From the IMG/VR virus record IMGVR_UViG_3300028048_000102, positions 31,568 through 95,567 of that record: 64,000 nucleotides of DNA, one strand, 5' to 3'. A model generated the notes under the pieces. That model was given only the letters and a program-made list of their open reading frames with translations, was not told the DNA's origin and did not search any database. The translations under genes and the position numbers were made by a program. How positions within the stretch are numbered: the first letter of the stretch is position 1; each line of letters begins with the position of its first letter. Shown piece after piece: positions 1 to 64,000 of this stretch. Origin of the DNA: a virus (taxonomy: Duplodnaviria > Caudoviricetes).

Positions 1-2
1 CT

Positions 3-284
3 ATTCAAAGTCTTAGTGCTACTTTAAATGCTATAAATTCTAGAATATCTACTTTGGATACTAATATTTCAACTCTGTCCTCATCATTAAATTCATTGAC
101 CTCTAGAGTTTCTTCATTAGAATCTAGAATGAATTCAGTAGAATCTAGAGCTTCTACTTTGGAATCTAATGTAGCTTCTATAGCTGCTAGAACTTCCTCA
201 CTGGAAACTAAAGTAAATAGCAGTAGCGGAGGTAGTAGCAGTGGTGGTAGCTATGATAATACTCATGGTTGCCCAGGTAAATAA
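3..284 (+). CDS. C-terminal part of a coiled-coil fibre-like protein (5' truncated by the window)
   Basis: Frame is open from position 3 (IQSLSATLNAINSRISTLDTN...). Ser/Leu heptad repeats, then a GS linker and the tail YDNTHGCPGK. Confidence 0.75.
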   Translation: MQSLSATLNAINSRISTLDTNISTLSSSLNSLTSRVSSLESRMNSVESRASTLESNVASIAARTSSLETKVNSSSGGSSSGGSYDNTHGCPGK

Positions 285-305
285 TATAATGAAAAATAAA
301 ATTAC

Positions 306-334
306 TCATTCCTCCATATTTTATGGAGGAATGA
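306..334 (+). terminator. hairpin, likely terminator
   Basis: TCATTCCTCCATA / TATGGAGGAATGA inverted repeat followed by a T-run. Confidence 0.6.
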
Positions 335-354
335 TTTTTATTAATTAAAGGGGT

Positions 355-1533
355 ATGATTATGGTACTTGATGCACTATTTATAATGCTTGGAAAAGAAT
401 GTAATGGTAATTGTATTTATTGTGTTCAACATGATAAAGAATCTACAGCTAGTGAAGAATACTATAAAGAATTACCTAAAGTAATGAAGAATGAATCAGA
501 CATAATAAATTTTATAGTTGATCAAGCTGAAGATACTCATGAATCATTAGTAAGAAAGAATATTATAAATGTATATGGCTTACAAATAATGACTCTATAT
601 TTTATAGGTGGAGAGCCTTTATTATATTATGATACTATTAAGCATATGATTGAATTGATATCAGAAAAAACTAAGAATATACGATATTCAATTATAACTA
701 ATGGTATTCTAATGAATAGAGAAATGAGTAACTTTTTTAATATATATGATGTATTAGTTAAACTAAGTACTGATGGTAAATCATCTATAAAAACTAGATT
801 GATAGATGTATTTGATAATAAGAGATGTAGAAATGCTATATTGAATTGCAATAATCTAAAACTATCTGGAGTAATAACTCCATATTGCTATCCTTTAGAA
901 TTGGTAGAAAGTTTTGGAGAGATACATAAAGAATATATGACTCGCCATTATAGTACTCCTTCATATAGTTTTTCTCATCTTGTATTTTCTAAAGGATGTA
1001 ATAAATCATTATTAGAATTAGATTGGGAGCATTTTGAAAATGATATGTTCCATATTATTGATATATGTAATTCTACTGAAATAAATGATGAGACATATCC
1101 TATGTATTATATTTATAATACTTTTTGCAAATATATTTCTGAGGGAATTAATACAAATAGAATCCCAATATATGGAGTATGCTATGAAGATTATAATACA
1201 TTGCATATGGATTTAGATGGCAATCTATATGAATGCCATAATAATACTAATCAACTATCTACAATTTATGAGTCATTAGATAATTTCATATCAGAATTAT
1301 CTAAACTAGATAAAAGAAAGATGGATATTGATAATAAATGTGAATCATGCATTGTAAAAAATCTATGTATTGGAATATGCAGACGTGGAGAAGATTATGA
1401 AATAAATTGTGAATATATGATTAAATTCTTCGCTGTATTACAGAATGCATTCTATAGAGGAATCGAAAAGTATAAAGAGCTTAAGAATTTTAATATAAAT
1501 AAAGCATTAAACTATATTAATTTAAAGGGGTAA
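355..1533 (+). CDS. radical SAM/SPASM-domain protein 1
   Basis: CNGNCIYC, GGEP, TNG, STDG; C-terminal DLDGNLYECH and CESCIVKNLCIGIC. Confidence 0.9.
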   Translation: MIMVLDALFIMLGKECNGNCIYCVQHDKESTASEEYYKELPKVMKNESDIINFIVDQAEDTHESLVRKNIINVYGLQIMTLYFIGGEPLLYYDTIKHMIELISEKTKNIRYSIITNGILMNREMSNFFNIYDVLVKLSTDGKSSIKTRLIDVFDNKRCRNAILNCNNLKLSGVITPYCYPLELVESFGEIHKEYMTRHYSTPSYSFSHLVFSKGCNKSLLELDWEHFENDMFHIIDICNSTEINDETYPMYYIYNTFCKYISEGINTNRIPIYGVCYEDYNTLHMDLDGNLYECHNNTNQLSTIYESLDNFISELSKLDKRKMDIDNKCESCIVKNLCIGICRRGEDYEINCEYMIKFFAVLQNAFYRGIEKYKELKNFNINKALNYINLKG

Positions 1534-1539
1534 AATAAT

Positions 1540-2553
1540 ATGAATTTAAAAGTTGAAGTTATTTTAGGCAAAGAGTGTAATTTAGATTGTAAGTATTGTA
1601 ATAATAAGATTATGAAAGTTGGAACTTTATCAAAAGATGAAGATATTGATATATATGTTTTAGAATTTTTAAAAAGAGTTCCAAATCAGATAGCATTTTA
1701 TGGTGGAGAACCTTTATTACATTGGGATAGAATCGTTAGAATTATTGAATATACTGATTGTGATAGATTTAAGATAGTAACTAATGGATATTATTTAGAT
1801 GAGGAAAAAGTAAATTTCTTAAATAAATATAATGTAGATGTAGTTCTATCTTGGGATGGTCATCTATCTACTGCTAGAAATTATGATGTTATTAAAGATA
1901 ATAAAAGTAATATATTGAAAATAGATAATCTAATGATTACTTCTGTAATTACAACACAGAACTATCTTAAATCATTCTTAGATGAATTAGAAGATGTAGA
2001 GAAAGAATATTTTGATATTCATAATAAATACTTTGATATATATGCTGTTGTAGTAAATGAAAGTGATCAATTTGATATAAAAGATATCAAAGAATTATTT
2101 GAATTTGATCTTAATAGATTAAATAGAGAAGCTCAATATGTATGTGATCATTACAATGATAAAATATCATATAAAGTATTTATAAACACTTTGAAATTAT
2201 TATACGATTTTGAAACTGTAAAGAATGTTCCTGGTTGCTTATATGGATATAATAGAATAGCTATAGATCTAAAAGGAAATTACTATGCATGCTTAGATCT
2301 TGACCTTAGTTATATCAATGATAAAAATATAATCAATACTTCAGTTACTGATGCATTAAATCTAATAAATAAAGTTGATAAGTATCCTAGTAGATATGAA
2401 GATATGTGTAAAAAGTGTAATGTTATAGATATATGTAAACATGGATGTTCATATTTATCTAAAGAACAATTAGAAACTACATATTGCCCACCTAGAAAAG
2501 CGTTATATACTCCTATAATAGAATTTTTAAATAAATTAGAAGATGAAGAATAG
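1540..2553 (+). CDS. radical SAM/SPASM-domain protein 2
   Basis: CNLDCKYC, GGEP, TNG, SWDG; CKKCNVIDICKHGC; close paralog of 2641..3642. Confidence 0.9.
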   Translation: MNLKVEVILGKECNLDCKYCNNKIMKVGTLSKDEDIDIYVLEFLKRVPNQIAFYGGEPLLHWDRIVRIIEYTDCDRFKIVTNGYYLDEEKVNFLNKYNVDVVLSWDGHLSTARNYDVIKDNKSNILKIDNLMITSVITTQNYLKSFLDELEDVEKEYFDIHNKYFDIYAVVVNESDQFDIKDIKELFEFDLNRLNREAQYVCDHYNDKISYKVFINTLKLLYDFETVKNVPGCLYGYNRIAIDLKGNYYACLDLDLSYINDKNIINTSVTDALNLINKVDKYPSRYEDMCKKCNVIDICKHGCSYLSKEQLETTYCPPRKALYTPIIEFLNKLEDEE

Positions 2554-2561
2554 TGTATAAT

Positions 2562-2590
2562 TATACCCTAGACGAAATGTCTAGGGTATA
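2562..2590 (+). terminator. hairpin terminator
   Basis: TATACCCTAGAC / GTCTAGGGTATA followed by TTTTT. Confidence 0.7.
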
Positions 2591-2599
2591 TTTTTCGAA

Positions 2600-2611
2600 A
2601 ACATTTTAATA
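2600..2611 (+). promoter_or_regulatory. putative late promoter AACA-N6-TA
   Basis: AACATTTTAATA; same motif precedes the sheath and other structural genes. Confidence 0.55.
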
Positions 2612-2640
2612 ATCAAGAAGAAAAATGAGGGGGACTATGT

Positions 2641-3642
2641 ATGGATATAGAACTCGTTTTAGGTAAAGAGTGTAATTTAAATTGTGCTTATTGCCATAAT
2701 AAAGAAATGCATATAGATAGTATAGATGCTGATAATATTCCAATATCAACATTAGATTTTTTAAAGAGAGTTCCAACTAAGTTAACGTTTTATGGTGGAG
2801 AGCCTTTAATGTATTGGGATCATATACATAAAATATTAACTGAGTATTATAATCCAAACTGTCATTATTATTTAATTACAAATGGATATTACTTGAATAA
2901 AGATATTGCTAAAGTACTAAATGAGTGCAATGTTACTGTTTATATTTCTTATGATTGTAATATAAGTTACAGAGGTTATGATGTAATTGAAGAGAATAAG
3001 TATAATATTATGTATCTAAATGATATGGCTATAATGGGAACTACTAATTCTCAAGATTATTTTAAATCTTTACTTGATAAATTAAATAGATTGGAAGAAG
3101 AATATTTCTTTAGTCATAATAAGTATTTCAATATTTATATTGATTTCATCAATAAGTTTGATGATACTAATAAAAATGTGAAATATAATGATATAGCTAA
3201 CTATGATCTTAGTACATTAGAAGCAGAAGCTAAATACATTTGTGATCATTATAATTCTTATACATCTTATAAGATGTTTTTAGATAGTCTAAAAGAAATG
3301 TATGATGATGAGATTATACCTAGCAGTCCATCTTGTAGATACGGCTATAATAAGACTGTAATAGATTTATTTGGCAATTATTATGCATGCTTAGATGATG
3401 ACGATAATAATAATTGTAATATAATAAGCAACTCTGTTGATGATGCATTGAACTTATTAAAGAAAAAAGATAAATATAAAGATAGATATACTACTATATG
3501 TGCTGAATGTAATGTTAGAAAAATATGTAAGAATGGATGTAGCTACTATACTAAAGAAGACTTAGAACAGTATTATTGCCCACCTAGAAAAGCATTTTAT
3601 GCTCCTATAATAGAATTTTTTAAAAATAAATTAAAAGATTAA
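2641..3642 (+). CDS. radical SAM/SPASM-domain protein 3
   Basis: CNLNCAYC, GGEP, TNG; CAECNVRKICKNGC; YCPPRKA shared with 1540..2553. Confidence 0.9.
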   Translation: MDIELVLGKECNLNCAYCHNKEMHIDSIDADNIPISTLDFLKRVPTKLTFYGGEPLMYWDHIHKILTEYYNPNCHYYLITNGYYLNKDIAKVLNECNVTVYISYDCNISYRGYDVIEENKYNIMYLNDMAIMGTTNSQDYFKSLLDKLNRLEEEYFFSHNKYFNIYIDFINKFDDTNKNVKYNDIANYDLSTLEAEAKYICDHYNSYTSYKMFLDSLKEMYDDEIIPSSPSCRYGYNKTVIDLFGNYYACLDDDDNNNCNIISNSVDDALNLLKKKDKYKDRYTTICAECNVRKICKNGCSYYTKEDLEQYYCPPRKAFYAPIIEFFKNKLKD

Positions 3643-3655
3643 GGAGGGATATAAG

Positions 3656-4051
3656 ATGGCTAGTACATCAATTAGAAATGTAATTCTGGAATTTAATGCA
3701 GAAGATAAAATTAGATGGCAAGAATTGGCACCATCATTACAAGCTATGATTAATGGAATATCTAATTCTGTTAATTTAGTGAATAGTAATTTAGAAGATA
3801 TAAGTGATAGAATATCTGCTTTAGAGAATAGAGTTTCAGTAATAGAATCTATAATCAATAGTGGTGGTGGAAGCAGTAGTGGTGGTGGAGGTGCTTATAT
3901 ACTTCCAACGGCTACTAATAATGTTTTAGGCGGAGTCAAAGTAGGAGAAGGTTTATCCATATCTCCAGAAGGTGTATTGAATATATCTGGTTCAGAATCT
4001 GGCGATACATATGATATTGCTGAAGATGGAATAGCTGATCAATTGATTTAA
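3656..4051 (+). CDS. fibre-associated structural protein
   Basis: Short coiled coil, GS linker, and YILPTAT..LGGVKVGEGLSISPEGVL repeat typical of phage fibre proteins; SD GGAGG. Confidence 0.65.
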   Translation: MASTSIRNVILEFNAEDKIRWQELAPSLQAMINGISNSVNLVNSNLEDISDRISALENRVSVIESIINSGGGSSSGGGGAYILPTATNNVLGGVKVGEGLSISPEGVLNISGSESGDTYDIAEDGIADQLI

Positions 4052-4117
4052 TTATTTTTGGGTAATATTCCATTATTGGATATATTATTATAGATTAAAA
4101 GGAAGGAGAGATGCTAT

Positions 4118-4843
4118 ATGGCACTCACAGAAGCCCAACTTGCAAAAATTGCAAGAATTAAAGACTTGCAGACACTCGCTACAAAGGTTAAGACACTTTT
4201 TAACTCATCTGTAACAAGCGTTGATCTTGCTAAAGATACAACTGCCACTGAAGGGTATGCAGCAAGTTACACCTTGAGTGTTAACGGTACTCCTCTTAGT
4301 ACCAAGATTAACATTCCTAAGGATTTCCTCGTAAAATCTGCTACTTTGGCAACTGTATCAACTGCTGATACTCCTTATACTGGAGCAGCAATTGGTGATA
4401 AGTACATTGATTTCGTTATCAATGCTAAGGACGCCTCTGATGGTACTGGTGCAGAGCACATTTATCTGCCTGTAAGTGATCTCGTAGATACTTATACTGC
4501 AGGTAACGGTCTTTCTTTGAGCAGCGGTGCATTTAGTGTAGCTATTGATAGTACTAATGCTAACGGTCTGTCCGTAAGTGCTAGTGGTCTGGCTTTGGCA
4601 ACTGCTACTGCTTCTACTAGTGGTACTGGTGGTTCCAACGGTGCTATGTCCGCAACCGATAAAGAGAAGTTGAATGGTATTAGCACTCAGGCAACCAAGA
4701 CAACTGTAACTACTGAAAAGGCTGGTACTATTGAAATCGATGGTGTATCTAAGGTTATTGTTGATATTGCTACAGATTCCGATGTTACTGCTATGATGGA
4801 TGAAGTTTTCCCTTCTAGCTCAGGTGGCGGCACTGGAGAATAA
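4118..4843 (+). CDS. tail/head fibre-like structural protein
   Basis: Ala/Thr/Ser/Gly-rich; YTAGNGLSLS and GAMSATDKEKLNGI motifs common in phage fibre proteins. Confidence 0.65.
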   Translation: MALTEAQLAKIARIKDLQTLATKVKTLFNSSVTSVDLAKDTTATEGYAASYTLSVNGTPLSTKINIPKDFLVKSATLATVSTADTPYTGAAIGDKYIDFVINAKDASDGTGAEHIYLPVSDLVDTYTAGNGLSLSSGAFSVAIDSTNANGLSVSASGLALATATASTSGTGGSNGAMSATDKEKLNGISTQATKTTVTTEKAGTIEIDGVSKVIVDIATDSDVTAMMDEVFPSSSGGGTGE

Positions 4844-4867
4844 TAAGTTATAACCAAAAAAAAAACT

Positions 4868-4900
4868 GAAAGGGACTAAATAGTCCCTTTCTTTTTTTTT
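4868..4900 (+). terminator. intrinsic terminator
   Basis: GAAAGGGACTA / TAGTCCCTTTC + T9, preceded by an A-run. Confidence 0.85.
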
Positions 4901-4922
4901 AGAAAGTAGTGGTGTAAATAAT

Positions 4923-6266
4923 ATGGCAAATACGATCATTACGCTAGAACAACTAGAATATATTTTATTAGAATTAAAAGATTATATTGATAATAATGCA
5001 GGTACCACTATTGGCTGGGATTATGTGCTTAATAAGCCAGTATCTTTCCCGCCATCAAGTCATACCCATGATGATAGATATTATACAGAGGATGAAGTAG
5101 ATACTTTACTATCTGGCAAGTCTGATACTGGTCATACACATAGTCAGTATTTAACTGAGCATGCTACTGTAGATGATGCTTTAAGTGCTACTAGTACTAA
5201 CGCAGTACAAAATAAAGTAGTTCAAGCAGCATTGGCTGATAAGTCTGATACTGGCCATACTCATGATAATAGATATTACACAGAGAATGAAGTAGATACA
5301 TTATTAGATGGTAAGTCTGATACTGGTCATACTCATAGTCAATATTTGACTGAACATGCTACTGTAGATTCAGCTTTAAGTTCTACTAGTACTAATGCTG
5401 TACAAAATAAAGTTATAAATACAGCATTAGCTGGAAAGGCAGCTAGTGATCATACTCATAGCCAGTATTTAACTGCTCATGCCCCTGTAGATTCAGCATT
5501 ATCAAGTACTAGCACCAATGCTGTACAAAATAAAGTTATAAATTCAGCTCTAGCTGGCAAGTCTGATACTGGTCATACTCATAGTCAGTATTTAACTGAA
5601 CATCAAGATATTTCTGGTAAAGCTAATACAAGTGGAACTTATCCTAGTTTAATATCTGGAGGAGTTAGAGATTATAACAATGGATCTACTATCACTTTTG
5701 GATATTCAACTGCTGGAATGACTTCTACATCATGGTTAGCATCTTGGGATGGATATAGATTAAGAGCTATAGCACCCGCAAATGTTTCTGCTGGTTATGC
5801 ATCTACGGCTGGTACTGCTAATTCAGCATATTATGCTGACTATGCAGAGTTTTTCCCTCGTGGAGAAGAAACAGAAGTTGGAGATATTATTGCACTTGAT
5901 GAATTTTCTGAAGATGAAAAGTATGTTAAAGCAACTGAAAACTCTATATGTGTAATTGGAGTTCATTCAGAGGATTATGGTATAATTGTTGGTGGTGAAA
6001 ACCCTAAAGATGATATAGTAACAAGAGATAATTATTTTAAATATAATATTTCTAAATATATTCCTGTAAGTTTAGCAGGACGTGTTCCTGTTAAGTTTAA
6101 AGGTATATCTCATAAAGGTGTAAGAGTAGTACCTTCTGAAATACCTGGAGTTGGTAGAGCTTTTGATGCAACTAAAGATGATAGAGATTCTATTATAGGC
6201 TATCTTGTAGAATCTGATAATGGAGATAACGAAGAAATAAGATTACTTAAAATGAAAATAAAGTGA
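4923..6266 (+). CDS. tail fibre protein with HxH repeats and a C-terminal peptidase G2/intramolecular-chaperone-like domain
   Basis: Repeats of GKSDTGHTHSQYLTEH and ALSSTSTNAVQNKV; C-terminal ADYAEFF...GDII...IGV.S...PVSLAGRVPVK. Confidence 0.8.
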   Translation: MANTIITLEQLEYILLELKDYIDNNAGTTIGWDYVLNKPVSFPPSSHTHDDRYYTEDEVDTLLSGKSDTGHTHSQYLTEHATVDDALSATSTNAVQNKVVQAALADKSDTGHTHDNRYYTENEVDTLLDGKSDTGHTHSQYLTEHATVDSALSSTSTNAVQNKVINTALAGKAASDHTHSQYLTAHAPVDSALSSTSTNAVQNKVINSALAGKSDTGHTHSQYLTEHQDISGKANTSGTYPSLISGGVRDYNNGSTITFGYSTAGMTSTSWLASWDGYRLRAIAPANVSAGYASTAGTANSAYYADYAEFFPRGEETEVGDIIALDEFSEDEKYVKATENSICVIGVHSEDYGIIVGGENPKDDIVTRDNYFKYNISKYIPVSLAGRVPVKFKGISHKGVRVVPSEIPGVGRAFDATKDDRDSIIGYLVESDNGDNEEIRLLKMKIK

Positions 6267-6276
6267 GGTAATAATT

Positions 6277-7398
6277 GTGGGGAAATTTTTGAATTTAGGT
6301 TGTAATACATTGATGTTTATAATGGGGCAGGGATGTAATCTTAGTTGTTCATACTGTTTAAAACATACTCTAATAAATGAGCAGTTACCTGTAAACGTAT
6401 CTCCAGTAATTTTTGAATATTTGGATTTCTTAGCTGAAGAAGGTACTTGTCCAATTAATTGTAACTACTTTGGTGGAGAACCTCTTGTTTATTATGATGG
6501 CGTTAAATCTATTGTAGAGCATTGCAATCAAATAGAACAAAGACTAGATAAAAAGATTTTTCACCACTCAATGATTTCAAATGGAAAGTCACTTAATGAA
6601 GAAATAGTAGAGTTTCTTAATAAAAATAACTTTGCTTATACTATAAGCTGGGATGGTAATAATAGTATAGAAACTAGAGGATATGATGTTATAGAAGACA
6701 AGTTTGATTTATTACTAAAAATAAATAATCTTGGAATATCATCTGTGATATCTTCTAAGTCGTATCCTCTAGATGTAGTAAATGCAATGCAGAAATTTGA
6801 TGATGAATATTTTGCTAAGAACAATAGCCATGTTCGTTGTAATTTTGATGATATAATGGATACTGGTGTTGGAGTTGAAAATCAAGAACTATGCAAAATT
6901 GATCCTGAGAGATTTGAATCAGATATTCAAAAGATTTTTGATATGTATGAAGAAGATGTATTAAGTAATCAGACTTTATTAAATAAATATCATGTTGCTA
7001 TAAGATACTGTATGAATAATATTAACTCAATTAAACATTATCTAAAAGAAGGACCTAATAAAATTTCTAGATGTGGTCAAGGATTGGAAGTTTTAAATCT
7101 TGATATGTCTGGAAAAATTTATGATTGTCATAACGTTACTACAGGTGAAATTGGGCATTTGCAGTATGATAGTATTCCATTTATTAGAAATATAATAGCT
7201 AGTGAATATAAAACTATGCATAGAATAAATACTATTTGTAAAGATTGTCAAGCTATATCACTTTGTGGTGGTGGATGTAAATATGTAGAAGATGAAAGAA
7301 TAGGCACTTCTTGCATGCAGAGTATTATCAAATTCAATGTGATTTCAGATAGATTAATAAAGTTAGCAGAGAAAGTTGGTGAAGCAAGTGGCTGTTAA
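6277..7398 (+). CDS. radical SAM/SPASM-domain protein 4
   Basis: CNLSCSYC, FGGEP, SNG, SWDG..RG; NLDMSGKIYDCH, CKDCQAISLCGGGC; GTG start. Confidence 0.92.
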   Translation: MGKFLNLGCNTLMFIMGQGCNLSCSYCLKHTLINEQLPVNVSPVIFEYLDFLAEEGTCPINCNYFGGEPLVYYDGVKSIVEHCNQIEQRLDKKIFHHSMISNGKSLNEEIVEFLNKNNFAYTISWDGNNSIETRGYDVIEDKFDLLLKINNLGISSVISSKSYPLDVVNAMQKFDDEYFAKNNSHVRCNFDDIMDTGVGVENQELCKIDPERFESDIQKIFDMYEEDVLSNQTLLNKYHVAIRYCMNNINSIKHYLKEGPNKISRCGQGLEVLNLDMSGKIYDCHNVTTGEIGHLQYDSIPFIRNIIASEYKTMHRINTICKDCQAISLCGGGCKYVEDERIGTSCMQSIIKFNVISDRLIKLAEKVGEASGC

Positions 7399-7741
7399 TG
7401 GTGCAATATCTAAAACAAGTTTTACTGACCAAAGTTCTTTAGCAGATAGTGTAACATCTGTTAAAGCTAAAACTGTTCATATAAATGAATTAAGAACTGC
7501 TGTTGATACTTTAACAAGTGCTAGTGCAAATGTGGATAATTGTGGTAATTGTACTTTTTGCCAAGGAAATCAAAGTAATCAAAATTGCCAAACAGATGGA
7601 TGTGAAGGATGTCAAACTTCTTATAATCAATCTTGTGAAACTTGTCAAACCTGTCAAAATGCCACTTTAAATCAATCTAATCAAGCAAATCAAAGTAATC
7701 AAGGATATAATTATAATAGTTGTCAATCAAATCGTCGTTAA
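7388..7741 (+). CDS. Cys/Gln/Asn-rich protein A, candidate radical SAM substrate
   Basis: Probable GTG start at 7388 (ORF track starts 7376). N-terminal KTVHINELRTAV, then 10 Cys in (C/N)Q(S/T)-type triplets. Confidence 0.75.
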   Translation: MAVNGAISKTSFTDQSSLADSVTSVKAKTVHINELRTAVDTLTSASANVDNCGNCTFCQGNQSNQNCQTDGCEGCQTSYNQSCETCQTCQNATLNQSNQANQSNQGYNYNSCQSNRR

Positions 7742-7757
7742 GGTGAGGTGATATAGA

Positions 7758-8195
7758 ATGGCTTATACAGATACTATAACGACAGGTACTCAAGTTAAAT
7801 TAGTACATGCTAAAGAATTAAAAGAGCAAATGGAAACACTTGCTACTAATGCAAGCGTATCAGTTTCTTTTACTGGATGGGGTACTTCAAAACCAACAAA
7901 AGTTAATATGGAGCTTTTACAAAATGCATGTAATAAATTAGAAGACGAATTTTCTTATAATTGTTGTCAGAATGATTGTTGTCAAACAAATCAGTCAAAT
8001 TGTAAAAATCAATCTGTATTAAATCAAACTAATCAAACTTGTGAAACTGCTGCTTGTGAATCTTCAACTTGTCAAACTAATCAAAAAGATCAGGCATGTC
8101 AATCTTATACTAATCAAGGTAATTGCTCATCATATAATCAAAGTTGTCAAAATAATATGTCTTGCGGTGGCTGTGGCGGTTGCGGTGGTATGTAA
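7758..8195 (+). CDS. Cys/Gln/Asn-rich protein B, candidate radical SAM substrate
   Basis: SD GAGGTG; N-terminal KLVHAKELK; 15 Cys; ends CGGCGGCGGM. Confidence 0.8.
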   Translation: MAYTDTITTGTQVKLVHAKELKEQMETLATNASVSVSFTGWGTSKPTKVNMELLQNACNKLEDEFSYNCCQNDCCQTNQSNCKNQSVLNQTNQTCETAACESSTCQTNQKDQACQSYTNQGNCSSYNQSCQNNMSCGGCGGCGGM

Positions 8196-8218
8196 TTGTA
8201 ATTAAAGAGGTATAATAT

Positions 8219-9289
8219 ATGTTTAATTTTGGTAGTTATAGGCTTAAAATTATACTAGGTAGTGCTTGTAATTTACATTGTAAATATTGTGAGCAAAATA
8301 GTAATATATGTAAGTTACCAGAAGTTATATCTAGTAATTTATTACACTATTTGAAATGGATTAACGGGTTTAATGAAAGAACTAGAATTCAATTTTTTGG
8401 CGGAGAACCATTACTTTATTTAGATAAAATAAAACAACTTGTACAGTTTATAGAGAAAGAAAATCTAAATAACTTTGCGTTAGATATACCAACTAATGGT
8501 AAATTACTTACAGAAGAAATCATTGATTATTGTAATAAACATAACATAGTTTTATGCTTATCTTGGGAAGGTAAAAATACTAAATTAGATAGAGGATATG
8601 ATGTTATAGAAGATAAAAAAGACTTAATTTTTAAAATAAAAAATTTAGCTTTTTCGAGTGTATGGACAAAAAATTCTTTACCATTTGATGCTTTAAGTGA
8701 TGTTCAAAATATTCTAAATGATTATAGAATACAAACTGGATTAAATTATAGAATAAATGCTAATTCATTATTTATGTGTGATTTATCTGGTAATAATTCT
8801 TTAAATATATATGATTTAAATATTTTAACGGAACAATATAAGAAAATATTTAAAGTATATAAAGAATATATGAATAATCATTCTCAGGAATATTATGAAA
8901 ATAATAGATTAATAATAGAATATGTACAATATTTAATTTCAACTATTCGAAAAGAATTACAAAATCCTACAAAAAATGCTTGGTGTGATTCTATTGTAGA
9001 CACTTTAAATTTAGATTTAGATGGTAATATTTATAAATGCCCTTTATTATTAAATGAGCCTATAGGTAATGTAATAACTGATTCAAATAGAGTATTATTA
9101 CAAAACTATGCTTATTCTGAATTAAATATTATGAATCGTAGAGAGAATATGTGTAAAGATTGTGCAGCTCATGTTATATGCCGTGGTGGTTGTAAAGAAG
9201 TATCTAATAAAAATATTGAATCGAATTGTAAATTATGGAAAGGTTTATTTGAAATAATTTATAATGAGATAATAAGTATAAGTTCATAG
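8219..9289 (+). CDS. radical SAM/SPASM-domain protein 5
   Basis: CNLHCKYC, FGGEP, TNG; DLDGNIYKC, CKDCAAHVICRGGC. Confidence 0.92.
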   Translation: MFNFGSYRLKIILGSACNLHCKYCEQNSNICKLPEVISSNLLHYLKWINGFNERTRIQFFGGEPLLYLDKIKQLVQFIEKENLNNFALDIPTNGKLLTEEIIDYCNKHNIVLCLSWEGKNTKLDRGYDVIEDKKDLIFKIKNLAFSSVWTKNSLPFDALSDVQNILNDYRIQTGLNYRINANSLFMCDLSGNNSLNIYDLNILTEQYKKIFKVYKEYMNNHSQEYYENNRLIIEYVQYLISTIRKELQNPTKNAWCDSIVDTLNLDLDGNIYKCPLLLNEPIGNVITDSNRVLLQNYAYSELNIMNRRENMCKDCAAHVICRGGCKEVSNKNIESNCKLWKGLFEIIYNEIISISS

Positions 9290-9299
9290 AGGTGTTTTA

Positions 9300-10325
9300 A
9301 TGCTATCACCAAATTTTGATACTATTTATTTAATGCTTGGATTTGATTGTAATGCTAGTTGTAAATATTGTTTACAAAAAGGTATTCAAAAATCTTTATC
9401 TACAGAAATAAATGAAGATATAATAGATTTTATATCAAGTTTTAACAATAAAAATTTTCTAGTTACTTTTATTGGTGGTGAACCTTTATTATATTGGGAT
9501 AAAATTAAATATATTGTACAAAAAGTACATAATAAAAAGGTTTATTCAAAGTATAGAATATTTACTAATGGATTGCTACTAGATAATGAGAAAATAGAAT
9601 TTCTAAATAAAAATGATTTTAATGTTTCATTATCATGGGATGGTATAAATACTAATCAAACTAGATCGTTTGATATATTTTCTATGAATAGTAAAATATT
9701 GAATATCAAAAATTTGCTAATAAATTCAATTCTTACTAAATACTCTTATCCTAGCGATATTATAGATGGAGTTATTAAGATAAATGAAAAGTATAAGAAA
9801 ATTCATGGATATAATTTAAGAATGCATATAGAACCATTTTGTGATACTGGTACTTGTAATCAAGATTCTCTTAATAATATGGACTATAATAAGTTATATG
9901 AAGAAATCTATAATTTAACTACTAAAGTTTTAAATAATAATGGGGAAGATTTAATATATCAAGAATTTATCTTAGATAAGTTAAATAAAATAACTAATGG
10001 ATTGAAATATGATCCAGTTATTAGTAGAGGCGGTTGCAAATGTGGTTGGAATCATCTAAATATGGATCTACAAGGTAATTTATATAGATGCCATAATACC
10101 ATACAGTTAGTTGGAAATATAAATGATACCTTAGATATGTATTATAAAAAATTATCACAAGTAGATACTAGAAAAAGGGATACGAGATGTAGTGATTGTG
10201 AAGTAAGATGGCTTTGTCAAGGTGGATGTAAAACAGTACCTGAAGAATTAGAAGAAAAATATTGCGAAGTTCAAAAAGCCTATTATATAGGATTTTATAA
10301 AGCTTTAGAAGACTGGGGGAAATAA
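9300..10325 (+). CDS. radical SAM/SPASM-domain protein 6
   Basis: CNASCKYC, GGEP, TNG, SWDG; DLQGNLYRCH, CSDCEVRWLCQGGC; paralog of 10327..11427. Confidence 0.92.
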   Translation: MLSPNFDTIYLMLGFDCNASCKYCLQKGIQKSLSTEINEDIIDFISSFNNKNFLVTFIGGEPLLYWDKIKYIVQKVHNKKVYSKYRIFTNGLLLDNEKIEFLNKNDFNVSLSWDGINTNQTRSFDIFSMNSKILNIKNLLINSILTKYSYPSDIIDGVIKINEKYKKIHGYNLRMHIEPFCDTGTCNQDSLNNMDYNKLYEEIYNLTTKVLNNNGEDLIYQEFILDKLNKITNGLKYDPVISRGGCKCGWNHLNMDLQGNLYRCHNTIQLVGNINDTLDMYYKKLSQVDTRKRDTRCSDCEVRWLCQGGCKTVPEELEEKYCEVQKAYYIGFYKALEDWGK

Positions 10326-10326
10326 T

Positions 10327-11427
10327 GTGTTAGGGTATAGTTTTGAAAGCGTTTATTTAATGCTAGGCTCAGATTGTAATGCAAATTGTTCTTATTGTTT
10401 GCAAAAGGGTAATACTAAAAAACAAAAATTTCCAGATAAATTGAATTATAAAGTAATTGACTTTATTGAGTTAATGGCTTCTAGATATTATGAATCACAA
10501 GAAAATACTCCAGTAAATAATAGAAAATATTTTTGGGTAACTTACTTTGGTGGAGAACCATTATTAAAATTTGATTTGATAAAAGAAGTAAATGAAGAAC
10601 TTTTAAAAAGAGGAGTTATTTTTAGAAGTTCTATAATAACTAATGGGTTATTATTAGATGAAGATAAAGTAAATTATTTCAATAAACATAATTTTGTTGT
10701 AGCACTTTCGCATGATGGGCTATACTCTAAGAAAAATAGAGGATATAATGTATTTGAAATAGTTGATTCTAATGTGATTATGAAAATAAATAGGTTAGCA
10801 CTTAATGCAGTGCTAACTGTTAATTCTTATCTTGATGATATTATAGAAGATTATTTGAATATAAATGAGAAGTATAGTGAAGTTCATAATTATAATATTG
10901 AAATGAATATAGAAACTTTCTTAGATACTGGAAGTTGTAATCAAGAAAAGTTAGATGATTTTGACTATGATAAATTATATAATCAATCTTATAATTTAAT
11001 GATGAAATATGCTAAAGGAAATTATAATGATAAAACTTTACCATCAAATAATTTAATATCAAAATATATCAAAGAATTTATATTAAAAGTAAAAAATAAT
11101 ATAAATTCCACTCCAGAAAGGGGTGGATGTTATTGTGGCCGAAAGGTATTAAATTTAGATTTAGATGGTAATTTGTATAGCTGTCATAATTCAAGTTTCC
11201 CTATAAGTAGAATAGAAGATAGTATAAATGATTACTTTATTAATCTAGGATGTGCAGATAGACGAGTAAATGTTCCTCCATGTGAAGATTGTTATGTAAA
11301 GTTCCTTTGTGTTGGAGGATGTAAAATGGTTCCTGAAGAACTAGATGAAAAATACTGTAAGATGCAAAGAGCTTTTTATGGTGGATTTATAAAAGCTTTA
11401 TGCGATTGGGGTGAAAATTGTGATTAA
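10327..11427 (+). CDS. radical SAM/SPASM-domain protein 7
   Basis: CNANCSYC, FGGEP, TNG, SHDG..RG; DLDGNLYSCH, CEDCYVKFLCVGGC. Confidence 0.92.
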   Translation: MLGYSFESVYLMLGSDCNANCSYCLQKGNTKKQKFPDKLNYKVIDFIELMASRYYESQENTPVNNRKYFWVTYFGGEPLLKFDLIKEVNEELLKRGVIFRSSIITNGLLLDEDKVNYFNKHNFVVALSHDGLYSKKNRGYNVFEIVDSNVIMKINRLALNAVLTVNSYLDDIIEDYLNINEKYSEVHNYNIEMNIETFLDTGSCNQEKLDDFDYDKLYNQSYNLMMKYAKGNYNDKTLPSNNLISKYIKEFILKVKNNINSTPERGGCYCGRKVLNLDLDGNLYSCHNSSFPISRIEDSINDYFINLGCADRRVNVPPCEDCYVKFLCVGGCKMVPEELDEKYCKMQRAFYGGFIKALCDWGENCD

Positions 11428-11962
11428 TTATTATCTTAAGTTGGGAAAGGTTATTAAAGGTAAAAAATTAGATAATAATTACTATATTGGAACTAATTTT
11501 GTTTATGAATCTGAACAAGAACCAGAGAAACATAAACAATTATACCATGGTAATTATTTAATAATGGATACATGGGGTGATAATTGGTTTTTAAAATTAC
11601 CATATGATAATGCTAGTGGAAGTGTTCTTTTAAGTGGTTTAGGATTAGGTGTTTTACCTAATTTATTATTAACTAAGACAGAAGTAACAGAAATATTAAT
11701 AGTTGAAAAAGAAAAATCTATTATTGATTATATAAAACAATATATAGATTCTGATAAAGTTAATTATATTTGGATGGATATAAGAGATTATCATCCAGAT
11801 AAAGAATTTGATTATTGTTTTATTGATATTTGGTGTGACGAAAATAGAAAAGAAAGAGAATCAGATGAGAAAATATTACTTGAAAATCTTTCATCATATT
11901 GTAAGAGAATTGATTTTTGTCAAACTTTAGAAGAAGCTAAAAAATATTGTGGGGAGGAATAA
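11411..11962 (+). CDS. class I SAM-dependent methyltransferase / spermidine-synthase-like protein
   Basis: VLLSGLGLG motif I, acidic IVEKE, FDYCFIDIW; start may be GTG at 11420. Confidence 0.7.
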   Translation: MKIVINYYLKLGKVIKGKKLDNNYYIGTNFVYESEQEPEKHKQLYHGNYLIMDTWGDNWFLKLPYDNASGSVLLSGLGLGVLPNLLLTKTEVTEILIVEKEKSIIDYIKQYIDSDKVNYIWMDIRDYHPDKEFDYCFIDIWCDENRKERESDEKILLENLSSYCKRIDFCQTLEEAKKYCGEE

Positions 11963-11965
11963 ATT

Positions 11966-12583
11966 ATGGCATATGGTGAATGGTTACCAAAATTAAATCC
12001 ACAGTATGGTGGATTTGAAGATGGTGATGTAATAGCTTATGAAGAAAGAGATAATATAGTTGGATATAGAAAAGCTAATTCCAATGATAAGTTTATTATT
12101 GGTGTAGTTTGTAATGGCTGTACTGCATTTAGTCATACAGAACCAAATCCATTCTTTTATGATTCTGCTGGTAATGAAATAGAATTTAAAGATAATCAGG
12201 AAAAAACTTCATATGGATTTATTCCTGTAGCTTTAAATGGTATTGTTAGAGTCAAATTCAAAGGCGAATTTGTTTCTGGTGGATTAGTGTGTATGTCTGA
12301 TGTACAAGGAGTATCAAGATTACAAACTAATCCTGATACTGAAGTAGCTTTTGGTAAACTCTTAAATGATATAAGTCCTAGTGAAGGTGAAGAAGAATCA
12401 ATAAGATATGTAGATATAATACTATTAGATAATAGTATTCTTACTAAAATTGATAATACAGATCAGGAAACTGAAGCTTTAATTGCTGAGAACAAAGAAT
12501 TAAAGGAGCAAGTTTCTGAGCTTAATGATGCATTATTAGAAGTAATGTTTGGTTCAGAAGAGGAATCTTTTGATGAATTATAA
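11966..12583 (+). CDS. stand-alone peptidase G2/chaperone-like domain plus coiled coil (tail fibre accessory)
   Basis: YGEWLP..GDVI..IIGVV..IPVALNGIVRVKFKG parallels the C-terminus of 4923..6266; tail ELKEQVSELNDALLE. Confidence 0.6.
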   Translation: MAYGEWLPKLNPQYGGFEDGDVIAYEERDNIVGYRKANSNDKFIIGVVCNGCTAFSHTEPNPFFYDSAGNEIEFKDNQEKTSYGFIPVALNGIVRVKFKGEFVSGGLVCMSDVQGVSRLQTNPDTEVAFGKLLNDISPSEGEEESIRYVDIILLDNSILTKIDNTDQETEALIAENKELKEQVSELNDALLEVMFGSEEESFDEL

Positions 12584-12597
12584 GGAGTTGTTAAATT

Positions 12598-12762
12598 ATG
12601 GCAAGTTTTTTGGCAAGAAATCTTATTGCAGGTAAAATCAAATGGTCTCAGATTGAGAATTCTAAGACTTATGCTAAGTATGCGGATGCTACACTTGTAA
12701 TACTGGAAGAACAAGGTTACATAATTGATGAAAATGGTAATTGTGTACCAGCCTCTAACTGA
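12598..12762 (+). CDS. small 54-aa protein closing the tail-fibre module (XkdX/CD1375-like position)
   Basis: SD AAGGAG; MASFLARNLIAGKIKWSQI...; below the ORF-track cutoff. Confidence 0.55.
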   Translation: MASFLARNLIAGKIKWSQIENSKTYAKYADATLVILEEQGYIIDENGNCVPASN

Positions 12763-12841
12763 AAACTATCTAAGAAGTTAATTCAAGAATTATTTTTACA
12801 TAGTAAAAATATAGTAAGAAAAATTATAAGCTAATAACTGT

Positions 12842-12867
12842 TCCCTCTACCCAATTGGGTAGAGGGA
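12842..12867. terminator. bidirectional hairpin terminator, CCCTCTACCC family
   Basis: TCCCTCTACCCA / TGGGTAGAGGGA between convergent genes. Confidence 0.75.
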
Positions 12868-12873
12868 TATATA

Positions 12874-13185
12874 TTATTCATCATTTCTCATATTGAGTAA
12901 TATTTCACCAGCATATAAATATTTCTTAATATTAGAAAATTTATCTTCAAATTTGAATATATTATTCTTTCTATCTACCCAATATATAATATCTTCTGGT
13001 ATATAGTCTAAAGCTACTGTATTATATGTAAATACTTCAATTTTTTCATATTTACTATACTCCAGAAATTTATCAATTTCTCTCTCCATAATATGGGGAT
13101 GATAATCAAATTTCTTTTCTTTTATACCTTTAGACTTTAAGAAATCTATTTGTTTTTCTGTTTCTGGTACATATACTTTTAGCAT
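12874..13185 (-). CDS. hypothetical protein, paralog of 13202..13528
   Basis: Shared KVY.PE..QI.FLKS, FDYHP, TYNT.ALD.IP, YWVD, YLYAG. Confidence 0.8.
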   Translation of the reverse strand: MLKVYVPETEKQIDFLKSKGIKEKKFDYHPHIMEREIDKFLEYSKYEKIEVFTYNTVALDYIPEDIIYWVDRKNNIFKFEDKFSNIKKYLYAGEILLNMRNDE

Positions 13186-13201
13186 TTATTTTTCTCCTTC
13201 C

Positions 13202-13528
13202 TTAAGAATAATATTCTTTTGCTATCGTACTAAGTAATGTTTTTCCAGCATAAAGATAGTTTGATATATTACCAAACTTCTCTTCAAATTTAAGTATTGT
13301 ATTTCTCTTATCTACCCAATATAAATATTTTTTAGGTATAAAGTCCAATGCTAAAGTATTATATGTATATACTTCTAATGAAGTATTATAATTTTTATCT
13401 ACCCATTCATCTACTTTATCAAATAAAATACTTGGGTGATAGTCAAATTTCTCTTCTTTGATATCTCTAGACTTTAAAAACTCTATTTGAGCATCACTTT
13501 CTGGAATATATACTTTCATTTTAGTCAT
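13202..13528 (-). CDS. hypothetical protein, paralog of 12874..13185
   Basis: Tandem paralog with a good SD. Confidence 0.8.
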   Translation of the reverse strand: MTKMKVYIPESDAQIEFLKSRDIKEEKFDYHPSILFDKVDEWVDKNYNTSLEVYTYNTLALDFIPKKYLYWVDKRNTILKFEEKFGNISNYLYAGKTLLSTIAKEYYS

Positions 13529-13704
13529 AAATCATACCTCTTAAACTTAGATTCTATTTCTTTCTTTTCTAAATCAAAATCTTTTTCTTTTTTAAATATC
13601 ATTCTCCATGTATAAACAATCAAGATTCCTATAAGTATAAGCATTAATATAACAAATATCAGATATATTATTCCTAAATATGTAATTACTTCTAGTATAT
13701 CCAT
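13525..13704 (-). CDS. small single-TM membrane protein (59 aa)
   Basis: MDILEVITYLGIIYLIFVILMLILIGILIVY...; overlaps neighbouring start/stop codons. Confidence 0.6.
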   Translation of the reverse strand: MDILEVITYLGIIYLIFVILMLILIGILIVYTWRMIFKKEKDFDLEKKEIESKFKRYDL

Positions 13705-13967
13705 TACTTAGTAATCCTCCTGTCATAATAATCTACTTTATCTCCATAGTTTATATAATCTAATTGTTCAGAGTCATAGTACTTAATAGATTTTTTGAGT
13801 TTCTCTGTTTTATGTATATCATCTTTTACAAGCCGTACTATCTCTATATATCCTTTATACATCATAGCACTAAGTACAAGCATCATTACACATGTAATAA
13901 TGCCACAAATTCTAATAAATATTGTATCATCCAATAATTTCATCTCCAAACAAAGTAAGTTGCTCAT
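13704..13967 (-). CDS. small membrane protein
   Basis: One hydrophobic helix; start uncertain. Confidence 0.55.
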   Translation of the reverse strand: MSNLLCLEMKLLDDTIFIRICGIITCVMMLVLSAMMYKGYIEIVRLVKDDIHKTEKLKKSIKYYDSEQLDYINYGDKVDYYDRRITK

Positions 13968-14346
13968 ATTTAGGAAGAGTAACCTCTTTTTCTTTTTCTT
14001 TGAATCTTAACTCCTCGCATTTGAATCCATTATCATTTAGCCACTTAGAAACTAAATGTCTATGACAGAACTTTTCTGGAGATTCAAAGCACACTAAAAT
14101 CCTATTTCTTAATTCTCTTTCTACAATCTTAGGATCAAGAGTACTAAGATAATTATTATAATCAATAGTATATTTATTTACATCCCTTGTTTCTTTATAT
14201 CTATAAAGAATATCTTTAGGAGGAGCTAACTTAGGATATCTAGGAATAAAAATTCCTTTTGGTACATATAAAGCTATGCCAACACATCTAGTTTTCTGAT
14301 ATGAAGACATTTTCTTCATTGCCGCAAAATAAGAAGTATATATCAT
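13927..14346 (-). CDS. DUF488-like protein
   Basis: MIYTSYF...LAP...LVCFESPEKFCHRHLV..WL signature. Confidence 0.75.
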   Translation of the reverse strand: MIYTSYFAAMKKMSSYQKTRCVGIALYVPKGIFIPRYPKLAPPKDILYRYKETRDVNKYTIDYNNYLSTLDPKIVERELRNRILVCFESPEKFCHRHLVSKWLNDNGFKCEELRFKEKEKEVTLPKYEQLTLFGDEIIG

Positions 14347-14591
14347 AATTCTACGTCTCCTATTATTTCTTTAATTTTATCTTCATCTTTAGCCCATACT
14401 ACTTCAAAACTTTTAAAAGAATCTTTATATCTAGTAACCATATACACATATGGTTCAAGAGCACTTATTGGTCTTAAATGGTGAAAATCTAATCCCATTG
14501 TCATTTCTCTACTAATAACTACAGCTTGTTTTCTTTCATCATTATTAAATTTATAGTGAATAATATCTCCTTTTTGTAATAACGCTAACAT
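14343..14591 (-). CDS. hypothetical protein
   Basis: ORF with SD; ATGA overlap with the next gene. Confidence 0.6.
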   Translation of the reverse strand: MLALLQKGDIIHYKFNNDERKQAVVISREMTMGLDFHHLRPISALEPYVYMVTRYKDSFKSFEVVWAKDEDKIKEIIGDVEL

Positions 14592-14634
14592 GTAATATCA
14601 CCATCCCCTTAATACTAAGTAATTTTATAATTAA

Positions 14635-14654
14635 AAATATACTATATATATGAG
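14635..14654 (+). promoter_or_regulatory. putative early phage promoter motif
   Basis: AAATATACTATATATATGAG; seven copies in the window, all upstream of non-structural genes. Confidence 0.7.
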
Positions 14655-14689
14655 TAAGTAAAAAGCTCAAATAAAAGGAGGAAAATAAA

Positions 14690-15565
14690 ATGAAATTAAA
14701 AGGTAAGACTGGAGGATCTTGGTCAAAGATCGTAGAGTTTAATAAAGGAGAATACATTCATAAATTTAGTGCTCGAGCAATTCAGTTTGCTGATCCAAGT
14801 TTTGTATTAAAGCATGAAATTATTAGTATCGATGGTACTGAGAAATATGTAAACAAATTTATATTTGCAATTTATGATATCAATGTAATAGAAAGATATG
14901 ATGTATCTTTATTCATTGATCATCACAAAGATCTTCATAATTATAAGGATATCTTAACAACTAATCTTCTTTACTATATAAATAGAAGAAAGAAAATATT
15001 AGAAAAAGTTCATCCTAGAATGACCAATGAAGAATTATATGAGGCTGTAAAAAGTTCGAAGAATAGGTTCTCAGCAGATTTTATAATATATAGTACTAAA
15101 GAAGGAGATAAAGGAGATAGAAAAGTACGAATATCTTTAGCTAATATAGAAATATATAGCAAAAAGTATTACTTAGTTGCAGTTCAAATTAAAACTAAAG
15201 ATGGTTGGGACTTAAAATCAATTTCATATGGCGGAAGAGCATTTAAATTGGTAGATGCTAAGAATGGAATTATAAATGTACCAGATGCTATCTTCCATTA
15301 TAGTAATGGGAAACTAATTGCTTCTCCAGTATTTATTGGATATGAGAATGGATACATTAATGGATACATGAGAAAGAAATTAGAAGAATTAGTTAATGTA
15401 GCAATAGATTACATGAAAGAAAAAGGTAAAGAAAAACCATTCCTTAAGCTTAGAACTGATTATCGTGATTATGATACATATGTATATGGTATTCCTAAGT
15501 ATGATAAAACTAAGCTTGCTAAAGAACTCAGATTGGATAATGAAAGCTGGGTTTTGCCATTTTAA
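14690..15565 (+). CDS. hypothetical (putative early) protein
   Basis: 291-aa ORF with strong SD AGGAGG after the motif. Confidence 0.8.
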   Translation: MKLKGKTGGSWSKIVEFNKGEYIHKFSARAIQFADPSFVLKHEIISIDGTEKYVNKFIFAIYDINVIERYDVSLFIDHHKDLHNYKDILTTNLLYYINRRKKILEKVHPRMTNEELYEAVKSSKNRFSADFIIYSTKEGDKGDRKVRISLANIEIYSKKYYLVAVQIKTKDGWDLKSISYGGRAFKLVDAKNGIINVPDAIFHYSNGKLIASPVFIGYENGYINGYMRKKLEELVNVAIDYMKEKGKEKPFLKLRTDYRDYDTYVYGIPKYDKTKLAKELRLDNESWVLPF

Positions 15566-15620
15566 TAATATTTATATCCCAGAGCTTTATGCTCTGGGAA
15601 TATATTTAGGAGGAATTAAT

Positions 15621-16343
15621 ATGGAAAAGAAAATTATAGAATGTAATGTTAATGGTTTCAAAATGTTATATACGGCTGAAATCAATAATATGGATTATCT
15701 TGGAGAGGAAAATCTTAATAAAAAATATATACATGTTAAGTGTACACTTTCTAGTAAGAAAACAGAGGAAACACTGTCTTATAAAAAGGTATATAGTTTA
15801 GATGTGAGTAAATTAGATACTCCTGATAATATTAAAACCTTTGTATGTGAAATTTTATATGATATTGATATTTCTTATAATAAAAATAGATTTATTGAAA
15901 AACTTACTGAAATTATAAAAGAATATAAATCCAAAAATTTAAATTTTGATAAATTAGAAGAATATTTTGATAATGATGATGATATTCATAGTTATTATTT
16001 AAGTAATGAGTTTAGTAGTTATATGGAATTTATACCAGTTAATGCTAATATTGAGTTTAATACAAAATTAGCTATATATCCATATTATTACAATAAATCA
16101 TATAATCTTCATGTAAAATTAACATATTCTTATACTAAGTGGGATGATACTTTTGAGTATAAAATAAACTCAGTTAGTCATCTAAATAATAAGTGTGACT
16201 ATGAAAAAGTAACTCTTGATATTTTAAGATTAATACATTATAAAGGATATGTAAATCCTACTATAAATACATTTAATACTGTATTTGACATGGTTGAATA
16301 TTGTTTTGATAATGATTTGTTTAAGAATATTGATCAATTATAA
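15621..16343 (+). CDS. hypothetical protein, tandem paralog 1
   Basis: Start revised to ATG 15621 (SD AGGAGG); ends YCFDNDLFKNIDQL. Confidence 0.75.
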   Translation: MEKKIIECNVNGFKMLYTAEINNMDYLGEENLNKKYIHVKCTLSSKKTEETLSYKKVYSLDVSKLDTPDNIKTFVCEILYDIDISYNKNRFIEKLTEIIKEYKSKNLNFDKLEEYFDNDDDIHSYYLSNEFSSYMEFIPVNANIEFNTKLAIYPYYYNKSYNLHVKLTYSYTKWDDTFEYKINSVSHLNNKCDYEKVTLDILRLIHYKGYVNPTINTFNTVFDMVEYCFDNDLFKNIDQL

Positions 16344-16356
16344 AGGAGAAAATAAT

Positions 16357-17085
16357 ATGGTGGAAAAAGAACTTTTAAAATTTGAATTAAACGGATGCGT
16401 GTTTACTTATACAGGTATAATTAATGATCAGGATTTTACATTTATTCATATCAATTGTATTATATCAAATAGTGTCAATTGTATTATATCAAATAGTGAT
16501 TCAGAAGATACAATAGAATATTCATATGGAGATGTATTGAATCAAATAAACAAATCAAATATTTTAGAAAAAGCTAATAATATTGCAGAATTGATGAATA
16601 TATCTTATTGTAAGAATAAATTTATTAATGAACTTGTTAGTTTCATTAATGATGAATATTTACTCAAGCAAATAAATACATCTAAATTGATAGAATACTT
16701 TAATAAATCTGAGCATATGGATAAGTTATCTCATGCATTTGATAGCACTAAATTTGAAGATAGAACTGGCAAAATTTTTAATACTTATTTAAATATTTAT
16801 CCATATTCTTTTAATAATAAATTCTTATTGCATGTAAATTTAGATTATAGAGATATTGGAGATGATATTATTCCTTATCTGCTCAATAATCTTACTACTT
16901 TTGAATTAGAGTTAGCTTCTAGCAATTATCAATTAAGTAGATTTGAAAAAGATGCAATAAATCTTTTAATGAAAATACAGAGTATTGGTAATGTAATTCC
17001 AAATATTGAATCTGTTTTAGATACAATAGATATGATTAAATATTGTTTTGATAATAGATTGTTTAAGAATATTGATCAATTATAA
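16357..17085 (+). CDS. hypothetical protein, tandem paralog 2
   Basis: Start revised to ATG 16357 (SD AAGGAG); ends YCFDNRLFKNIDQL. Confidence 0.75.
   Translation: MVEKELLKFELNGCVFTYTGIINDQDFTFIHINCIISNSVNCIISNSDSEDTIEYSYGDVLNQINKSNILEKANNIAELMNISYCKNKFINELVSFINDEYLLKQINTSKLIEYFNKSEHMDKLSHAFDSTKFEDRTGKIFNTYLNIYPYSFNNKFLLHVNLDYRDIGDDIIPYLLNNLTTFELELASSNYQLSRFEKDAINLLMKIQSIGNVIPNIESVLDTIDMIKYCFDNRLFKNIDQL
16451..16498 (+). repeat. perfect 24-nt in-frame tandem duplication
   Basis: TCAATTGTATTATATCAAATAGTG x2. Confidence 0.9.
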
Positions 17086-17098
17086 AGGAGAAAATAAT

Positions 17099-17935
17099 AT
17101 GATTAAAGAAATTATTAGCTCAGAATACTGCGGAATAAGGATTATATTTGAAATCAATATAAATCATAAATATCAGAATAAAGCTCAAATAATCCAGAGA
17201 AGTATTCTAAATGATAATGTTACAGAAAAAATTATAACTCTAGACTTATCTACTTTAGGAAATAAGTGCAATAGAAGTAATTTAGATGCTATATCTGAAG
17301 ATATTGCAAATAGATTCAAAGTTGATGAAAATATCAAAGAAAAGTTTATAAATAATTTAACTGATATCCTCATTAAGCAAATTCAATGTAATACTGATTA
17401 CTTAAAAGAAGAAGATTTAGAATTAATCAAGAGTAATTATAAATATGATAAACAATATTTGATGTTGCATTTGATTCATACATCTTCAGATTCTAAAGAT
17501 GATTTTAGATTAAGTCTTAGAATTTACGGATATGCTATATTACCAAAAGGATGTGAAGAACCTGATGAATATGATTATGAAGAAGCTGAAAGATTTATAC
17601 TTGCAGAAGTATCTAGAGATAATTATTTAGAGAATCCTTCTATCTTTATTTATAATATAGGATTTATAGATAAAGGATTTGGAATGATGATGAGAACTGA
17701 AGCTGCTTCAAATGATCTATTAAATGATATAATACACAAATATATAGATAATATAGAGGATGAATCATGTATTACATTTGGAATGGATAGAGAAGATATT
17801 AAGAAAATTAAAAAGAATGACGATCTTATTATCAATATTCCTGAATTAATAGCTGAAATAATGGTTTCATTGAATGTTAATGATGAAGAGCATAAGAAGA
17901 TAGTATTCTTTAAATCTGATTCAAAAGAAGAATAA
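17099..17935 (+). CDS. hypothetical protein
   Basis: Start revised to ATG 17099; SD region identical to that of 16357. Confidence 0.75.
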   Translation: MIKEIISSEYCGIRIIFEININHKYQNKAQIIQRSILNDNVTEKIITLDLSTLGNKCNRSNLDAISEDIANRFKVDENIKEKFINNLTDILIKQIQCNTDYLKEEDLELIKSNYKYDKQYLMLHLIHTSSDSKDDFRLSLRIYGYAILPKGCEEPDEYDYEEAERFILAEVSRDNYLENPSIFIYNIGFIDKGFGMMMRTEAASNDLLNDIIHKYIDNIEDESCITFGMDREDIKKIKKNDDLIINIPELIAEIMVSLNVNDEEHKKIVFFKSDSKEE

Positions 17936-17936
17936 G

Positions 17937-17956
17937 AAATATACTATATATATGAG
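17937..17956 (+). promoter_or_regulatory. putative early phage promoter motif
   Basis: AAATATACTATATATATGAG followed by a hairpin, upstream of the RNAP beta' gene. Confidence 0.7.
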
Positions 17957-18077
17957 GGAGTCAGAGCTATATGCTCTGACTCTCTTTATATTAGTTTAAG
18001 GAGGAATTTAGATTTTTAGTTTAAAAAAGACAATATACTAGTTGAGTATATATAAATGAAGAAAAGGAGAAAACAAG

Positions 18078-20237
18078 ATGCAATTAAACTTAGAGAATTA
18101 TCTAGCTTTAGAACCGCTAGTGCGTACTGGAAACATGACTATCTATACAAAAGATATTAATGCCCAGAACTGGAACCAGTATTATACTGGATGTCTCAAT
18201 CTTATGAAAGATGGTATTGAAGATACTTTCGTACAGAAGTCTAAGATTAGGATTGTATTTCCTGATGGTAGAGGATGTAATCTTACTATTATTGACTTCT
18301 TCTTTAATTGTATCATGTGGTACATGATTGTAGGAGCTGGAAGAGTAATAGAACCAAAACACTTGTTCTATAATCCAAACGCTCTTACTAAAAAGGATAT
18401 TAAGAATTACATTGATAAATATGTAATCATTCCTAACAGAGAGATTATGAAGTCTAAGGACTTGAATAACATGATCGATGATGCATTATTCAAGTATATG
18501 GATGTAGATAATTTTTCTCTGTTCCTGGGGTCTACTATAAATCTTGAGGATAATATAAACCTCATGGATGCATCTCCTGAATTTAAAGAATTGATGAATA
18601 CAGATCTTTCTAATATACCAATTGAAGATGTAAAAGATGTTGGTATGAAGCTTACTAATAAAGCAATAGAATATATAATTCATTCTAAAGAAATCATGGG
18701 GTATGAGCATTGTTTAGCTGATACATTCCGTTCTAAAGAAGGAACTAAAATAAATCAATATAAAGAATTTGCAGTTAGTATTGGTACTAAACCTGATGGA
18801 AAAGGTGGAGCTTATCCAATAGCTATTAATAAATCTTATATCAATGGTGGCTTTAGAGGTAATTTGTGCTATCAGCTTATGGATTCTAATACAGCTAGAT
18901 TTGCACAGATTATAACTAAGAATAACGTAGGTGATTCAGGTAACTTTGCACGTATTATTGGATGGAATTCTATAGATACTATTCTTAGAGATGATCCAGA
19001 ATATAGCTGTAATACTAAGAATTTACTTCGTATTGAAATTAAGAATAAGAAGATTCTTGAGAGATTTAGAGATAGATGGTTTAGAAAAGATCCAGAAGGT
19101 GTAGAATATTTATGTGATGGAGAAGATGAGAGCTTAATTGGACAGACTCTGTATTTCCGTTCACCTGAATTCTGTGAATCACATGCTCATGGTAATGGAG
19201 TATGTTTCCGTTGCTATGGTAAGTTAGCATATAATAATAGATATTTGAATATTGGTAAGATAGCAGCAGAGTTGATTACTTCTATCTTAACTCAGATGAG
19301 ATTATCAGCTAAACATCTGCTTGAAACTAAGATTAGAAAGTTTAGCTGGAATGAAGCATTCTATAAGTTTATTGATGTTAATGATAATATACTATTATTA
19401 AACAATGATCTTGAGTTTAATCCAAGTTGGTTTATCTTAATAGATCCAGTTGATATTTGTCAAGAAAATGAATTGGATTATGATTCAGTAGACTATACTG
19501 ATATTGCATCATTAGATGAAAAAGATGATGATTTTGATGATGATAATATTGAGTCTGACTTTAATGAGTATGTATCTAGATTCTATATTGGAAATGAGTC
19601 TGGAGAAATATTTGAGATTGCTGGTAATGAAGAGCAATATCATATGTATATTACTAATACATTGAATAAACTTATTAGAAGTAGTAATATTGCTGAAAAT
19701 GGTATGATTAAGATTACTTTTGATGATGCTGAGTCTGCATCCTTATTCTGCTTAAAGATTGAGAATGATGACTTAGGTAAATCATTAGATGATATCAAAC
19801 AGTTGATAGATAAGAAGTCTGTAACTACTTTACATGATGCACATTCTCTTACACAAGCTGTATTAGAAGCTGCAATTGATGGTGGAATAGATGTAATGTC
19901 TGTACACTTTGAGATTCTGATTATGAATCAGATCAGAAGCATAATATCAAATCTTAAGAAACCAGATTGGAATATTCCAAATGAACCATATAGAGTACTC
20001 ACATTGAAGGAATCTTTAAGTGATAATCCTTCTGTAACTATTTCTATGATTTATCAGAATTTGAGTAGACTCTTAGTAAGACCTCTTACTTATAAGAAGA
20101 CTGCTCCATCCTTTGTAGATGTATTCTTTATGAGAGAACCTCAGAACTTTATGACTGATACATCTAACCTTATTGATACTAGTATCAAACCTAGAAAGGT
20201 TAAACCATTCATTAGAGTTCATAGAAGAAAACGTTAA
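18078..20237 (+). CDS. multisubunit RNA polymerase beta' C-terminal half (probably non-virion RNAP)
   Basis: Bridge-helix-like GDSGNFAR; Zn site RSPEFC..GVCFRCYG; trigger-loop-like IGKIAAE..TQMRLSAKH; HFEILI. Lacks the DFDGD catalytic motif. Confidence 0.85.
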   Translation: MQLNLENYLALEPLVRTGNMTIYTKDINAQNWNQYYTGCLNLMKDGIEDTFVQKSKIRIVFPDGRGCNLTIIDFFFNCIMWYMIVGAGRVIEPKHLFYNPNALTKKDIKNYIDKYVIIPNREIMKSKDLNNMIDDALFKYMDVDNFSLFLGSTINLEDNINLMDASPEFKELMNTDLSNIPIEDVKDVGMKLTNKAIEYIIHSKEIMGYEHCLADTFRSKEGTKINQYKEFAVSIGTKPDGKGGAYPIAINKSYINGGFRGNLCYQLMDSNTARFAQIITKNNVGDSGNFARIIGWNSIDTILRDDPEYSCNTKNLLRIEIKNKKILERFRDRWFRKDPEGVEYLCDGEDESLIGQTLYFRSPEFCESHAHGNGVCFRCYGKLAYNNRYLNIGKIAAELITSILTQMRLSAKHLLETKIRKFSWNEAFYKFIDVNDNILLLNNDLEFNPSWFILIDPVDICQENELDYDSVDYTDIASLDEKDDDFDDDNIESDFNEYVSRFYIGNESGEIFEIAGNEEQYHMYITNTLNKLIRSSNIAENGMIKITFDDAESASLFCLKIENDDLGKSLDDIKQLIDKKSVTTLHDAHSLTQAVLEAAIDGGIDVMSVHFEILIMNQIRSIISNLKKPDWNIPNEPYRVLTLKESLSDNPSVTISMIYQNLSRLLVRPLTYKKTAPSFVDVFFMREPQNFMTDTSNLIDTSIKPRKVKPFIRVHRRKR

Positions 20238-20286
20238 TAGATTACCCAGAGGGAATTTCCCTCTGGGTTATTTTAAAGGAGTAAAT

Positions 20287-20721
20287 ATGACTTATTTATA
20301 CTTGGCTATAACTGAAGATGATCAAGATATGGGAGTATTTACAGATGTAAAAGACTGTATAAAATATTTGGTATCCTTAGGGCAAGGTCCATCAGATTAT
20401 ATAGAAGTACCATTGAATCCTGAGATACCATATAAGAATATGTATAAAATATTTGATGGATATGTAAACTATTTCAGAGGTGATGTTGCATTACATGAGT
20501 TTAGCATTACATCTGGTAATATAACATATGCCAATCCAGTCAATGTATTTCAACCAGCAGCAAATACTGAATGTGAAAATAATATACCAATTACATGGTA
20601 TTGTAGAATAATGGTTAGATCAGATCTAGCTAGTAAGATACAATCATTTTCTACATTTGTTATGAATACTGCTAAAGCTGAAATAGAAAAACGTATTAAA
20701 GAAATGCTAGGTGGTGTATAG
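20287..20721 (+). CDS. hypothetical protein
   Basis: Start revised to ATG 20287 (SD AAGGAG). Confidence 0.7.
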   Translation: MTYLYLAITEDDQDMGVFTDVKDCIKYLVSLGQGPSDYIEVPLNPEIPYKNMYKIFDGYVNYFRGDVALHEFSITSGNITYANPVNVFQPAANTECENNIPITWYCRIMVRSDLASKIQSFSTFVMNTAKAEIEKRIKEMLGGV

Positions 20722-22279
20722 AATGAGAATCTTGATAAAGCGTAGTACTATTATCATAGAAGATTACGTACTTGGTAATTGTACAAAGCTTGAAAGATCA
20801 TTTATGATATTTGATAAAGTATACCATCGATATAATTGGAAGGGTGCATACTATTCTCAAGATGAGCATAGATTGTATCTTCCAAGAGGAGTAAATATTG
20901 GATGGTTAGAGCATCTATTAGAATGCCCATCTTATATGGAAGAAGAGTTTGACCCTATAGATCAAATATCTCCAGTAATGATAAAGTATCTTCCAAGAGA
21001 TAAAGATCAAGAGACTGCTTTAGAGTTTATTCTTGGTAATGGGGATTATCTTGCTAATAGATATAAACCTCAGTTATCTGTAAATCTTAATACTGGTAAG
21101 GGTAAAACTTATGTTACAATAGCAGCATCTTCATTTCTATTAGTTAGAACCATTATGATTACATCTAATATAGATTGGATTAATCAATGGAGAGATTGTA
21201 TATTGGAATATACAGATACTAAGCCAGAAGAGATTTATATAATTGCTGGAGCTATTAGTATTACTAAGCTTAAGAGAGGTATTCATGATATCTCTAAGAT
21301 TAAATTTATTTTGGCATCTCATTCTACTATTCAATCGTATGCTTCTAAACATGGTTGGCCAGCAGTAGGAGAGTTATTTAGATTTCTTAAAGTAGGATTT
21401 AAAGTATATGATGAAGCTCATTTGTATTTTGATAATATCTGTATGATAGACTTCTTTACAAATACATATAGAAGTATTTATCTTACTGCAACTCCTGCTA
21501 GAAGTGATAGAAATGAAAATCAAATCTATCAGAAATCTTTGAAAGCTATGCCTAAGATAGACTTATTCCATCCAGATGATGATCCACATACTCAATACAT
21601 ATCTATACAGTATAATACACATCCAAATCCATATGAACTCAATAACTGTTCTACTGGATATGGATTTAGTATGATTAAGTATGCTGGATATGTAGTACAT
21701 AAACCTATCTTTTATAAGATGCTTTATATCGTAATCGATATGTGTCTTAAGGTAGATGGAAAAGTTCTTATGTATATTGGTACTATAGATAGTATATTAC
21801 AGATATACAATTGGATGATGCAAGCGTTTCCTTTCTTATATGGAAATATTGGAATATATAATTCTAGTATTCCTAAAGAGGAAAAAGAGTTTCAGTTAGA
21901 AAAGAAGTTTATTCTTACTACTACAAAATCTTGTGGAGCTGCTATGGATATTAAAGGTCTTAAAGTAACTGTATTAGCAGCAGAACCATTTAAGAGTGAA
22001 GTATTAGCAAGACAAACTTTGGGTAGAACAAGAGATGAAAATACTTCATATATAGAACTTGTAGATACAGGATTTGGTGCAATTAGGAACTACTACTATA
22101 AGAAATTAAAGGTATTTAATAAATATGCTACTCAATGCAGCAATATCTTGTTAAATGACCATCTAATTAATGAGAAGTATACTGAGTTGTATTGGAAGTA
22201 CAATGAGAGAACTCTTGTATATTTAGAGGAAATGAAGAAAGGATTACCTAAAGTATTCCATCATGTTAAAAAGGAGTAA
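20711..22279 (+). CDS. superfamily 2 DExH helicase
   Basis: Walker A TGKGKT, DEAH, TATP, QTLGRTR. Confidence 0.9.
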   Translation: MVYRMRILIKRSTIIIEDYVLGNCTKLERSFMIFDKVYHRYNWKGAYYSQDEHRLYLPRGVNIGWLEHLLECPSYMEEEFDPIDQISPVMIKYLPRDKDQETALEFILGNGDYLANRYKPQLSVNLNTGKGKTYVTIAASSFLLVRTIMITSNIDWINQWRDCILEYTDTKPEEIYIIAGAISITKLKRGIHDISKIKFILASHSTIQSYASKHGWPAVGELFRFLKVGFKVYDEAHLYFDNICMIDFFTNTYRSIYLTATPARSDRNENQIYQKSLKAMPKIDLFHPDDDPHTQYISIQYNTHPNPYELNNCSTGYGFSMIKYAGYVVHKPIFYKMLYIVIDMCLKVDGKVLMYIGTIDSILQIYNWMMQAFPFLYGNIGIYNSSIPKEEKEFQLEKKFILTTTKSCGAAMDIKGLKVTVLAAEPFKSEVLARQTLGRTRDENTSYIELVDTGFGAIRNYYYKKLKVFNKYATQCSNILLNDHLINEKYTELYWKYNERTLVYLEEMKKGLPKVFHHVKKE

Positions 22280-22282
22280 TCT

Positions 22283-22483
22283 ATGAATGATAGGTATAGA
22301 ATGAAGATTAAATGTATAAGAAATATTGATTCTATTACAAAAAAAGAACTATTGAAAATTAATAGAAATGCATTATGTGGAGCTAATTCTGTAATACCAG
22401 GAATGATAGTACAACAATTACAAGATAGTAGAATTAATATATTATATTTGGGCGATGATGTAAACTTTGATAAGAAGGAGTAA
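22283..22483 (+). CDS. small hypothetical protein (starts MNDR)
   Basis: SD AAGGAG. Confidence 0.6.
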   Translation: MNDRYRMKIKCIRNIDSITKKELLKINRNALCGANSVIPGMIVQQLQDSRINILYLGDDVNFDKKE

Positions 22484-22489
22484 ATTATT

Positions 22490-22648
22490 ATGAATAAAAG
22501 AAATTGTATGATATCCAAAGCTTATAAATTATGTGATCCATTTATTGGTAGTAAAAAAGTATTGAAACAAATAAAAAGATTATATGATTTGACTGATTCA
22601 TATCTATTATTTAAAAAGCATAAGAAACTTAAATATCTTAAAATGTAA
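22490..22648 (+). CDS. small basic protein (starts MNKR, 52 aa)
   Basis: SD AAGGAG; below the ORF-track cutoff. Confidence 0.55.
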   Translation: MNKRNCMISKAYKLCDPFIGSKKVLKQIKRLYDLTDSYLLFKKHKKLKYLKM

Positions 22649-22667
22649 CTTTTTAAGGAGACTATAT

Positions 22668-22901
22668 ATGAATAATAGACTAAGATTAAGAAGACGCTAT
22701 CTTAAATATATGCCTGAAAGTATATATCAGCAATTATTTGTTGATAATGAGCCTTGGAGATATCTAAAGATAGAATCTAGATTAGATTCAGAATTTGTTT
22801 ATTTAAAGCATGCCAATAAATCTATGAGGGAAACAAATTACTTTGGATTACCTCATAGAAAAGAATTTGAAAAAAGAATAAAGGAAGGTAGATTAGTATG
22901 A
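22668..22901 (+). CDS. small basic protein (starts MNNR)
   Basis: SD AAGGAG. Confidence 0.65.
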   Translation: MNNRLRLRRRYLKYMPESIYQQLFVDNEPWRYLKIESRLDSEFVYLKHANKSMRETNYFGLPHRKEFEKRIKEGRLV

Positions 22902-23137
22902 ATAATCGATTAGTTTCTAGAGTTAAAGCATTGAATTTCACAGTAGATAATTTTCCTGAGTTTGTTGATGCACACGCTAGAAGATATTTTAATAAAAGAA
23001 TGGAATTAGTATCTTCATTGATGAAAAGAGATATTATTAGAGTGGCTAGTAAATGTATTACTAGGCCTAAGTTCCAAAAGAAATTAGATGAGATGATAGA
23101 AACTAGAAAATCATTTCTGTTTAGAATTGGAGAATAA
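22898..23137 (+). CDS. small basic protein (starts MNNR)
   Basis: ATGA overlap with the upstream gene. Confidence 0.65.
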   Translation: MNNRLVSRVKALNFTVDNFPEFVDAHARRYFNKRMELVSSLMKRDIIRVASKCITRPKFQKKLDEMIETRKSFLFRIGE

Positions 23138-23243
23138 ATAAAAATTAATAAATTTATATCATGTATAGGAATTATGGCAATGGTTTTGATTTGTTGTGGA
23201 TAGAATCAAGATATATTATCTATGTTCCTAGAGGTGTAATTCT

Positions 23244-23435
23244 ATGGAAGAATATAATAATATTTCAAAAGAAGAACTAATATCTGAAATTGAAAGATTG
23301 AGAATAGAGAATACTAATCTACGAAATCATATTAGTTTATATATATCTGTGCTATCTAGTATAAGAGATGTAACTAAAAAATATGCTCCAGAAATATCTA
23401 AATGTATGAGCAATCATAACTCTAGTATTAGCTAA
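23244..23435 (+). CDS. small coiled-coil protein
   Basis: SD GAGGTG; ELISEIERLRIENTNLR. Confidence 0.6.
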   Translation: MEEYNNISKEELISEIERLRIENTNLRNHISLYISVLSSIRDVTKKYAPEISKCMSNHNSSIS

Positions 23436-23608
23436 TAAAAAATAAAGGGTATTATATTTGCCCTTTATTTTTTATTATTAGAGTACTTCCCATTTTAAGG
23501 ATAAGTAATTTTATAGTATATAACCAACATAAAATTAGTGGTTAAAATATTCAATGATTTGTAGTATACTAGCTATCAAACTCACTAGGTATACGAACAA
23601 GCAGTGTG

Positions 23609-23632
23609 TCCCTCTACCGAAAGGTAGAGGGA
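23609..23632 (+). terminator. hairpin with GAAA tetraloop, CCCTCTACC family
   Basis: TCCCTCTACC-GAAA-GGTAGAGGGA. Confidence 0.7.
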
Positions 23633-23694
23633 TATATTGTGTTAAATCTCCTTATTCTGACTGTATAGTAATCTTATAGAAAGGAGACTAGAAT

Positions 23695-25983
23695 ATGCCT
23701 GATAATGTTAATATAAGACCAGAGGCACAAGCTACTAATCAGAATGCTACTATAACTCCTACTAGGATATGCTATCAGATGAGTACCACAAATAAATCAT
23801 TTCTTAACATGCATTATTTGCTTAAGAGTATGGGTATTCAAAATAATAGATTCTTTTTAGCGTTACTTGATCCAGATTTAGCAGGTATATCTCCATTTGA
23901 TCCTAATCTTTCATTTATGATGAAACAAAAGGTTCTTAGAGAGGTTACTAATAATTTCTGGTACTTTATACGAGAAGTAGTAAGAATTCCTACTCAAGGT
24001 GTTCCAGGTGGTGTTCCATTTGGATTACATAGAGCTAATCTTGCAATGTATTTTTGTATGATGTACAATCTAGATGTATTTGAAGAGATTCCTCGTCAGC
24101 TTGGTAAAACCATTGCTGCAGTTATAAGATATCTTTGGATATATAACTTTGGTACATCGTATTCTGAAATATCATTCTTGAATAAGAAATTGGTAGATAG
24201 TAAGCTTAACTTGTCTCGTCTTAAAGAAATAAGAAGTCTATTACCTACATATCTTCAGATGGACCAAACTTTTACTGAAAATGGTAAGAAGATAAAAGGT
24301 AGAGATACAGTAGAGTTTATTCATAATATTAATAACTCTAATGAGATTAAAGCAAGTGCATCTGCAAAATCAGAAGTATTAGCAGCATCATTGCTCCGTG
24401 GTCGTACTCTTCCATTACTATGGGCGGACGAGTGGGCATTTATACCATTCAATATGACCATATTTATTAATGCAGTTCCAGCTATTAAAACTGCTAAGAT
24501 GAATGCAGCTAAGATGGGTAAACCATATGGTATTCTTCTTACTACAACTGCTGGTATGCTTACTACACAAGAAGGTGTAGCTGCTAATGAGATGAGAAAA
24601 GATGCTACTAAGTTCCATGAAAGATGGTATGATCTTACATATAATCAAATCATGGAGATTATAAATGCTAATCTCAAATCAAACTTTGTATATATTAAAT
24701 TTAACTATCAGCAGTTAGGTAAAGATGAAAGATGGTTTGCTTCTGCTTGTAAAGACATGCTTTGGAACTGGTCTGAAATACGTCGAGAAATTCTACTCGA
24801 ATGGAGAGAAAGTTCCGAGAACTGTCCATTTACAAATGAAGAACTTGAAACTATTAAGAACTATTGTAGAGAACCAGTTGATTCTAAGCTTATAATGAAT
24901 AAGTATATATTGAATATCTATAATAATCAGATTCCATTAAGACCAGACTATGTACCTAAATATCCTCCTATAATTGGAGTCGACGTATCTGGTGGTTATT
25001 ATCATGATTCATCTGCTTTAACTATAGTAGATTCTAGAACTACAGAAGTTATTGCAGATTTCCAAGATAATTCAATATCTCCAATAGACTTAGCTAGATT
25101 TATCTATGAAGTAGTTCATAGATATTATCCAAATGCTGTTATAAATGTAGAAAGAAATGGAGGTTATGGTGCATCAGTTATTGCAAAACTATTAGAGACC
25201 GACTTAAAACCTAATCTTTATTTCGAGATTAAAGATAGAATTATTGAAGAAAAGAATGATGGAATCCGAGTAGTAAAGAAGAAGCAAAAGACCAAAGTAT
25301 TTGGTTTAGATTCTTCTAAGGATAAACGTGACTTACTTATTGAAATTCTTAGAGAAAGAGTTCAATATCATAAAGATAAGTTTGTATCTCCTAATCTTCA
25401 TGATGAAATGCAACATATGGAAACTAAGAGAAATGGTAAAGTAGAACATTCATCTACTTCACATGATGACCAGGTATTCTCTTATCTTATGGCTCTGTAT
25501 GTATGGTATGAAGGTGTTGAGCTTAGAGAAAGATATAACATTCAGAAATCTGCTATTAAGACAGATGATGATATTGATGAGCCTATTAATAATGTAGTAG
25601 ATAATAATTCTCCTATAATAGAAGAAATTGAATTTATTCAAAGAGATAAAGATGATGAAACTGCTAATATGATTAATGTACTGAAACAAGGTTCTGGTAT
25701 ATTGCTCAAAGACTTTATTATGAGAGAGCGTAAGAAGGAAGAAGAAGCATTTAAACTTCTTATGCAGAACAAAGCTGTTGTAAGAGCAGTTGCTCAAAAC
25801 AATGGCATAACTGAAGATGAAATAAATCAGATATACAATACTGGTAAGACTATTCCAGATTCAGTTCTCAATTCATTTAATACAATGGATGGAGAAACTG
25901 ACTTTATGCAGAATGATGAATATGCTATTGCTAGAAATATATTATCACAATTAGAAACTTATGAAAGATCATCGATGAGATAA
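23695..25983 (+). CDS. terL: terminase large subunit
   Basis: Walker A PRQLGKT, Walker B LLWADE, RNase H-like nuclease IIGVDVSGG...NVERN...HDDQVFS. Confidence 0.9.
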   Translation: MPDNVNIRPEAQATNQNATITPTRICYQMSTTNKSFLNMHYLLKSMGIQNNRFFLALLDPDLAGISPFDPNLSFMMKQKVLREVTNNFWYFIREVVRIPTQGVPGGVPFGLHRANLAMYFCMMYNLDVFEEIPRQLGKTIAAVIRYLWIYNFGTSYSEISFLNKKLVDSKLNLSRLKEIRSLLPTYLQMDQTFTENGKKIKGRDTVEFIHNINNSNEIKASASAKSEVLAASLLRGRTLPLLWADEWAFIPFNMTIFINAVPAIKTAKMNAAKMGKPYGILLTTTAGMLTTQEGVAANEMRKDATKFHERWYDLTYNQIMEIINANLKSNFVYIKFNYQQLGKDERWFASACKDMLWNWSEIRREILLEWRESSENCPFTNEELETIKNYCREPVDSKLIMNKYILNIYNNQIPLRPDYVPKYPPIIGVDVSGGYYHDSSALTIVDSRTTEVIADFQDNSISPIDLARFIYEVVHRYYPNAVINVERNGGYGASVIAKLLETDLKPNLYFEIKDRIIEEKNDGIRVVKKKQKTKVFGLDSSKDKRDLLIEILRERVQYHKDKFVSPNLHDEMQHMETKRNGKVEHSSTSHDDQVFSYLMALYVWYEGVELRERYNIQKSAIKTDDDIDEPINNVVDNNSPIIEEIEFIQRDKDDETANMINVLKQGSGILLKDFIMRERKKEEEAFKLLMQNKAVVRAVAQNNGITEDEINQIYNTGKTIPDSVLNSFNTMDGETDFMQNDEYAIARNILSQLETYERSSMR

Positions 25984-25995
25984 TATGTAACACAT

Positions 25996-26031
25996 CATAT
26001 ACCCCTCTGGAATGATCCAGAGGGGTATATG
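25996..26031. terminator. hairpin terminator
   Basis: CATATACCCCTCTGGA / TCCAGAGGGGTATATG. Confidence 0.75.
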
Positions 26032-26161
26032 CAGATTCGATGTATAATAGTTTGGGAGAAAATAAAATGAAAATTTAATTGTATCCTTACTATTAAGTCA
26101 ATATTAAAAAGCTATTCATATTGAAACCATAAATAAAATACCATAAGGAGGGAATATTTAA

Positions 26162-26929
26162 ATGGGTTCATTTTTACAAAACTCTAGAGCATATAATATT
26201 AAAGCAGAAACTGAACTGGCAGTTATATTATCTCATTTTGATGAATCATATATTTATAATGTAATAGATGATAATATAAATATGCTTAACCAACAGTTTA
26301 ATTCTGTTCCAATGCCTAATATTACTAATAGCTTTGAAGATAATTTCAAAGCATTACATTTACATTATCCAGAAAAAAGAGAGGAAATAATTCAGACTAG
26401 ATATGATACATATTATCAGATTATTGATATGCTTTCTAAGAAGTTTCAATTTGAGTTTCGTCCGTCTGATGATATGGATATATATACAGTTGCTTATTAT
26501 ACATATGATTTTTTCTTAGCTAAGTATCATGCATTTATTGTAAAATTCTTAACTCATGTAATTGGAACTCAATGTGAAGTTCTTTATAATGCTTTAGGAA
26601 TGGAGCAGTTTAAGAAGAATAAAGATATTTCTACATCTGCAAATAAGCAATTGTATAAGAATCAACATCTTGCTATACTTTGTTCTAATATAGATATGGT
26701 TTGTACATATATTAAGGATATGGATTTCTCTATGGAGCAGATTCTTAATATCTGTTACGATAATAACTATACTACTGTATCTGTATTCTTACAGCATATT
26801 TTCCCTATCTATGATTTTTATAAAACTTATTATGCTACACTTTTATACAATGAAGCATTACATTCAGATATCATAGCATGTACACAATGGGAAATTCAAA
26901 GAAGATACTCTAATGTATCATTAGTATAA
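26162..26929 (+). CDS. hypothetical phage protein
   Basis: 255-aa ORF, strong SD. Confidence 0.8.
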   Translation: MGSFLQNSRAYNIKAETELAVILSHFDESYIYNVIDDNINMLNQQFNSVPMPNITNSFEDNFKALHLHYPEKREEIIQTRYDTYYQIIDMLSKKFQFEFRPSDDMDIYTVAYYTYDFFLAKYHAFIVKFLTHVIGTQCEVLYNALGMEQFKKNKDISTSANKQLYKNQHLAILCSNIDMVCTYIKDMDFSMEQILNICYDNNYTTVSVFLQHIFPIYDFYKTYYATLLYNEALHSDIIACTQWEIQRRYSNVSLV

Positions 26930-26945
26930 AGGAGAGATATAATAA

Positions 26946-27845
26946 ATGGGAACTATTTCAAGCATTATTTCTGAAGAGAGTAATCATCTTAAAAATCAGT
27001 ATGGATATTTTAATGAAGAAGAGTTAAATGAAGTAGTTGAAATTGCTGAAAAATATCATGAGGATAATACTTATGATTATAAAGCAAATATGAAACCTAC
27101 TACTCTTGCTAAACTTGTTAAAAATCTTGTTATAGACCATGAAGCTAATAAAGATAAGTTTATTACACAGGCTCTTGAAGAAATCTATCTTCTTGCCGAT
27201 ATAAATAAAGATAGAGAAGAGATTAAGAAGACTGTAGAAGAGAGTAAAGAAGATACTAAGAAGTTTCTTCAAGAATATATAGAGCATGAAAAACAGCAGA
27301 GAGAAATGATGGAGCATAATCTCTTAGAACAAGCTGAGAAATGTGAAAATGAAGATGAGAAGAAACGTATGATTGAAACTTCTCAGGCATATACAGATGG
27401 GTATACTTTTAAAAGATTTATTAAATATATTCAGTCTGAACAATATAAAAAGGATCTTAAGAAGAATTCTAAGTCTAAGCATGTTAAGAGATTATTTGAG
27501 GATTGTGACTACATTATATCTAAGATAGTAGGTCCATCTGGATATAATATGAATTTTACAAAAATAGCTGGGCAAATATATGCTGCAAGATATGGTTCTC
27601 TTAAAAAATATTATCATATAATAGATGATTTTATTGTAGCTTTAGTTCTTCATATATCTAAAACAGTTGATATATCTAATAGGGCTGATATGATGTATGC
27701 ATATAACGTAGCTTCAAATCTTAATCACCTCTTTAATATAAATGCTTTTGCAACTAACTTTGATAAAGAAAAAGATAAGTACTTCGAAGAAGCACTTGAT
27801 GCTTTTGTTGAGCTTCACACAAATGATGAAGCTAATGCTGGATAA
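26946..27845 (+). CDS. hypothetical phage protein, helical and charged
   Basis: 299-aa ORF, SD AAGGAG. Confidence 0.8.
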   Translation: MGTISSIISEESNHLKNQYGYFNEEELNEVVEIAEKYHEDNTYDYKANMKPTTLAKLVKNLVIDHEANKDKFITQALEEIYLLADINKDREEIKKTVEESKEDTKKFLQEYIEHEKQQREMMEHNLLEQAEKCENEDEKKRMIETSQAYTDGYTFKRFIKYIQSEQYKKDLKKNSKSKHVKRLFEDCDYIISKIVGPSGYNMNFTKIAGQIYAARYGSLKKYYHIIDDFIVALVLHISKTVDISNRADMMYAYNVASNLNHLFNINAFATNFDKEKDKYFEEALDAFVELHTNDEANAG

Positions 27846-27894
27846 TGCCTCACTTCCAGTATTACATTTTTCATTCTTTGTTTTACTCCTTTCA

Positions 27895-27924
27895 TCTCTC
27901 CAACCCAAATTTGGGTTGGAGAGA
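27895..27924. terminator. hairpin
   Basis: TCTCTCCAACCCAAA / TTTGGGTTGGAGAGA, abutting AACA-N6-TA at 27924-27935. Confidence 0.65.
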
Positions 27925-27959
27925 ACATTTGTGTAAAATGTATAAAGGAGGAGAAACTA

Positions 27960-29378
27960 ATGGCAGAAAATGTTCAGCTTTTAGACAATATCCCAATGCT
28001 AGCGGATGTAAATGTAGAACCTAGTATCTTTCTTGATATCAAACTTTCTTACCTCGATTCTAAATTAGATAAGATGGTACGGGTAATGAAAAATATGGTA
28101 TATAAAATCATCTACCTTGAAAAAGGTAGACTTTGTACTGTAGTAGGAGAAGTAAAAGATATCTCTAGAATCTTTACTACAGTTACTGTAAATGAAGATA
28201 AGAAGTCTTATAATGAGTATGTACTTACTATAGATTGCTCTAATAAGTATAATACTAATGTAAAGAAGATTCGTACTGGAGATATACGTTCTATTCGTAA
28301 ATTCATTGATCATATGGATGAAGATACGGATATTCCAAATGCTATTACATTAGATGGTAATACAGTAGCTTCTAAGATTACTAATGTAATAATTAATAAT
28401 ATTAGAGTAGAAGATACAGTTACTATTACTAAAGAGAATGGTATTGCTGAGTATAATACTGATAGCTTTAAGCATATAGTTGGTGGTGTTATTGAAGGTG
28501 GTAAGACTGATTCTACTGCTGTAACTAATAATGGTGTAGCCACTGGTGCTAATAATCTTGGAAATATAATTCATATAGATAATGGTGTTACATCTGGTGA
28601 AGGAGACATTACTGCTGGTAATATTATTACTGCTATGATTTCTTTCCCTCATTTTGATTCTTATGATACTACTGAAGATCCAGAAGATATTAAAAATAAA
28701 ACTATCTATGGAGCTATTCATGTAGTAAGTGAAGATAATAAGTGGTATGGAGATATTGAAGAAGTTATTATATCTCATTCTAAGATAACTGGTTATTCGA
28801 CTGGTGGTAACGTAGTAGATGCTATCAGAGATAATACTATTGTATATGGTGGTACTATTTCTGGTGAGAATATGAAGACTACTAATGCTATTACATATAA
28901 TGATATTACTACTGATGGTGTAACTACTGATGGAGTAATCAAAGGTGGTTATGTAGTTACAATTATAGATGGTGGTAGAACTTGTTATTTGTATGGAGAT
29001 GACTTAGTTACTACAGGAGCAATTGCCAATAATTGTGTTATTACTGGTGGTACTGTAATTGAAGGTACCAATGGTATTTATCCAGGAGGAGCAGGTGGAG
29101 AAGGATTTAATGCAACTATCAATAGTACTGTAATTGGTGGTATTGGTACTAATGGAGTAGCCTTTGGTGGTCATACAGAAGGCGGAGAAATGTCATTTGA
29201 ACAGAAATTCAATGCTTCTGACTATACTATTAGTCATACTCCATATACTGCAACTGATAATACTCCAGATGAAGTTACTCCTCCTATGCCTTGGAGATAT
29301 GATAATACATTATTCAAGGTTGGTGTTGGTGATGTAACTGGTGTTATTACTAACTTCCATTCTGCAAGTAATTTATAA
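27960..29378 (+). CDS. putative virion protein with Gly/Thr-rich beta-helix-like repeats
   Basis: Recurrent (I/T)xGG(T/V) motifs; late-type motif upstream. Confidence 0.65.
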   Translation: MAENVQLLDNIPMLADVNVEPSIFLDIKLSYLDSKLDKMVRVMKNMVYKIIYLEKGRLCTVVGEVKDISRIFTTVTVNEDKKSYNEYVLTIDCSNKYNTNVKKIRTGDIRSIRKFIDHMDEDTDIPNAITLDGNTVASKITNVIINNIRVEDTVTITKENGIAEYNTDSFKHIVGGVIEGGKTDSTAVTNNGVATGANNLGNIIHIDNGVTSGEGDITAGNIITAMISFPHFDSYDTTEDPEDIKNKTIYGAIHVVSEDNKWYGDIEEVIISHSKITGYSTGGNVVDAIRDNTIVYGGTISGENMKTTNAITYNDITTDGVTTDGVIKGGYVVTIIDGGRTCYLYGDDLVTTGAIANNCVITGGTVIEGTNGIYPGGAGGEGFNATINSTVIGGIGTNGVAFGGHTEGGEMSFEQKFNASDYTISHTPYTATDNTPDEVTPPMPWRYDNTLFKVGVGDVTGVITNFHSASNL

Positions 29379-29444
29379 AATACTGTATTACAAATATATA
29401 AGAGACAAATATCTCTATATATAATTTTAAGGAGGAATTTAATT

Positions 29445-30050
29445 ATGGTAGGTTCTTGGAATGTAGACGTAGTTGTAGGCAAATTGCCTCAGAATGTCGC
29501 TACAGCATTTGCTGCTTTGTCTGAAAAGCTTCTCGGTGCTGAGTATACTCCTATTGCGTATCTTGGTAGCCAGGTAGTAAATGGAGTTAATCATGCAGTA
29601 TTGGCTGAGCAGACCATTATTACTGGTAAGGATACTAAGAATGTAGTAGTAATCATCTTCAATGAAAAACCAGGTTCTATGGATCCTCTGACTCTCGTAA
29701 GCATTGATCGTGTTGTTGAGAGCGGTGCTCCTATGGGTGGTACTCAGGTAGATGTTAAGACTGAGCTTAGTGCAGAGGATAAGGCTGTATTCGAAAAGGG
29801 TATGGGCGGTTTTGTTGGTTCTAAGGTAGAACCTTTTGCACTTCTTGCTACTCAGGTAGTAAAGGGTATCAATTATATCTTTGCAGCAGAGGTTACTCCT
29901 GTAACTGAAAATCCTGTTAAGAAGGTATCTCTTGTTACTGTAAATACTCTGACTCCTGGTGCTCAGTTTGTAGATCTGCTTGCTGATAAGCAGGAGATGG
30001 TTGGTTATGCTTTCACCTGGCTCGGTGCTCCTCTCGGTGAGTGGCCTTGA
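29445..30050 (+). CDS. hypothetical protein with an internal two-domain duplication
   Basis: PIAYLGSQVVNGVNH and PFALLATQVVKGINY. Confidence 0.75.
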   Translation: MVGSWNVDVVVGKLPQNVATAFAALSEKLLGAEYTPIAYLGSQVVNGVNHAVLAEQTIITGKDTKNVVVIIFNEKPGSMDPLTLVSIDRVVESGAPMGGTQVDVKTELSAEDKAVFEKGMGGFVGSKVEPFALLATQVVKGINYIFAAEVTPVTENPVKKVSLVTVNTLTPGAQFVDLLADKQEMVGYAFTWLGAPLGEWP

Positions 30051-30065
30051 TGATAGGTGATTGCT

Positions 30066-30194
30066 ATGAAGATTCCTGAGTATAATTTACCTGATTATCA
30101 GAATGATAGTCAGGAAGTAATCGAAGCTAAACTTAAAGCTATCGAGAAACAAAAAGAACAAGAAGCTCAAGAAGAGAAAAAAGAAGAAGAGTAA
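30066..30194 (+). CDS. small acidic protein (42 aa)
   Basis: SD AGGTGA; MKIPEYNLPDY... Confidence 0.5.
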   Translation: MKIPEYNLPDYQNDSQEVIEAKLKAIEKQKEQEAQEEKKEEE

Positions 30195-30199
30195 TTCTA

Positions 30200-30229
30200 A
30201 TCCCTCTACCCTTAATTGGGTAGAGGGAT
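30200..30229. terminator. hairpin, CCCTCTACCC family
   Basis: ATCCCTCTACCC / GGGTAGAGGGAT. Confidence 0.75.
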
Positions 30230-30297
30230 GAATTGTGTTAAAAGTACTAAATCTAACTTAAATATAAGCTTACCTTTTATAGAAAGGGGAAAATATC

Positions 30298-31029
30298 ATG
30301 TACAAAATTCCTAATTTTGTAAAGGTATCTAAAGATAGTGTTCTATATAATGATTCTGGTACATTTAATCTATATGTACCAGAGAGATACTTTGAACTAA
30401 GTGCTGCTAAATATGCTGGTAGTTATATTGAACTTCTTGGAATTTGTAACTATGCCATTGAAAAGAATGGTAAACTTGGAGAATTGCATGATTTCTATAT
30501 ACCTACAGTATTTACCACTAAACCTCATGATGTAGAAAAACTTAAAGATGTTCATCTTACAAAAGATAGTCCTAAAGAGGACTATAGAGTTCTTAAGTAT
30601 ATTAAAGATGATCCTATTATTGTAAGTACTAGAGTACCACAAGATATTTCTTATGTTGAATTACTTCTTAAGATGTTTATAATTACTGGAGATATACCTA
30701 ATACTATTCCATATGATAAGATTCAGAATATGATAATAGATAATATGGCTATCAATGGTAATGATTATAAAGTAACATTACAACTATGGGGATTCATCAT
30801 ATCTGAAATATGTAGGTCAAAGAATAATCCTGAAATACCATATAGATTGAGCAAGTCTAATAATCTACATGATTATAAGTCTATTTCAATCAAAGAAGTT
30901 TCTCGTATGGATAGTCCATATTCTGCTATAAATACAGAGAATTTCGATGTATCTGCAGTTAAGGCTACACTTACAGATAATGAGTCTACATCACCACTTG
31001 AGAAGATTATGACTGGTGATTTTGGCTAA
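30298..31029 (+). CDS. probable extreme C-terminal fragment of RNAP beta' (virion RNAP)
   Basis: C-terminus IISEICRS..YKSISIKE...SPYSAINTEN..SPLEKI aligns by eye with the C-terminus of 18078..20237. Confidence 0.55.
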   Translation: MYKIPNFVKVSKDSVLYNDSGTFNLYVPERYFELSAAKYAGSYIELLGICNYAIEKNGKLGELHDFYIPTVFTTKPHDVEKLKDVHLTKDSPKEDYRVLKYIKDDPIIVSTRVPQDISYVELLLKMFIITGDIPNTIPYDKIQNMIIDNMAINGNDYKVTLQLWGFIISEICRSKNNPEIPYRLSKSNNLHDYKSISIKEVSRMDSPYSAINTENFDVSAVKATLTDNESTSPLEKIMTGDFG

Positions 31030-31049
31030 TTATTGGGTTATGTATGAGA

Positions 31050-31061
31050 AACATATGAGTA
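31050..31061 (+). promoter_or_regulatory. putative late promoter AACA-N6-TA
   Basis: AACATATGAGTA upstream of the sheath gene. Confidence 0.6.
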
Positions 31062-31111
31062 ATGTTACAAAAAATTTGTAATGTATATTAACCTAAAAAG
31101 GAGGAAATATA

Positions 31112-33139
31112 ATGTATCCAAGTACAAAATTTGAAATAGTGGATCAGAGTTATTTAAATACTCTGGATGTAGTTCCTGAAGACACTAGAGATCGCCCTTA
31201 TATGATGCAAGTATTTGCTGCACCTAAGGGACCAGAAGAGTGGCAGAATGGCATCATGAGTAAGAAGTTCTACAATTACTATGGTGATAAGCCAGTATTT
31301 AATAAGTATGGTCAGCCATTGCTTCAGGCAACTATGCTTGCATCTGAGGGTGCTCGTATGGTTGTTAAACGTGTAGTATCTGATACTGCTAAACTTGCAA
31401 ATATTTTGATTTATGCAGAAGTAAATCGCAAGACTGAGCAGAAGGTGGATGGTGAAGGTAATTTTATTTATTACGATACCACTGGTATGGAAACACTTGA
31501 TTCATCTCTTGCTAATACCAATTTGATTAGTTCCACTCCATTTGGAATATTTGATTCAACTGGTTTGGATTGTGCAACAGTTGATAAGTGTGAAGTTACA
31601 TTCCATGCTGAAACTTATTCTAGACCATTTGATGCAACTCGTGATGGTCTTAAGAAATGGAAATCTTCAGTTCTTAATGATGAACAGTTTAAACATGATG
31701 CACCTATTGGTACTGTAGGTGTAGTAAATGATATTGACCCATCAATGAATGAAGATGCAAACACTGTTGGTGCTGTATATCCATTGTTCCTTATCACTGA
31801 TAATGGACGTGGTGTATCCAACAAGTCTATTAAGATTTATACTGATGAGACTGCTCGTCGTCCTGTAAATTATTCTCGTTATATTCTTGAAGTATATGAG
31901 AATGGTACCCGTCTTGAGCAGATTGCATTTACTCTGAATCCTGACCAGACTGAAAATGGTACTAACGTTGCAATTGATAACTCTATTGCATTGAATTCTG
32001 ATCAGATTCGTTCAGTTTGCTTCTATGATTGCATAATCGATTTTGTAAATCAAGTATCTGAAGTAACTGGTCTTGATTATGATACAGTTATGAGGTATGA
32101 CTTGTTCTATAATACAGACGTATATGGAAAACCAATTAAAGATTCTAATGGTAATTATATTTATGAGTCTAATTGGAGTGGAGATGTAAACTTTACAACT
32201 GGTACTGGTATACATCTTAATGGTGGAGACGACGGTTTATTTGGTACAGATCCATTGAACTCTGTAGAATATGAAGATAAGCTTTGTGAAGCTTTCTATA
32301 ACTATTCTGATGAGATCTACGATCTCGATAACTTCCCTGTATATATGATTGCTGATGCTAATTATCCTCAGTCTGTTAAGAGAAAGATTGAGGAATATGT
32401 AAACTTCCGTGATGATGTATACTACATGCGTGATATGGGTACTGATGGTCTTACTACTCTTGCTTCAATTCAGGATAAGGATGAATTGAATGTTAATAGC
32501 CGTGCTATTGGTACTTATCATATGTATTATGATATCATTGACCCTATATCTAGAAAGCAGATTACAGTAACTTCTACTTATCTGAATGCTATTAGGTTCA
32601 TAGGTCATTACATGAACGGTCTTGCTCGTCCATTCTGTGGTATTAGATATGAAGTAACATTCCCTGAAGTTATCAATGGTACTGTAAACTTCTGTCCTAA
32701 ACTTACTCCAGAATCTTTGACTGGTGACCAGAAGCAGATTATTGATGACCTTCGTATCAATTACGCTGGTTATTACTCTGGTACTTTGGTACTTGAGACT
32801 AACTACACTTCTCAGCGTAGAAATACTGAATTGGATTTCATGTGCAATGTACTTGCAATCCAGAACTTGATTCGTAAGATTCGTAAGGAATGCCCTAAGA
32901 TTCGTTACGCTTTCTTCACTGATAATTCTGGTAATAGCTCCAGCAGCTTCTCCAAGTATATTGATGATGTTCAGGCAGTTATCGATAAGTGTGCTCCTGA
33001 TTTCGCTAGCATTAGTCTTACTTACGAGCAGAATAATGTATATGAGAACAATAAGATCTTCTATGCAGCTATTGAAGTAAGTAACCCAGATTGGATTCAG
33101 GCAGAACGCTTCAAGATCACCGTAGTTCAGAATGTATAA
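31112..33139 (+). CDS. contractile tail sheath protein
   Basis: MYPST.FEIVDQS start, KGP, YG.P, VKRVV, LNGGDDG, DANYP; 675 aa, followed by a tube-sized gene. Confidence 0.8.
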   Translation: MYPSTKFEIVDQSYLNTLDVVPEDTRDRPYMMQVFAAPKGPEEWQNGIMSKKFYNYYGDKPVFNKYGQPLLQATMLASEGARMVVKRVVSDTAKLANILIYAEVNRKTEQKVDGEGNFIYYDTTGMETLDSSLANTNLISSTPFGIFDSTGLDCATVDKCEVTFHAETYSRPFDATRDGLKKWKSSVLNDEQFKHDAPIGTVGVVNDIDPSMNEDANTVGAVYPLFLITDNGRGVSNKSIKIYTDETARRPVNYSRYILEVYENGTRLEQIAFTLNPDQTENGTNVAIDNSIALNSDQIRSVCFYDCIIDFVNQVSEVTGLDYDTVMRYDLFYNTDVYGKPIKDSNGNYIYESNWSGDVNFTTGTGIHLNGGDDGLFGTDPLNSVEYEDKLCEAFYNYSDEIYDLDNFPVYMIADANYPQSVKRKIEEYVNFRDDVYYMRDMGTDGLTTLASIQDKDELNVNSRAIGTYHMYYDIIDPISRKQITVTSTYLNAIRFIGHYMNGLARPFCGIRYEVTFPEVINGTVNFCPKLTPESLTGDQKQIIDDLRINYAGYYSGTLVLETNYTSQRRNTELDFMCNVLAIQNLIRKIRKECPKIRYAFFTDNSGNSSSSFSKYIDDVQAVIDKCAPDFASISLTYEQNNVYENNKIFYAAIEVSNPDWIQAERFKITVVQNV

Positions 33140-33152
33140 GGAGGAGTAAAAG

Positions 33153-33995
33153 ATGGCAGCAGAAATTAAAAGTATTTTTACTGGCCAGGTTACTCCAAGA
33201 GACCTGACTCAGTATACTTTATACCGTGGTGTAACTGACTTTTCTCAGCTTCATCAGTTTAACATGTTTGAAGGTGGTTATTCCTTCCTTCATGTAATTA
33301 AGATTCCTAAGTTCTTAGATGATCTTACTTCTAAATCTGATGAATATAAACAGTTGATTCATAGTTATCGTCATTATCTTGAGTATGCATTCAAAGGTTT
33401 GAGTGGATTTGAGGATATTACTGCTGATACTGGTGAAGTTAATAATGGTGTATCTACCATGAACTTGATCAATAAGGTAAATATGCAGTCTGCTTCTCAG
33501 TTCTCCATGAACTACAATGAGCAGCATGGTTTGCTCCTTGCTAAGGTTCATGAGCTCTTCCTTCGTGGTATTAAGGATCCTAAGACTGGTGTTAAGACTT
33601 ACAATGGTCTTATCGATGGTCCTGAGGGTAATACTACTATGGCAGCAGGTTATGAGAATGAAGTATTCACCTTCTTGTATTATGTGTGTGATAACACTTG
33701 CAGAAATATTGAGAAGGCTTACCTCATCGTAGCAGCTCAGCCTACTACAGCAGCTCTTGGTGATGTTTCTAACTCTGAGCGTGGTCAGTTTGACTGGAAG
33801 GAAGTTTCCGTACAGTTTAATGGTATTCCACTTGTTGGACCTGCAATTACTGCAAAGGCTCAGCAGTTCTTGAACTTCATTAACGAGCATACAATCTTCG
33901 ATGAAATGAAGTTCGGTTATCAGGCTCTGAAGGATATGCCTAATCCAGATGGTACTGGTACTGTAGTAGTTGATTCTCCTAAGGTAGAATTCTAA
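33153..33995 (+). CDS. tail tube protein (putative)
   Basis: 280 aa directly after the sheath; high-expression codon bias; terminator follows. Confidence 0.7.
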   Translation: MAAEIKSIFTGQVTPRDLTQYTLYRGVTDFSQLHQFNMFEGGYSFLHVIKIPKFLDDLTSKSDEYKQLIHSYRHYLEYAFKGLSGFEDITADTGEVNNGVSTMNLINKVNMQSASQFSMNYNEQHGLLLAKVHELFLRGIKDPKTGVKTYNGLIDGPEGNTTMAAGYENEVFTFLYYVCDNTCRNIEKAYLIVAAQPTTAALGDVSNSERGQFDWKEVSVQFNGIPLVGPAITAKAQQFLNFINEHTIFDEMKFGYQALKDMPNPDGTGTVVVDSPKVEF

Positions 33996-34010
33996 TAATA
34001 ATAAAATATT

Positions 34011-34034
34011 CCCTCTACCCATTTGGGTAGAGGG
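34011..34034. terminator. bidirectional hairpin, CCCTCTACCC family
   Basis: CCCTCTACCCA / TGGGTAGAGGG between convergent genes. Confidence 0.75.
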
Positions 34035-34042
34035 GTATTTTG

Positions 34043-34765
34043 TTACTTTCTATTAAGCTTCAAGTCCTTATCTTCAATGGTTCTAGGAATGTAATCTCCA
34101 TCATTTATCAAATTTGAGTTGATAGTAGCACCTAATAGCCATACATTGAGGTTATTACGTGCTAATGAGTCTTTTGTATCCAATTCTACATCTGATAGTT
34201 TTACTATTCCTGTAGTATTGATTATATTATAGAACTCAGATTTAGCTTCCATTGCATCTGCTCTAAAGGTTGCTAATTCTTTCATAGCTGCATCTGCAGA
34301 GATAACTGCTAATGCTTCAAACTCTCTATCTGAAGTATTACCATTCTTATCAATAGAAAGTAATAATCCAGATTTCATATCTCTTGAAGATATATTAGTA
34401 GAGTTAGAATTCTTTTTAGAGATGAACTGTTTCATTTTCTTCAATGGAACATATACAGTTAATGTATCTTCAGACTTAACTGGAATGCCTTCTTTATTAG
34501 TATAAAGGAAAGGAAGATTAAGCTTCTCCATCATTGGTACATTAATGAATTTAAGGGCTTTATCTATCTGCTCCATGTTTGGTTCTATATCAAATAGTTT
34601 AGTCTGAAACTTAAGTGGAAAATCCTGCTCAAAGAACTTTATAAATTCTTTATCATTTAACTTAGCAAACTTCTTTTTGTAAAAAGCAGAATTTTCTCCT
34701 GACGGATCTAATATATCCATTACTTTATATACTAACTCTTCACATTCTTTTCTTTTCTTGAACAT
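34043..34765 (-). CDS. RNA polymerase beta C-terminal fragment (probably virion RNAP)
   Basis: LKKMKQFISKKNS..SRDMKSGLL..KNG..SDREFEAL...KELATFRAD follows the layout of the RpoB C-terminus. Confidence 0.7.
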   Translation of the reverse strand: MFKKRKECEELVYKVMDILDPSGENSAFYKKKFAKLNDKEFIKFFEQDFPLKFQTKLFDIEPNMEQIDKALKFINVPMMEKLNLPFLYTNKEGIPVKSEDTLTVYVPLKKMKQFISKKNSNSTNISSRDMKSGLLLSIDKNGNTSDREFEALAVISADAAMKELATFRADAMEAKSEFYNIINTTGIVKLSDVELDTKDSLARNNLNVWLLGATINSNLINDGDYIPRTIEDKDLKLNRK

Positions 34766-34901
34766 GTTATCTACCTCCTATTATGAGTAGGTTTTCATGA
34801 TAATTTTACCTCCTACCCTTTTTTGAGGGTAGGAGGAAGGGGTGGGTCACCAGCAGTAAGCCTACATTTACTACACGTAAATGTTTTTAGAAGATATATT
34901 T

Positions 34902-35531
34902 TTAATATGGAGCACCATTTTCTTTCCACTGATTCCGATAAAAGTTTGCTTTACCTCTAAAGATATCTCCACCATCTCCATAAGTACCATCATCATGCCA
35001 GAGATAGATATCCCAACGCTCACAAGTAGTCTCTGGTCCATACTGTTCTTCTGGACCATATGCACCATAATAACCATCTTTATTATCTGCAGCCTCACCA
35101 TGAGTCATTACTCTTTGCTGATCAATAGTAAGATCAAGAGCATTTGCAAGTACTGCAATTACCTGAGACATAGATTCAATCTGAGCTGCTGTAGGAGCAC
35201 ACTCACCAAGACCAATTGCTGGATTTGGACTAGCACCTACTGCTGCATTTAGCGTAATACCAACAGAACCACTATTTCTTTTCCAAGTATGATTTCTAAT
35301 TTCAGAGAAATCATCACAATCAGTATAGATATTTCCTTCTCCATCAATTGCAATATGATAATCCATTTTACCAGTCTTAGGATCATAGAAGAACTGATCA
35401 TAATAACCAGCAGTCCAATGTAAATAGAGCTTTACATCTCTACCATAAGATTTTGCAATTGACCAAAGGTCATCATAAGAGTTTCTTGCAATCTGATAGA
35501 TTTCAGAAAGTGTAATAGATCTAACAGCCAT
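34902..35531 (-). CDS. N-acetylmuramoyl-L-alanine amidase (endolysin, amidase_2-like)
   Basis: LYLHWTAG, YHIAIDGEG, HTWKRNSGSVGI, PTAAQIE, VMTHGE. Confidence 0.85.
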   Translation of the reverse strand: MAVRSITLSEIYQIARNSYDDLWSIAKSYGRDVKLYLHWTAGYYDQFFYDPKTGKMDYHIAIDGEGNIYTDCDDFSEIRNHTWKRNSGSVGITLNAAVGASPNPAIGLGECAPTAAQIESMSQVIAVLANALDLTIDQQRVMTHGEAADNKDGYYGAYGPEEQYGPETTCERWDIYLWHDDGTYGDGGDIFRGKANFYRNQWKENGAPY

Positions 35532-35622
35532 TTTATTTTCCCCCTTAATATAATAATATGATTATATTAAAGTCGAACTAGAATCTTTATACTCAAACTT
35601 TTATGTAAGGGAGGGAGTTGCC

Positions 35623-36075
35623 ATGATATTAGATAGTGTACTCAATGAAATATCTATATTAAATAAAATTAAATCACATGTAACTGGATCTATAATTGAT
35701 GATATGGAAGAGTATTTAGATTCTTATATTAAAAATAAATATGATAAATTATATATTAGATCCAATCAAGATTTTTCTTATTGGGTTAATTTTGATAATG
35801 GAAAAGAAGTAGATAGATATCTTGATTTATTTGGAAATGGTTTTATACCAAAACCATATAGATCTGCATTTATTATATGTGAAAACAGAAAAGAATATAA
35901 TGCAATTAAACAAACTTTCAAATATATAACTAAAGTTTGTAATAATGAATTTAAAGATAAAACTGATTATTATAAATTTACATTGGCTCAAAATCATTGG
36001 TATGATAGAACTATGATAGAATTTATTACTATTGTACCAGTTGATTATAAAAATAGCTATCTTAATATTTATTAA
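35623..36075 (+). CDS. MILD-tag protein, putative head-internal protein
   Basis: Starts MILDSVLNE; AACT-N6-TA at 35596-35607. Confidence 0.7.
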   Translation: MILDSVLNEISILNKIKSHVTGSIIDDMEEYLDSYIKNKYDKLYIRSNQDFSYWVNFDNGKEVDRYLDLFGNGFIPKPYRSAFIICENRKEYNAIKQTFKYITKVCNNEFKDKTDYYKFTLAQNHWYDRTMIEFITIVPVDYKNSYLNIY

Positions 36076-36093
36076 ATTAGGAGGAAAATATTT

Positions 36094-37182
36094 ATGATAT
36101 TAGATAGTGTACTTAATGAAGTATATATATCAGATACATCTGTTACATCTAAGATAGTAAAAGTATTTGAAAAGATGTCTAAGATTAAGATATCTGAAGA
36201 AAAAGAAAAGACTATAAAACTTGTGAATGAATTAATAAATGTACTTAAAGAATTTACTAATGCAAATAGAGTTGAAATAGATTTAGATGCTGTTGGAAGT
36301 TGTTTTACTATACCACCAAGATATAATAAACTACCAGAATATAAAATTACTAAAAAAGGAATACGATTTACTAATAATACAAATATATATATTTATATTA
36401 ATATAAATCCTAATTTAATATTTAATAAGAAAATTAATTTAACTCCTAGAGAAATAACAGCAATATTATTACATGAAATTGGACATAATTTTTCTCATTC
36501 AATGGTACCTATTCATGATGTATTGGAAACTATAAAACTTGCTATTCAAAAGAGGAATATGGAAACCTTAAGATTAAGTGATGAAGAAAATAAAATGAAA
36601 AATAACTCAGATGATGATAATATTTTAAAAAAGAATTTACAAGATATCTTACTAAATGCTGATAATTTTGTACAAAACGGTAAATTGGTACTTTCTGGTA
36701 TCCTCAGCTCTCTATCTACGGTAGATAGAGAACGTTATATGGACGAAAAAATAGCAGATAGTTTTGCCACAATGTATGGTTTTGGCAAAGATTTATCATC
36801 AGCATTATATAAATTAAATAAATTTAAGTTTAATATATATAATAAAAAATATAGTCATATTGATGGAATTATATTAGGTACTATATCTATGAGCAGAGAA
36901 ATTCTATTTGATGAACATCCTCAAGATATAACTAGATTAACTAATCAGATTAATCAATTAGAATATGAATTATCTCATAATAAAGGTCTTAGTGAAAAAG
37001 ATAAAGCTCAATTAAAGAAAGATATTAGAGGAATTAAAATGGTTATATCTCAATATAATACTATTAGAAAATCTGATAAATTTAGTTTACCATGGAAACT
37101 ATATTATAAATTTATTACTGATTTTATGGGAGGAGAAGAAGTAATGAATAAAATTACTACTCCTATAAATCAAGTTATTTAA
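36094..37182 (+). CDS. MILD-tag Zn metalloprotease (M48-like HExxH)
   Basis: MILDSVLNE; AILLHEIGH, EKIADSFA..YG, EHP...R. Confidence 0.8.
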   Translation: MILDSVLNEVYISDTSVTSKIVKVFEKMSKIKISEEKEKTIKLVNELINVLKEFTNANRVEIDLDAVGSCFTIPPRYNKLPEYKITKKGIRFTNNTNIYIYININPNLIFNKKINLTPREITAILLHEIGHNFSHSMVPIHDVLETIKLAIQKRNMETLRLSDEENKMKNNSDDDNILKKNLQDILLNADNFVQNGKLVLSGILSSLSTVDRERYMDEKIADSFATMYGFGKDLSSALYKLNKFKFNIYNKKYSHIDGIILGTISMSREILFDEHPQDITRLTNQINQLEYELSHNKGLSEKDKAQLKKDIRGIKMVISQYNTIRKSDKFSLPWKLYYKFITDFMGGEEVMNKITTPINQVI

Positions 37183-37275
37183 AACTAGTATTTATAATCA
37201 AAAAAAAAACAATAAGGTAATTCTATGTAAGTAAATAGAATAAATATAATTTATATATAATAGGATGTGATTATA

Positions 37276-37863
37276 ATGATTTTAGATGAAGTATTACAGA
37301 AAGAAGATACTACATATACTGAAGATAGTATGGTAGATATGTTTGTAGAAGGATTCTTATATGCATTAGAAATGCAGGAAGAAGGTAAGAAAGCTCAGAG
37401 TATTGAAGAGTTAAGTAATACTCTTAGTGAAGCTGCTAATGTAGCTATTAGTGAGAGTATTAAGCCATATCTTTCTGCTTATGGAAGTGCTGTAAGTACC
37501 AGATTATTAGGCGGCAATATAGCAGATGTATCTAATATAGTATTCTCAAAAATTTGTAGAGATATAATTAGAAGATTAAAGAAGTCTCCTAAATATAAAA
37601 AATATGAAAAATTTAATAAAAGATTAACTTATCCAGTTAAAAATACTCTTCTTGCATTTGGAGTAAAACTTTTATTGGCTCCAAATATTTTATTTGAATT
37701 AGTAGTAGATAAAAAAGAAGAAAGTGAAGCCAAAAAATATATTGATATGCTTTTACATGATGCAAATACAGAATATAAAGGTATAATAAAACGTATAGAT
37801 GTAAAAATAGAGCATAATGATGATGAAGTACTGTTTTTGATAACTAGACAATGGAACTATTAA
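37276..37863 (+). CDS. MILD-tag protein sharing an ~60-aa N-terminal region with 51509..51931
   Basis: Start revised to ATG 37276; DSMVDMFVEGFLYALEMQE...LSEAAN.AISE. Confidence 0.75.
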   Translation: MILDEVLQKEDTTYTEDSMVDMFVEGFLYALEMQEEGKKAQSIEELSNTLSEAANVAISESIKPYLSAYGSAVSTRLLGGNIADVSNIVFSKICRDIIRRLKKSPKYKKYEKFNKRLTYPVKNTLLAFGVKLLLAPNILFELVVDKKEESEAKKYIDMLLHDANTEYKGIIKRIDVKIEHNDDEVLFLITRQWNY

Positions 37864-37890
37864 TATTTTGAATACAATAATTTTATTTTA

Positions 37891-37915
37891 CCCCTGTACC
37901 GTAATGGTACAGGGG
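37891..37915. terminator. bidirectional hairpin, CCCCTGTACC variant
   Basis: CCCCTGTACC / GGTACAGGGG between convergent genes. Confidence 0.75.
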
Positions 37916-37987
37916 ATTATCATGATTATATTTATCATATTTTATATCTTTATTATCTTCTAAATCTTTTTCATTTTAATTATATTA

Positions 37988-39349
37988 TCATTGATTTCTT
38001 CTAAGTCTTTCAAATGATTTATGAATACTACTAGCACCACCATAAAATATATCAGCTAATTTAGATCTAATATCTGGAGCATGACGACCATAAACAAATT
38101 CAGTTATTTTTTCCATAGCAGCTCTAGTTTGATGAGCATAATTATCATCACTAAACATTTCTTTATCAGAATCAGATAATTTATTAAATTCATCATAAAG
38201 TTTATTTAATTTCTTAAGATCATTTTTTACTTGATACTTAGTTTTCTTATCAATTCTAGGATCTTCTAAATCTTTTTCAAGTAAATTTATAGAAGTTTTA
38301 AGTCTAGCATTAAAATTTGGATGACCATTTGTAAGAGACATAAAATGATCGTAAATATATTCATTTATACCTATCCAATGTCCTACAATTGGCATTCTTG
38401 AAAAATCTTTATTAGTATCTACACCATCATCTATTACTTGATATTCCATTTTTATTAATGCAGATTGTAATTCTGGTCCATATCCTAATAATGTAGCAAA
38501 TGAATCAGAAAAAGTTTCTGCTGGATAACTAAATACATTTGCAAATACTAATGATTGAGCAACTAATACTGGTGATAATAATATGGTAGCCATAATAGAA
38601 GGAATTTGTTGCATTTTTAATACAGGGTGAATAATTTTAAATAAAATATCAAATATATGAGGTATAAAATTAATAAATCCAGTAAGTATATGTTTAATAA
38701 ACAATAATCCAGGAGATTTTTGAATCATATTAGTTATAGCATTATCTAGCATTCTAGTAGGAGTGGTTAAAGCTAATAATGTAGTAAGAATATGAGATGG
38801 ATTAGCTCCAGCAACTCTACCAGATAAAATTTCTGATGTTGTTACAATTGTTCTTAAAATAGGTATACCTAAGAATCCAGGTAATACAGCAGTATCAAAA
38901 TTATGACCTACTTCATGTAATAATACCGCTAAGACTTCAGCAGATGTTAATTTTTTAGAAAATAATAGTGGAGCTGTTATATAAATTATTGTACAGAATT
39001 TTTGTTTTTTATCATATTTAATACCTTTACCTTTAATAGACAATGCAAATGGGGCTCTAACATTTGCATCAGGAGTTATAGACATTGGAAAAGTATAAGC
39101 ATTTGGTAACTCAGTATCAGTATCAAGTAATAAACTAACTGAATAAAATCCAAAAGTATCTTCAAATGCTTGACGTAATTCTTGCCATTCAGTACTACTT
39201 TCAATTCCTTTGAACATAGTATCAAATCCATGAAGAATAGTACCTTTTTCACCATATTTATTTCTTATCTTTTCGATAAGATCTTCCATATGTTTAAGCT
39301 CTTTATTTTTACCTAAGTATGCTTCATTTAAAACTTCATCTAAAATCAT
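37988..39349 (-). CDS. MILD-tag Zn metalloprotease (M48-like HExxH)
   Basis: MILDEVLNE; PNAYT, AVLLHEVGH, ETFSDSFA..GYG, GHP..AR; paralog of 36094..37182. Confidence 0.8.
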   Translation of the reverse strand: MILDEVLNEAYLGKNKELKHMEDLIEKIRNKYGEKGTILHGFDTMFKGIESSTEWQELRQAFEDTFGFYSVSLLLDTDTELPNAYTFPMSITPDANVRAPFALSIKGKGIKYDKKQKFCTIIYITAPLLFSKKLTSAEVLAVLLHEVGHNFDTAVLPGFLGIPILRTIVTTSEILSGRVAGANPSHILTTLLALTTPTRMLDNAITNMIQKSPGLLFIKHILTGFINFIPHIFDILFKIIHPVLKMQQIPSIMATILLSPVLVAQSLVFANVFSYPAETFSDSFATLLGYGPELQSALIKMEYQVIDDGVDTNKDFSRMPIVGHWIGINEYIYDHFMSLTNGHPNFNARLKTSINLLEKDLEDPRIDKKTKYQVKNDLKKLNKLYDEFNKLSDSDKEMFSDDNYAHQTRAAMEKITEFVYGRHAPDIRSKLADIFYGGASSIHKSFERLRRNQ

Positions 39350-39475
39350 AATATTTACCTCTCATTATTTACTTATTTTATCTGATATTGATTTACCTAT
39401 TTTCGAACCTTTTTAAAAATAGTAGACTTGGTTAATGTAACTACCATACTAGCATCCATAAATATAATGAATTCA

Positions 39476-40084
39476 TTAATATTTATCTCTCTTAAATACT
39501 ATCTCAATATCATTATCAATACAGTTTTCTACCATAGTCATAATATTATTGAACATAGCAATATCAGGATTAGAAGACTCAGTCTTCTTACAAGTACATT
39601 CATTTATAGGCTTCTGACAAGACTTACAAATTTCTGCTGTATCAGCAGACTCAGACTTAGAGCAAGTACACTCAGTTACTGGGTTTCCGCAGCCTTTACA
39701 GATTGCTACTGCTTTATGAGTCTTACTTGCTTTAGCTGCTCTAGACTGAGCTTCCATAATTCCTTCTAAAGAAATATACAAAGCCAGTTTATCTATATGA
39801 TTCTCTTGACATACATCAGCAACTGCCTGTTTAATACTACCAATCTTATTAAACTTCATATAGTCAATAATATCTTCTAAAGAAGATACATTCTTATCAT
39901 CTTGCATTTTCCATACACGAACAGCATTTACAGGGAAATTGAATGTAGAAGCATCATAAGTTACTGCTTCTGAAAGAATTGTATTAAAAATATTAAACTC
40001 TCTACTATTCTGGAATATAGAACTTCCAAGAATTGCAGAGTCTTTTAAGATATCCTTGAGTTCACTAGGATTAATAAGTTTCAT
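39476..40084 (-). CDS. protein with two CxxC-x-CxC zinc-binding repeats
   Basis: CKGCGNPVTECTC and CKSCQKPINECTC; GACA-N6-TA upstream on the minus strand (40110-40121). Confidence 0.7.
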   Translation of the reverse strand: MKLINPSELKDILKDSAILGSSIFQNSREFNIFNTILSEAVTYDASTFNFPVNAVRVWKMQDDKNVSSLEDIIDYMKFNKIGSIKQAVADVCQENHIDKLALYISLEGIMEAQSRAAKASKTHKAVAICKGCGNPVTECTCSKSESADTAEICKSCQKPINECTCKKTESSNPDIAMFNNIMTMVENCIDNDIEIVFKRDKY

Positions 40085-40177
40085 ATATATCTACCTCCAA
40101 ATCTCGTATTATGATACTGTCGAGGATATATGTCGTTATTCCCCCCCCCACAACTTTTAATTAAGAGGTGAATAAAT

Positions 40178-40870
40178 ATGAGATATAATGGTATAGAATT
40201 TTACGATTCAGTAGATTTCACTGGGGGGGGGGCGAATTACACCTCCAGTAAATATCTAGTATGGATGGTTGCTAATCCTGATAATAATATATACAATAAT
40301 GATATTGGCCTTTATGTAACTGAATTTTATTTCTCTTTTGATAATTATAAAGGAAATGATATTTGGGTAAACTTTGAATTAGCATTTTGTGAAACTGGTA
40401 CAAATCCTGAATTACTATCAGGTGGTTATATTGTTCCAATTTATCCACAATATAAAAATATTTCTTTTATAAATGAAAAGGTTTTATCTATTGGATATAA
40501 CACAGAATCATATTATTTAGGTAAAGATAGATCATTCGAAAACCCATATTATGGATTAGGATATTCTATAGGTACTAATATGTATAACAGAGTATTTTAT
40601 AAATATCATATACATTTTTATGATGGTAAAATATACTATTATAAAGAAAATTCTTTAGTTTTGACTAAAGAATTTGGATCATTAGATCCAGATAGATATT
40701 TTGGTATAATACACATTTTATCGTCTAGATCTTGGTATAGTTCTAATCCTAAAATAGCAGTAAAGAATATTAGTATTACTGATAGTATGACTAATATACT
40801 ACCAAAACTACCTTATACATTAGGAGAAAAAGATAATGAAGTATATGGATATAAAAAGCAAAGTGAGTGA
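40178..40870 (+). CDS. putative surface/lectin-like protein with an in-frame G10 tract; paralog of 50709..51425
   Basis: NGIEFYDSVDFTGGG; Tyr-rich; C-terminal EKDNEVYGYK. Confidence 0.7.
   Translation: MRYNGIEFYDSVDFTGGGANYTSSKYLVWMVANPDNNIYNNDIGLYVTEFYFSFDNYKGNDIWVNFELAFCETGTNPELLSGGYIVPIYPQYKNISFINEKVLSIGYNTESYYLGKDRSFENPYYGLGYSIGTNMYNRVFYKYHIHFYDGKIYYYKENSLVLTKEFGSLDPDRYFGIIHILSSRSWYSSNPKIAVKNISITDSMTNILPKLPYTLGEKDNEVYGYKKQSE
40223..40232 (+). repeat. G10 homopolymer in coding sequence
   Basis: Direct read; a C9 run also lies upstream at 40141-40149. Confidence 0.9.
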
Positions 40871-40875
40871 TATAA

Positions 40876-41571
40876 ATGAGACTACCTAGTTATAAAGATA
40901 TGATTGATGAAGATACAATAGCATTTTTCCCATTTAACGGAAATTTGAATAATGAAGTATCGGGAGCGGGGTATTCATTTACCACTAATCAAACTCCTGC
41001 ATATACAAATATAACAATTGGTAATAAAACAGTTAAATGTATCTATCACACTAATGGTTCTGGTGGAATATTATGGTTTTCTGATGCTTCTATTATAGAT
41101 AATAATGATTTTACTATAGATTTTATGTTTAGGATTTTTCAAAATAACACTGGTTATATTTGTAGACTGTTTGAATATAGAGCTTATAGTTCTAATTTAG
41201 GAGTAGTTATAGAGTTAAATCAAGATGGTTCTAATGAGCTTGTAATTACAAAAGGTAATCGATCTATATATTATTATCGTATTCCATTAAATGAAAAATT
41301 TAAAAGTACTTATCATCATATGGCAGTCACTAAGAAGGATACAAATTTTTTTATATTCTTTTTAGATGGCAACAAAATTTTTCAGGGAAATATAGCACTT
41401 GGAGACTTTTCTCAATTTAGAATAGATATAAGAAGTTCTAACCCTGCAAATTTATTTTATTATAGATTTAGTAAAGGGATTAAATATATAGAGGACTTTA
41501 CTAGTCCATTAGAAGATCCTTATTATTTTCTTAAAGAAAATGATAATAATGTATACGGAATACAAAAATAA
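40876..41571 (+). CDS. LamG/concanavalin A-like lectin domain protein
   Basis: FPFNGNLNN, DFTIDFMF, YHHMAVT, FFLDG, RFSKGIKY..DF; C-terminal ENDNNVYGIQK. Confidence 0.7.
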   Translation: MRLPSYKDMIDEDTIAFFPFNGNLNNEVSGAGYSFTTNQTPAYTNITIGNKTVKCIYHTNGSGGILWFSDASIIDNNDFTIDFMFRIFQNNTGYICRLFEYRAYSSNLGVVIELNQDGSNELVITKGNRSIYYYRIPLNEKFKSTYHHMAVTKKDTNFFIFFLDGNKIFQGNIALGDFSQFRIDIRSSNPANLFYYRFSKGIKYIEDFTSPLEDPYYFLKENDNNVYGIQK

Positions 41572-41576
41572 AATTT

Positions 41577-41603
41577 CCCCCTGTACCATTACGGTACAGG
41601 GGA
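41577..41603. terminator. bidirectional hairpin, CCCCTGTACC variant
   Basis: CCCCTGTACC / GGTACAGGGG between convergent genes. Confidence 0.75.
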
Positions 41604-41611
41604 GATTTATT

Positions 41612-42292
41612 TTATTTATGAAAGTATCCTCCATTACCTTTCTTCTCTCCTACTTTAATTCTATTACTACCAAATTCTGGTTGATATACAAGATTTAACA
41701 TCTGTAATCCATAAGAGAAGAAATCAATGTTTCCTAAGATTTGATACATAGTCTGTATTGTAGATAGTGGAACTACAATACTATTATTTACATCACTTAG
41801 AACTATTCTCACTCCACCTGTACATTCACCATTTGGAAATTCTACAATATCTGGAGAGAGTAATATAAATCCACCAAACATAGTTGAAACTTCTATCTGA
41901 CGAATCTTTTTCTTTACAATATAAGAGTTATCTACTCTACCATAGAATTCATCATACTTAGAATTCAATAATGTAAATAAAGTTTCCAAAGCTTGTTTCA
42001 GAAACATAGTCATTTGGAAATTCAATTTTATATCTGCTTTAAATCCATTTACTTCTTTTATCTGAGATATCCCAATATATACATCTGGAGTAAGCTGTAC
42101 ATTTATGAGATCCTTTTGTACAGTATTATTAAAGTATTGGATTTCTTTATAGTATGAAGTTCTATTCTTTTTAGTAGAAGTATATGTATTGACTCCTATC
42201 TTTAGTTGTACATTATTTGTAATCCAGAATAATATAGTTTCTATCTTATTTATATCATTTATAGTTATTTCTGGACTTACTTTTTCTTCCAC
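41612..42292 (-). CDS. hypothetical phage protein
   Basis: 226-aa ORF, GTG start with SD GGGGTG. Confidence 0.75.
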   Translation of the reverse strand: MEEKVSPEITINDINKIETILFWITNNVQLKIGVNTYTSTKKNRTSYYKEIQYFNNTVQKDLINVQLTPDVYIGISQIKEVNGFKADIKLNFQMTMFLKQALETLFTLLNSKYDEFYGRVDNSYIVKKKIRQIEVSTMFGGFILLSPDIVEFPNGECTGGVRIVLSDVNNSIVVPLSTIQTMYQILGNIDFFSYGLQMLNLVYQPEFGSNRIKVGEKKGNGGYFHK

Positions 42293-42364
42293 TATATCAC
42301 CCCTGTTAATAAAAATAAGAGTGGAGATAAATCCCCACTCTTACGTTGTTGGCCAAAGGCCATA

Positions 42365-43285
42365 TTATGCTGTGAACTTGAGTTCAGTAGGCTGATGTGC
42401 TTCGCCCCACTTAAGATTAAATACAGAAGTATCAGTGAAGTGTTCAACTTCACCCTTCTTGAACCAGAATACTCTGGTATTGCTTTCGTTAATAATAGCA
42501 AAATCATCAGTATTCTGATAAACCAGGCCCTTGAATTTTTCATCGCCAATGATTTTCTGTACTTCCTCCTGAACTAACAAAGCTGCGATTCGATTAGCTA
42601 CTTTGTAGAATACTGACTTATTTTTTTTGATTTCATCATGTAAATTATCTAAGGAATCATAATCAAACCACTTCTTAGTAGTATTACGATTCTCTTCATT
42701 CTTCTTCTTCTTTTCCTCCTTCTTTTTCTTATCTTCTTCCTTCTTGTCCTTGGAAGTTTCCTTTTCTACTTTCTTAGACTCCTCCTTATCAGATTCTTCT
42801 TCTACTTCCATAGCAGCCTCGGTATGATCGACTGATACTTTGCTTATAAGATCCATATCTTTTTCATCAATCTTAATCATATCATGATCGATGCCATACT
42901 TGATAATCAAATCCATAGATTTCTCAAGCTGCTTTAACTTAACCATAAATTCTTCTGGATATACAGGAAGAATATCCTCAGAAGCCTTCATAAGCACATT
43001 GAGGAAATACAGGAACTTAACATTTCCTTTCTCTGTAGAATTAATGATAGATAATGCCTTTACAAACTCTTCAGCCTCAAACTGAGGTTCATCTGGCATT
43101 CCAATACTAAGCTCAATTCTAAGATTATCTCTCATAAATTTATAAGCAATATTATTGGTGTCTCTTTCATCCAAATATTTTCTATTATAATCGGATGTTA
43201 TCTTAAACTTTTCATCCATAGACAACTTTGGATCATTCATGCTCTTCAGATAATTCTTAAAATACTCATTGTTGCTTACTGCCAT
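42365..43285 (-). CDS. hypothetical (putative early) protein with an E/K-rich linker
   Basis: 306-aa ORF, SD AGGAGG, early motif upstream. Confidence 0.8.
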   Translation of the reverse strand: MAVSNNEYFKNYLKSMNDPKLSMDEKFKITSDYNRKYLDERDTNNIAYKFMRDNLRIELSIGMPDEPQFEAEEFVKALSIINSTEKGNVKFLYFLNVLMKASEDILPVYPEEFMVKLKQLEKSMDLIIKYGIDHDMIKIDEKDMDLISKVSVDHTEAAMEVEEESDKEESKKVEKETSKDKKEEDKKKKEEKKKKNEENRNTTKKWFDYDSLDNLHDEIKKNKSVFYKVANRIAALLVQEEVQKIIGDEKFKGLVYQNTDDFAIINESNTRVFWFKKGEVEHFTDTSVFNLKWGEAHQPTELKFTA

Positions 43286-43363
43286 AATAAATAGCCTCCT
43301 TAATAATAAATAAATAAATTTAAATTATATCGGTGTACCTTTATAGGTACACCGATTCTCTTA

Positions 43364-43383
43364 CTCATATATATATAGTATAT
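43364..43383 (-). promoter_or_regulatory. putative early phage promoter motif
   Basis: ATATACTATATATATATGAG on the minus strand, followed by a hairpin at 43330-43355. Confidence 0.65.
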
Positions 43384-43425
43384 AACTAAAAATATTTTTA
43401 CTAATGATTTTTTAACACCTTATAA

Positions 43426-43647
43426 TTATGCCAAACTATCAGTATAAATAGAAAATGGATATGTCCTAATAATATCTAATTGGCTAGGTATCTCAATACA
43501 ATAAGATCCTATATATTCATCATCAATAGTAAGATCAAAAAGCTCACTCATTATATTTACCATGGGTCCAATTTCTTTATTATATGGAAGCTTTAAATAT
43601 GGTTTACCACCTTTCTTAAGATAATTAAGAAATTGCTTTTTATCCAT
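43426..43647 (-). CDS. hypothetical protein
   Basis: SD AAGGAG. Confidence 0.65.
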   Translation of the reverse strand: MDKKQFLNYLKKGGKPYLKLPYNKEIGPMVNIMSELFDLTIDDEYIGSYCIEIPSQLDIIRTYPFSIYTDSLA

Positions 43648-43659
43648 TTTATTCTCCTT

Positions 43660-43866
43660 TTATATATCAATAGCTAATAATTTAAAATATATTGCCATGA
43701 ATAGATATGTAATGGCTTTGTATAATTCTTGCCTTAGACAAAATAACATATCTTCTGAAAAGATATAGAAACTATACAAACCAAGTACAAAGAATATTAT
43801 ACTACTAGTGTTTAAAATTATTTTTATTATATCTTTATATTTCATAATATATCCCTCCGAAAACAA
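43660..43866 (-). CDS. small membrane protein
   Basis: Hydrophobic; true start is probably the internal MKYKD ATG. Confidence 0.6.
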   Translation of the reverse strand: MFSEGYIMKYKDIIKIILNTSSIIFFVLGLYSFYIFSEDMLFCLRQELYKAITYLFMAIYFKLLAIDI

Positions 43867-43942
43867 TAATTAGTAAATTTTTATAGGGAGTATCATACGG
43901 TACTCCCTATTCCTATTCATATATATAATATATAACTAATTT

Positions 43943-44212
43943 TTATTTTAATGGGCCAATTTCTATACCTATATTTTTATACTGAATCCCAAATACAGTT
44001 GTAGGACCATTAATGGAGTTAATCTGTCTAGGAACTAATTTAAGCTCTGTATATTCTCTTAATATAGATGCTACGGTTTTATTTATTTCACTATTTTCAT
44101 CTAATACAAAATTTCTAATATCAGATATCAAATCATTGGTAACATCCTTTTCTCCATCATATACCTTTTCTATTCTTCTTTCTAATTTTTCAGCTTCTTC
44201 TTTTAAATTCAT
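43943..44212 (-). CDS. hypothetical protein
   Basis: 89-aa ORF with SD GGAG. Confidence 0.65.
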   Translation of the reverse strand: MNLKEEAEKLERRIEKVYDGEKDVTNDLISDIRNFVLDENSEINKTVASILREYTELKLVPRQINSINGPTTVFGIQYKNIGIEIGPLK

Positions 44213-44381
44213 ATGTTATAGCTCCTATTACAAGTCCAGTATATATTCCTACTCCAAATCCTATTTCCATATTATCCATCTCTATAAAATGAAAATATAG
44301 ATTAGGAATTAATATAATACCTACTATAAAACTTAAAACAGTAAGTTTATTATTATCTATATACTCAATAAAGTCTTCCAT
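44190..44381 (-). CDS. small two-TM membrane protein
   Basis: GxxxG-rich second helix ending IGAITYE. Confidence 0.6.
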   Translation of the reverse strand: MEDFIEYIDNNKLTVLSFIVGIILIPNLYFHFIEMDNMEIGFGVGIYTGLVIGAITYEFKRRS

Positions 44382-44384
44382 AGA

Positions 44385-44540
44385 TTACTTCTCCTTACTC
44401 TCATATATTATAGCACCAACAAAAACTCCTATAGCAAAATCAAGTGATGATTTATTATGGAATATAAATCCAAGTGCTACAAAGATAAGACCATATGCAA
44501 AACATGGATATTTTTTACAGAACTCTTTAAATTCCTTCAT
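44385..44540 (-). CDS. small two-TM membrane protein (51 aa)
   Basis: MKEFKEFC...IGVFVGAIIYESKEK; not in the ORF track. Confidence 0.55.
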   Translation of the reverse strand: MKEFKEFCKKYPCFAYGLIFVALGFIFHNKSSLDFAIGVFVGAIIYESKEK

Positions 44541-44689
44541 ACTTTATCTCCTATTAGAATTCCTATAATCATTCCAATTAAAAAAGCCATGTATAAATTC
44601 TTTAAAGAATATGGAACTAATAAAAGTCCAAGAAATATTACTCCCCCAATAAAGAAATATAGACATCCTATCTTAATTTCTTTCCTCAT
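44537..44689 (-). CDS. small two-TM membrane protein (50 aa)
   Basis: MRKEIKIGCLYFFIGG...IGMIIGILIGDKV; ATGA overlap with the next gene. Confidence 0.55.
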   Translation of the reverse strand: MRKEIKIGCLYFFIGGVIFLGLLLVPYSLKNLYMAFLIGMIIGILIGDKV

Positions 44690-44836
44690 AGTTATAGCCC
44701 CTTTGCAAACCATCCAAAATTATATCCCATAAATATAAATAGTAGTTTATCTAAGTATATACTATCAGTAGCAAATGCCCAAATCATTATACATAATATA
44801 ATAGCAGATATTACATTACCCATTACAATATCTCCT

Positions 44837-45367
44837 TTAAATAGATTTTAAAATAAGTTTATCTTCTTCCACCTCTATATCTGTAATATAATTTAATCCA
44901 ATAGAACCTTCATCCTTACATCTAAAATAAACTTCCCTATCTGGAAATATTCTTAATTCCTTTTTCAATTCTTCACATGTTAATGCTCGATGATAAAGTT
45001 CAAATAATTGTGCATTATTATCTTCTTTAGCAGGATTAGATGGACCAGTTATATCTGAATATAATGATAAATTTTCATATGATGGTATAATTTTTACATC
45101 GTAATGCCTAGCAGCCTGATTTACAGGAAAATCACCATATTGTAAGCAATCATTACCGCAATCAAATAAAACTAATGATCCATCTAATAAGAAGAACTTT
45201 GAATTATAATTTATTAATGTAAGTAATGATTTGCCAGTAAAAGGACTTTTATAATCAGATACCGTTACATATTTAGAATCATTACGAAATACATAATTAG
45301 CAAAAGCTAATGATACAATCAATAATATAATTAATACTAAGATTACTTCCATAAATATTCTCCTCAT
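44837..45367 (-). CDS. N-terminally anchored hypothetical protein
   Basis: Hydrophobic N-terminus; start is probably MEVIL. Confidence 0.7.
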   Translation of the reverse strand: MRRIFMEVILVLIILLIVSLAFANYVFRNDSKYVTVSDYKSPFTGKSLLTLINYNSKFFLLDGSLVLFDCGNDCLQYGDFPVNQAARHYDVKIIPSYENLSLYSDITGPSNPAKEDNNAQLFELYHRALTCEELKKELRIFPDREVYFRCKDEGSIGLNYITDIEVEEDKLILKSI

Positions 45368-45552
45368 AATAGTTTTAAATCTAATAATGATGCTCTTACC
45401 GTTAAGACATGATATTCATTTAAATACATACCTATTACTTTCATTTTTAATAAATCATTTGGTATTTCACCATAATGAAATTCTTTCTGAAGTTCTCCCC
45501 AAATCAAAAAGATATTACCATCATAAACTTCTACAAGGTCTTTTAACAACAT
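45364..45552 (-). CDS. hypothetical protein
   Basis: SD AAGGAG. Confidence 0.6.
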   Translation of the reverse strand: MLLKDLVEVYDGNIFLIWGELQKEFHYGEIPNDLLKMKVIGMYLNEYHVLTVRASLLDLKLL

Positions 45553-45699
45553 TTTATTTATATCTCCTTTAAATATAATTAAGAAATCATGTGATCTTTA
45601 TTCCCCTCTAATTCTTCATTCAAAAACCAACTAGCAAAAACTAATGTTATTATTAATAATACAATCAAAGATACTATTACTTCCAATTTAATTCTCCTC

Positions 45700-47754
45700 T
45701 TACAATTCTAATATATTGCTATATGTGATATTCTTATTCCCGAATCTATGAATACCAATAGAATCTAATGGGAAATTATTAAGATTATTATGAATAATCT
45801 CAGAATAATTAATAAATGGCACTATCCATTCTGGTACAGGAATATCTGTAGGAATAGCGATAGAATTTATACCATTCTTAAACTCTTCTCTTTGAAGCAA
45901 AGCTTTCATCTTATCATAAGTTTCCTTATCATCAGATGCTATATTTTCGATAGTCTTCTTATCAATCTTAGTCTTAATGATTAAAACTGTATTAGTACTA
46001 TCAAGATTAATTGCTTCCTCATTTGTTCTCTTAAGCTCATTATATGCTATACTTCCCTTAATACCTTCATTCTGCATAGGAAGTTTATAAGCATTAGCAG
46101 CTTTGATTCTAAGTGGTTTATAGTACAAAGTTTCACCACTAGTAAGAGAATCAAATATCTTCTTCTCTAATATAGCAAGTTCTTTTAATACTGCCACTTG
46201 ATCAATATCTTCTACTGTAAGAATTCTATCTTTAATAATTCTCTTGAGCTCATTAGATGTACTCTTTGGAACATTTACTTTATCCAATGGAAGACCAGAG
46301 ATTGCTAATCCTGCTTCTGGTGGAACTAGATTGCCTTCCTGAACTTCCTGGAATGAAGCATAATTCTTCTTTCCATCTGTAAGCATTAATGCCTTAAAGA
46401 GGAACTCATTCTTCATTATCAACAAACACTTCTTACCATCTGCATATGAATTATAATGCTTTGTATATTGCACCATATAATCCAGTATCAACTGTCCAAT
46501 ACAATATGCAAGTATATTGATAATAGAATGACGTAATCCATCCTGAGGAATAACTTCTTTTGGTTTCTCCTCTCTCATTCTTTCAGTGATTACTTCATTA
46601 TAGAAATCATAATCTGGCTCTACTGTACCAGTATTTTCTACAACTAAATCATCACCCTGCTCTTTTACTTCAATTTTAGCAGTTTTAATTTTCATATCAA
46701 CATCTTTGGTATTCTCTAATACATATCTATACCAATGATTGAATGATACAATACAAGAATCTGTATCTGTAATCAATACAGCTTCTCTAACCATAGACTC
46801 AATTCTATCGAGTTTATCAATAATCATATATCCATAATATACATATTCCTTGATAAACTCTAAAAATACTTCTAATTGATCCTTAATCTCTTCTGGTGGT
46901 TTATTAGGATTCAAGAATGGAGCTTCTAAACTACGAAGCATATTCTTAAGCATATTCTGAATGAATTCATTATTACAGAACTCAAATAGATTATTCTTAT
47001 AATAAATCCTATTGATATCCTGCTGAGAACAATTACAAAGAATATTCCATACAATCTGCATTTCATTCTCAGTAGGTAACCAGAGATAACCACAATTCAT
47101 GATAATCTTTCTGAAACACTCTGACACATCAATCTGCCTAAAATACTTATCAGTATTAGTTCTAGTTTCATTTCTTATATTATCAATAAATGTAATTATT
47201 TCATTTAATGAACCAAACTTTACATTATTCTCTAAGAATGATTCAAAGAATGTAATACTAGCAGAAATAGATCCACGACCACAGGAAGTAATACCAGCAG
47301 CACAATATAAATTATAAAATATTGCCTGGGCCTGTCCCATGGCTCCATAAATTGCATTAACATCTACCTTAGCTACTAACTGAAGAAGATTATATTTATT
47401 AAATTCTTCACTACCTTTTGGATATTTAAACATTTCTTTCTTAAATGCTGCTCTTGTAGCCAAGAAAGAATCAATCATTTTACTTAATGGATTAGGAACT
47501 GCACCATGTCTTGAATACATTACACCATATGGAGTAAGTATTGGCTTATGGTCTAATATGAAATCCATAAGCTCAGTAAGCTTAAGATTCACTTCTGTCT
47601 TTTTATAGTTATTAGTTACAGATACTTGATGATCTTGAAATCTCTTCTGTACTGAGTATTCCATAGCTCTTTCAAGTTCTTCTCTAGATATGCCTTTAAT
47701 AGTTAAAGGTATCATTCTTCTAAGTACATTCTTATATTCTTCTATTACTTTCAT
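45700..47754 (-). CDS. family B DNA polymerase, split subunit (motifs B and C)
   Basis: R..FKK...QLVAKVDVNAIYG, ITSCGR, ITDTDS, KKNY; no motif A or exonuclease motifs seen. Confidence 0.85.
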   Translation of the reverse strand: MKVIEEYKNVLRRMIPLTIKGISREELERAMEYSVQKRFQDHQVSVTNNYKKTEVNLKLTELMDFILDHKPILTPYGVMYSRHGAVPNPLSKMIDSFLATRAAFKKEMFKYPKGSEEFNKYNLLQLVAKVDVNAIYGAMGQAQAIFYNLYCAAGITSCGRGSISASITFFESFLENNVKFGSLNEIITFIDNIRNETRTNTDKYFRQIDVSECFRKIIMNCGYLWLPTENEMQIVWNILCNCSQQDINRIYYKNNLFEFCNNEFIQNMLKNMLRSLEAPFLNPNKPPEEIKDQLEVFLEFIKEYVYYGYMIIDKLDRIESMVREAVLITDTDSCIVSFNHWYRYVLENTKDVDMKIKTAKIEVKEQGDDLVVENTGTVEPDYDFYNEVITERMREEKPKEVIPQDGLRHSIINILAYCIGQLILDYMVQYTKHYNSYADGKKCLLIMKNEFLFKALMLTDGKKNYASFQEVQEGNLVPPEAGLAISGLPLDKVNVPKSTSNELKRIIKDRILTVEDIDQVAVLKELAILEKKIFDSLTSGETLYYKPLRIKAANAYKLPMQNEGIKGSIAYNELKRTNEEAINLDSTNTVLIIKTKIDKKTIENIASDDKETYDKMKALLQREEFKNGINSIAIPTDIPVPEWIVPFINYSEIIHNNLNNFPLDSIGIHRFGNKNITYSNILEL

Positions 47755-47786
47755 TTTATTTCCTCCCCTTTAGCAGTATCTAAAGG

Positions 47787-47981
47787 TTATTCTTCATTCT
47801 GTTTTCTATCTTCCTTATCTGCTTCATTTTCATCATTATACTTAAACTTATCCATTATCTTTTTAAGATAATTCTTCTTAATTTTATTTATTGCAGATGT
47901 AGTTGCAGTTAGCCCATCTTTATCACAGGCTAAGTCTCCAATATCAATTACTCTATTTTTTTTAAAAAACATAATGAACAC
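47787..47981 (-). CDS. hypothetical protein
   Basis: Short ORF with SD, upstream of the polymerase. Confidence 0.5.
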   Translation of the reverse strand: MFIMFFKKNRVIDIGDLACDKDGLTATTSAINKIKKNYLKKIMDKFKYNDENEADKEDRKQNEE

Positions 47982-48223
47982 TCCTTCTATTTAATTAATT
48001 TTTGGATAGGGATCTGATAGACTACCTTGTATTGGTAGTGGAGATGTAATAATTTTATATTCAAAATTATTACTATTTGGATCTGAAGATTCATTATATA
48101 TTCTTAATAATCTCATAGATGATAAATAATTTTTTCATAATACTTTTTATAATATTTTTTAAAGTATTTTATTTTAGTTCTTCTTCTATTATTCATAACT
48201 TACCTCCAATTACTATACTATTA

Positions 48224-48243
48224 CTCATATATATAGTATATTT
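48224..48243 (-). promoter_or_regulatory. putative early phage promoter motif
   Basis: AAATATACTATATATATGAG on the minus strand, pointing into the polymerase operon. Confidence 0.7.
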
Positions 48244-48334
48244 TCATATTATATTTTAGATTAGAGACTACTCACCCAACAATTTAATAATCTATTGAAG
48301 ATTGTAATTTCTACAATATAAGGAGGAAATTTAA

Positions 48335-48784
48335 ATGATTTTAGATGATATTCTTGAAAGTGATGAAATGATTACAGATCCAATTGGCCAGCTTTCTGGT
48401 AGTTGTATTCAGGATGCAAATGCATTGATTGAGGCTTACATTTATGACACCATTACTTCCATGGGTGAAGATTATACTCGTCAGTTCCTTGAGAGTGAAG
48501 AGTGCAAGGCTCTGGAAGAAGCTGGTGTTCTTGGTAAGAAGACCATTGTACGTATGACTAAGGTAGATGACCTGTCTCGCCGTATTAAGCTGGCTGTACT
48601 TCAGAAGGCTAAGGAGGATCGTGATCCTAACTATCTGATGCTGAAGAAAGTTATTGCTAAGAAGAAGGATCTGTCCGCTAAGTTGATGGCTAAGTACAGA
48701 GGCCGTGTTAAGAATGATGCTATTAAGTCTCAGCGTGCTCTTATGAAGATTAGCCCTAGCTACTTTACTCGTCCAATTCGCTAA
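48335..48784 (+). CDS. MILD-tag protein, acidic N-half and basic C-half (putative head-internal protein)
   Basis: MILDDILE; ALEE followed by a K/R-rich region; AACA-N6-TA at 48278-48289. Confidence 0.75.
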   Translation: MILDDILESDEMITDPIGQLSGSCIQDANALIEAYIYDTITSMGEDYTRQFLESEECKALEEAGVLGKKTIVRMTKVDDLSRRIKLAVLQKAKEDRDPNYLMLKKVIAKKKDLSAKLMAKYRGRVKNDAIKSQRALMKISPSYFTRPIR

Positions 48785-48798
48785 TAAAAAAAAAATAT

Positions 48799-48824
48799 TC
48801 CCCATACCCAATTGGGTATGGGGA
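48799..48824. terminator. bidirectional hairpin
   Basis: TCCCCATACCCA / TGGGTATGGGGA between convergent genes. Confidence 0.75.
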
Positions 48825-48831
48825 TATCTTA

Positions 48832-49455
48832 TCATGCTTTAGACCAAATTTCTGTATCTTTTAAATTATCTTTAGATAATTGTAAAGAACCTATTTGAAG
48901 TCTTCTAACTTGACAAATGATTCTCTCATTCTTAACATCATCAAGAGTTTTAAATGTATTTTCACTTGTATCTAATACATAATTATCATTATAGTATATA
49001 AATAAAGTATAATCTTCTTTTGCTACCAGAATATCTCCTTTCTGTAATTCAGGCAAATACATTTTATCTTTTAAACATTCTTCACATGGTCTTTCTGAAT
49101 TACACTTATTTTTACATCTATCTAAAAACTCTAAAGTCATTCTAAAATTTAAATCCTTAAGATAATCATATTTAGTATAACAATGAATATTACAGCTTTT
49201 TCCTTCAAAGTTTTTAATATATTGTACTTCTCCATCATCTATTAGAGTCATATTCTCTAATTCTGAATAACGTAATGATGAAAATTCTGTTATCATATCT
49301 TCTTTAGTCATATCTTTTTCCTCCTCATTAGTTACAGCTTTAGGAAACTCAGGGTAATCATCATATATTCGACCTTCATATATTTTATTTAATAATGGTG
49401 GCCCAGGATTATGATCCCTCTTATAAATAGGCCTTATATTATCTCCAATAAACAT
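48832..49455 (-). CDS. hypothetical (putative early) protein
   Basis: SD AGGAGG; early motif at 49483-49502. Confidence 0.75.
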   Translation of the reverse strand: MFIGDNIRPIYKRDHNPGPPLLNKIYEGRIYDDYPEFPKAVTNEEEKDMTKEDMITEFSSLRYSELENMTLIDDGEVQYIKNFEGKSCNIHCYTKYDYLKDLNFRMTLEFLDRCKNKCNSERPCEECLKDKMYLPELQKGDILVAKEDYTLFIYYNDNYVLDTSENTFKTLDDVKNERIICQVRRLQIGSLQLSKDNLKDTEIWSKA

Positions 49456-49557
49456 TTTATTTTCTCCTCCTTTTAGTACTTACTCATATATATAGTATAT
49501 TTTTAAAATATATTTTAAAAAATAAAAGCGTGGAAAGATCCACGCTAATATTTTTTT

Positions 49558-49830
49558 TTAACTTAGTGGAAATGCAATATCGAGTCCATCATCTAAATCT
49601 AAAAAAGTTTCAAATCCAAGGGAAGCTGCATCATCTTTGATTTCCCTTATTTCTTTCATAGATATATCTTCTAATACCCTCCCATCTACAGGGAAGCAAA
49701 TGCCAGTCCACTTCTCCTGTCCCATTATTTCCTCTTTAAAACATGAAATTATTCTTTTAGCGGCTTCTTTTTTGTTTCCACTATAAGTTTTAATCTTTTC
49801 TTCTAATTCTGCTATCATTCTTTCTTTCAT
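49558..49830 (-). CDS. hypothetical (putative early) protein
   Basis: Start revised to MKERMIAE at 49830; early motif at 49900-49919. Confidence 0.65.
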   Translation of the reverse strand: MKERMIAELEEKIKTYSGNKKEAAKRIISCFKEEIMGQEKWTGICFPVDGRVLEDISMKEIREIKDDAASLGFETFLDLDDGLDIAFPLS

Positions 49831-49984
49831 TTTAATTCCCTTTACCTTTCTGCCCATCTGGGCTATAAAAATAATTTTCAGTAGATATGGTTTTCTCATA
49901 TCATATATATAGTATATTTCTTTTTTTTGACTTTTACAAAACAAGGGCATTTCTCTCAGACCATTGAATAAGGAGTGATGAGAA

Positions 49985-50692
49985 ATGAGAAATCCTAATA
50001 ACATCCAAGTTATTACAGAAGGAAATTCAGCTCCTTCAAGAGTCTATAAAATTTCAAATGTCCCAGAGTATGACTACGAAGACTATAATTTGTATGATCA
50101 TAAGCAATTTAAGAAGTATATAGATGATATAGAAAGAAACTGCAGATTTTCATTTGAATATAATAGATGGGTATATTTTCTTAGAGAAAATATGAACATG
50201 AATTCATGTTCCATCTATCAAATGGTATCTAATAGGGAAACTTTCAAAATCAAGATACATTTACATCATGATCCTCTTACTCTATTTGATATATGTATGG
50301 CAGTATATAAGAGAAGAGCAGCAGCTAAAGAAGATATATCTATAGATGCTGTATGTAATGAGGTTATGTATCAGCATTATATGATGAGAGTTGGTATAAT
50401 TCCATTATCTGAAACTGTACATGAATTAGTACATAATGGGTTTGGTTTTATTCCTACATATGCTGTATTTGGAAAGTATTGGGAGTTTGTAGATCTATAT
50501 TCTGAATGGATAGATGAACAAACTAAAGATACACTTAGTATGATAGAAGAAAAGAGTAAAACTTATAATATGGATGAATGGAAAGAACTACTGAGTACAA
50601 GTTTGATATACTTAGATACAAGTAATGCTTTTGATCAAGTTCCATTAGAAGATGTACAAAAGAGTATGAGAGAAAGAATAAATGAGTTATAG
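49985..50692 (+). CDS. phage protein with an HNH-like His pattern
   Basis: IHLHHDP ... PLSETVHELVH. Confidence 0.55.
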   Translation: MRNPNNIQVITEGNSAPSRVYKISNVPEYDYEDYNLYDHKQFKKYIDDIERNCRFSFEYNRWVYFLRENMNMNSCSIYQMVSNRETFKIKIHLHHDPLTLFDICMAVYKRRAAAKEDISIDAVCNEVMYQHYMMRVGIIPLSETVHELVHNGFGFIPTYAVFGKYWEFVDLYSEWIDEQTKDTLSMIEEKSKTYNMDEWKELLSTSLIYLDTSNAFDQVPLEDVQKSMRERINEL

Positions 50693-50708
50693 AAATTAGG
50701 TGAAATAA

Positions 50709-51425
50709 ATGAAGGTTAATGGAATAGAATACTATGATGTAATCGATTTTCGTGGGGGGGGGGAGAATATTGCTGCAAGTACTTACTTGGAGTATATGTT
50801 CTATCCTTATGGATCTAGCTATTATCAATCTAGTGGATTGATTATAAAAGAATTTTATGCTTCATATAGAAAATCTCCTAATGTAGATATATGGATAAAT
50901 TTTTCTCATAATGTAAATTCTTATTCTGGTAATGCTGTAAGAATTATTGGTGGTTATAGAAGAATTTCTAACTCAAAGATAAACTTAAATACATTATTAG
51001 ATAATAATATAAAAGTATTAAATTATAATCAAGCATATGAAGCTGGAAGATATTCTGGTGGTAATGATGAAGTAATGCTTGAAAGACATCATTCTATATC
51101 AGTTAGTACTATATCATATGGATTTGGAATAAGAATAGGAAGTCCAGAATATTCTCCAGTTATATATAGTACCCATATAACTACAGATACAGCATATTAT
51201 TATAAAAATGGAAATTATTTAGGAGCTACTTCATTTAATGGTGGATTTAAATATTTTTGTATTAATGGACAAGAATATGATAATGGAAGATCTAGCATAA
51301 AAGATTCTTCTTGTAATTCTACTATACAATGGATTACATTAACTGATCAAATAGCATTTAATGTGCCTAAGCCTCCAAATGTATTAGAAGAAAATAATGA
51401 TAATGTATATGGATGTAAAAACTAG
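50709..51425 (+). CDS. putative surface/lectin-like protein with an in-frame G10 tract; paralog of 40178..40870
   Basis: NGIEYYDVIDFRGGG; C-terminal EENNDNVYGCK. Confidence 0.7.
   Translation: MKVNGIEYYDVIDFRGGGENIAASTYLEYMFYPYGSSYYQSSGLIIKEFYASYRKSPNVDIWINFSHNVNSYSGNAVRIIGGYRRISNSKINLNTLLDNNIKVLNYNQAYEAGRYSGGNDEVMLERHHSISVSTISYGFGIRIGSPEYSPVIYSTHITTDTAYYYKNGNYLGATSFNGGFKYFCINGQEYDNGRSSIKDSSCNSTIQWITLTDQIAFNVPKPPNVLEENNDNVYGCKN
50754..50763 (+). repeat. G10 homopolymer in coding sequence
   Basis: Direct read; same codon position as the tract in 40178..40870. Confidence 0.9.
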
Positions 51426-51508
51426 TATTTATAATCAAAAAAAAACAATAGAGTAATTCTATGTAAGTAAATAGAATACATATAAAATATTTAAGGAGGA
51501 ATCATAAT

Positions 51509-51931
51509 ATGATTTTAGATGAAGTATTACAGGAATCTACATATGATACAGATAGTATGGTAGATATGTTTGTAGAAGGTTTTCTTTATGCATTAGAGAT
51601 GCAAGAAAATGGAGAAAAGGCTAGTAGTATGGAAGAATTGAGTTATAATCTTAGTGAAGCTGCTAATACTGCTATTAGTGAGTTAAGTGAACCATATCTT
51701 AGAGGTAAAGCTGAAAAAGCAAGTAAGAGTATGATGAAACATGAATTAAAAGCTAGAGAAATAGAATCTAAAAGAGGATCTTATGATAAGGCTCGGGATT
51801 TAGGTACAGATGAATTGGTTAAATATGGTAAAAGAACCGATCAAATGAATCTCCATAAAGCAGCAGCAGCTAAACGAGGCGGGCAGATGGTTAGAATAAT
51901 GAATCATATAGCAGAGAAAAATAAAAAATAA
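51509..51931 (+). CDS. MILD-tag protein with a basic C-terminal region
   Basis: Shares its N-terminal region and upstream DNA with 37276..37863. Confidence 0.75.
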   Translation: MILDEVLQESTYDTDSMVDMFVEGFLYALEMQENGEKASSMEELSYNLSEAANTAISELSEPYLRGKAEKASKSMMKHELKAREIESKRGSYDKARDLGTDELVKYGKRTDQMNLHKAAAAKRGGQMVRIMNHIAEKNKK

Positions 51932-51940
51932 TCATTTACT

Positions 51941-51966
51941 TCCCCTGTACCAATTGGTACAGGGGA
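51941..51966. terminator. hairpin, CCCCTGTACC variant
   Basis: TCCCCTGTACCA / TGGTACAGGGGA. Confidence 0.75.
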
Positions 51967-52030
51967 TTTATAGAGTAATTTCACCCTTCTTGGACAATAC
52001 TATAATCTTGGTAAGAGGAGGTAAAGGTGT

Positions 52031-55000
52031 ATGACTCCAGTCGTAGAATATATCAAAAATGTTGGTAAATCATTTGTATATACAACTGTAGAACAGTTGA
52101 AAATGGATATGCCAGCAACTAAAGAATTTATGGATTCTAATGAAGAACTCTTCAAAGATACATATCATTCCATAATGAATATACGACGGACTAAGAATCG
52201 GTTTGTTGCTTCTATAAAAAGAACTGGATTATATGAAGCTGCAGACTATGCATTTGATAATATTGTAGATTCTTTTAAGACTGGTAAATTTAATGATCCG
52301 TATCGTCAAGCTAAAGCAGATTCAGAAATGTTTGATTTTGGTGATTTTGAATCTGGCGATAGTGATATGTCTATAAGTAACCTTGGCGATTCCACAAGTA
52401 CTGGTGGATCAATGGATGAAAATACCAAGGCTGTTCTTGATTCTGGTGCAGCAAATGCTAAAACTGTATCTACTGCAACTCTTGAGTCTGCTAGATATAT
52501 AGCAGGAGTATCTAAAGCAAATACTTCTTTATTATTCAATCAGACTTTACAAATGAATCAAACTTTATCTGCTGGATTTAGTGGATTAAATGCTGGTATG
52601 GATTCATTAAATAAGTTTAATATTGAAGTAGTACAAACTTTAGCTCAGAATGCAACTACATTTTTCCAAAAGACTACAGATATATTGAAAGAAAATAATG
52701 CTATGTTCAAGGAATTCCTTGAAATGCAAAGAAATCTATATAGAAAAGAAAATGAAGAAACTAAAGGTCATGATCTTGAAGATGTATTAGGTGTTAATGG
52801 TACACCTAATCTTAAAGCATATAAGAATATGATTCTTAAGAATATTAAGAATGAAGTAGGAGAATACTTTGGAGTAGATTTAGAGTCTATATTAGATGGA
52901 CCAATGCTAAAATCTATGATGGCTAATCCATTATCAGCTATTCCAGGAATAATGATGAGTGCTGCTATGGGTCCTATGCTCAGAGTATCACTTAAGAAAA
53001 TGGATGATACTATTAGTGGATTATTCACAAACTTTTTAGCAAAGATGACATTTAATGCTAATGATGATAATGCTCCTTGGTATAAGCAATTATTTGGAAA
53101 GATATTTGGAGCTCATTATTTAGATAAATCTGGTATTAGAACCGAAAATACTAAAAATGGCCCTACTCCATTTGATTTTCAAACTAAAAGAGCAATTACT
53201 GAAGTAATACCTGGGTATTTAGCTCGAATTGAAGCGGGTATTACTGGAAACTCTCCGAAATTATATGATGATAGATCTGGTAAATGGACTGATATTAAGA
53301 CTGTTAAGAGACAGTTTGAAAATCAGCAAGAATCTAATAAATTACAAGGCTCATCTGAATTAAATTATGAAATGAATAGAAATATGAGAGATAGTAATTT
53401 AGATGAAAAAATTATCAAGATCATGAATCAAGCTATGGAAAAAGTAGCTAAACAAAGATATGCTGATAATGGTCATTTAGAAACTTTTGATGGTGATATT
53501 TCTAAATTTGCTGATTATTATGGATTAGATGAAAAAGTTGCAAAATTATTTGCAGAATTATATAATAGTACTTCTAAAGAAACCAGATCAAAAACTGCTG
53601 GAAATATTATACAATCAAAACTTCAAAATATTAGATCTTTAAAAGATGAAGAGAAACTTGGAAATCAAAGTTTATATCGTCAATTATTTACTGAAGGTTT
53701 TGATGATATAGCTGAAAATATTGGTGGTGCATTTGATCTCAATAATATGAGTGATAAACATGGTGCTACTGTATTTGATTACTTGCGTTCTATTGATATA
53801 AATACTAGCAATATTGGTGCTGGAAAAGGTAAAAAGAGAAAGGGTAAAGGAACTTGGAAAGATAAACAAAATACTCCTGTTCTTGATACTATAGAGGAAG
53901 AAGAAAATTATAATACTTTAGATATTGATGAAGATCAAATGAATGAATTAGCTCAGCGTATTGCTGAAGCTGGTAAAACTAATAGAGATTTAGATTTACA
54001 GTTAAAATTAAAAGATAAAGAAACTAATATCACTGATCATATAGCTGAATTATTAGATAACTTAGATGAATTAGTTCATATCAATGATATGAAATATAAA
54101 GGAAATTTTGGTACTAAGTATATTACTAATAATAAAACTCTTCAGGATTTAATCAAAAAGGCTCAAGTTCCAGGAAATACACTGGCTAAATTAATAGATA
54201 AAGCAAATAATAAACTTGATGATGGAGCTGATATACCAGTAGTACCATCTTATTCAGATGGAGCAGTTGAAGTAAAACGTAGTGGAATTGGTATATTCTC
54301 TGGAGGAGAAATTATAATTCCAAATGCATCTGAAAAACAAAGAAAGCTTGATGCTATAAATGAAGAAAAGATTCGTCAAAAATTTATTAGTCAAGCTAAA
54401 GATGCTCCAGCTTTTTCAGAAGGTGGAGAATATAAGACTGATGATAATCAAAAGCCTAAAAAGCCAACTATGAATTCTTTTGTAAAAGATGTAAAAGGCT
54501 GGGTTGGAAATTTAAAATCTGAAATTGATGGTGAAGCAGTAGGTATAGATTCTGTATATAATCGTATAAAAGAAATTATAATCGGTGATAGTGATAAAGA
54601 GACTAAGGAAGCTGTAAAGAAAGTAGAAGATGAAATTAAAAGTAAAGTACCTAATGCTGCTACTGGAGGAGTGCTTGGTGCTATTGGTGGTACAATGATT
54701 GGTGGTCCATTAGTAGGTGCTGTATTAGGTAGTGCTTTAGGTATTGCTTCTAGTACTGAAACTGTACAATCAGCATTATTTGGTGATAAGATTCTTGATG
54801 AAAATGGTAATGATACTGGTAAAAGAGATAACGCTGGTGCTTTCTCCCAAGAAGCTCAGAAAACTATGAAGAAATATTTGCCAGATATGAAAAAGTTTGG
54901 TATTGGTGGAGCATTGCTCGGAATGTTTACTCCATTTGGTATTCTTGGTGGAGCTTTAATGGGGTCTGCTGTTGGATTTATTAAAAATAATGAACAAGCT

Positions 55001-58000
55001 CAAGAAACTTTATTTGGTAAAGATGGGCTGATTCCTGAAGATGCTCAACAGAAACTCAAGAAATATTTCCCTTCTGCTGCTAAAGGTGGAGCTGCTGCAT
55101 TATTCCTTGGATTAGCTGGTGGACTTGGCGGAGTTCCATTACTTGGTGTAGCTGCATTAGGTGCTGGAGCTGGTCTTCTAACTACTACTGATGAATTTAA
55201 AGATGAGATACTTGGTAAAAAGGGTAAAGATGGCAAACGTCATGGCGGTGTTCTTGAAGAATTTAAAAAGACTGTTACAAGTCCTTTCAAGAAATTCGGG
55301 AAAGATATGACTGATGGATTTAAGAAATGGTTTAAAGAAGACATTGCTGCTCCTGTAGTTAGTGCTATGGCTCCTATGGGAAAACAAATGGCTTTGATGG
55401 CTAAAGATACAATAAAATTAGGTAAGAAACTTGTTAAAGGAATAATGGCTGGCAATACTGGAATTCCGTTAATAGATAATATCATGGGTTCTAAAGTTGG
55501 TCAATTCGCTAGAAAATGGGGTAAAAAGCTTGGTGGAGGAGCATTATCTGGTGTTAAATGGTTAGCGTCTGCTCCATCTAAACTTATTGGAAAATTTGGA
55601 GATAAGCTTAGAGAACGTCAAATCAGAATGGGTAATGCTGATTATATGACAGCAGAAGGAAGAATGAACTTCATGGCTGATAAAGGCGATTATGAAGGTA
55701 GAGCCACTGATGAATTATTAGCTGGTATGAGGCTTGATCATTTAGAGCAATATAAAGATATTACTAAATCTCTTAAAGAAGGCCCAGAGCATTTTGATGA
55801 GAATATAAGAGATATAAAGAAAAATTTGGGTAAATCTTTATCTCAGTCTTTAAATGGTAGAATAAATAATAGTGCAGCTAAAGAATTATCTAAATTAGTT
55901 AATAATGGTAAACTTGAAGAAGCTCAAGATTATTTATCTAAGCTCGATATTCCTAAAAATAAGAAAGCTGAATTAGCTAAGATGATTCAGAATGCTGCTA
56001 CTGGTATAAAAGAATCTGAATATAAACGTGATAATTTCGAAGAGCATAGATCAAAATCATTTGATAAACTTAGTAAATTATTTGGCCAAGATATAAATGA
56101 ATCTAATGTAGATAAGATTAATGATTACTTAAATAAAGAATATGATGCTCGTACTAAAGAAGATGAAGAATTTAAAGAATTAACTGAAGAAGATAAACTT
56201 GCTGATGTTATTGCTGGTAAATCTGATGAGCAAATTAGTGAGTTGCAAGAACTTAATGAAACTGCCAAATTAATTAAAGAATTAATTGGTGGTAGTATTG
56301 ATTTAACTAGTGAACAAAAAGCTTCATTAAATAAATACGCTGAATCTGGTAAGAAAATAATGGATAAAACTGTTGGAGCTGCTGATAAAGCTAATAGACA
56401 ACGTCAAACGGCAATGTCAAAATTATTTGGAGATAAAGGCTTAGATAGAAATACTAGAGATAAAATTAGAAATGATGATAGTGGTAAATTTACTGCTCAG
56501 CTTACAAAGTTCCATAAAACTGGTGCTTCTAAAATAATAGATGCTAATTACTTCTCATCACTTGATAGTGAGACTAGAGATTTGTATAATACATTATCTG
56601 AACAAGGTTATGTAATAGAAAATATAGATGTGATAGCTAAACTTTCTTCTACTAAGAAAGAAAAATTACTTAAACTTACTTCTGCTGGATTTAAAGTAGA
56701 AAGTATTAGAGATCTTACTAATTTAAAAGATGATGATATAGAGATGATTACAAAAATAATCAAATATCCTGAGATGCAGAAATTGCCTCAGAAAACTTTG
56801 ATTCGTTTTGCTAGTAAATACGGTAATAGATTCTTAAATGATGAGAAATATAGAAAAGAAGTACTTACTGATGCTGCAACTAAAGGCAAAAGCTTTACTG
56901 GAAAAATAGCTGAAGATAATTTACATAAAAATCCTGATTATATGAGTGCCAGTGAGCGTTCAGCTTTTATGGAGTCTAAAGGTAAAGGTTATGAGTCTAA
57001 AGAAGAAAAAGAAACCGAATCTCAGAAACCAGAAGATATTAAAACATATTCTTTAGGTGGTCTTATTAAATCTGCTGGTGCAGCTATTGTTTCTAAAGGT
57101 GAAAAGATTCTTAAAGCAGGTTCGAAAGCTGCTAAGAATTGGGCTAAGAATAAGATTAAAGAGAAATTTGAAAACTCTGCTGTTGGTAGAGTATATAAGA
57201 AAGCTACTAATCTTAAAGCTACTGTATCTAATGCATTATCTGCTAATGGCGAAGCTAGTGGTATGACTATGACTAAAGGTGCAGATGGTAAACAAGTAGC
57301 TGCTAATACTAAAGAAAATGCTGATATTAAGAAAGCTGAACAACAAAAAGAATCTATGCAGAATGATAATAATGCTACTTTACATCAATTAGTAGAAATC
57401 AATCAGCAAATTGCTGCTAATACTACTCCTGCTGAAGAAAAACCAGGAGGAGGAATGTTAGGTAGTTTATTAACATTACTTGGAACTTGGCTTTTACCTA
57501 AACTTTTAAAGGGATTTAAATGGTTTAAGGATGCATGGAATAAAGGTAAAAAAATTGTTACAAAAATATCTGAATGGGTTGGTAAGATTCCTACATTAAT
57601 TGATGATGGCATAAAATTTATTAAAGAAATACCTACAAAAATAAAAGAATTCTTTGGTAAAGTTCCTGAATTAATTGATGATGGAGTAAAATTTATTAAA
57701 GCTATACCTGATAAGATTGATGATACTATAAAATTTATTAAAGAAATTCCTACTAAAATAGGAGAGGGTTTAACTACTTTAGGAAATAGAATAATGAAAT
57801 TCTTTGATTTCTTACCAGGTGCACCTAAAGTCATTGAAGAAACAGGGAAAGTTGTTAAAGAAACTGGAGAGGCTGTTAAAGGTGCTGAAGAAGCTGGTAA
57901 AGTTGTTAAAGAAACTGGAGAGGCTGTTAAAGGTGCTGAAGAAGCTGGTAAAGTTGTTACTGAAGTTACAGAAGGTTCTAGTCTATTATCTAAAGCTAAA

Positions 58001-61000
58001 AATGCAATATTTGGAGCTGGTAAAGCAGCGAGTGAAGGTCTTTCTAAGGTTAAAAGTATATTTAGTGGTGGAGAAGCCGCAAAAGGTGCTTCAACTGCTC
58101 TTGAAAGTGCAATGAATATGCTTAAGCAAGGATACAATCTTAATTATGTAGCTCAAGCTAATGGTATTCCTGTTAAAGAACTTGAAGCTTTTGCTAAAGA
58201 ATCAGGAGAAGTTTTAAAGGGTGTTGAAGAAGGTGGAAAAGTTGTTACTGAAGGAGCTTCTTTATTATCTAAAATACCTGGAGGAGAAACTTTAGGTAAA
58301 ATTGGCGGAACTGCAATGAAAGGTATAAATTTAGTAAATTTTCTTGATAAAACTCATAGTGCATATAAGTTCGCTACTGCTGATAGTATGGCAGATAGAG
58401 AAAAAATGTTAAAAGATTACTGGAATAATTCTGCATGGTGGGAAAAAGGTTTAGATGCATGGATGACTTATGATGCAGTTAAATATGGTAAAGATTTATA
58501 TACTAAAGGAAAGAACTTAATTACAGGTGGAGCAGAACTTGGTAAAGCTGGTGCAGAAGCTGCTAGTCTTGTTCCTAAAACTGCAGAAGCTGGTGGAGGC
58601 ATCTTAAATACAATTAAAAATTATGGTGCTAAAGCTGGTGAATTTGGTACTAAAGTGGCTAATACAACTACAGAATTAGGAACTAAAGCTGGTGAATTTG
58701 GATCTAAAGTTGCAGATAAAGCTGGTGGAATAGCCGAAAATATGCAAACCATCATAAATAAAGTAACAGAATTACTTAATAAATGTATATCTAAAATATC
58801 TAGTATAGTTCCTGAAAAATTTGGTAAAGCTATGTTGAAGATGAAAGACTTTATTCTCAAGAAGCTTGCTAATCCTGCTACATATAAGGTAATTGTTAAA
58901 GCTGGTGGTAAAGCACTTGGTAAGTTAGGTTTGGCAGCTACTGGTGTTGGTGCTATTGTAACTGCTGGATGGATGGCTGTAGATGGTGCTATATCATTCT
59001 ATGATGGTTTTAATGATGCTATAAATATTCTTGGTCTTAGTGGTAATTATGATGCTCCTTTAGATGTAAAGATGCTTGCTGGTTCAATTAATGCAATCTT
59101 AGAATCATCCATTGTTGGTCCAATTATTATGGAACCTAAAGAATTTGCTGATTGGTGTTTAACTAACGTTGGTCCAATGGTTGGTGTCACTAGAGAACAA
59201 TTGGAAGAAGATTGTAAAAAGGCAGATGAAAATCCTCCTGGTATAATAGATACTGGTTTGACTATGCTTAAATACAATCCTCTTACTGCAGGAGTAGGCA
59301 TTGGAGGAAAATGGCTTAAAGATAAAATTACAAATTCTGATACATATAAAAATGCTAAAGAATTTGTAGGAAATAAAATTGATGATTTTTATAAAGGAGC
59401 AGAAGAACTTGGTGGAAAAGCTAAACAAACTCTTAATGCTGGTATAGATATTGCATCTAAATTCTATGAAGGAATAAAAGATAAATCTTCTGAACTACTT
59501 AAAGGATTTTCAGAAAATATATCTCAATTAACTAATTTCATTGGCGAAGGTTGGGAAGGACTTTCTTCTAAAATTAGTTCTGGAATAGGTTCTGTACTTA
59601 GTAATCTTGGAACTGTAGGTAGTAATGTAATACAAAGAATTCAAAATAGTGCTCTTGGTAAAACAGTAAGTGGCTTATGGAATAGTGCTAAAACTAAATT
59701 TACTAATACTAAAAATTGGGTTTCTGATAAATGGACTAAATTTAAAAATTGGGTTGGTGGAAATAAAAGTGGTAAAGGTAAATGGGGTCTAGGTAGTAAA
59801 GAAGATACTGCAATCAGTATATTCCATTCTCAGTTAGATCCTAATAATGCTATGTCTTATAATGCTCCTGGAGATACTATATCTCAAACTATGAGTGATT
59901 CTGCATGTGGACCTACATCAGGTACTAATGCTCTTGCTGCGTTAGGTATAAAAGCTGATCCTAAAGATGCAGCTACTTATGCATTGAAGCATGGCTATAA
60001 AGAAAAGAATGGTGGAACTAAAGATGGATTCTTTGGAGATTTCTTAGGAAAATATGGGGTCGGAACTAAACATATAGCTCCTGGAAATGCTACAGAATCT
60101 ATGAGAAAAGGTAAACCTGTAATTCTTATGGGTCAGGATAAATCTAATAATCCTATATTAGATGCTACTGGCAAAGGAAAGACTCCATTTGGAACTAATC
60201 CACACTATGTAGTAGGAACTGGTTATAATCCTAAAACTGGTAAAATGAAGGTTATAGATTCTGAAGACCCAATGCCTGTTGAAAAGGAATTTAAAGCTAG
60301 TAATGTATTGAATAAAACATCTATTGCTATTGATACTGCTAATAAGAAAGGAACTGGTAAATGGGGAACTGGTGGCGGATCTACTGCTATGGGCTATAGA
60401 AAAGGAAATACTTATTATTCTGATAAATCTGATATGTATAATGATAGTAATAGTGGAGGATCTGGTTCTTATGGTAGTGCATCAGTAAATGATAAATTTG
60501 ATGCAATGAAAGATGCATATAAAAATAGCAGTACTAATAATGAATCAGTAGATGAGAAATTAACTAAATTTGATAAGAATGATGTTGATTATCTGCTTAA
60601 TAATGGATATAGTAAAAGTGAAGCATTAAAGGCACTTGAAGAAAATGCTAATAAGAATGGTGGAGGATCTGGTAGTATTGATAGTAATGGGCCTAAGAAA
60701 GGTACTATGGCTTTAGATTGGTTGATGAAGCATATGCCTGGAGCTGTTATTACTAGTAAATTTAAAGATACTGAAGGTAGACCTACTCCTGGTGAGCATG
60801 GTGGCATCGATATTGCTGCTGCAGAAAATACTCCAATACCTTCTACTACTGATGGTGAAGTAGTTGATGCTACTGATGGAAATCCTGGATATGGCAACTA
60901 TGTTCAAGTAAAAGATAAAGCTGGAAACTTCCACATGTATGGCCATATGAATACTAGAAAAGTAAATAAAGGTGCTAAAGTTAAAACTGGTGATGTTTTA

Positions 61001-64000
61001 GGATTAGAAGGTTCAACTGGTCAGTCTACTGGACCTCATGTTCATTATGAAATTGACCCGCCTTCAAATCAGAATGCAGTTAAATCTGGTGAACATCTAA
61101 ACCCTGCTACTTATGATATAGGTAATATGGGTAATCCTACTAGTGGAGTTAATTCAACTAAAGGAAAGAATAAAAATAAAAAGAAGTATAAAGGGTTATT
61201 TGGTGCATTTGATGCGATAATGGATACCCTTCATGCTATTTTATTTGGCGAAGATGATGAAGAAAATTCTGATAATGGTGGCGGTTCTGGTTCTTATAGT
61301 GGAAAATTCAATGGAACTGGAGAAAATGCTAAAGATGTATTTAAATACTTAGTAAATAATGGATATACTGAAACTGCGGCTGCAGCAATTACTGGTACTT
61401 GGAATGAAGAATCTGGAGTTAAGTCTAAACGTATAGAAGGAGACTTCTTACTTGGAGACAATTTTGATTATAATATATTAAAAGATAATAATGGATTAGA
61501 TGATTATACTAAAAAATTATGGGCTAAAACTCCTGGTGGAGTTAATGAAGAAGCATACTATGGTACTGATGGTCATCTTTATCCTGGACTTGGTTTAGCA
61601 CAATGGACTGGACCAAGAGGTCAGAAATTGTATGAATTTGGTAAGGATAAATGGTTTGAACTCGGTCCTCAGATTGAATTCTTTAATAATGAGATGTCTG
61701 GAAGTTATAGTTCTGTAAAACAAGATATAAATAATACAAATAGTATTGAAAATGCTACTAGAAGATTTGTTAAAGGATTTGAAGGTTATGAAGGCCCGAA
61801 AATGCAGGCTAGAATCGATTCTGCGAAAGCAATGTTTGAGCAGTTCGGTAATGGAAAAGTTAAAAATGAGAAAGATGATGGAACTAGTCAAAATAATAAT
61901 GATACTACTAATTCTAATAATACTGAAAATCCAGATAATATAGCTAATGATGAGTATTATACTCCTCAAATTACTAACTGGATTACTGCAGGTGTAGAAA
62001 AGGGATTATCTAAATATAGAGCAAATGATGTTCAATATTTACTTGATCAAGGTTATAGTAAACGAGAAGCTTTAGATGCACTTGAAAAAGAAGCTAAAGA
62101 AAATGGTGGCGGATCTGGTTCTTATAGTAGTGGTAAGCAAAATCCTGCATCTACTGCTATGGGTTATAGAAAAGGAAGTAATATTTATTCTGATAAATCT
62201 GGTATGTATAATAATAACGGTAATAGTGGAGGCTATGGTAAATGGGGACTCGGTCTTGGTAATCTTAAAGCTAAATTTGGTGGAAGCAAATGGGGAACTG
62301 GAAACGGTTCTGCTATTTGGGAGTATCTTAAAGGTAAAGGTCTTGGTTCTAGTACCATTGCTGGTATTATGGGTAATATGCAAGCTGAGTCTAGCTTAGA
62401 GCCTAATATAGTACAAGGTGGTGGACATGCTGACGAAATTACTGTAGATGGTACTACTGGATATGGTTTGTGTCAGTGGACTTCTCAGGGTAGACAGCAA
62501 GGATTGAAAGATTTTGCAGCTTCTAAAGGAACTAAATCTAGTGATCTAAATACTCAGTTAGACTTTATGCTTAAAGAAGTTGCTGAAGGTTATGGAGATC
62601 TTTTACAAAAGATGGACGGTATGACTCCATATGATGCTGCTCTATTATTCCATAAAGAATTTGAAAGATCTGCTGATACTGAACAAATGGCTGCTCGTCG
62701 TGGTAAATATGCTGAAGAGATAGCTAAAACTGAAGGTAAAGGTGAAAGCTTTAATGGTACTTACTCTGGTGGAGCAAATTCTTCCAAGAGTGGTGGTCAG
62801 AAAAAGTATAAAGGATTATTCGGTGCATTTGAAGCTATAACTGATGTATTTAAAGCACTTATTGGTGCAGATGAACCTAGTGGATCTTCTGGATCCTTTG
62901 GTGGAGTAGGTGGAGGTCATTCATCTGATGCTGGTATTCAAGCTGCATCTTCATGGGCTAATTCTATGACTGGTCAGCAAGGATTTGGTAATAATGGATG
63001 TACTGAGTTCGTTAAGCAGTACTTACAGAAAGCTGGTAATCCTGTTGGGCAGTATATGGCTGATGGATCTCAGGGAAATCTTATGTGGGTACCAACTCTT
63101 GAAGATTGGGCGAAGAAAAACAATATGTTTAAGCCTGCATCTGCAGGAGGAGCAGAAGGAGACGTTGCTATTTGTAATGACCATGGTCACGTTATTATTG
63201 CTGATGGAGACGGTGGTTATTGGGGTAATAGTTCCTCTAAAAATAAGATAGTTCATTCAACTAGTATATCAAATGACTTTAATACTCCAGACGGATATAT
63301 TTCAACAGGTTCTGGTCAATCTACCGTATCTGAAGGTAAAGCTAAACGAAGTGCTGCGGATATGATGGCTGATGGTGGTACTAGTAATGGTTGGGGAGGT
63401 AGTAAATGGGGAACTGGAGGAATTTTTGGTTTCCTATCTAATCTTACTGGAACTAACTTAGATAGTACTTGGGAGAATCTTAAGCATACTGGTGAAGAAA
63501 TAGCTACATTGTGGAATCCTCATTTGAGGAAGAAGAGAGAAGAAACTAGAACAATGTTTGATGAAGATATTGATAGAATTAATTCATATAATGAAGCTAT
63601 TCAATTTCTTAATCAAATCACTATTCCTATGGATAAAATACCTAAAGAATTTATGATTAAAGAATCTGATGGTATTGCTACTATAAGATATAAGCTTAGA
63701 AATATTGTAAGTAAAGTAGATCCAAATGTATTAAATGGTGATAATACATCTACTTATTCTGAATCTGGTGAAGAAAATACTGAAGGCTTAATTGATGGTA
63801 AGTATGAAAAGAACGATGTAGATTATCTGATGAATAATGGCTATACTAAAGAAGCTGCTATAGAATTACTTTCTAAGCATCCTAAATATGCTGGAAAGAA
63901 AGCTGGAAAAACTACTACAGCTAATAAAACTAAATCTACTACTCCTGCTGCTAAATCATTCTTAGATATAGTTAAAGATTCTTTTGGTAAGAGAGTAAAA
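52031..64000 (+). CDS. giant tape-measure / virion-associated multi-domain peptidoglycan hydrolase (>3990 aa, runs off the window)
   Basis: ATG at 52031 (MTPVVEYIKN); the same frame is open at the window end. Gly/Ala hydrophobic segments and amphipathic repeats; C39-like, M23, two phage-tail-lysozyme-like and one CHAP/NlpC-like domain. Absent from the ORF track, consistent with no stop in the window. Confidence 0.85.
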   Translation, partial: MTPVVEYIKNVGKSFVYTTVEQLKMDMPATKEFMDSNEELFKDTYHSIMNIRRTKNRFVASIKRTGLYEAADYAFDNIVDSFKTGKFNDPYRQAKADSEMFDFGDFESGDSDMSISNLGDSTSTGGSMDENTKAVLDSGAANAKTVSTATLESARYIAGVSKANTSLLFNQTLQMNQTLSAGFSGLNAGMDSLNKFNIEVVQTLAQNATTFFQKTTDILKENNAMFKEFLEMQRNLYRKENEETKGHDLEDVLGVNGTPNLKAYKNMILKNIKNEVGEYFGVDLESILDGPMLKSMMANPLSAIPGIMMSAAMGPMLRVSLKKMDDTISGLFTNFLAKMTFNANDDNAPWYKQLFGKIFGAHYLDKSGIRTENTKNGPTPFDFQTKRAITEVIPGYLARIEAGITGNSPKLYDDRSGKWTDIKTVKRQFENQQESNKLQGSSELNYEMNRNMRDSNLDEKIIKIMNQAMEKVAKQRYADNGHLETFDGDISKFADYYGLDEKVAKLFAELYNSTSKETRSKTAGNIIQSKLQNIRSLKDEEKLGNQSLYRQLFTEGFDDIAENIGGAFDLNNMSDKHGATVFDYLRSIDINTSNIGAGKGKKRKGKGTWKDKQNTPVLDTIEEEENYNTLDIDEDQMNELAQRIAEAGKTNRDLDLQLKLKDKETNITDHIAELLDNLDELVHINDMKYKGNFGTKYITNNKTLQDLIKKAQVPGNTLAKLIDKANNKLDDGADIPVVPSYSDGAVEVKRSGIGIFSGGEIIIPNASEKQRKLDAINEEKIRQKFISQAKDAPAFSEGGEYKTDDNQKPKKPTMNSFVKDVKGWVGNLKSEIDGEAVGIDSVYNRIKEIIIGDSDKETKEAVKKVEDEIKSKVPNAATGGVLGAIGGTMIGGPLVGAVLGSALGIASSTETVQSALFGDKILDENGNDTGKRDNAGAFSQEAQKTMKKYLPDMKKFGIGGALLGMFTPFGILGGALMGSAVGFIKNNEQAQETLFGKDGLIPEDAQQKLKKYFPSAAKGGAAALFLGLAGGLGGVPLLGVAALGAGAGLLTTTDEFKDEILGKKGKDGKRHGGVLEEFKKTVTSPFKKFGKDMTDGFKKWFKEDIAAPVVSAMAPMGKQMALMAKDTIKLGKKLVKGIMAGNTGIPLIDNIMGSKVGQFARKWGKKLGGGALSGVKWLASAPSKLIGKFGDKLRERQIRMGNADYMTAEGRMNFMADKGDYEGRATDELLAGMRLDHLEQYKDITKSLKEGPEHFDENIRDIKKNLGKSLSQSLNGRINNSAAKELSKLVNNGKLEEAQDYLSKLDIPKNKKAELAKMIQNAATGIKESEYKRDNFEEHRSKSFDKLSKLFGQDINESNVDKINDYLNKEYDARTKEDEEFKELTEEDKLADVIAGKSDEQISELQELNETAKLIKELIGGSIDLTSEQKASLNKYAESGKKIMDKTVGAADKANRQRQTAMSKLFGDKGLDRNTRDKIRNDDSGKFTAQLTKFHKTGASKIIDANYFSSLDSETRDLYNTLSEQGYVIENIDVIAKLSSTKKEKLLKLTSAGFKVESIRDLTNLKDDDIEMITKIIKYPEMQKLPQKTLIRFASKYGNRFLNDEKYRKEVLTDAATKGKSFTGKIAEDNLHKNPDYMSASERSAFMESKGKGYESKEEKETESQKPEDIKTYSLGGLIKSAGAAIVSKGEKILKAGSKAAKNWAKNKIKEKFENSAVGRVYKKATNLKATVSNALSANGEASGMTMTKGADGKQVAANTKENADIKKAEQQKESMQNDNNATLHQLVEINQQIAANTTPAEEKPGGGMLGSLLTLLGTWLLPKLLKGFKWFKDAWNKGKKIVTKISEWVGKIPTLIDDGIKFIKEIPTKIKEFFGKVPELIDDGVKFIKAIPDKIDDTIKFIKEIPTKIGEGLTTLGNRIMKFFDFLPGAPKVIEETGKVVKETGEAVKGAEEAGKVVKETGEAVKGAEEAGKVVTEVTEGSSLLSKAKNAIFGAGKAASEGLSKVKSIFSGGEAAKGASTALESAMNMLKQGYNLNYVAQANGIPVKELEAFAKESGEVLKGVEEGGKVVTEGASLLSKIPGGETLGKIGGTAMKGINLVNFLDKTHSAYKFATADSMADREKMLKDYWNNSAWWEKGLDAWMTYDAVKYGKDLYTKGKNLITGGAELGKAGAEAASLVPKTAEAGGGILNTIKNYGAKAGEFGTKVANTTTELGTKAGEFGSKVADKAGGIAENMQTIINKVTELLNKCISKISSIVPEKFGKAMLKMKDFILKKLANPATYKVIVKAGGKALGKLGLAATGVGAIVTAGWMAVDGAISFYDGFNDAINILGLSGNYDAPLDVKMLAGSINAILESSIVGPIIMEPKEFADWCLTNVGPMVGVTREQLEEDCKKADENPPGIIDTGLTMLKYNPLTAGVGIGGKWLKDKITNSDTYKNAKEFVGNKIDDFYKGAEELGGKAKQTLNAGIDIASKFYEGIKDKSSELLKGFSENISQLTNFIGEGWEGLSSKISSGIGSVLSNLGTVGSNVIQRIQNSALGKTVSGLWNSAKTKFTNTKNWVSDKWTKFKNWVGGNKSGKGKWGLGSKEDTAISIFHSQLDPNNAMSYNAPGDTISQTMSDSACGPTSGTNALAALGIKADPKDAATYALKHGYKEKNGGTKDGFFGDFLGKYGVGTKHIAPGNATESMRKGKPVILMGQDKSNNPILDATGKGKTPFGTNPHYVVGTGYNPKTGKMKVIDSEDPMPVEKEFKASNVLNKTSIAIDTANKKGTGKWGTGGGSTAMGYRKGNTYYSDKSDMYNDSNSGGSGSYGSASVNDKFDAMKDAYKNSSTNNESVDEKLTKFDKNDVDYLLNNGYSKSEALKALEENANKNGGGSGSIDSNGPKKGTMALDWLMKHMPGAVITSKFKDTEGRPTPGEHGGIDIAAAENTPIPSTTDGEVVDATDGNPGYGNYVQVKDKAGNFHMYGHMNTRKVNKGAKVKTGDVLGLEGSTGQSTGPHVHYEIDPPSNQNAVKSGEHLNPATYDIGNMGNPTSGVNSTKGKNKNKKKYKGLFGAFDAIMDTLHAILFGEDDEENSDNGGGSGSYSGKFNGTGENAKDVFKYLVNNGYTETAAAAITGTWNEESGVKSKRIEGDFLLGDNFDYNILKDNNGLDDYTKKLWAKTPGGVNEEAYYGTDGHLYPGLGLAQWTGPRGQKLYEFGKDKWFELGPQIEFFNNEMSGSYSSVKQDINNTNSIENATRRFVKGFEGYEGPKMQARIDSAKAMFEQFGNGKVKNEKDDGTSQNNNDTTNSNNTENPDNIANDEYYTPQITNWITAGVEKGLSKYRANDVQYLLDQGYSKREALDALEKEAKENGGGSGSYSSGKQNPASTAMGYRKGSNIYSDKSGMYNNNGNSGGYGKWGLGLGNLKAKFGGSKWGTGNGSAIWEYLKGKGLGSSTIAGIMGNMQAESSLEPNIVQGGGHADEITVDGTTGYGLCQWTSQGRQQGLKDFAASKGTKSSDLNTQLDFMLKEVAEGYGDLLQKMDGMTPYDAALLFHKEFERSADTEQMAARRGKYAEEIAKTEGKGESFNGTYSGGANSSKSGGQKKYKGLFGAFEAITDVFKALIGADEPSGSSGSFGGVGGGHSSDAGIQAASSWANSMTGQQGFGNNGCTEFVKQYLQKAGNPVGQYMADGSQGNLMWVPTLEDWAKKNNMFKPASAGGAEGDVAICNDHGHVIIADGDGGYWGNSSSKNKIVHSTSISNDFNTPDGYISTGSGQSTVSEGKAKRSAADMMADGGTSNGWGGSKWGTGGIFGFLSNLTGTNLDSTWENLKHTGEEIATLWNPHLRKKREETRTMFDEDIDRINSYNEAIQFLNQITIPMDKIPKEFMIKESDGIATIRYKLRNIVSKVDPNVLNGDNTSTYSESGEENTEGLIDGKYEKNDVDYLMNNGYTKEAAIELLSKHPKYAGKKAGKTTTANKTKSTTPAAKSFLDIVKDSFGKRVK
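57848..57959 (+). repeat. 51-nt in-frame tandem repeat (two full copies plus a partial)
   Basis: KVVKETGEAVKGAEEAG x2. Confidence 0.9.

Follow-up and report, generated by a model that had tools for sequence, protein, structure and literature searches.

We found that a jumbo-type phage contig from bovine gut metagenomes carries, amid its tail-fibre genes, seven radical SAM (rSAM)/SPASM enzymes alongside two small Cys-rich proteins, CysA and CysB, and we see about an even chance that the enzymes put thioether cross-links into CysA and CysB, which would then work as proteins with the fibre. In the window (the 64,000-nt stretch of the contig that was analysed), the seven intact rSAM/SPASM genes (positions 355-11427) are accompanied by CysA, CysB, a putative methyltransferase-fold gene and four fibre-type genes, and profile searches, alignments and an ORF survey bear out the initial annotation, which had listed rSAM/SPASM genes, a Cys-rich pair and fibre genes. 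The annotation had also proposed that virion fibre components are matured in an anaerobic host: the fibre linkage, the anaerobic setting and the kinship to thioether-type enzymes stand, whereas the evidence points to CysA and CysB, rather than the large fibre proteins, as the candidate substrates.

Seven paralogous radical SAM/SPASM enzymes

The enzymes, encoded like all features below on the plus strand, are rSAM1 (355-1533, 392 aa; 90% identical to L006_a of the related locus L006), rSAM2 (1540-2553, 337 aa; 50% identical to rSAM3 and 92% to L006_b), rSAM3 (2641-3642, 333 aa), an additional copy with no counterpart in L006, rSAM4 (6277-7398, 373 aa), the orthologue of the enzyme preceding CysA in all related loci, rSAM5 (8219-9289, 356 aa), rSAM6 (9300-10325, 341 aa) and rSAM7 (10327-11427, 366 aa; 43% identical to rSAM6), the last two being matched by a single gene in L006. 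As expected from the CxxxCxYC, GGEP and SPASM motifs noted earlier, all seven pass Pfam Radical_SAM (33.6-49.7 bits; cut-off 29.5) and carry a CX3CX2C motif by residue 27 as well as GGEP and the complete seven-Cys SPASM pattern, with the CX3CX2C and SPASM cysteines all invariant in an alignment of the seven.

The profile of this paralogous family matches the SCIFF thioether synthase CteB (5WGG), its nearest solved relative, with an E-value of 3.8e-33 and anSME more weakly (1.4e-18), so that the placement against CteB/SCIFF and anSME suggested at the outset puts the enzymes nearer to thioether-forming SPASM proteins; because the match begins only at CteB residue 96, the window enzymes lack the N-terminal RRE domain. 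The top NCBIfam models (PapB, QhpD and SCIFF maturase) are all Cys-thioether formers, and every curated cut-off among the NCBIfam thioether maturases was missed by a wide margin (PapB 51-107 bits versus 340, SCIFF maturase at most 90 versus 425, QhpD at most 98 versus 453 and TIGR04463 36, for rSAM7, versus 525). In a tree, the seven enzymes and all pre-CysA enzymes of related loci form one clade (support 90/98) separate from QhpD-like and other bacterial SPASM proteins; outside the phage clade, QhpD-like proteins are the closest cellular homologues. These sequence comparisons are best explained by a phage-specific, RRE-less rSAM/SPASM family that has expanded to seven paralogues in the window.

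The enzymes are embedded in a fibre-gene module

The window opens with the 3' end (1-284) of a coiled-coil fibre-like gene (184 aa) starting 270 nt before the window, whose product has weak coiled-coil and tail-needle/fibritin-type matches, a GS linker and, at the C-terminus, the 9-residue tail DNTHGCPGK, which is identical at 9 of 9 positions in L006 (61% identity over the full protein). By alignment it has an N-terminal motif in common with the fibre-type protein encoded at 3656-4051 (131 aa; PHROG tail fibre, E 2.4e-5; aligned with L006), which is built from this shared anchor motif, a coiled coil, a Gly/Ser linker and a fibre-tip motif. Next comes an Ala/Ser/Thr/Gly-rich fibre-like protein without Cys (4118-4843, 241 aa; weak PHROG match, 72% identical to its L006 homologue). 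The tail fibre annotated at 4923 (4923-6266, 447 aa) exceeds the Pfam PTR cut-off (32.7 bits versus 27), contains five GHTHSQY-type repeats and ends, from ~5838, in a gp12-type autochaperone (Peptidase_G2 IMC) domain that is 50% identical to the C-terminus of the fibre in the related locus L003; Pfam Peptidase_G2 is matched by three of the seven members of this IMC family. The IMC profile aligns to the phi29 gp12 C-terminal fragment (PDB 3GQH/3SUC) from residue 1 of 3GQH, which is exactly the first residue of the released fragment.

The supposed fibre accessory gene at 11966-12583 (205 aa) likewise encodes a gp12-type autochaperone-like protein, free-standing and with a C-terminal helix, as judged from alignment and from an AF2 model (pLDDT 75) whose best Foldseek match is 3GQH (E 3e-5, TM 0.60); sequence family and fold are common to this protein, the 4923 C-terminus and the phi29 appendage, although phi29 has neither rSAM nor Cys-rich partner genes and the window has one autochaperone copy as a separate gene. 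For the annotated methyltransferase (11411-11962, 183 aa), PHROG 15480 (E 1.7e-9) and viral, spermidine-synthase-like look-alikes in the ESM Atlas hint at a class-I methyltransferase/spermidine-synthase-like fold, whereas Pfam, NCBIfam and PDB sequence searches gave no match. A small conserved ORF (12598-12762, 54 aa; 86% identical in L006) is the last of the operon.

The core block is as tightly packed as first described, with intergenic gaps of -17 to +23 nt, and is flanked on both sides by terminator-like hairpins, one upstream of the core operon (4868-4891) and the strongest, with 11 pairs, at its end (12842-12867). Further such hairpins lie at 306-334 and in the rSAM2/rSAM3 gap (2562-2590), and positions 1-15000 hold 15 in total versus 2.6 expected. 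The late promoter motif placed at 2600 gained no support: the 2562-2590 hairpin lies there, and sigma-70-like matches occur at chance level (115 versus 118).

CysA and CysB share an N-domain and a repetitive Cys core

CysA (7388-7741, 117 aa) and CysB (7758-8195, 145 aa), initially described as Cys/Gln-rich, are rich in Asn too and are the sole credible Cys-rich coding ORFs of the entire 95.6 kb contig. The annotated GTG start of CysA at 7388 is supported, since the family N-terminus (MAVNG...) sets it. A conserved N-domain, with the motif K-x-x-H-I-x-E-L-R-x-A ... NVDNCGNC in CysA and a related form in CysB, precedes a (C/N)-Q-x core, in CysB with the junction motif F-S-x-N-C-C-Q-x-x-C-C-Q-T and the C-terminal end CGGCGGCGGM. 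The cores of CysA and CysB contain 10 and 14 Cys, 14 and 13 Asn and 13 Gln each, with Gln directly after Cys or Asn in 13/13 and 12/13 cases, respectively, and the C/N spacing has period 3 (autocorrelation 14 at lag 3 versus ~5 at lags 2 and 4). Each Cys and each Gln after it is invariant inside subfamilies and the spacer residues vary; between the window and L006, Cys and Asn are exchanged at five aligned (x)Q positions, which is odd if all Cys are cross-link donors and could alternatively reflect a structural ladder or metal ligands.

AF2 models the core as unstructured (pLDDT <50), and the N-domain matched no solved fold. Structure prediction weakly favours binding between the two N-domains: the predicted pair had an ipSAE of 0.43 versus 0.03 for the best control, with at least 76% of contacts in agreement between runs and partner pLDDT of at least 66. 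Of reference pairs, 58 of the 80 solved complexes attain this mark, as do 2 of the 110 mismatched ones, but at scores up to 0.60 only seven of the 80 do so, together with both mismatches.

The cassette recurs beside tail-fibre genes in phages of anaerobes

Among loci collected via the CysA junction motif, the order IMC-fibre, rSAM, CysA, CysB was found in 40 of 41 IMG/VR loci and in 13 bacterial prophages, the latter in strictly anaerobic Negativicutes, for example Acidaminococcus and Megasphaera, with the cassette between tail and lysis genes; together with the bovine gut origin of the contig, this agrees with the anaerobic host proposed earlier. Clustering of the 60 CysA sequences gives 22 groups at 95% identity and 9 at 60%, and every near homologue of rSAM4 with readable context lies directly 5' of a CysA/CysB pair. 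All related loci that turned up link the cassette to tail-fibre genes, in line with the fibre association proposed initially: in L003 it comes after tail tube, tape measure, Dit, YqbQ-like protein and tail fibre (PHROG E 1e-28) and before an amidase, in L013 and L031 it lies between tape measure or tail fibre and endolysin, and in L003 and L004 the fibre stop and rSAM start overlap by 1-4 nt. Host-interaction modules typically diverge faster than flanking genes, and the window and L006 are 44-58% identical from rSAM4 to the IMC-like gene versus 82-92% in the flanks.

In other loci the CysA/CysB modules are fused to LamG, other globular or Hint domains. In L008, where three further rSAM genes adjoin (one a 604-aa double-domain enzyme), a 530-aa double-LamG protein ends in the CysA module and a 324-aa globular protein in the CysB module. 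In ~24 small-phage loci, the gene two positions upstream of the fibre gene encodes a protein of 207-230 aa that ends in the same Cys/Asp tail as the locus's CysA/CysB, and the tail variant co-varies within each locus; because CysA and CysB of the window have neither this tail nor the Hint partner of the small-phage version, conclusions from small phages transfer only partly. Gene searches found no transporter or peptidase in the window or related loci, in line with the initial annotation, and no signal peptide was found either. Since the L008 modules end proteins of 530 and 324 aa and signal peptide, transporter and peptidase are lacking, we infer from these sequences that the CysA/CysB modules work as protein parts rather than peptides.

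Alternative readings of the cassette

The main rival, which we consider unlikely, is that the cassette makes a RiPP-like product, with the N-domain as leader and an rSAM-built SCIFF/ranthipeptide-like core, released by phage lysis to act as a bacteriocin or signal outside the cell, or acting on host physiology inside it. RiPP precursors have exactly the CysA/CysB layout of a conserved N-domain and a variable Cys core, joined here by a strongly conserved junction, the enzymes are nearest to CteB and PapB, which are RiPP maturases, and lysis would make a transporter needless, but a leader peptidase was found in no locus and the L008 modules are C-terminal parts of lectin-type or globular proteins. 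Fibre adjacency would merely reflect a cargo slot: the tail fibre-lysis gene slot of temperate phages is a classic cargo (moron) site, and small-phage cassettes lie there, between fibre and endolysin. Yet the cassette always comes immediately after the gp12-type chaperone domain, with stop and start codons that often overlap, the Cys tail is also carried by a tail-module protein in small phages, and the window cassette is flanked by fibre genes in a jumbo phage that does not look temperate.

It is rather improbable that CysA and CysB instead bind metal or iron-sulfur, as a metallothionein- or ferredoxin-like helper for seven rSAMs or as a metal-bound fibre knot, with fibre proteins as the real rSAM substrates (such as the 4923 fibre at its His-rich repeats, or the coiled-coil fibre at its DNTHGCPGK tail). 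The CxxC spacing and a weak likeness to CXXC zinc fingers would fit, as would the Cys/Asn exchange, the strict conservation of the Cys tail just before rSAM1-2, and the H-x-H repeats, which are known metal sites in T4-type fibres; the zinc-finger matches, however, are far below significance, and there would be no parallel for devoting seven enzymes to a redox helper. Moreover, fibres of different loci share only the chaperone domain, with wholly different shafts, and small-phage fibres have almost no Cys, whereas CysA and CysB accompany the enzyme throughout.

Still less probable is another SPASM chemistry on CysA/CysB, be it carbon-carbon cyclophane formation, epimerisation or an anSME-like conversion of Cys to formylglycine. 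anSME and cyclophane-forming families are also among the weak matches, and the chemistry is not readable from homology because all family-level scores are far below cut-off. The cores, however, are nearly devoid of the aromatic residues that cyclophanes need and contain no C-x-P-x-R sulfatase motif, the invariant residue is Cys, and thioether formers are the closest relatives by both structure and profile.

Related systems and a proposed mechanism

For the favoured reading, thioether cross-linking of CysA and CysB, there is precedent in SPASM enzymes that cross-link whole proteins. In Methanococcus voltae, CrpC installs ranthionine thioethers on the Cys-rich protein CrpA, not a short peptide (Dieter et al. 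2026, PMC13692751, which makes no mention of phages). Like CysA/CysB, CrpA and CrpB are neighbouring substrate-like proteins with a common N-terminal region, their Cys motifs recur as repeats in which Gln or Asp is the acceptor, and a peptidase or transporter is likewise not shown; unlike the window enzymes, CrpC has an RRE and belongs to TIGR04463, CrpA has 17-residue repeats instead of (C/N)-Q-x triplets, and the system is archaeal and chromosomal with one enzyme rather than phage-borne and fibre-linked with seven. QhpD forms several intraprotein Cys thioethers in QhpC, the gamma subunit of quinohemoprotein amine dehydrogenase (PMC7876137), and QhpC, a small Cys-containing subunit that afterwards is a structural part of a larger assembly, resembles our reading of CysA/CysB, although the phage loci lack QhpG/QhpE partners, a leader-processing protease and a quinone cofactor. 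CteB/SCIFF (PDB 5WGG/5WHY) and PapB/PapA (freyrasin), respectively the closest solved structure and the best-scoring curated family, share with the window three [4Fe-4S] cluster motifs and cores rich in Cys, Gln, Thr and Ser, and such ranthipeptides carry several Cys-to-side-chain thioethers; the candidate substrates here differ in being fibre-linked proteins of 117-145 aa or domains of 300-530-aa proteins.

We propose that the locus is an island of late fibre genes in a jumbo-type phage infecting a rumen anaerobe, with CysA and CysB as two dedicated protein substrates of the seven-paralogue family. Their N-domain (~50-65 residues) would probably serve enzyme recognition and perhaps pairing of the two proteins. 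Each enzyme, working in the anoxic cytoplasm of the host, would cleave SAM, take a hydrogen from a core residue, likely a Gln, Asn, Ser or Thr beside a Cys, and then bond a Cys sulfur to the acceptor carbon, so that enzymes with differing site preferences would jointly build a multiply stapled mini-domain resistant to reduction and proteases. Neither cut nor exported, the matured proteins would act with the upstream-encoded tail fibre, whose gp12-type autochaperone domain goes with the cassette throughout, and would most likely form a tip or accessory component of the apparatus that binds the host.

The proposed chemistry would be of a known kind, by analogy with QhpD/QhpC and CrpC/CrpA, and we found no paper describing rSAM cross-linking in a phage fibre setting. 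Since the set of enzyme, protein pair and fibre recurs in dozens of phages of anaerobes, such phages probably cross-link a fibre-associated protein chemically.

Seven radical SAM/SPASM enzymes

The seven ORFs read in the initial annotation as radical SAM/SPASM genes (rSAM1 to rSAM7, at 355-1533, 1540-2553, 2641-3642, 6277-7398, 8219-9289, 9300-10325 and 10327-11427) were confirmed as such. Assignment to the Pfam Radical_SAM family (PF04055) demands the CX3CX2C cluster motif and a score over the gathering cut-off of 29.5 bits, and all seven products score 33.6-49.7 bits with the motif lying within residues 11-27; each also carries GGEP. The SPASM domain (TIGR04085) is recognised by a C-terminal seven-Cys motif, CX9-15GX4C ... 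CX2CX5CX3C ... C, for two auxiliary clusters, and all seven of these Cys residues are invariant across the seven-way alignment, the HMM scoring six enzymes at 29.1-41.9 bits against a cut-off of 27 and rSAM3 marginally under it, at 25.7. Because CX3CX2C already occurs in the first 27 residues, none of the seven has room for an N-terminal RRE domain. The paralogues are 25-50% identical, with rSAM2/rSAM3 (50%) and rSAM6/rSAM7 (43%) the closest pairs. In L006, a close relative of the window phage, five enzymes stand in this same order, which makes rSAM3 and one of the rSAM6/7 pair recent extra copies.

The top curated models for these enzymes are those of PapB, QhpD and the SCIFF maturase, each a Cys thioether former, and scores of 50-107 bits against cut-offs of 340-453 place the window enzymes outside these families. 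The model of the PapB family ranthipeptide maturase (NF047865) gives 50.7-106.8 bits against at least 340, that of QhpD (TIGR03906) at most 97.8 against at least 453, with the neighbours QhpC, QhpE and QhpG absent, and that of the SCIFF maturase CteB/ScfB (TIGR03974) at most 90.4 against at least 425. The SCIFF maturase family requires an N-terminal RRE, and since the alignments start at TIGR03974 profile position ~95-105 and CteB residue 96, they too indicate that the window enzymes have none. The models of the CXXX-repeat maturase (TIGR04115; at most 36.5 bits against at least 350), CrpC (TIGR04463; at most 36.2 against at least 525) and anSME (TIGR03942; at most 57.7 against at least 349) were not reached either; the CXXX-repeat target family appears in one distant Atlas look-alike cluster only, in 19% of its members. 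The C/S-x-P-x-R motif is absent from CysA and CysB, and an anSME identity was ruled out for want of a sulfatase motif. An identity as DNA-hypermodification radical SAM enzymes was set aside, since those form a different subgroup and the matches included no SPASM relatives of theirs.

When a profile of the seven enzymes was compared with solved structures, CteB came out best (E 3.8e-33, from CteB residue 96, past its RRE) and anSME second (E 1.4e-18), which puts the enzymes nearer to thioether-forming SPASM enzymes than to anSME. A maximum-likelihood tree placed the window enzymes and the enzymes preceding CysA in other phages in one clade (support 90/98), with QhpD-like and other bacterial SPASM proteins outside it.

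Two Cys-rich proteins with a repetitive core

Across the 95.6 kb contig the only credible Cys-rich ORFs are CysA (7388-7741, 117 aa) and CysB (7758-8195, 145 aa), small Cys/Asn/Gln-rich proteins in which an N-domain is followed by a (C/N)-Q-x core. Family comparison fixed the CysA start, as first annotated, at the GTG at 7388, overlapping the 3' end of rSAM4. The core Gln is preceded by Cys or Asn in 13 of 13 cases in CysA and 12 of 13 in CysB, and the C/N positions follow a clear three-residue period. In the small-phage subfamilies each Cys and the next Gln are invariant and the spacer residues variable; between the window phage and L006, Cys and Asn are exchanged at five aligned (x)Q positions. 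Such exchange is compatible with ladder positions of a repetitive fold, or with cross-link donors being mixed with acceptors; no reading accounts for it fully.

Neither protein matched any family in Pfam, NCBIfam or PHROG, or any PDB entry by sequence or fold, and a weak similarity to CXXC zinc fingers was rejected as compositional. AF2 predicts the N-domain with moderate confidence (pLDDT 75-94) as one long helix, for which no solved structure matched, and leaves the core unstructured. Complex prediction for the two N-domains gave an ipSAE of 0.43 (best control 0.03), with contact agreement of at least 76% between runs and partner pLDDT of at least 66. In calibration the ipSAE mark was reached by 58 of 80 solved complexes and 2 of 110 mismatched pairs, and values at or below 0.60 comprise only 7 of those 80 complexes plus both mismatches; the models thus hint faintly at a pairing of CysA with CysB.

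The cassette lies next to a chaperone-bearing tail fibre

Tail fibre assignment combines fibre repeat families with tail-module context, and the gene at 4923-6266 qualifies through Pfam PTR (32.7 bits against 27); its homologues bearing an intramolecular chaperone (IMC) domain match PHROG tail-fibre families (E 1e-28 in the related locus L003, 1e-28 to 1e-30 in L031). The last ~140 residues of the 4923 product and the free-standing protein at 11966-12583 belong, by sequence and by predicted fold, to the phi29 gp12 autochaperone (Peptidase_G2) family, which is defined by sequence, by the fold of the gp12 C-terminal domain and by self-cleavage at the domain start: PF11962 matches 3 of 7 members (best E 4.6e-6), the IMC profile alignment to 3GQH begins at residue 1 of that structure, and Foldseek with the predicted 11966 fold retrieved 3GQH (E 3e-5).

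Terminator-like hairpins (15 found, 2.6 expected by chance) divide the region into three units, namely rSAM1-2, rSAM3 with two fibre genes, and a core operon at 4923-12762. The late promoter motif proposed at 2600 found no backing, a sigma-70-type promoter scan performing no better than chance. For the gene at 11411-11962, annotated as a methyltransferase, we asked for a curated family match or a fold with a SAM-binding motif; PHROG 15480 (E 1.7e-9) and Atlas look-alikes labelled as spermidine synthase (11-17% of members carrying Pfam families) make it a tentative assignment, and no Pfam, NCBIfam or PDB sequence matched.

Two coiled-coil fibre-like proteins, encoded at 1-284 (L002:16297-16851 in the same phage, the gene beginning 270 nt before the window) and 3656-4051, have in common the N-terminal motif N-x-E-D-K-[VI]-R-W-x-E-L-A-P-S-L-Q, a hint that both attach at one kind of site. 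The coiled-coil protein encoded directly before rSAM1-2 ends in a nine-residue Cys-containing tail, DNTHGCPGK, that is conserved at 9 of 9 positions in L006 although the whole protein is 61% identical; this tail may be a second substrate, possibly of rSAM1-3.

Cassettes in related phages and prophages

Several searches for relatives returned little: megablast of window positions 1-12800 matched none of 50,697 phage records, tblastn of rSAM4 found distant matches only (22-28% identity), tblastn of CysA with the low-complexity filter on and a pattern search from rSAM4 in viral contigs found none, a word-index search with CysB returned CysB alone, and looking for longer CysA forms yielded two proteins, an apparent chimera and a Hint fusion. 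Related loci were located through the invariant NVDNCGNC junction of CysA, written as a degenerate DNA pattern. This pattern had 41 matches in IMG/VR, 40 of which show the order chaperone-bearing fibre, rSAM, CysA, CysB, so that the synteny check ties the cassette to the fibre as anticipated; the remaining match was left out as chance. In bacterial genomes 13 of 27 matches are cassette-bearing prophages, and 12 of these 13 records are named as Negativicutes (Acidaminococcus, Megasphaera, Dialister, Selenomonadaceae, Succiniclasticum). Isolates of Acidaminococcus fermentans, A. massiliensis and Megasphaera sueciensis are among the carriers. The other 14 were excluded (nine in one long helicase-like protein of Bacteroidales and allies, which we take to be RecQ with its zinc finger, and five chance matches in short or uncalled frames), and Bacteroidota are therefore not shown as hosts. 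A HMMER search over 1.8 billion representative proteins yielded 47 CysA clusters, and 60 CysA sequences group into 22 clusters at 95% identity, or 9 when the threshold is 60%.

Small siphovirus-like contigs (31-48% G+C) carry the nearest rSAM4 homologues, which are 34-45% identical; there, in a conserved order, a tail fibre that has this chaperone domain too is followed by rSAM, CysA, CysB, a Hint-like protein, a 273-aa protein, a second divergent rSAM, a 224-aa protein, holin-like genes and an amidase. The genes upstream of the L003 cassette are of head-completion, tail-tube, tape-measure, Dit and YqbQ-like type; the L013 and L031 cassettes are flanked by tape measure or tail fibre and by endolysin, and the L031 chaperone is a separate gene like that at 11966. 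Between the window phage and L006, rSAM1 and rSAM2 are 90-92% and the downstream RNA polymerase gene 82% identical, whereas the stretch from rSAM4 through the free chaperone is only 44-58% identical, so the core cassette forms an island of divergence, its enzymes and substrates changing in concert.

Protein or released peptide

The main rival to CysA and CysB working as proteins alongside the fibre is a RiPP-like product set free at lysis, because the junction between fibre and lysis genes doubles as a cargo site and the layout of both proteins, a leader-like N-domain plus a core, resembles that of leader-plus-core precursors. A classical RiPP cluster comprises a short precursor of this kind together with a leader peptidase and export or immunity genes; as the initial annotation had remarked for the window, no transporter or leader peptidase was found there, nor in any related locus, and the N-termini of CysA and CysB are not signal peptides. 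The modules also recur inside proteins of 300-530 aa: in L008 the CysA module forms the C-terminal end of a 530-aa double-LamG protein and the CysB module ends a 324-aa globular protein. Adjoining these fusions (L008:545-8563) are a ThiF-like E1 gene and three further rSAM genes, one encoding a 604-aa double-domain protein. L008 itself is a 71.7 kb metagenome contig that also carries anaerobic ribonucleotide reductase genes.

Some CysA relatives (P0078, P0085, P0103) have a complete Hint domain fused directly after the last Cys, and in small phages a Hint-like protein without an N-terminal Cys follows CysB (L003:11823-12209 and homologues); these links suggest C-terminal cleavage or ligation of the Cys-rich module. 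In ~24 small-phage loci a 207-230-aa protein of the baseplate/fibre block, encoded two genes before the fibre (L003:7597-8220, L004:1160-1816 and ~22 others), bears the same Cys/Asp tail as the local CysA and CysB, the variant (of type N-C-D-C-G-D-D or C-S-D-D-S-G-G-G) co-varying within each locus; no homologue of it was found in the window phage. Together, the L008 and Hint fusions, the shared tail and the absence of peptidase, transporter and signal peptide favour a protein product.

Phage, genome and habitat

The window spans bases 31568-95567 of a single 95.6 kb contig without a terminal repeat, and the genome is thus incomplete. The phage DNA has a G+C content of 26-37% and encodes a split family-B-like DNA polymerase, PhoH, a BRO-type anti-repressor, an RNA polymerase beta-subunit homologue, a large terminase and virion structural proteins, a gene content that marks it as jumbo-type. 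The RNA polymerase homologue (18078-20237), the terminase (23695-25983) and the DNA polymerase split over two far-apart genes (45700-47754 and, outside the window, L002:959-2893) suggest a jumbo phage that brings its own transcription machinery. By eye, the product of the contig's first gene, cut at the contig edge, opens with a tubulin/FtsZ-like Gly-rich motif. The ORF at 52031-64000 is a giant, with 3,990 codons or more, and continues past the contig end; PHROG 26249, whose function is unknown, is the sole match to its first 1,500 residues. Six or seven small minus-strand genes at 12874-14757, among them one for a DUF488-N3a protein (13927-14346, minus strand; Pfam 34.1 bits against 27), separate two plus-strand late blocks. 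The L003 amidase (endolysin), with which the cassette region there ends, shares 40% identity with a 209-aa protein of the window (34902-35531, minus strand).

Apart from the possible source, bovine gut metagenomes of at least two studies contain near-identical DNA, and bioreactor metagenomes match it in part. A word share of 0.06 in one metatranscriptome was not counted as evidence of expression.

Discussion

We judge the chances to be about even that a phage-specific SPASM family modifies CysA and CysB, with Cys thioether cross-links as the likeliest change, and that the modified products stay proteins and work jointly with the fibre. Metal binding by CysA and CysB is possible, as are SPASM chemistries other than thioether formation. 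SPASM cross-linking of proteins has precedents in QhpD/QhpC (PMC7876137) and CrpC/CrpA (PMC13692751), studies in which phages are not a subject, and our literature search turned up no account that links radical SAM enzymes with phage fibres. What the window adds is a (C/N)-Q-x family with its own N-domain, a seven-enzyme set and Negativicutes prophage carriers.

Should CysA and CysB be cross-linked in this way, phages of anaerobes may covalently staple part of their host-binding fibre apparatus through enzyme-made thioethers, a new kind of virion maturation, and the seven-member enzyme expansion together with the Cys/Asn swaps may generate varied cross-link topologies, making the cassette a fast-evolving determinant of host range or stability; we advance these two ideas jointly and tentatively, on odds that lean against them. 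Virion maturation by cross-linking is known from HK97-type capsids, and radical SAM chemistry from RiPP antibiotics and a few cellular proteins. The cassettes supply many natural enzyme-substrate pairs (seven enzymes and two substrates here) for studies of site selectivity in RRE-less SPASM enzymes and, if the reading is right, would offer protein engineering very stable cross-linked mini-domains. It would also mean that viruses build particles with radical SAM chemistry, adding an oxygen-sensitive enzymatic step to fibre assembly in the phages dominating gut and rumen ecosystems, and would give a reason for such phages to bear costly iron-sulfur enzymes, and a concrete one why some phages of anaerobes may need anoxic hosts for correct assembly.

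Follow-up and report, generated by a model that had tools for sequence, protein, structure and literature searches.

Radical SAM genes adjoin a cysteine-rich protein pair in a phage tail-fibre module: candidate cross-linked fibre parts

Introduction

What are two small cysteine-rich proteins doing among the radical SAM and tail-fibre genes of a giant phage? The question is raised by a record from the Caudoviricetes (IMGVR_UViG_3300028048_000102), of which a stretch of 64,000 nucleotides, referred to here as the window, was analysed. Radical SAM thioether stapling is known from small secreted peptides and from a few cellular proteins (QhpC, CrpA). A literature search for phage radical SAM, SPASM or ranthipeptide genes together with a fibre or structural protein found no such system; one paper on a cyanophage includes a radical SAM gene for "antibiotic synthesis" in a list only.

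Results

Proteins A and B

Protein A (117 amino acids, 10 Cys) is encoded at 7388..7741 and protein B (145 amino acids, 15 Cys) at 7758..8195, both on the forward strand. Translation of A from the GTG at 7388 gives MAVNGAISKTSFTD, which agrees with the MA.NG.I..T.FT opening of its homologues. Residues 1-55 of A (7388-7552) comprise one strand-helix unit and the invariant NVDNCGNC junction, and residues 52-117 form a (C/N)Q(S/T) core with 10 Cys. In B, a first unit (residues 3-31, YTD..VKLVHAKELK) is followed by a linker and by a second helix (residues 48-68) whose counterpart in the alignment is the pre-core helix of A; an FSYNCCQ junction then leads into the 15-Cys core, which ends in CGGCGGCGGM. 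The preliminary description of this DNA had proposed a common VHxxEL(R/K) motif, a triplet region and 10 and 15 Cys, and the open reading frames bear all of this out, with KTVHINELR in A, KLVHAKELK in B, and 9 and 10 strict [CN][QE][ST] triplets, respectively. About 1.0 triplet is expected when the cores are shuffled, and the observed count was reached in 0 of 20,000 shuffles. Similarity between A and B is weak and is detectable in both parts (BLASTP E 2e-4, in an N-motif segment and a core segment). The two-part build is real and is conserved across relatives.

Neither protein matched an NCBIfam or Pfam model at E <= 0.01, and no PHROGs family was found for either; the likeness of GCEGCQTS to SCIFF that had been remarked upon comes down to a short string. 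Relatives sought with single protein queries (B, or the radical SAM gene at 8219) were not found. A tblastn search of GenBank phages with B gave no match (the low-complexity filter was on and the protein's own record was possibly excluded), and the sole match in a word-index search with B alone was B itself.

The N-terminal strand-helix unit

The unit has the consensus (F/Y)TD...K.VH..EL(R/K)...L and is present in single copy in A and in single copy in B. The preliminary description had proposed building an HMM of the N-domain and inspecting the neighbourhoods of its hits; an exhaustive profile search with the N-unit of A returned 1052 representatives at E <= 1e-3, triple-repeat proteins among them, and the 40 A-type loci read (see below) all have a radical SAM neighbour. 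In the triple-repeat proteins, the unit occurs as three tandem copies without a Cys core, and no radical SAM gene was present near such proteins in two short contigs with readable neighbours. An HMM built from Cys-free triple-repeat proteins only recognised both A (E 1.6e-9, residues 23-42) and B (E 1.1e-4, residues 3-21); it did not pick up the second helix of the window's B, and reached that helix only marginally (E 0.016-1.3) in three relatives. The repeat family, (F/W/Y)TD...KAVHIxELR, matched no Pfam model. Because the unit occurs in tandem threes in Cys-free proteins without radical SAM neighbours, it is best regarded as a structural or assembly unit and not as a dedicated leader. The N-domain had been read as either a leader or a docking helix; docking or assembly is favoured over a cleaved RiPP leader by the wide spread of the unit, by the fusions of A and B modules and by the Cys-free triple repeats. 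The ELAPSLQ docking motif common to the N-termini of the fibres was considered as a relative of VHxxEL and was rejected, since the unit HMM gave no match to those proteins.

The triple repeat was modelled confidently as three strand-helix units (pLDDT 82.5), and Foldseek found nothing for this model in the PDB at E <= 0.001. The best VIA-align matches (Z 7.3 to a designed filament, Z 6.4 to the BARA domain of Vps30 and Z 5.9 to Beclin 1) consist of three beta-alpha repeats and make an attractive analogy, but their scores fall in the range that the tool gives as noise for models built of helices. Only "hypothetical protein" clusters were returned by the ESM Atlas; one of these (score 0.82) carries PF27846, a radical SAM target with a Cxxx repeat, in 19% of its members and is a lead only. 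The N-part of B was modelled by AlphaFold2 as two helices (pLDDT 75-82), and its core was left unpredicted (pLDDT ~33), which neither supports the beta-solenoid that had been suggested nor speaks against it.

A complex prediction for the N-domains of A and B gave an ipSAE of 0.41 against 0.01 for the best control, with contact agreement between runs of at least 85% and partner pLDDT of at least 63. Of 80 solved complexes, 58 passed this test, as did 2 of 110 mismatched pairs. Among the passes at 0.60 or lower were only 7 of the 80 solved complexes and both of the mismatches. The support for pairing is weak.

The conserved cassette

A profile of A matched 286 unnamed proteins, and the family has at least 286 A-type members. 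Gene order was read in 41 IMG/VR stretches found solely by a degenerate DNA pattern for the A signature NVDNCGNC, of which 40 encode an A-type ORF. At all 40 loci, a radical SAM ORF in the same orientation terminates immediately ahead of A; a B-type ORF lies downstream of A at 34 of the 36 loci with room for it, and an ORF ending in an autochaperone-type domain lies upstream of the radical SAM gene at all 31 loci with room; these counts include near-identical phages, although the distance from the start of the radical SAM ORF to the signature takes about eight different values. The observation named beforehand as telling against the proposal was that homologues often lack a radical SAM neighbour, and none of the 40 loci is of that kind. 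The window carries the N-unit, the NVDNCGNC (A) or FS.NCCQ (B) junction, the CQ(S/T) core and the order fibre-radical SAM-A-B.

The cassette is found in three tail-module contexts, namely the window's own record (a 95.6-kb fragment, 38% complete by CheckV) together with contigs of 160-260 kb; siphovirus-like elements with the order TMP-Dit...fibre-rSAM-A-B...holin-endolysin, one of them in an NCBI bacterial assembly; and a P2-type baseplate. The loci of these three contexts had no gene called as an ABC exporter or as a leader peptidase. The modules also occur as fusions. An A module stands at the C-terminal end of a LamG-domain protein (P0177), and in the same locus (L089), which has three radical SAM genes, a B module with one helix only stands at the C-terminal end of a 322-residue protein. 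Hint-domain fusions of A or B modules exist among other relatives.

The radical SAM/SPASM enzymes

The enzyme gene that adjoins A (6277..7398, forward strand, 373 amino acids; PF04055, TIGR04085) overlaps the start of A by 11 nucleotides and is the cassette's one always-present radical SAM gene. Three paralogues are encoded on the same strand at 8219..9289 (356 amino acids), 9300..10325 (341 amino acids) and 10327..11427 (366 amino acids), the last two of which group together in a four-way alignment. Three more radical SAM genes (355-1533, 1540-2553 and 2641-3642, forward strand) are interspersed with other fibre genes of this module. All three encode CxxxCxxC near the N-terminus; the genes at 1540 and 2641 match phrog_1802, and the gene at 355 matches only phrog_27668 (unknown function, E 9.8e-6).

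The four paralogues are radical SAM/SPASM enzymes, with 34-41 bits to PF04055 (cut-off 29.5); a TIGR04085 SPASM match, of 38-42 bits (cut-off 27), is on record for three of them. The CxxxCxxC cysteines (C20, C24 and C27) and the seven SPASM cysteines (C266, C284, C321, C324, C330, C334 and C346) are invariant among them. At the level of curated families, they fall outside each of the nearest ones. The best NCBIfam match of all four is PapB (NF047865; 97-107 bits, cut-off 340), the enzyme at 6277 scoring 107 bits to PapB and next best 98 bits to QhpD (TIGR03906, cut-off 453). The SCIFF maturase model (TIGR03974) gives 58-90 bits (cut-off 425), and CrpC-type TIGR04463 is matched by the enzyme at 10327-11427 only (36 bits, cut-off 525). 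The closest solved structure is CteB, and the alignment begins at CteB residue 97, which indicates that the enzymes have no RRE, as in protein-modifying anSME. Their reaction may alternatively be a formylglycine-type oxidation or the formation of C-C links. Formylglycine formation of the anSME type was considered and dropped, since A and B show no C/S-x-P/A-x-R motif.

The fibre gene and other neighbours

The tail-fibre protein upstream of the cassette enzyme (4923..6266, forward strand, 447 amino acids) contains HxH "phage tail repeat" units (Pfam PTR, E 8e-8). Its C-terminal domain of about 150 amino acids, encoded from about position 5800, opens YYADYAEFFPRG and is putatively of the phi29 gp12 autochaperone type. 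This domain is almost Cys-free and is 39-50% identical to the ORF that comes directly before the radical SAM gene at each of the related loci. The best PDB match of its profile is 3gqh, the phi29 preneck appendage autochaperone, at the DFAEYFE motif (weak, E 0.0036). A free-standing copy of the domain followed by a coiled coil is encoded at 11966..12583 (forward strand, 205 amino acids), is similar to fibre residues 307-440 (BLASTP E ~5e-7) and begins exactly at the position of the putative cleavage motif (MAYGEWLP versus DYAEFFP). Neither autochaperone-type domain (fibre 4923-6266; ORF 11966-12583) has a Pfam match. Just upstream, at 11411..11962 (forward strand), lies a gene for a small methyltransferase-like protein of 183 amino acids (phrog_15480 methyltransferase, E 1.7e-9; faint Pfam matches to MTS/Methyltransf_25), which is seen only in the window's lineage. 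Homologues of both proteins occur in one related locus (L084), that of the methyltransferase-like protein being 49% identical.

Asparagine in place of cysteine

The window's CQGNQ, SNQNCQT and TNQGNC align with CQTCQ, STCQKCQT and RCQREC of its relatives. In this lineage Asn stands at about half of the family's Cys positions while the Gln and Ser/Thr of the triplets are kept. It had been proposed that Asn replaces Cys in the same triplet register. The substitution is upheld by these alignments; the register is not one continuous period, with the triplets of A and B spread over all three phases. Nor is a Cys/Asn ladder supported as a family-wide feature: NQ[ST] units are present in 2 of 107 A-type members, most members have triplets without Asn, and the replacement is special to the window's lineage. 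NxxC motifs occur twice in A (NQNC, NQSC) and four times in B (NDCC, NQTC, NQSC, NMSC), and the nearest Asn-rich relative (P0068) has NQSC four times.

Discussion

A proposed role for A and B

The radical SAM enzymes encoded next door very probably act on the Cys-rich part of A and B, a reading supported by a radical SAM gene adjoining A in 40 of 40 independently found loci. The fixed position with a tail-fibre gene and a radical SAM gene argues further that the two proteins are most likely cross-linked fibre parts and not a secreted antibiotic peptide. Taken as a whole, the sequence evidence makes it on balance probable that A and B are fibre-associated proteins with thioether-stapled Cys cores. 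The N-units would most likely serve the assembly of A with B, the docking of either to the fibre, or both; A contributes one helix unit and B a unit plus a second helix, which makes three helices in total, and the unit's family normally occurs in threes. The C-terminal (C/N)Q(S/T) regions would be modified by the adjoining RRE-less enzymes, chief among them the radical SAM protein translationally coupled to A. Several thioether (ranthionine-type) links, each joining the sulfur of a Cys to a side-chain carbon of a Gln, Asn, Thr or Ser close by, would convert a loose, low-complexity tail into a stiff knot that withstands reduction and proteases and lies at or near the tip of the fibre.

In favour of stapling, the enzymes have the full 7-Cys SPASM pattern, and their best NCBIfam matches (PapB, QhpD and the SCIFF maturase) all form thioethers; against it, the scores are far below each curated family threshold and the core is not predicted to fold. 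Seven radical SAM genes for 25 Cys also exceed what the model needs, and some of the seven enzymes may act on other fibre proteins. With Asn at about half of the family's Cys positions in the window's lineage, many Cys donors are dispensable, and this pattern is as compatible with a purely structural or compositional role as with cross-linking. The support from the complex prediction for pairing of A with B is weak, and the B-type module of the LamG locus has a single helix.

A bolder version of the same proposal is doubtful. Here, A (one unit) and B (two helices) would form a three-helix heteromer that mimics the single-chain triple-repeat domain and caps the fibre once the autochaperone has been cut off. 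The radical SAM enzymes would weave both Cys-rich tails into a thioether knot, inter- and intra-chain, that forms the host-binding tip. In the Asn-rich lineage, Cys-to-Asn beta-thioethers (NxxC) would partly replace Cys-Gln/Thr links, matched by the extra radical SAM paralogues.

Alternative explanations

A and B could instead be precursors of a phage-encoded secreted RiPP, such as a ranthipeptide- or sactipeptide-like bacteriocin or signal, with the N-domain as a cleaved leader that guides the radical SAM enzymes. The leader/core look of two precursors with a common N-terminal motif would suit this, as would the RiPP maturases that are the enzymes' nearest relatives, and the conserved acidic C-terminal tail of the family (CGDDS/GDDGG) and the Hint fusions show C-terminal processing in some relatives. 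However, none of the loci read yielded a call for an exporter, a leader peptidase or an immunity gene, the enzymes have no RRE, and the sequences show neither a signal peptide nor a double-glycine site. The supposed leader is a common structural repeat found also without a Cys core, both modules occur fused behind large LamG-type domains, and the location is always between the fibre gene and the lysis genes. A secreted product is thus quite unlikely.

It is unlikely, too, that the cores are left unmodified, serving as ligands for metal (Zn, Fe or Fe-S) or being joined by disulfides, with something else, such as the fibre itself or a small molecule, as the radical SAM target. Such a role would agree with the dominance of CxxC in the family (47% of Cys spacings are 3), with a faint zf-CXXC Pfam match of A (E 0.078) and with a window in which radical SAM genes outnumber obvious substrates. 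The translational coupling of the radical SAM gene to A and their unbroken adjacency are hard to explain by it, and the fibre's conserved C-domain has almost no Cys to offer. In the window's lineage, about half of the Cys have given way to Asn, which is a poor ligand for Zn or Fe, with the triplet Gln and Ser/Thr retained, and radical SAM modification of Cys-repeat proteins has precedent. The Asn units themselves, NQS and NQT, which arose by local 9- and 18-bp duplications, match the N-x-S/T sequon, so the (C/N)Q(S/T) units could be sites of glycosylation or other tailoring on a flexible decorated tail with no knot; the methyltransferase-like neighbour has a faint match to a Maf glycosyltransferase N-domain (E 0.046). 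This is very improbable, as no glycosyltransferase was recognised in a search of the module and NQ[ST] units are found in just 2 of 107 family members, against a universal radical SAM linkage.

Comparison with known systems

The stapled-core reading can be set beside several characterised enzymes. PapB with PapA (freyrasin) and CteB with SCIFF (NF047865, TIGR03974, PDB 5WGG/5WHY) give all four enzymes their best match, among family models as among solved structures, and likewise involve Cys-rich cores. SCIFF contains the string CQTSC, which resembles the CQ(S/T)C units of A and B. The window's enzymes nevertheless score 58-107 bits against cut-offs of 340-425. Unlike PapA, A and B have no repeated CX3D; C-x3-[Q/E/D] occurs nine times in the two together, with Gln or Glu as the last residue in eight cases and Asp in the ninth (CCQND, in B). 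The SCIFF precursor (TIGR03973) has about 45 residues, whereas A and B have 117 and 145 and give no match to the precursor model. In contrast to CteB, the window's enzymes have no RRE, their presumed substrates have a folded N-part, and the genes lie in a virion module. QhpD, also of the radical SAM/SPASM class, introduces several Cys-to-Asp/Glu thioethers into QhpC, a small protein subunit that contains Cys. It is the second-best NCBIfam match of the enzyme at 6277, although far under the cut-off; the window has no genes for the dehydrogenase (quinohemoprotein amine dehydrogenase, of which QhpC is the gamma subunit), and in A and B the place of Asp and Glu as acceptors would be taken by Gln, Asn, Ser or Thr.

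In Methanococcus voltae, CrpC introduces ranthionine links into the Cys-repeat protein CrpA, and CrpA and CrpB have a common N-terminal region (PMC13692751). As in the window, a SPASM radical SAM enzyme stands beside Cys-repeat proteins and not short peptides, and two substrate-like proteins have a common N-terminal region and differing Cys-rich C-terminal repeats. The CrpA core is also predicted at low confidence, as is that of B. The systems differ in that CrpC has an RRE and belongs to TIGR04463, to which the window's RRE-less enzymes give 36 bits once; that the CrpA repeats are of 17 residues and those of A and B are triplets; and that the setting is archaeal and cellular rather than a phage fibre module. 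NxxcB, of a streptococcal RaS-RiPP, links Cys to the beta-carbon of Asn in NxxC and tolerates Gln (PMC9389541). The resemblance is in the NxxC motifs of A and B, which recur in the Asn-rich relative; NxxcA is a short quorum-regulated peptide, and most A-type members have no triplet Asn. For the fibre itself, the likeness to the phi29 gp12 autochaperone (PDB 3GQH/3SUC; opening DYAEFF versus DFAEYFE) is weak, and phi29 has neither radical SAM genes nor Cys-rich partners.

Significance

A class of radical SAM enzymes is tied gene-for-gene to a Cys-rich protein pair and a tail-fibre gene in at least three tail-gene contexts. The Asn-for-Cys lineage provides a natural variant set for telling donor from acceptor residues. 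If the cross-links and the virion location are true, phages would mature a host-recognition part by radical chemistry, a step that is missing from current pictures of virion assembly and that would require an anaerobic, reducing host. The A-type proteins, at least 286 in number, would then be a large unnamed substrate family for cross-linking enzymes, the N-unit would be a new small assembly domain with at least 1052 representatives, and the system would offer an engineering handle for very stable fibre tips. Should the knotted heteromer also prove true, it would be the first enzymatically cross-linked virion adhesin.

Proteins A and B and the adjacent radical SAM enzymes

Proteins A (7388-7741, + strand; 117 aa, 10 Cys) and B (7758-8195, +; 145 aa, 15 Cys) both have two parts, as proposed in the preliminary description: an N-domain with the motif K.VH..EL(R/K) and a triplet core. 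A contains 9 strict [CN][QE][ST] triplets and B contains 10, against about 1 expected from shuffles of each core's own composition, and the observed count was reached in 0 of 20000 shuffles. The preliminary observation is confirmed; within the cores the triplets are spread over more than one phase. Short tandem repeats (9 and 18 bp) that code for NQ(S/T) are present in the DNA. Similarity between A and B is weak but extends to both parts (E 2e-4). The C-terminus of B, CGGCGGCGGM (8164-8188), is coded by a 6-bp GCGGTG repeat, and the B-type protein of the nearest relative (L084:7375-7806) ends in TTCCCCCGM; the terminal Cys run and GM are kept between the two, with different Cys spacing.

One radical SAM/SPASM gene (6277-7398, +) precedes A and three more (8219-11427, +) follow B. 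Each of the four enzymes contains CxxxCxxC together with a complete 7-Cys SPASM pattern. Their best NCBIfam matches (PapB, QhpD and SCIFF maturase) score 58-107 bits, below cut-offs of 340-453, and the closest solved structure is CteB (E 2.8e-30); by likeness they are thus thioether-type SPASM enzymes, and they belong to no curated family. CteB is aligned from its residue 97 onwards only, which shows that they lack its peptide-binding RRE. In this they resemble the next closest structure, anSME, which also lacks an RRE and acts on proteins.

The A-type/B-type family and its gene cassette

With B as the sole query, no match was found in a word-index search or among GenBank phages. Relatives were reached via an alignment of the four radical SAM paralogues, which was used to scan IMG/VR and revealed related phage contigs with an A/B-like pair directly 3' of a radical SAM gene. 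The A-type consensus is MA.NG.I..T.FTD....K.VHI.ELR.AL.KL.TY.ANVDNCGNC followed by CQ.CQ(S/T) runs, and the B-type consensus comprises a first unit, a linker and then ..LQ.AI.KLE..FSNNCCQ.NCCQTCQ. An A-type alignment profile matched 286 proteins of 48-205 aa (E <= 0.01), all unnamed and a few labelled Caudoviricetes or Siphoviridae. The core of relatives is nearly pure CQ(S/T), with Gln after Cys in 56% and a Cys spacing of 3 in 47%. Replacement of Cys by Asn is real in the A-type and B-type alignments but is not a family trait; only two of 107 members, A of the window and P0068, contain NQ(S/T) units, so the replacement is a peculiarity of the window's lineage.

IMG/VR was also searched with a degenerate DNA pattern for the A signature NVDNCGNC alone, with enzyme information unused. 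The pattern occurred in 41 stretches, 40 of which encode an A-type ORF. A same-strand radical SAM ORF ends just 5' of A in 40/40; these stretches include closely akin phages, and the radical SAM ORF starts at about 8 different offsets from the signature. Where there was room, a B-type ORF lies 3' of A (34/36 stretches) and an ORF with the fibre C-domain at its end lies upstream of the radical SAM gene (31/31). Exact-protein look-ups added three contexts: siphovirus-like elements, including one from an NCBI bacterial assembly, with the order TMP, Dit, ..., fibre, radical SAM, A, B, ..., radical SAM, ..., holin, endolysin; a P2-type baseplate; and the nearest relative, with the same layout as the window. 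Homologues thus do not routinely occur without radical SAM neighbours.

N-domain as a repeat unit

The N-domain of A, as a profile of 50 positions, matched 1052 representatives in an exhaustive HMMER search (E <= 1e-3). Besides A-type proteins, many contain three tandem copies of the unit and have no Cys core, e.g. an M23 peptidase, a fibre-like protein directly 5' of a holin, and small proteins, of which some have a hydrophobic N-terminus resembling a signal peptide. An HMM built from the units of the Cys-free proteins alone recovered A at E 1.6e-9 and unit 1 of B at E 1.1e-4, and BLASTP matches B's second helix to the helix that precedes the core in A (A 26-93 vs B-type 46-113, E 2e-7). AlphaFold2 predicts three extended-segment-plus-helix units for the triple repeat (pLDDT 82.5, pTM 0.73) and two helices for the N-part of B (pLDDT 75-82); structure searches found no convincing PDB counterpart of the triple-repeat model. 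Taken together, the tandem Cys-free occurrence, HMM matches and predicted folds point to a general small assembly unit. Of the two roles initially proposed for the N-domain, a docking helix fits better and a leader peptide less well. Triple (F/W)TD...KAVHIxELR strand-helix repeats are seen in P0129, P0139, P0147, P0157 and about 1000 more representatives, often C-terminally in secreted or phage proteins, and no Pfam model was found for them.

One unit from A and two helices from B would make three, the number found in the single-chain domain. Such a pairing is weakly suggested by a complex test on the N-domains of A and B (ipSAE 0.41 vs 0.01 for the best control; contact agreement between runs >=85%, partner pLDDT >=63): the pass mark is reached by 58/80 solved complexes and 2/110 mismatched pairs, and passes at ipSAE 0.60 or under comprise just 7/80 solved complexes and both passing mismatches.

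Fusions and possible C-terminal processing

P0177 is a LamG-domain protein with a complete A module at its end, and the gene next after it encodes 322 aa ending in a B-type helix and core. ThiF and then three radical SAM genes, one a double-length fusion, lie 3' of the two. The ThiF/E1-like adenylyltransferase, at L089:4144-4812 between the LamG-A/B fusion genes and the radical SAM genes, is a putative additional tailoring step in this relative. In P0125, P0133 and P0058 the A module is followed by a Hint-like domain (S/G-CFIAGT...), which implies probable C-terminal self-cleavage. In siphovirus-like cassettes, B is followed by a Hint-like protein (122-134 aa; L086:7783-8187, L091:6681-7049, L092:6752-7129) that lacks the N-terminal Cys. 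Such sequences suggest that the Cys-rich tail may be C-terminally self-processed, or ligated, in some relatives.

The tail-fibre module

The window covers the 3' two thirds of an IMG/VR virus record of 95.6 kb with a CheckV completeness of 38%, implying that the genome well exceeds 200 kb; G+C content is about 28%. Bases 1-12600 lie in a tail-fibre module, whose first listed members are several fibre proteins sharing an N-terminal ELAPSLQ motif. In the form (K/R)(V/I/L).(Y/W).ELAPSLQ it is common to at least four fibre-like proteins (L082:15293-20000, window 3656-4051) and is probably a docking sequence through which several distinct fibres attach to a single baseplate adaptor. A coiled-coil fibre protein (3-284, +) continues from L082:19730, has a Gly/Ser linker followed by YDNTHGCPGK at its end, and adjoins on the upstream side three radical SAM genes (355-3642, +), with which it may form a second substrate-enzyme unit. 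Two small fibre-like proteins separate these genes from a 447-aa fibre (4923-6266, +; Pfam 'phage tail repeat').

The fibre upstream of the cassette has a conserved C-terminal domain of about 150 aa starting at DYAEFF, with 39-50% identity across very different phages. Its best PDB match is weak (E 0.0036), the phi29 gp12 autochaperone, aligned at DFAEYFE. Beyond a small methyltransferase-like gene (11411-11962, +), ORF 11966-12583 (+) encodes a free-standing copy of this autochaperone-type domain. Its start coincides exactly with the position of the putative cleavage junction (MAYGEWLP vs DYAEFFP), and a coiled coil follows the domain. L084 has a homologue in the equivalent place, and the product could be a trans-acting folding helper for A/B or a fibre. 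Elsewhere, 52031-64000 (+) is a single open reading frame of >3990 aa extending past the window's end.

Discussion

On balance, we lean towards A and B being fibre-associated proteins, assembled or docked by their N-units, with Cys cores that the radical SAM enzymes would staple through thioethers. By analogy with PapB, NxxcB, CteB and CrpC, Gln, Asn, Thr or Ser would serve as acceptors. The family, the cassette, the class of the enzymes and the fusions are direct observations; the chemistry, the location in the virion and the pairing of A with B are inferred. Simple metal binding or disulfide formation by unmodified Cys residues is improbable; a radical SAM gene adjoins A in all 40 stretches. 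A secreted RiPP is a slightly poorer prospect: gene calls in the siphovirus-like, P2-type and nearest-relative loci include neither an exporter nor a leader peptidase, and the LamG and Hint-like fusions argue for modules of fibre-type proteins, not leader-core peptides. It is very unlikely that the (C/N)Q(S/T) units are glycosylation sequons; the NQ(S/T) form is confined to two of 107 members.

A literature search found no description of a phage radical SAM/Cys-rich fibre-protein system, the closest published case being CrpC/CrpA (PMC13692751). New here are the recognition that A/B pairs form a family with a fixed four-gene cassette, the assignment of the N-domain to a large triple-repeat family, of which it is one unit, and the lineage-specific Asn-for-Cys variant.
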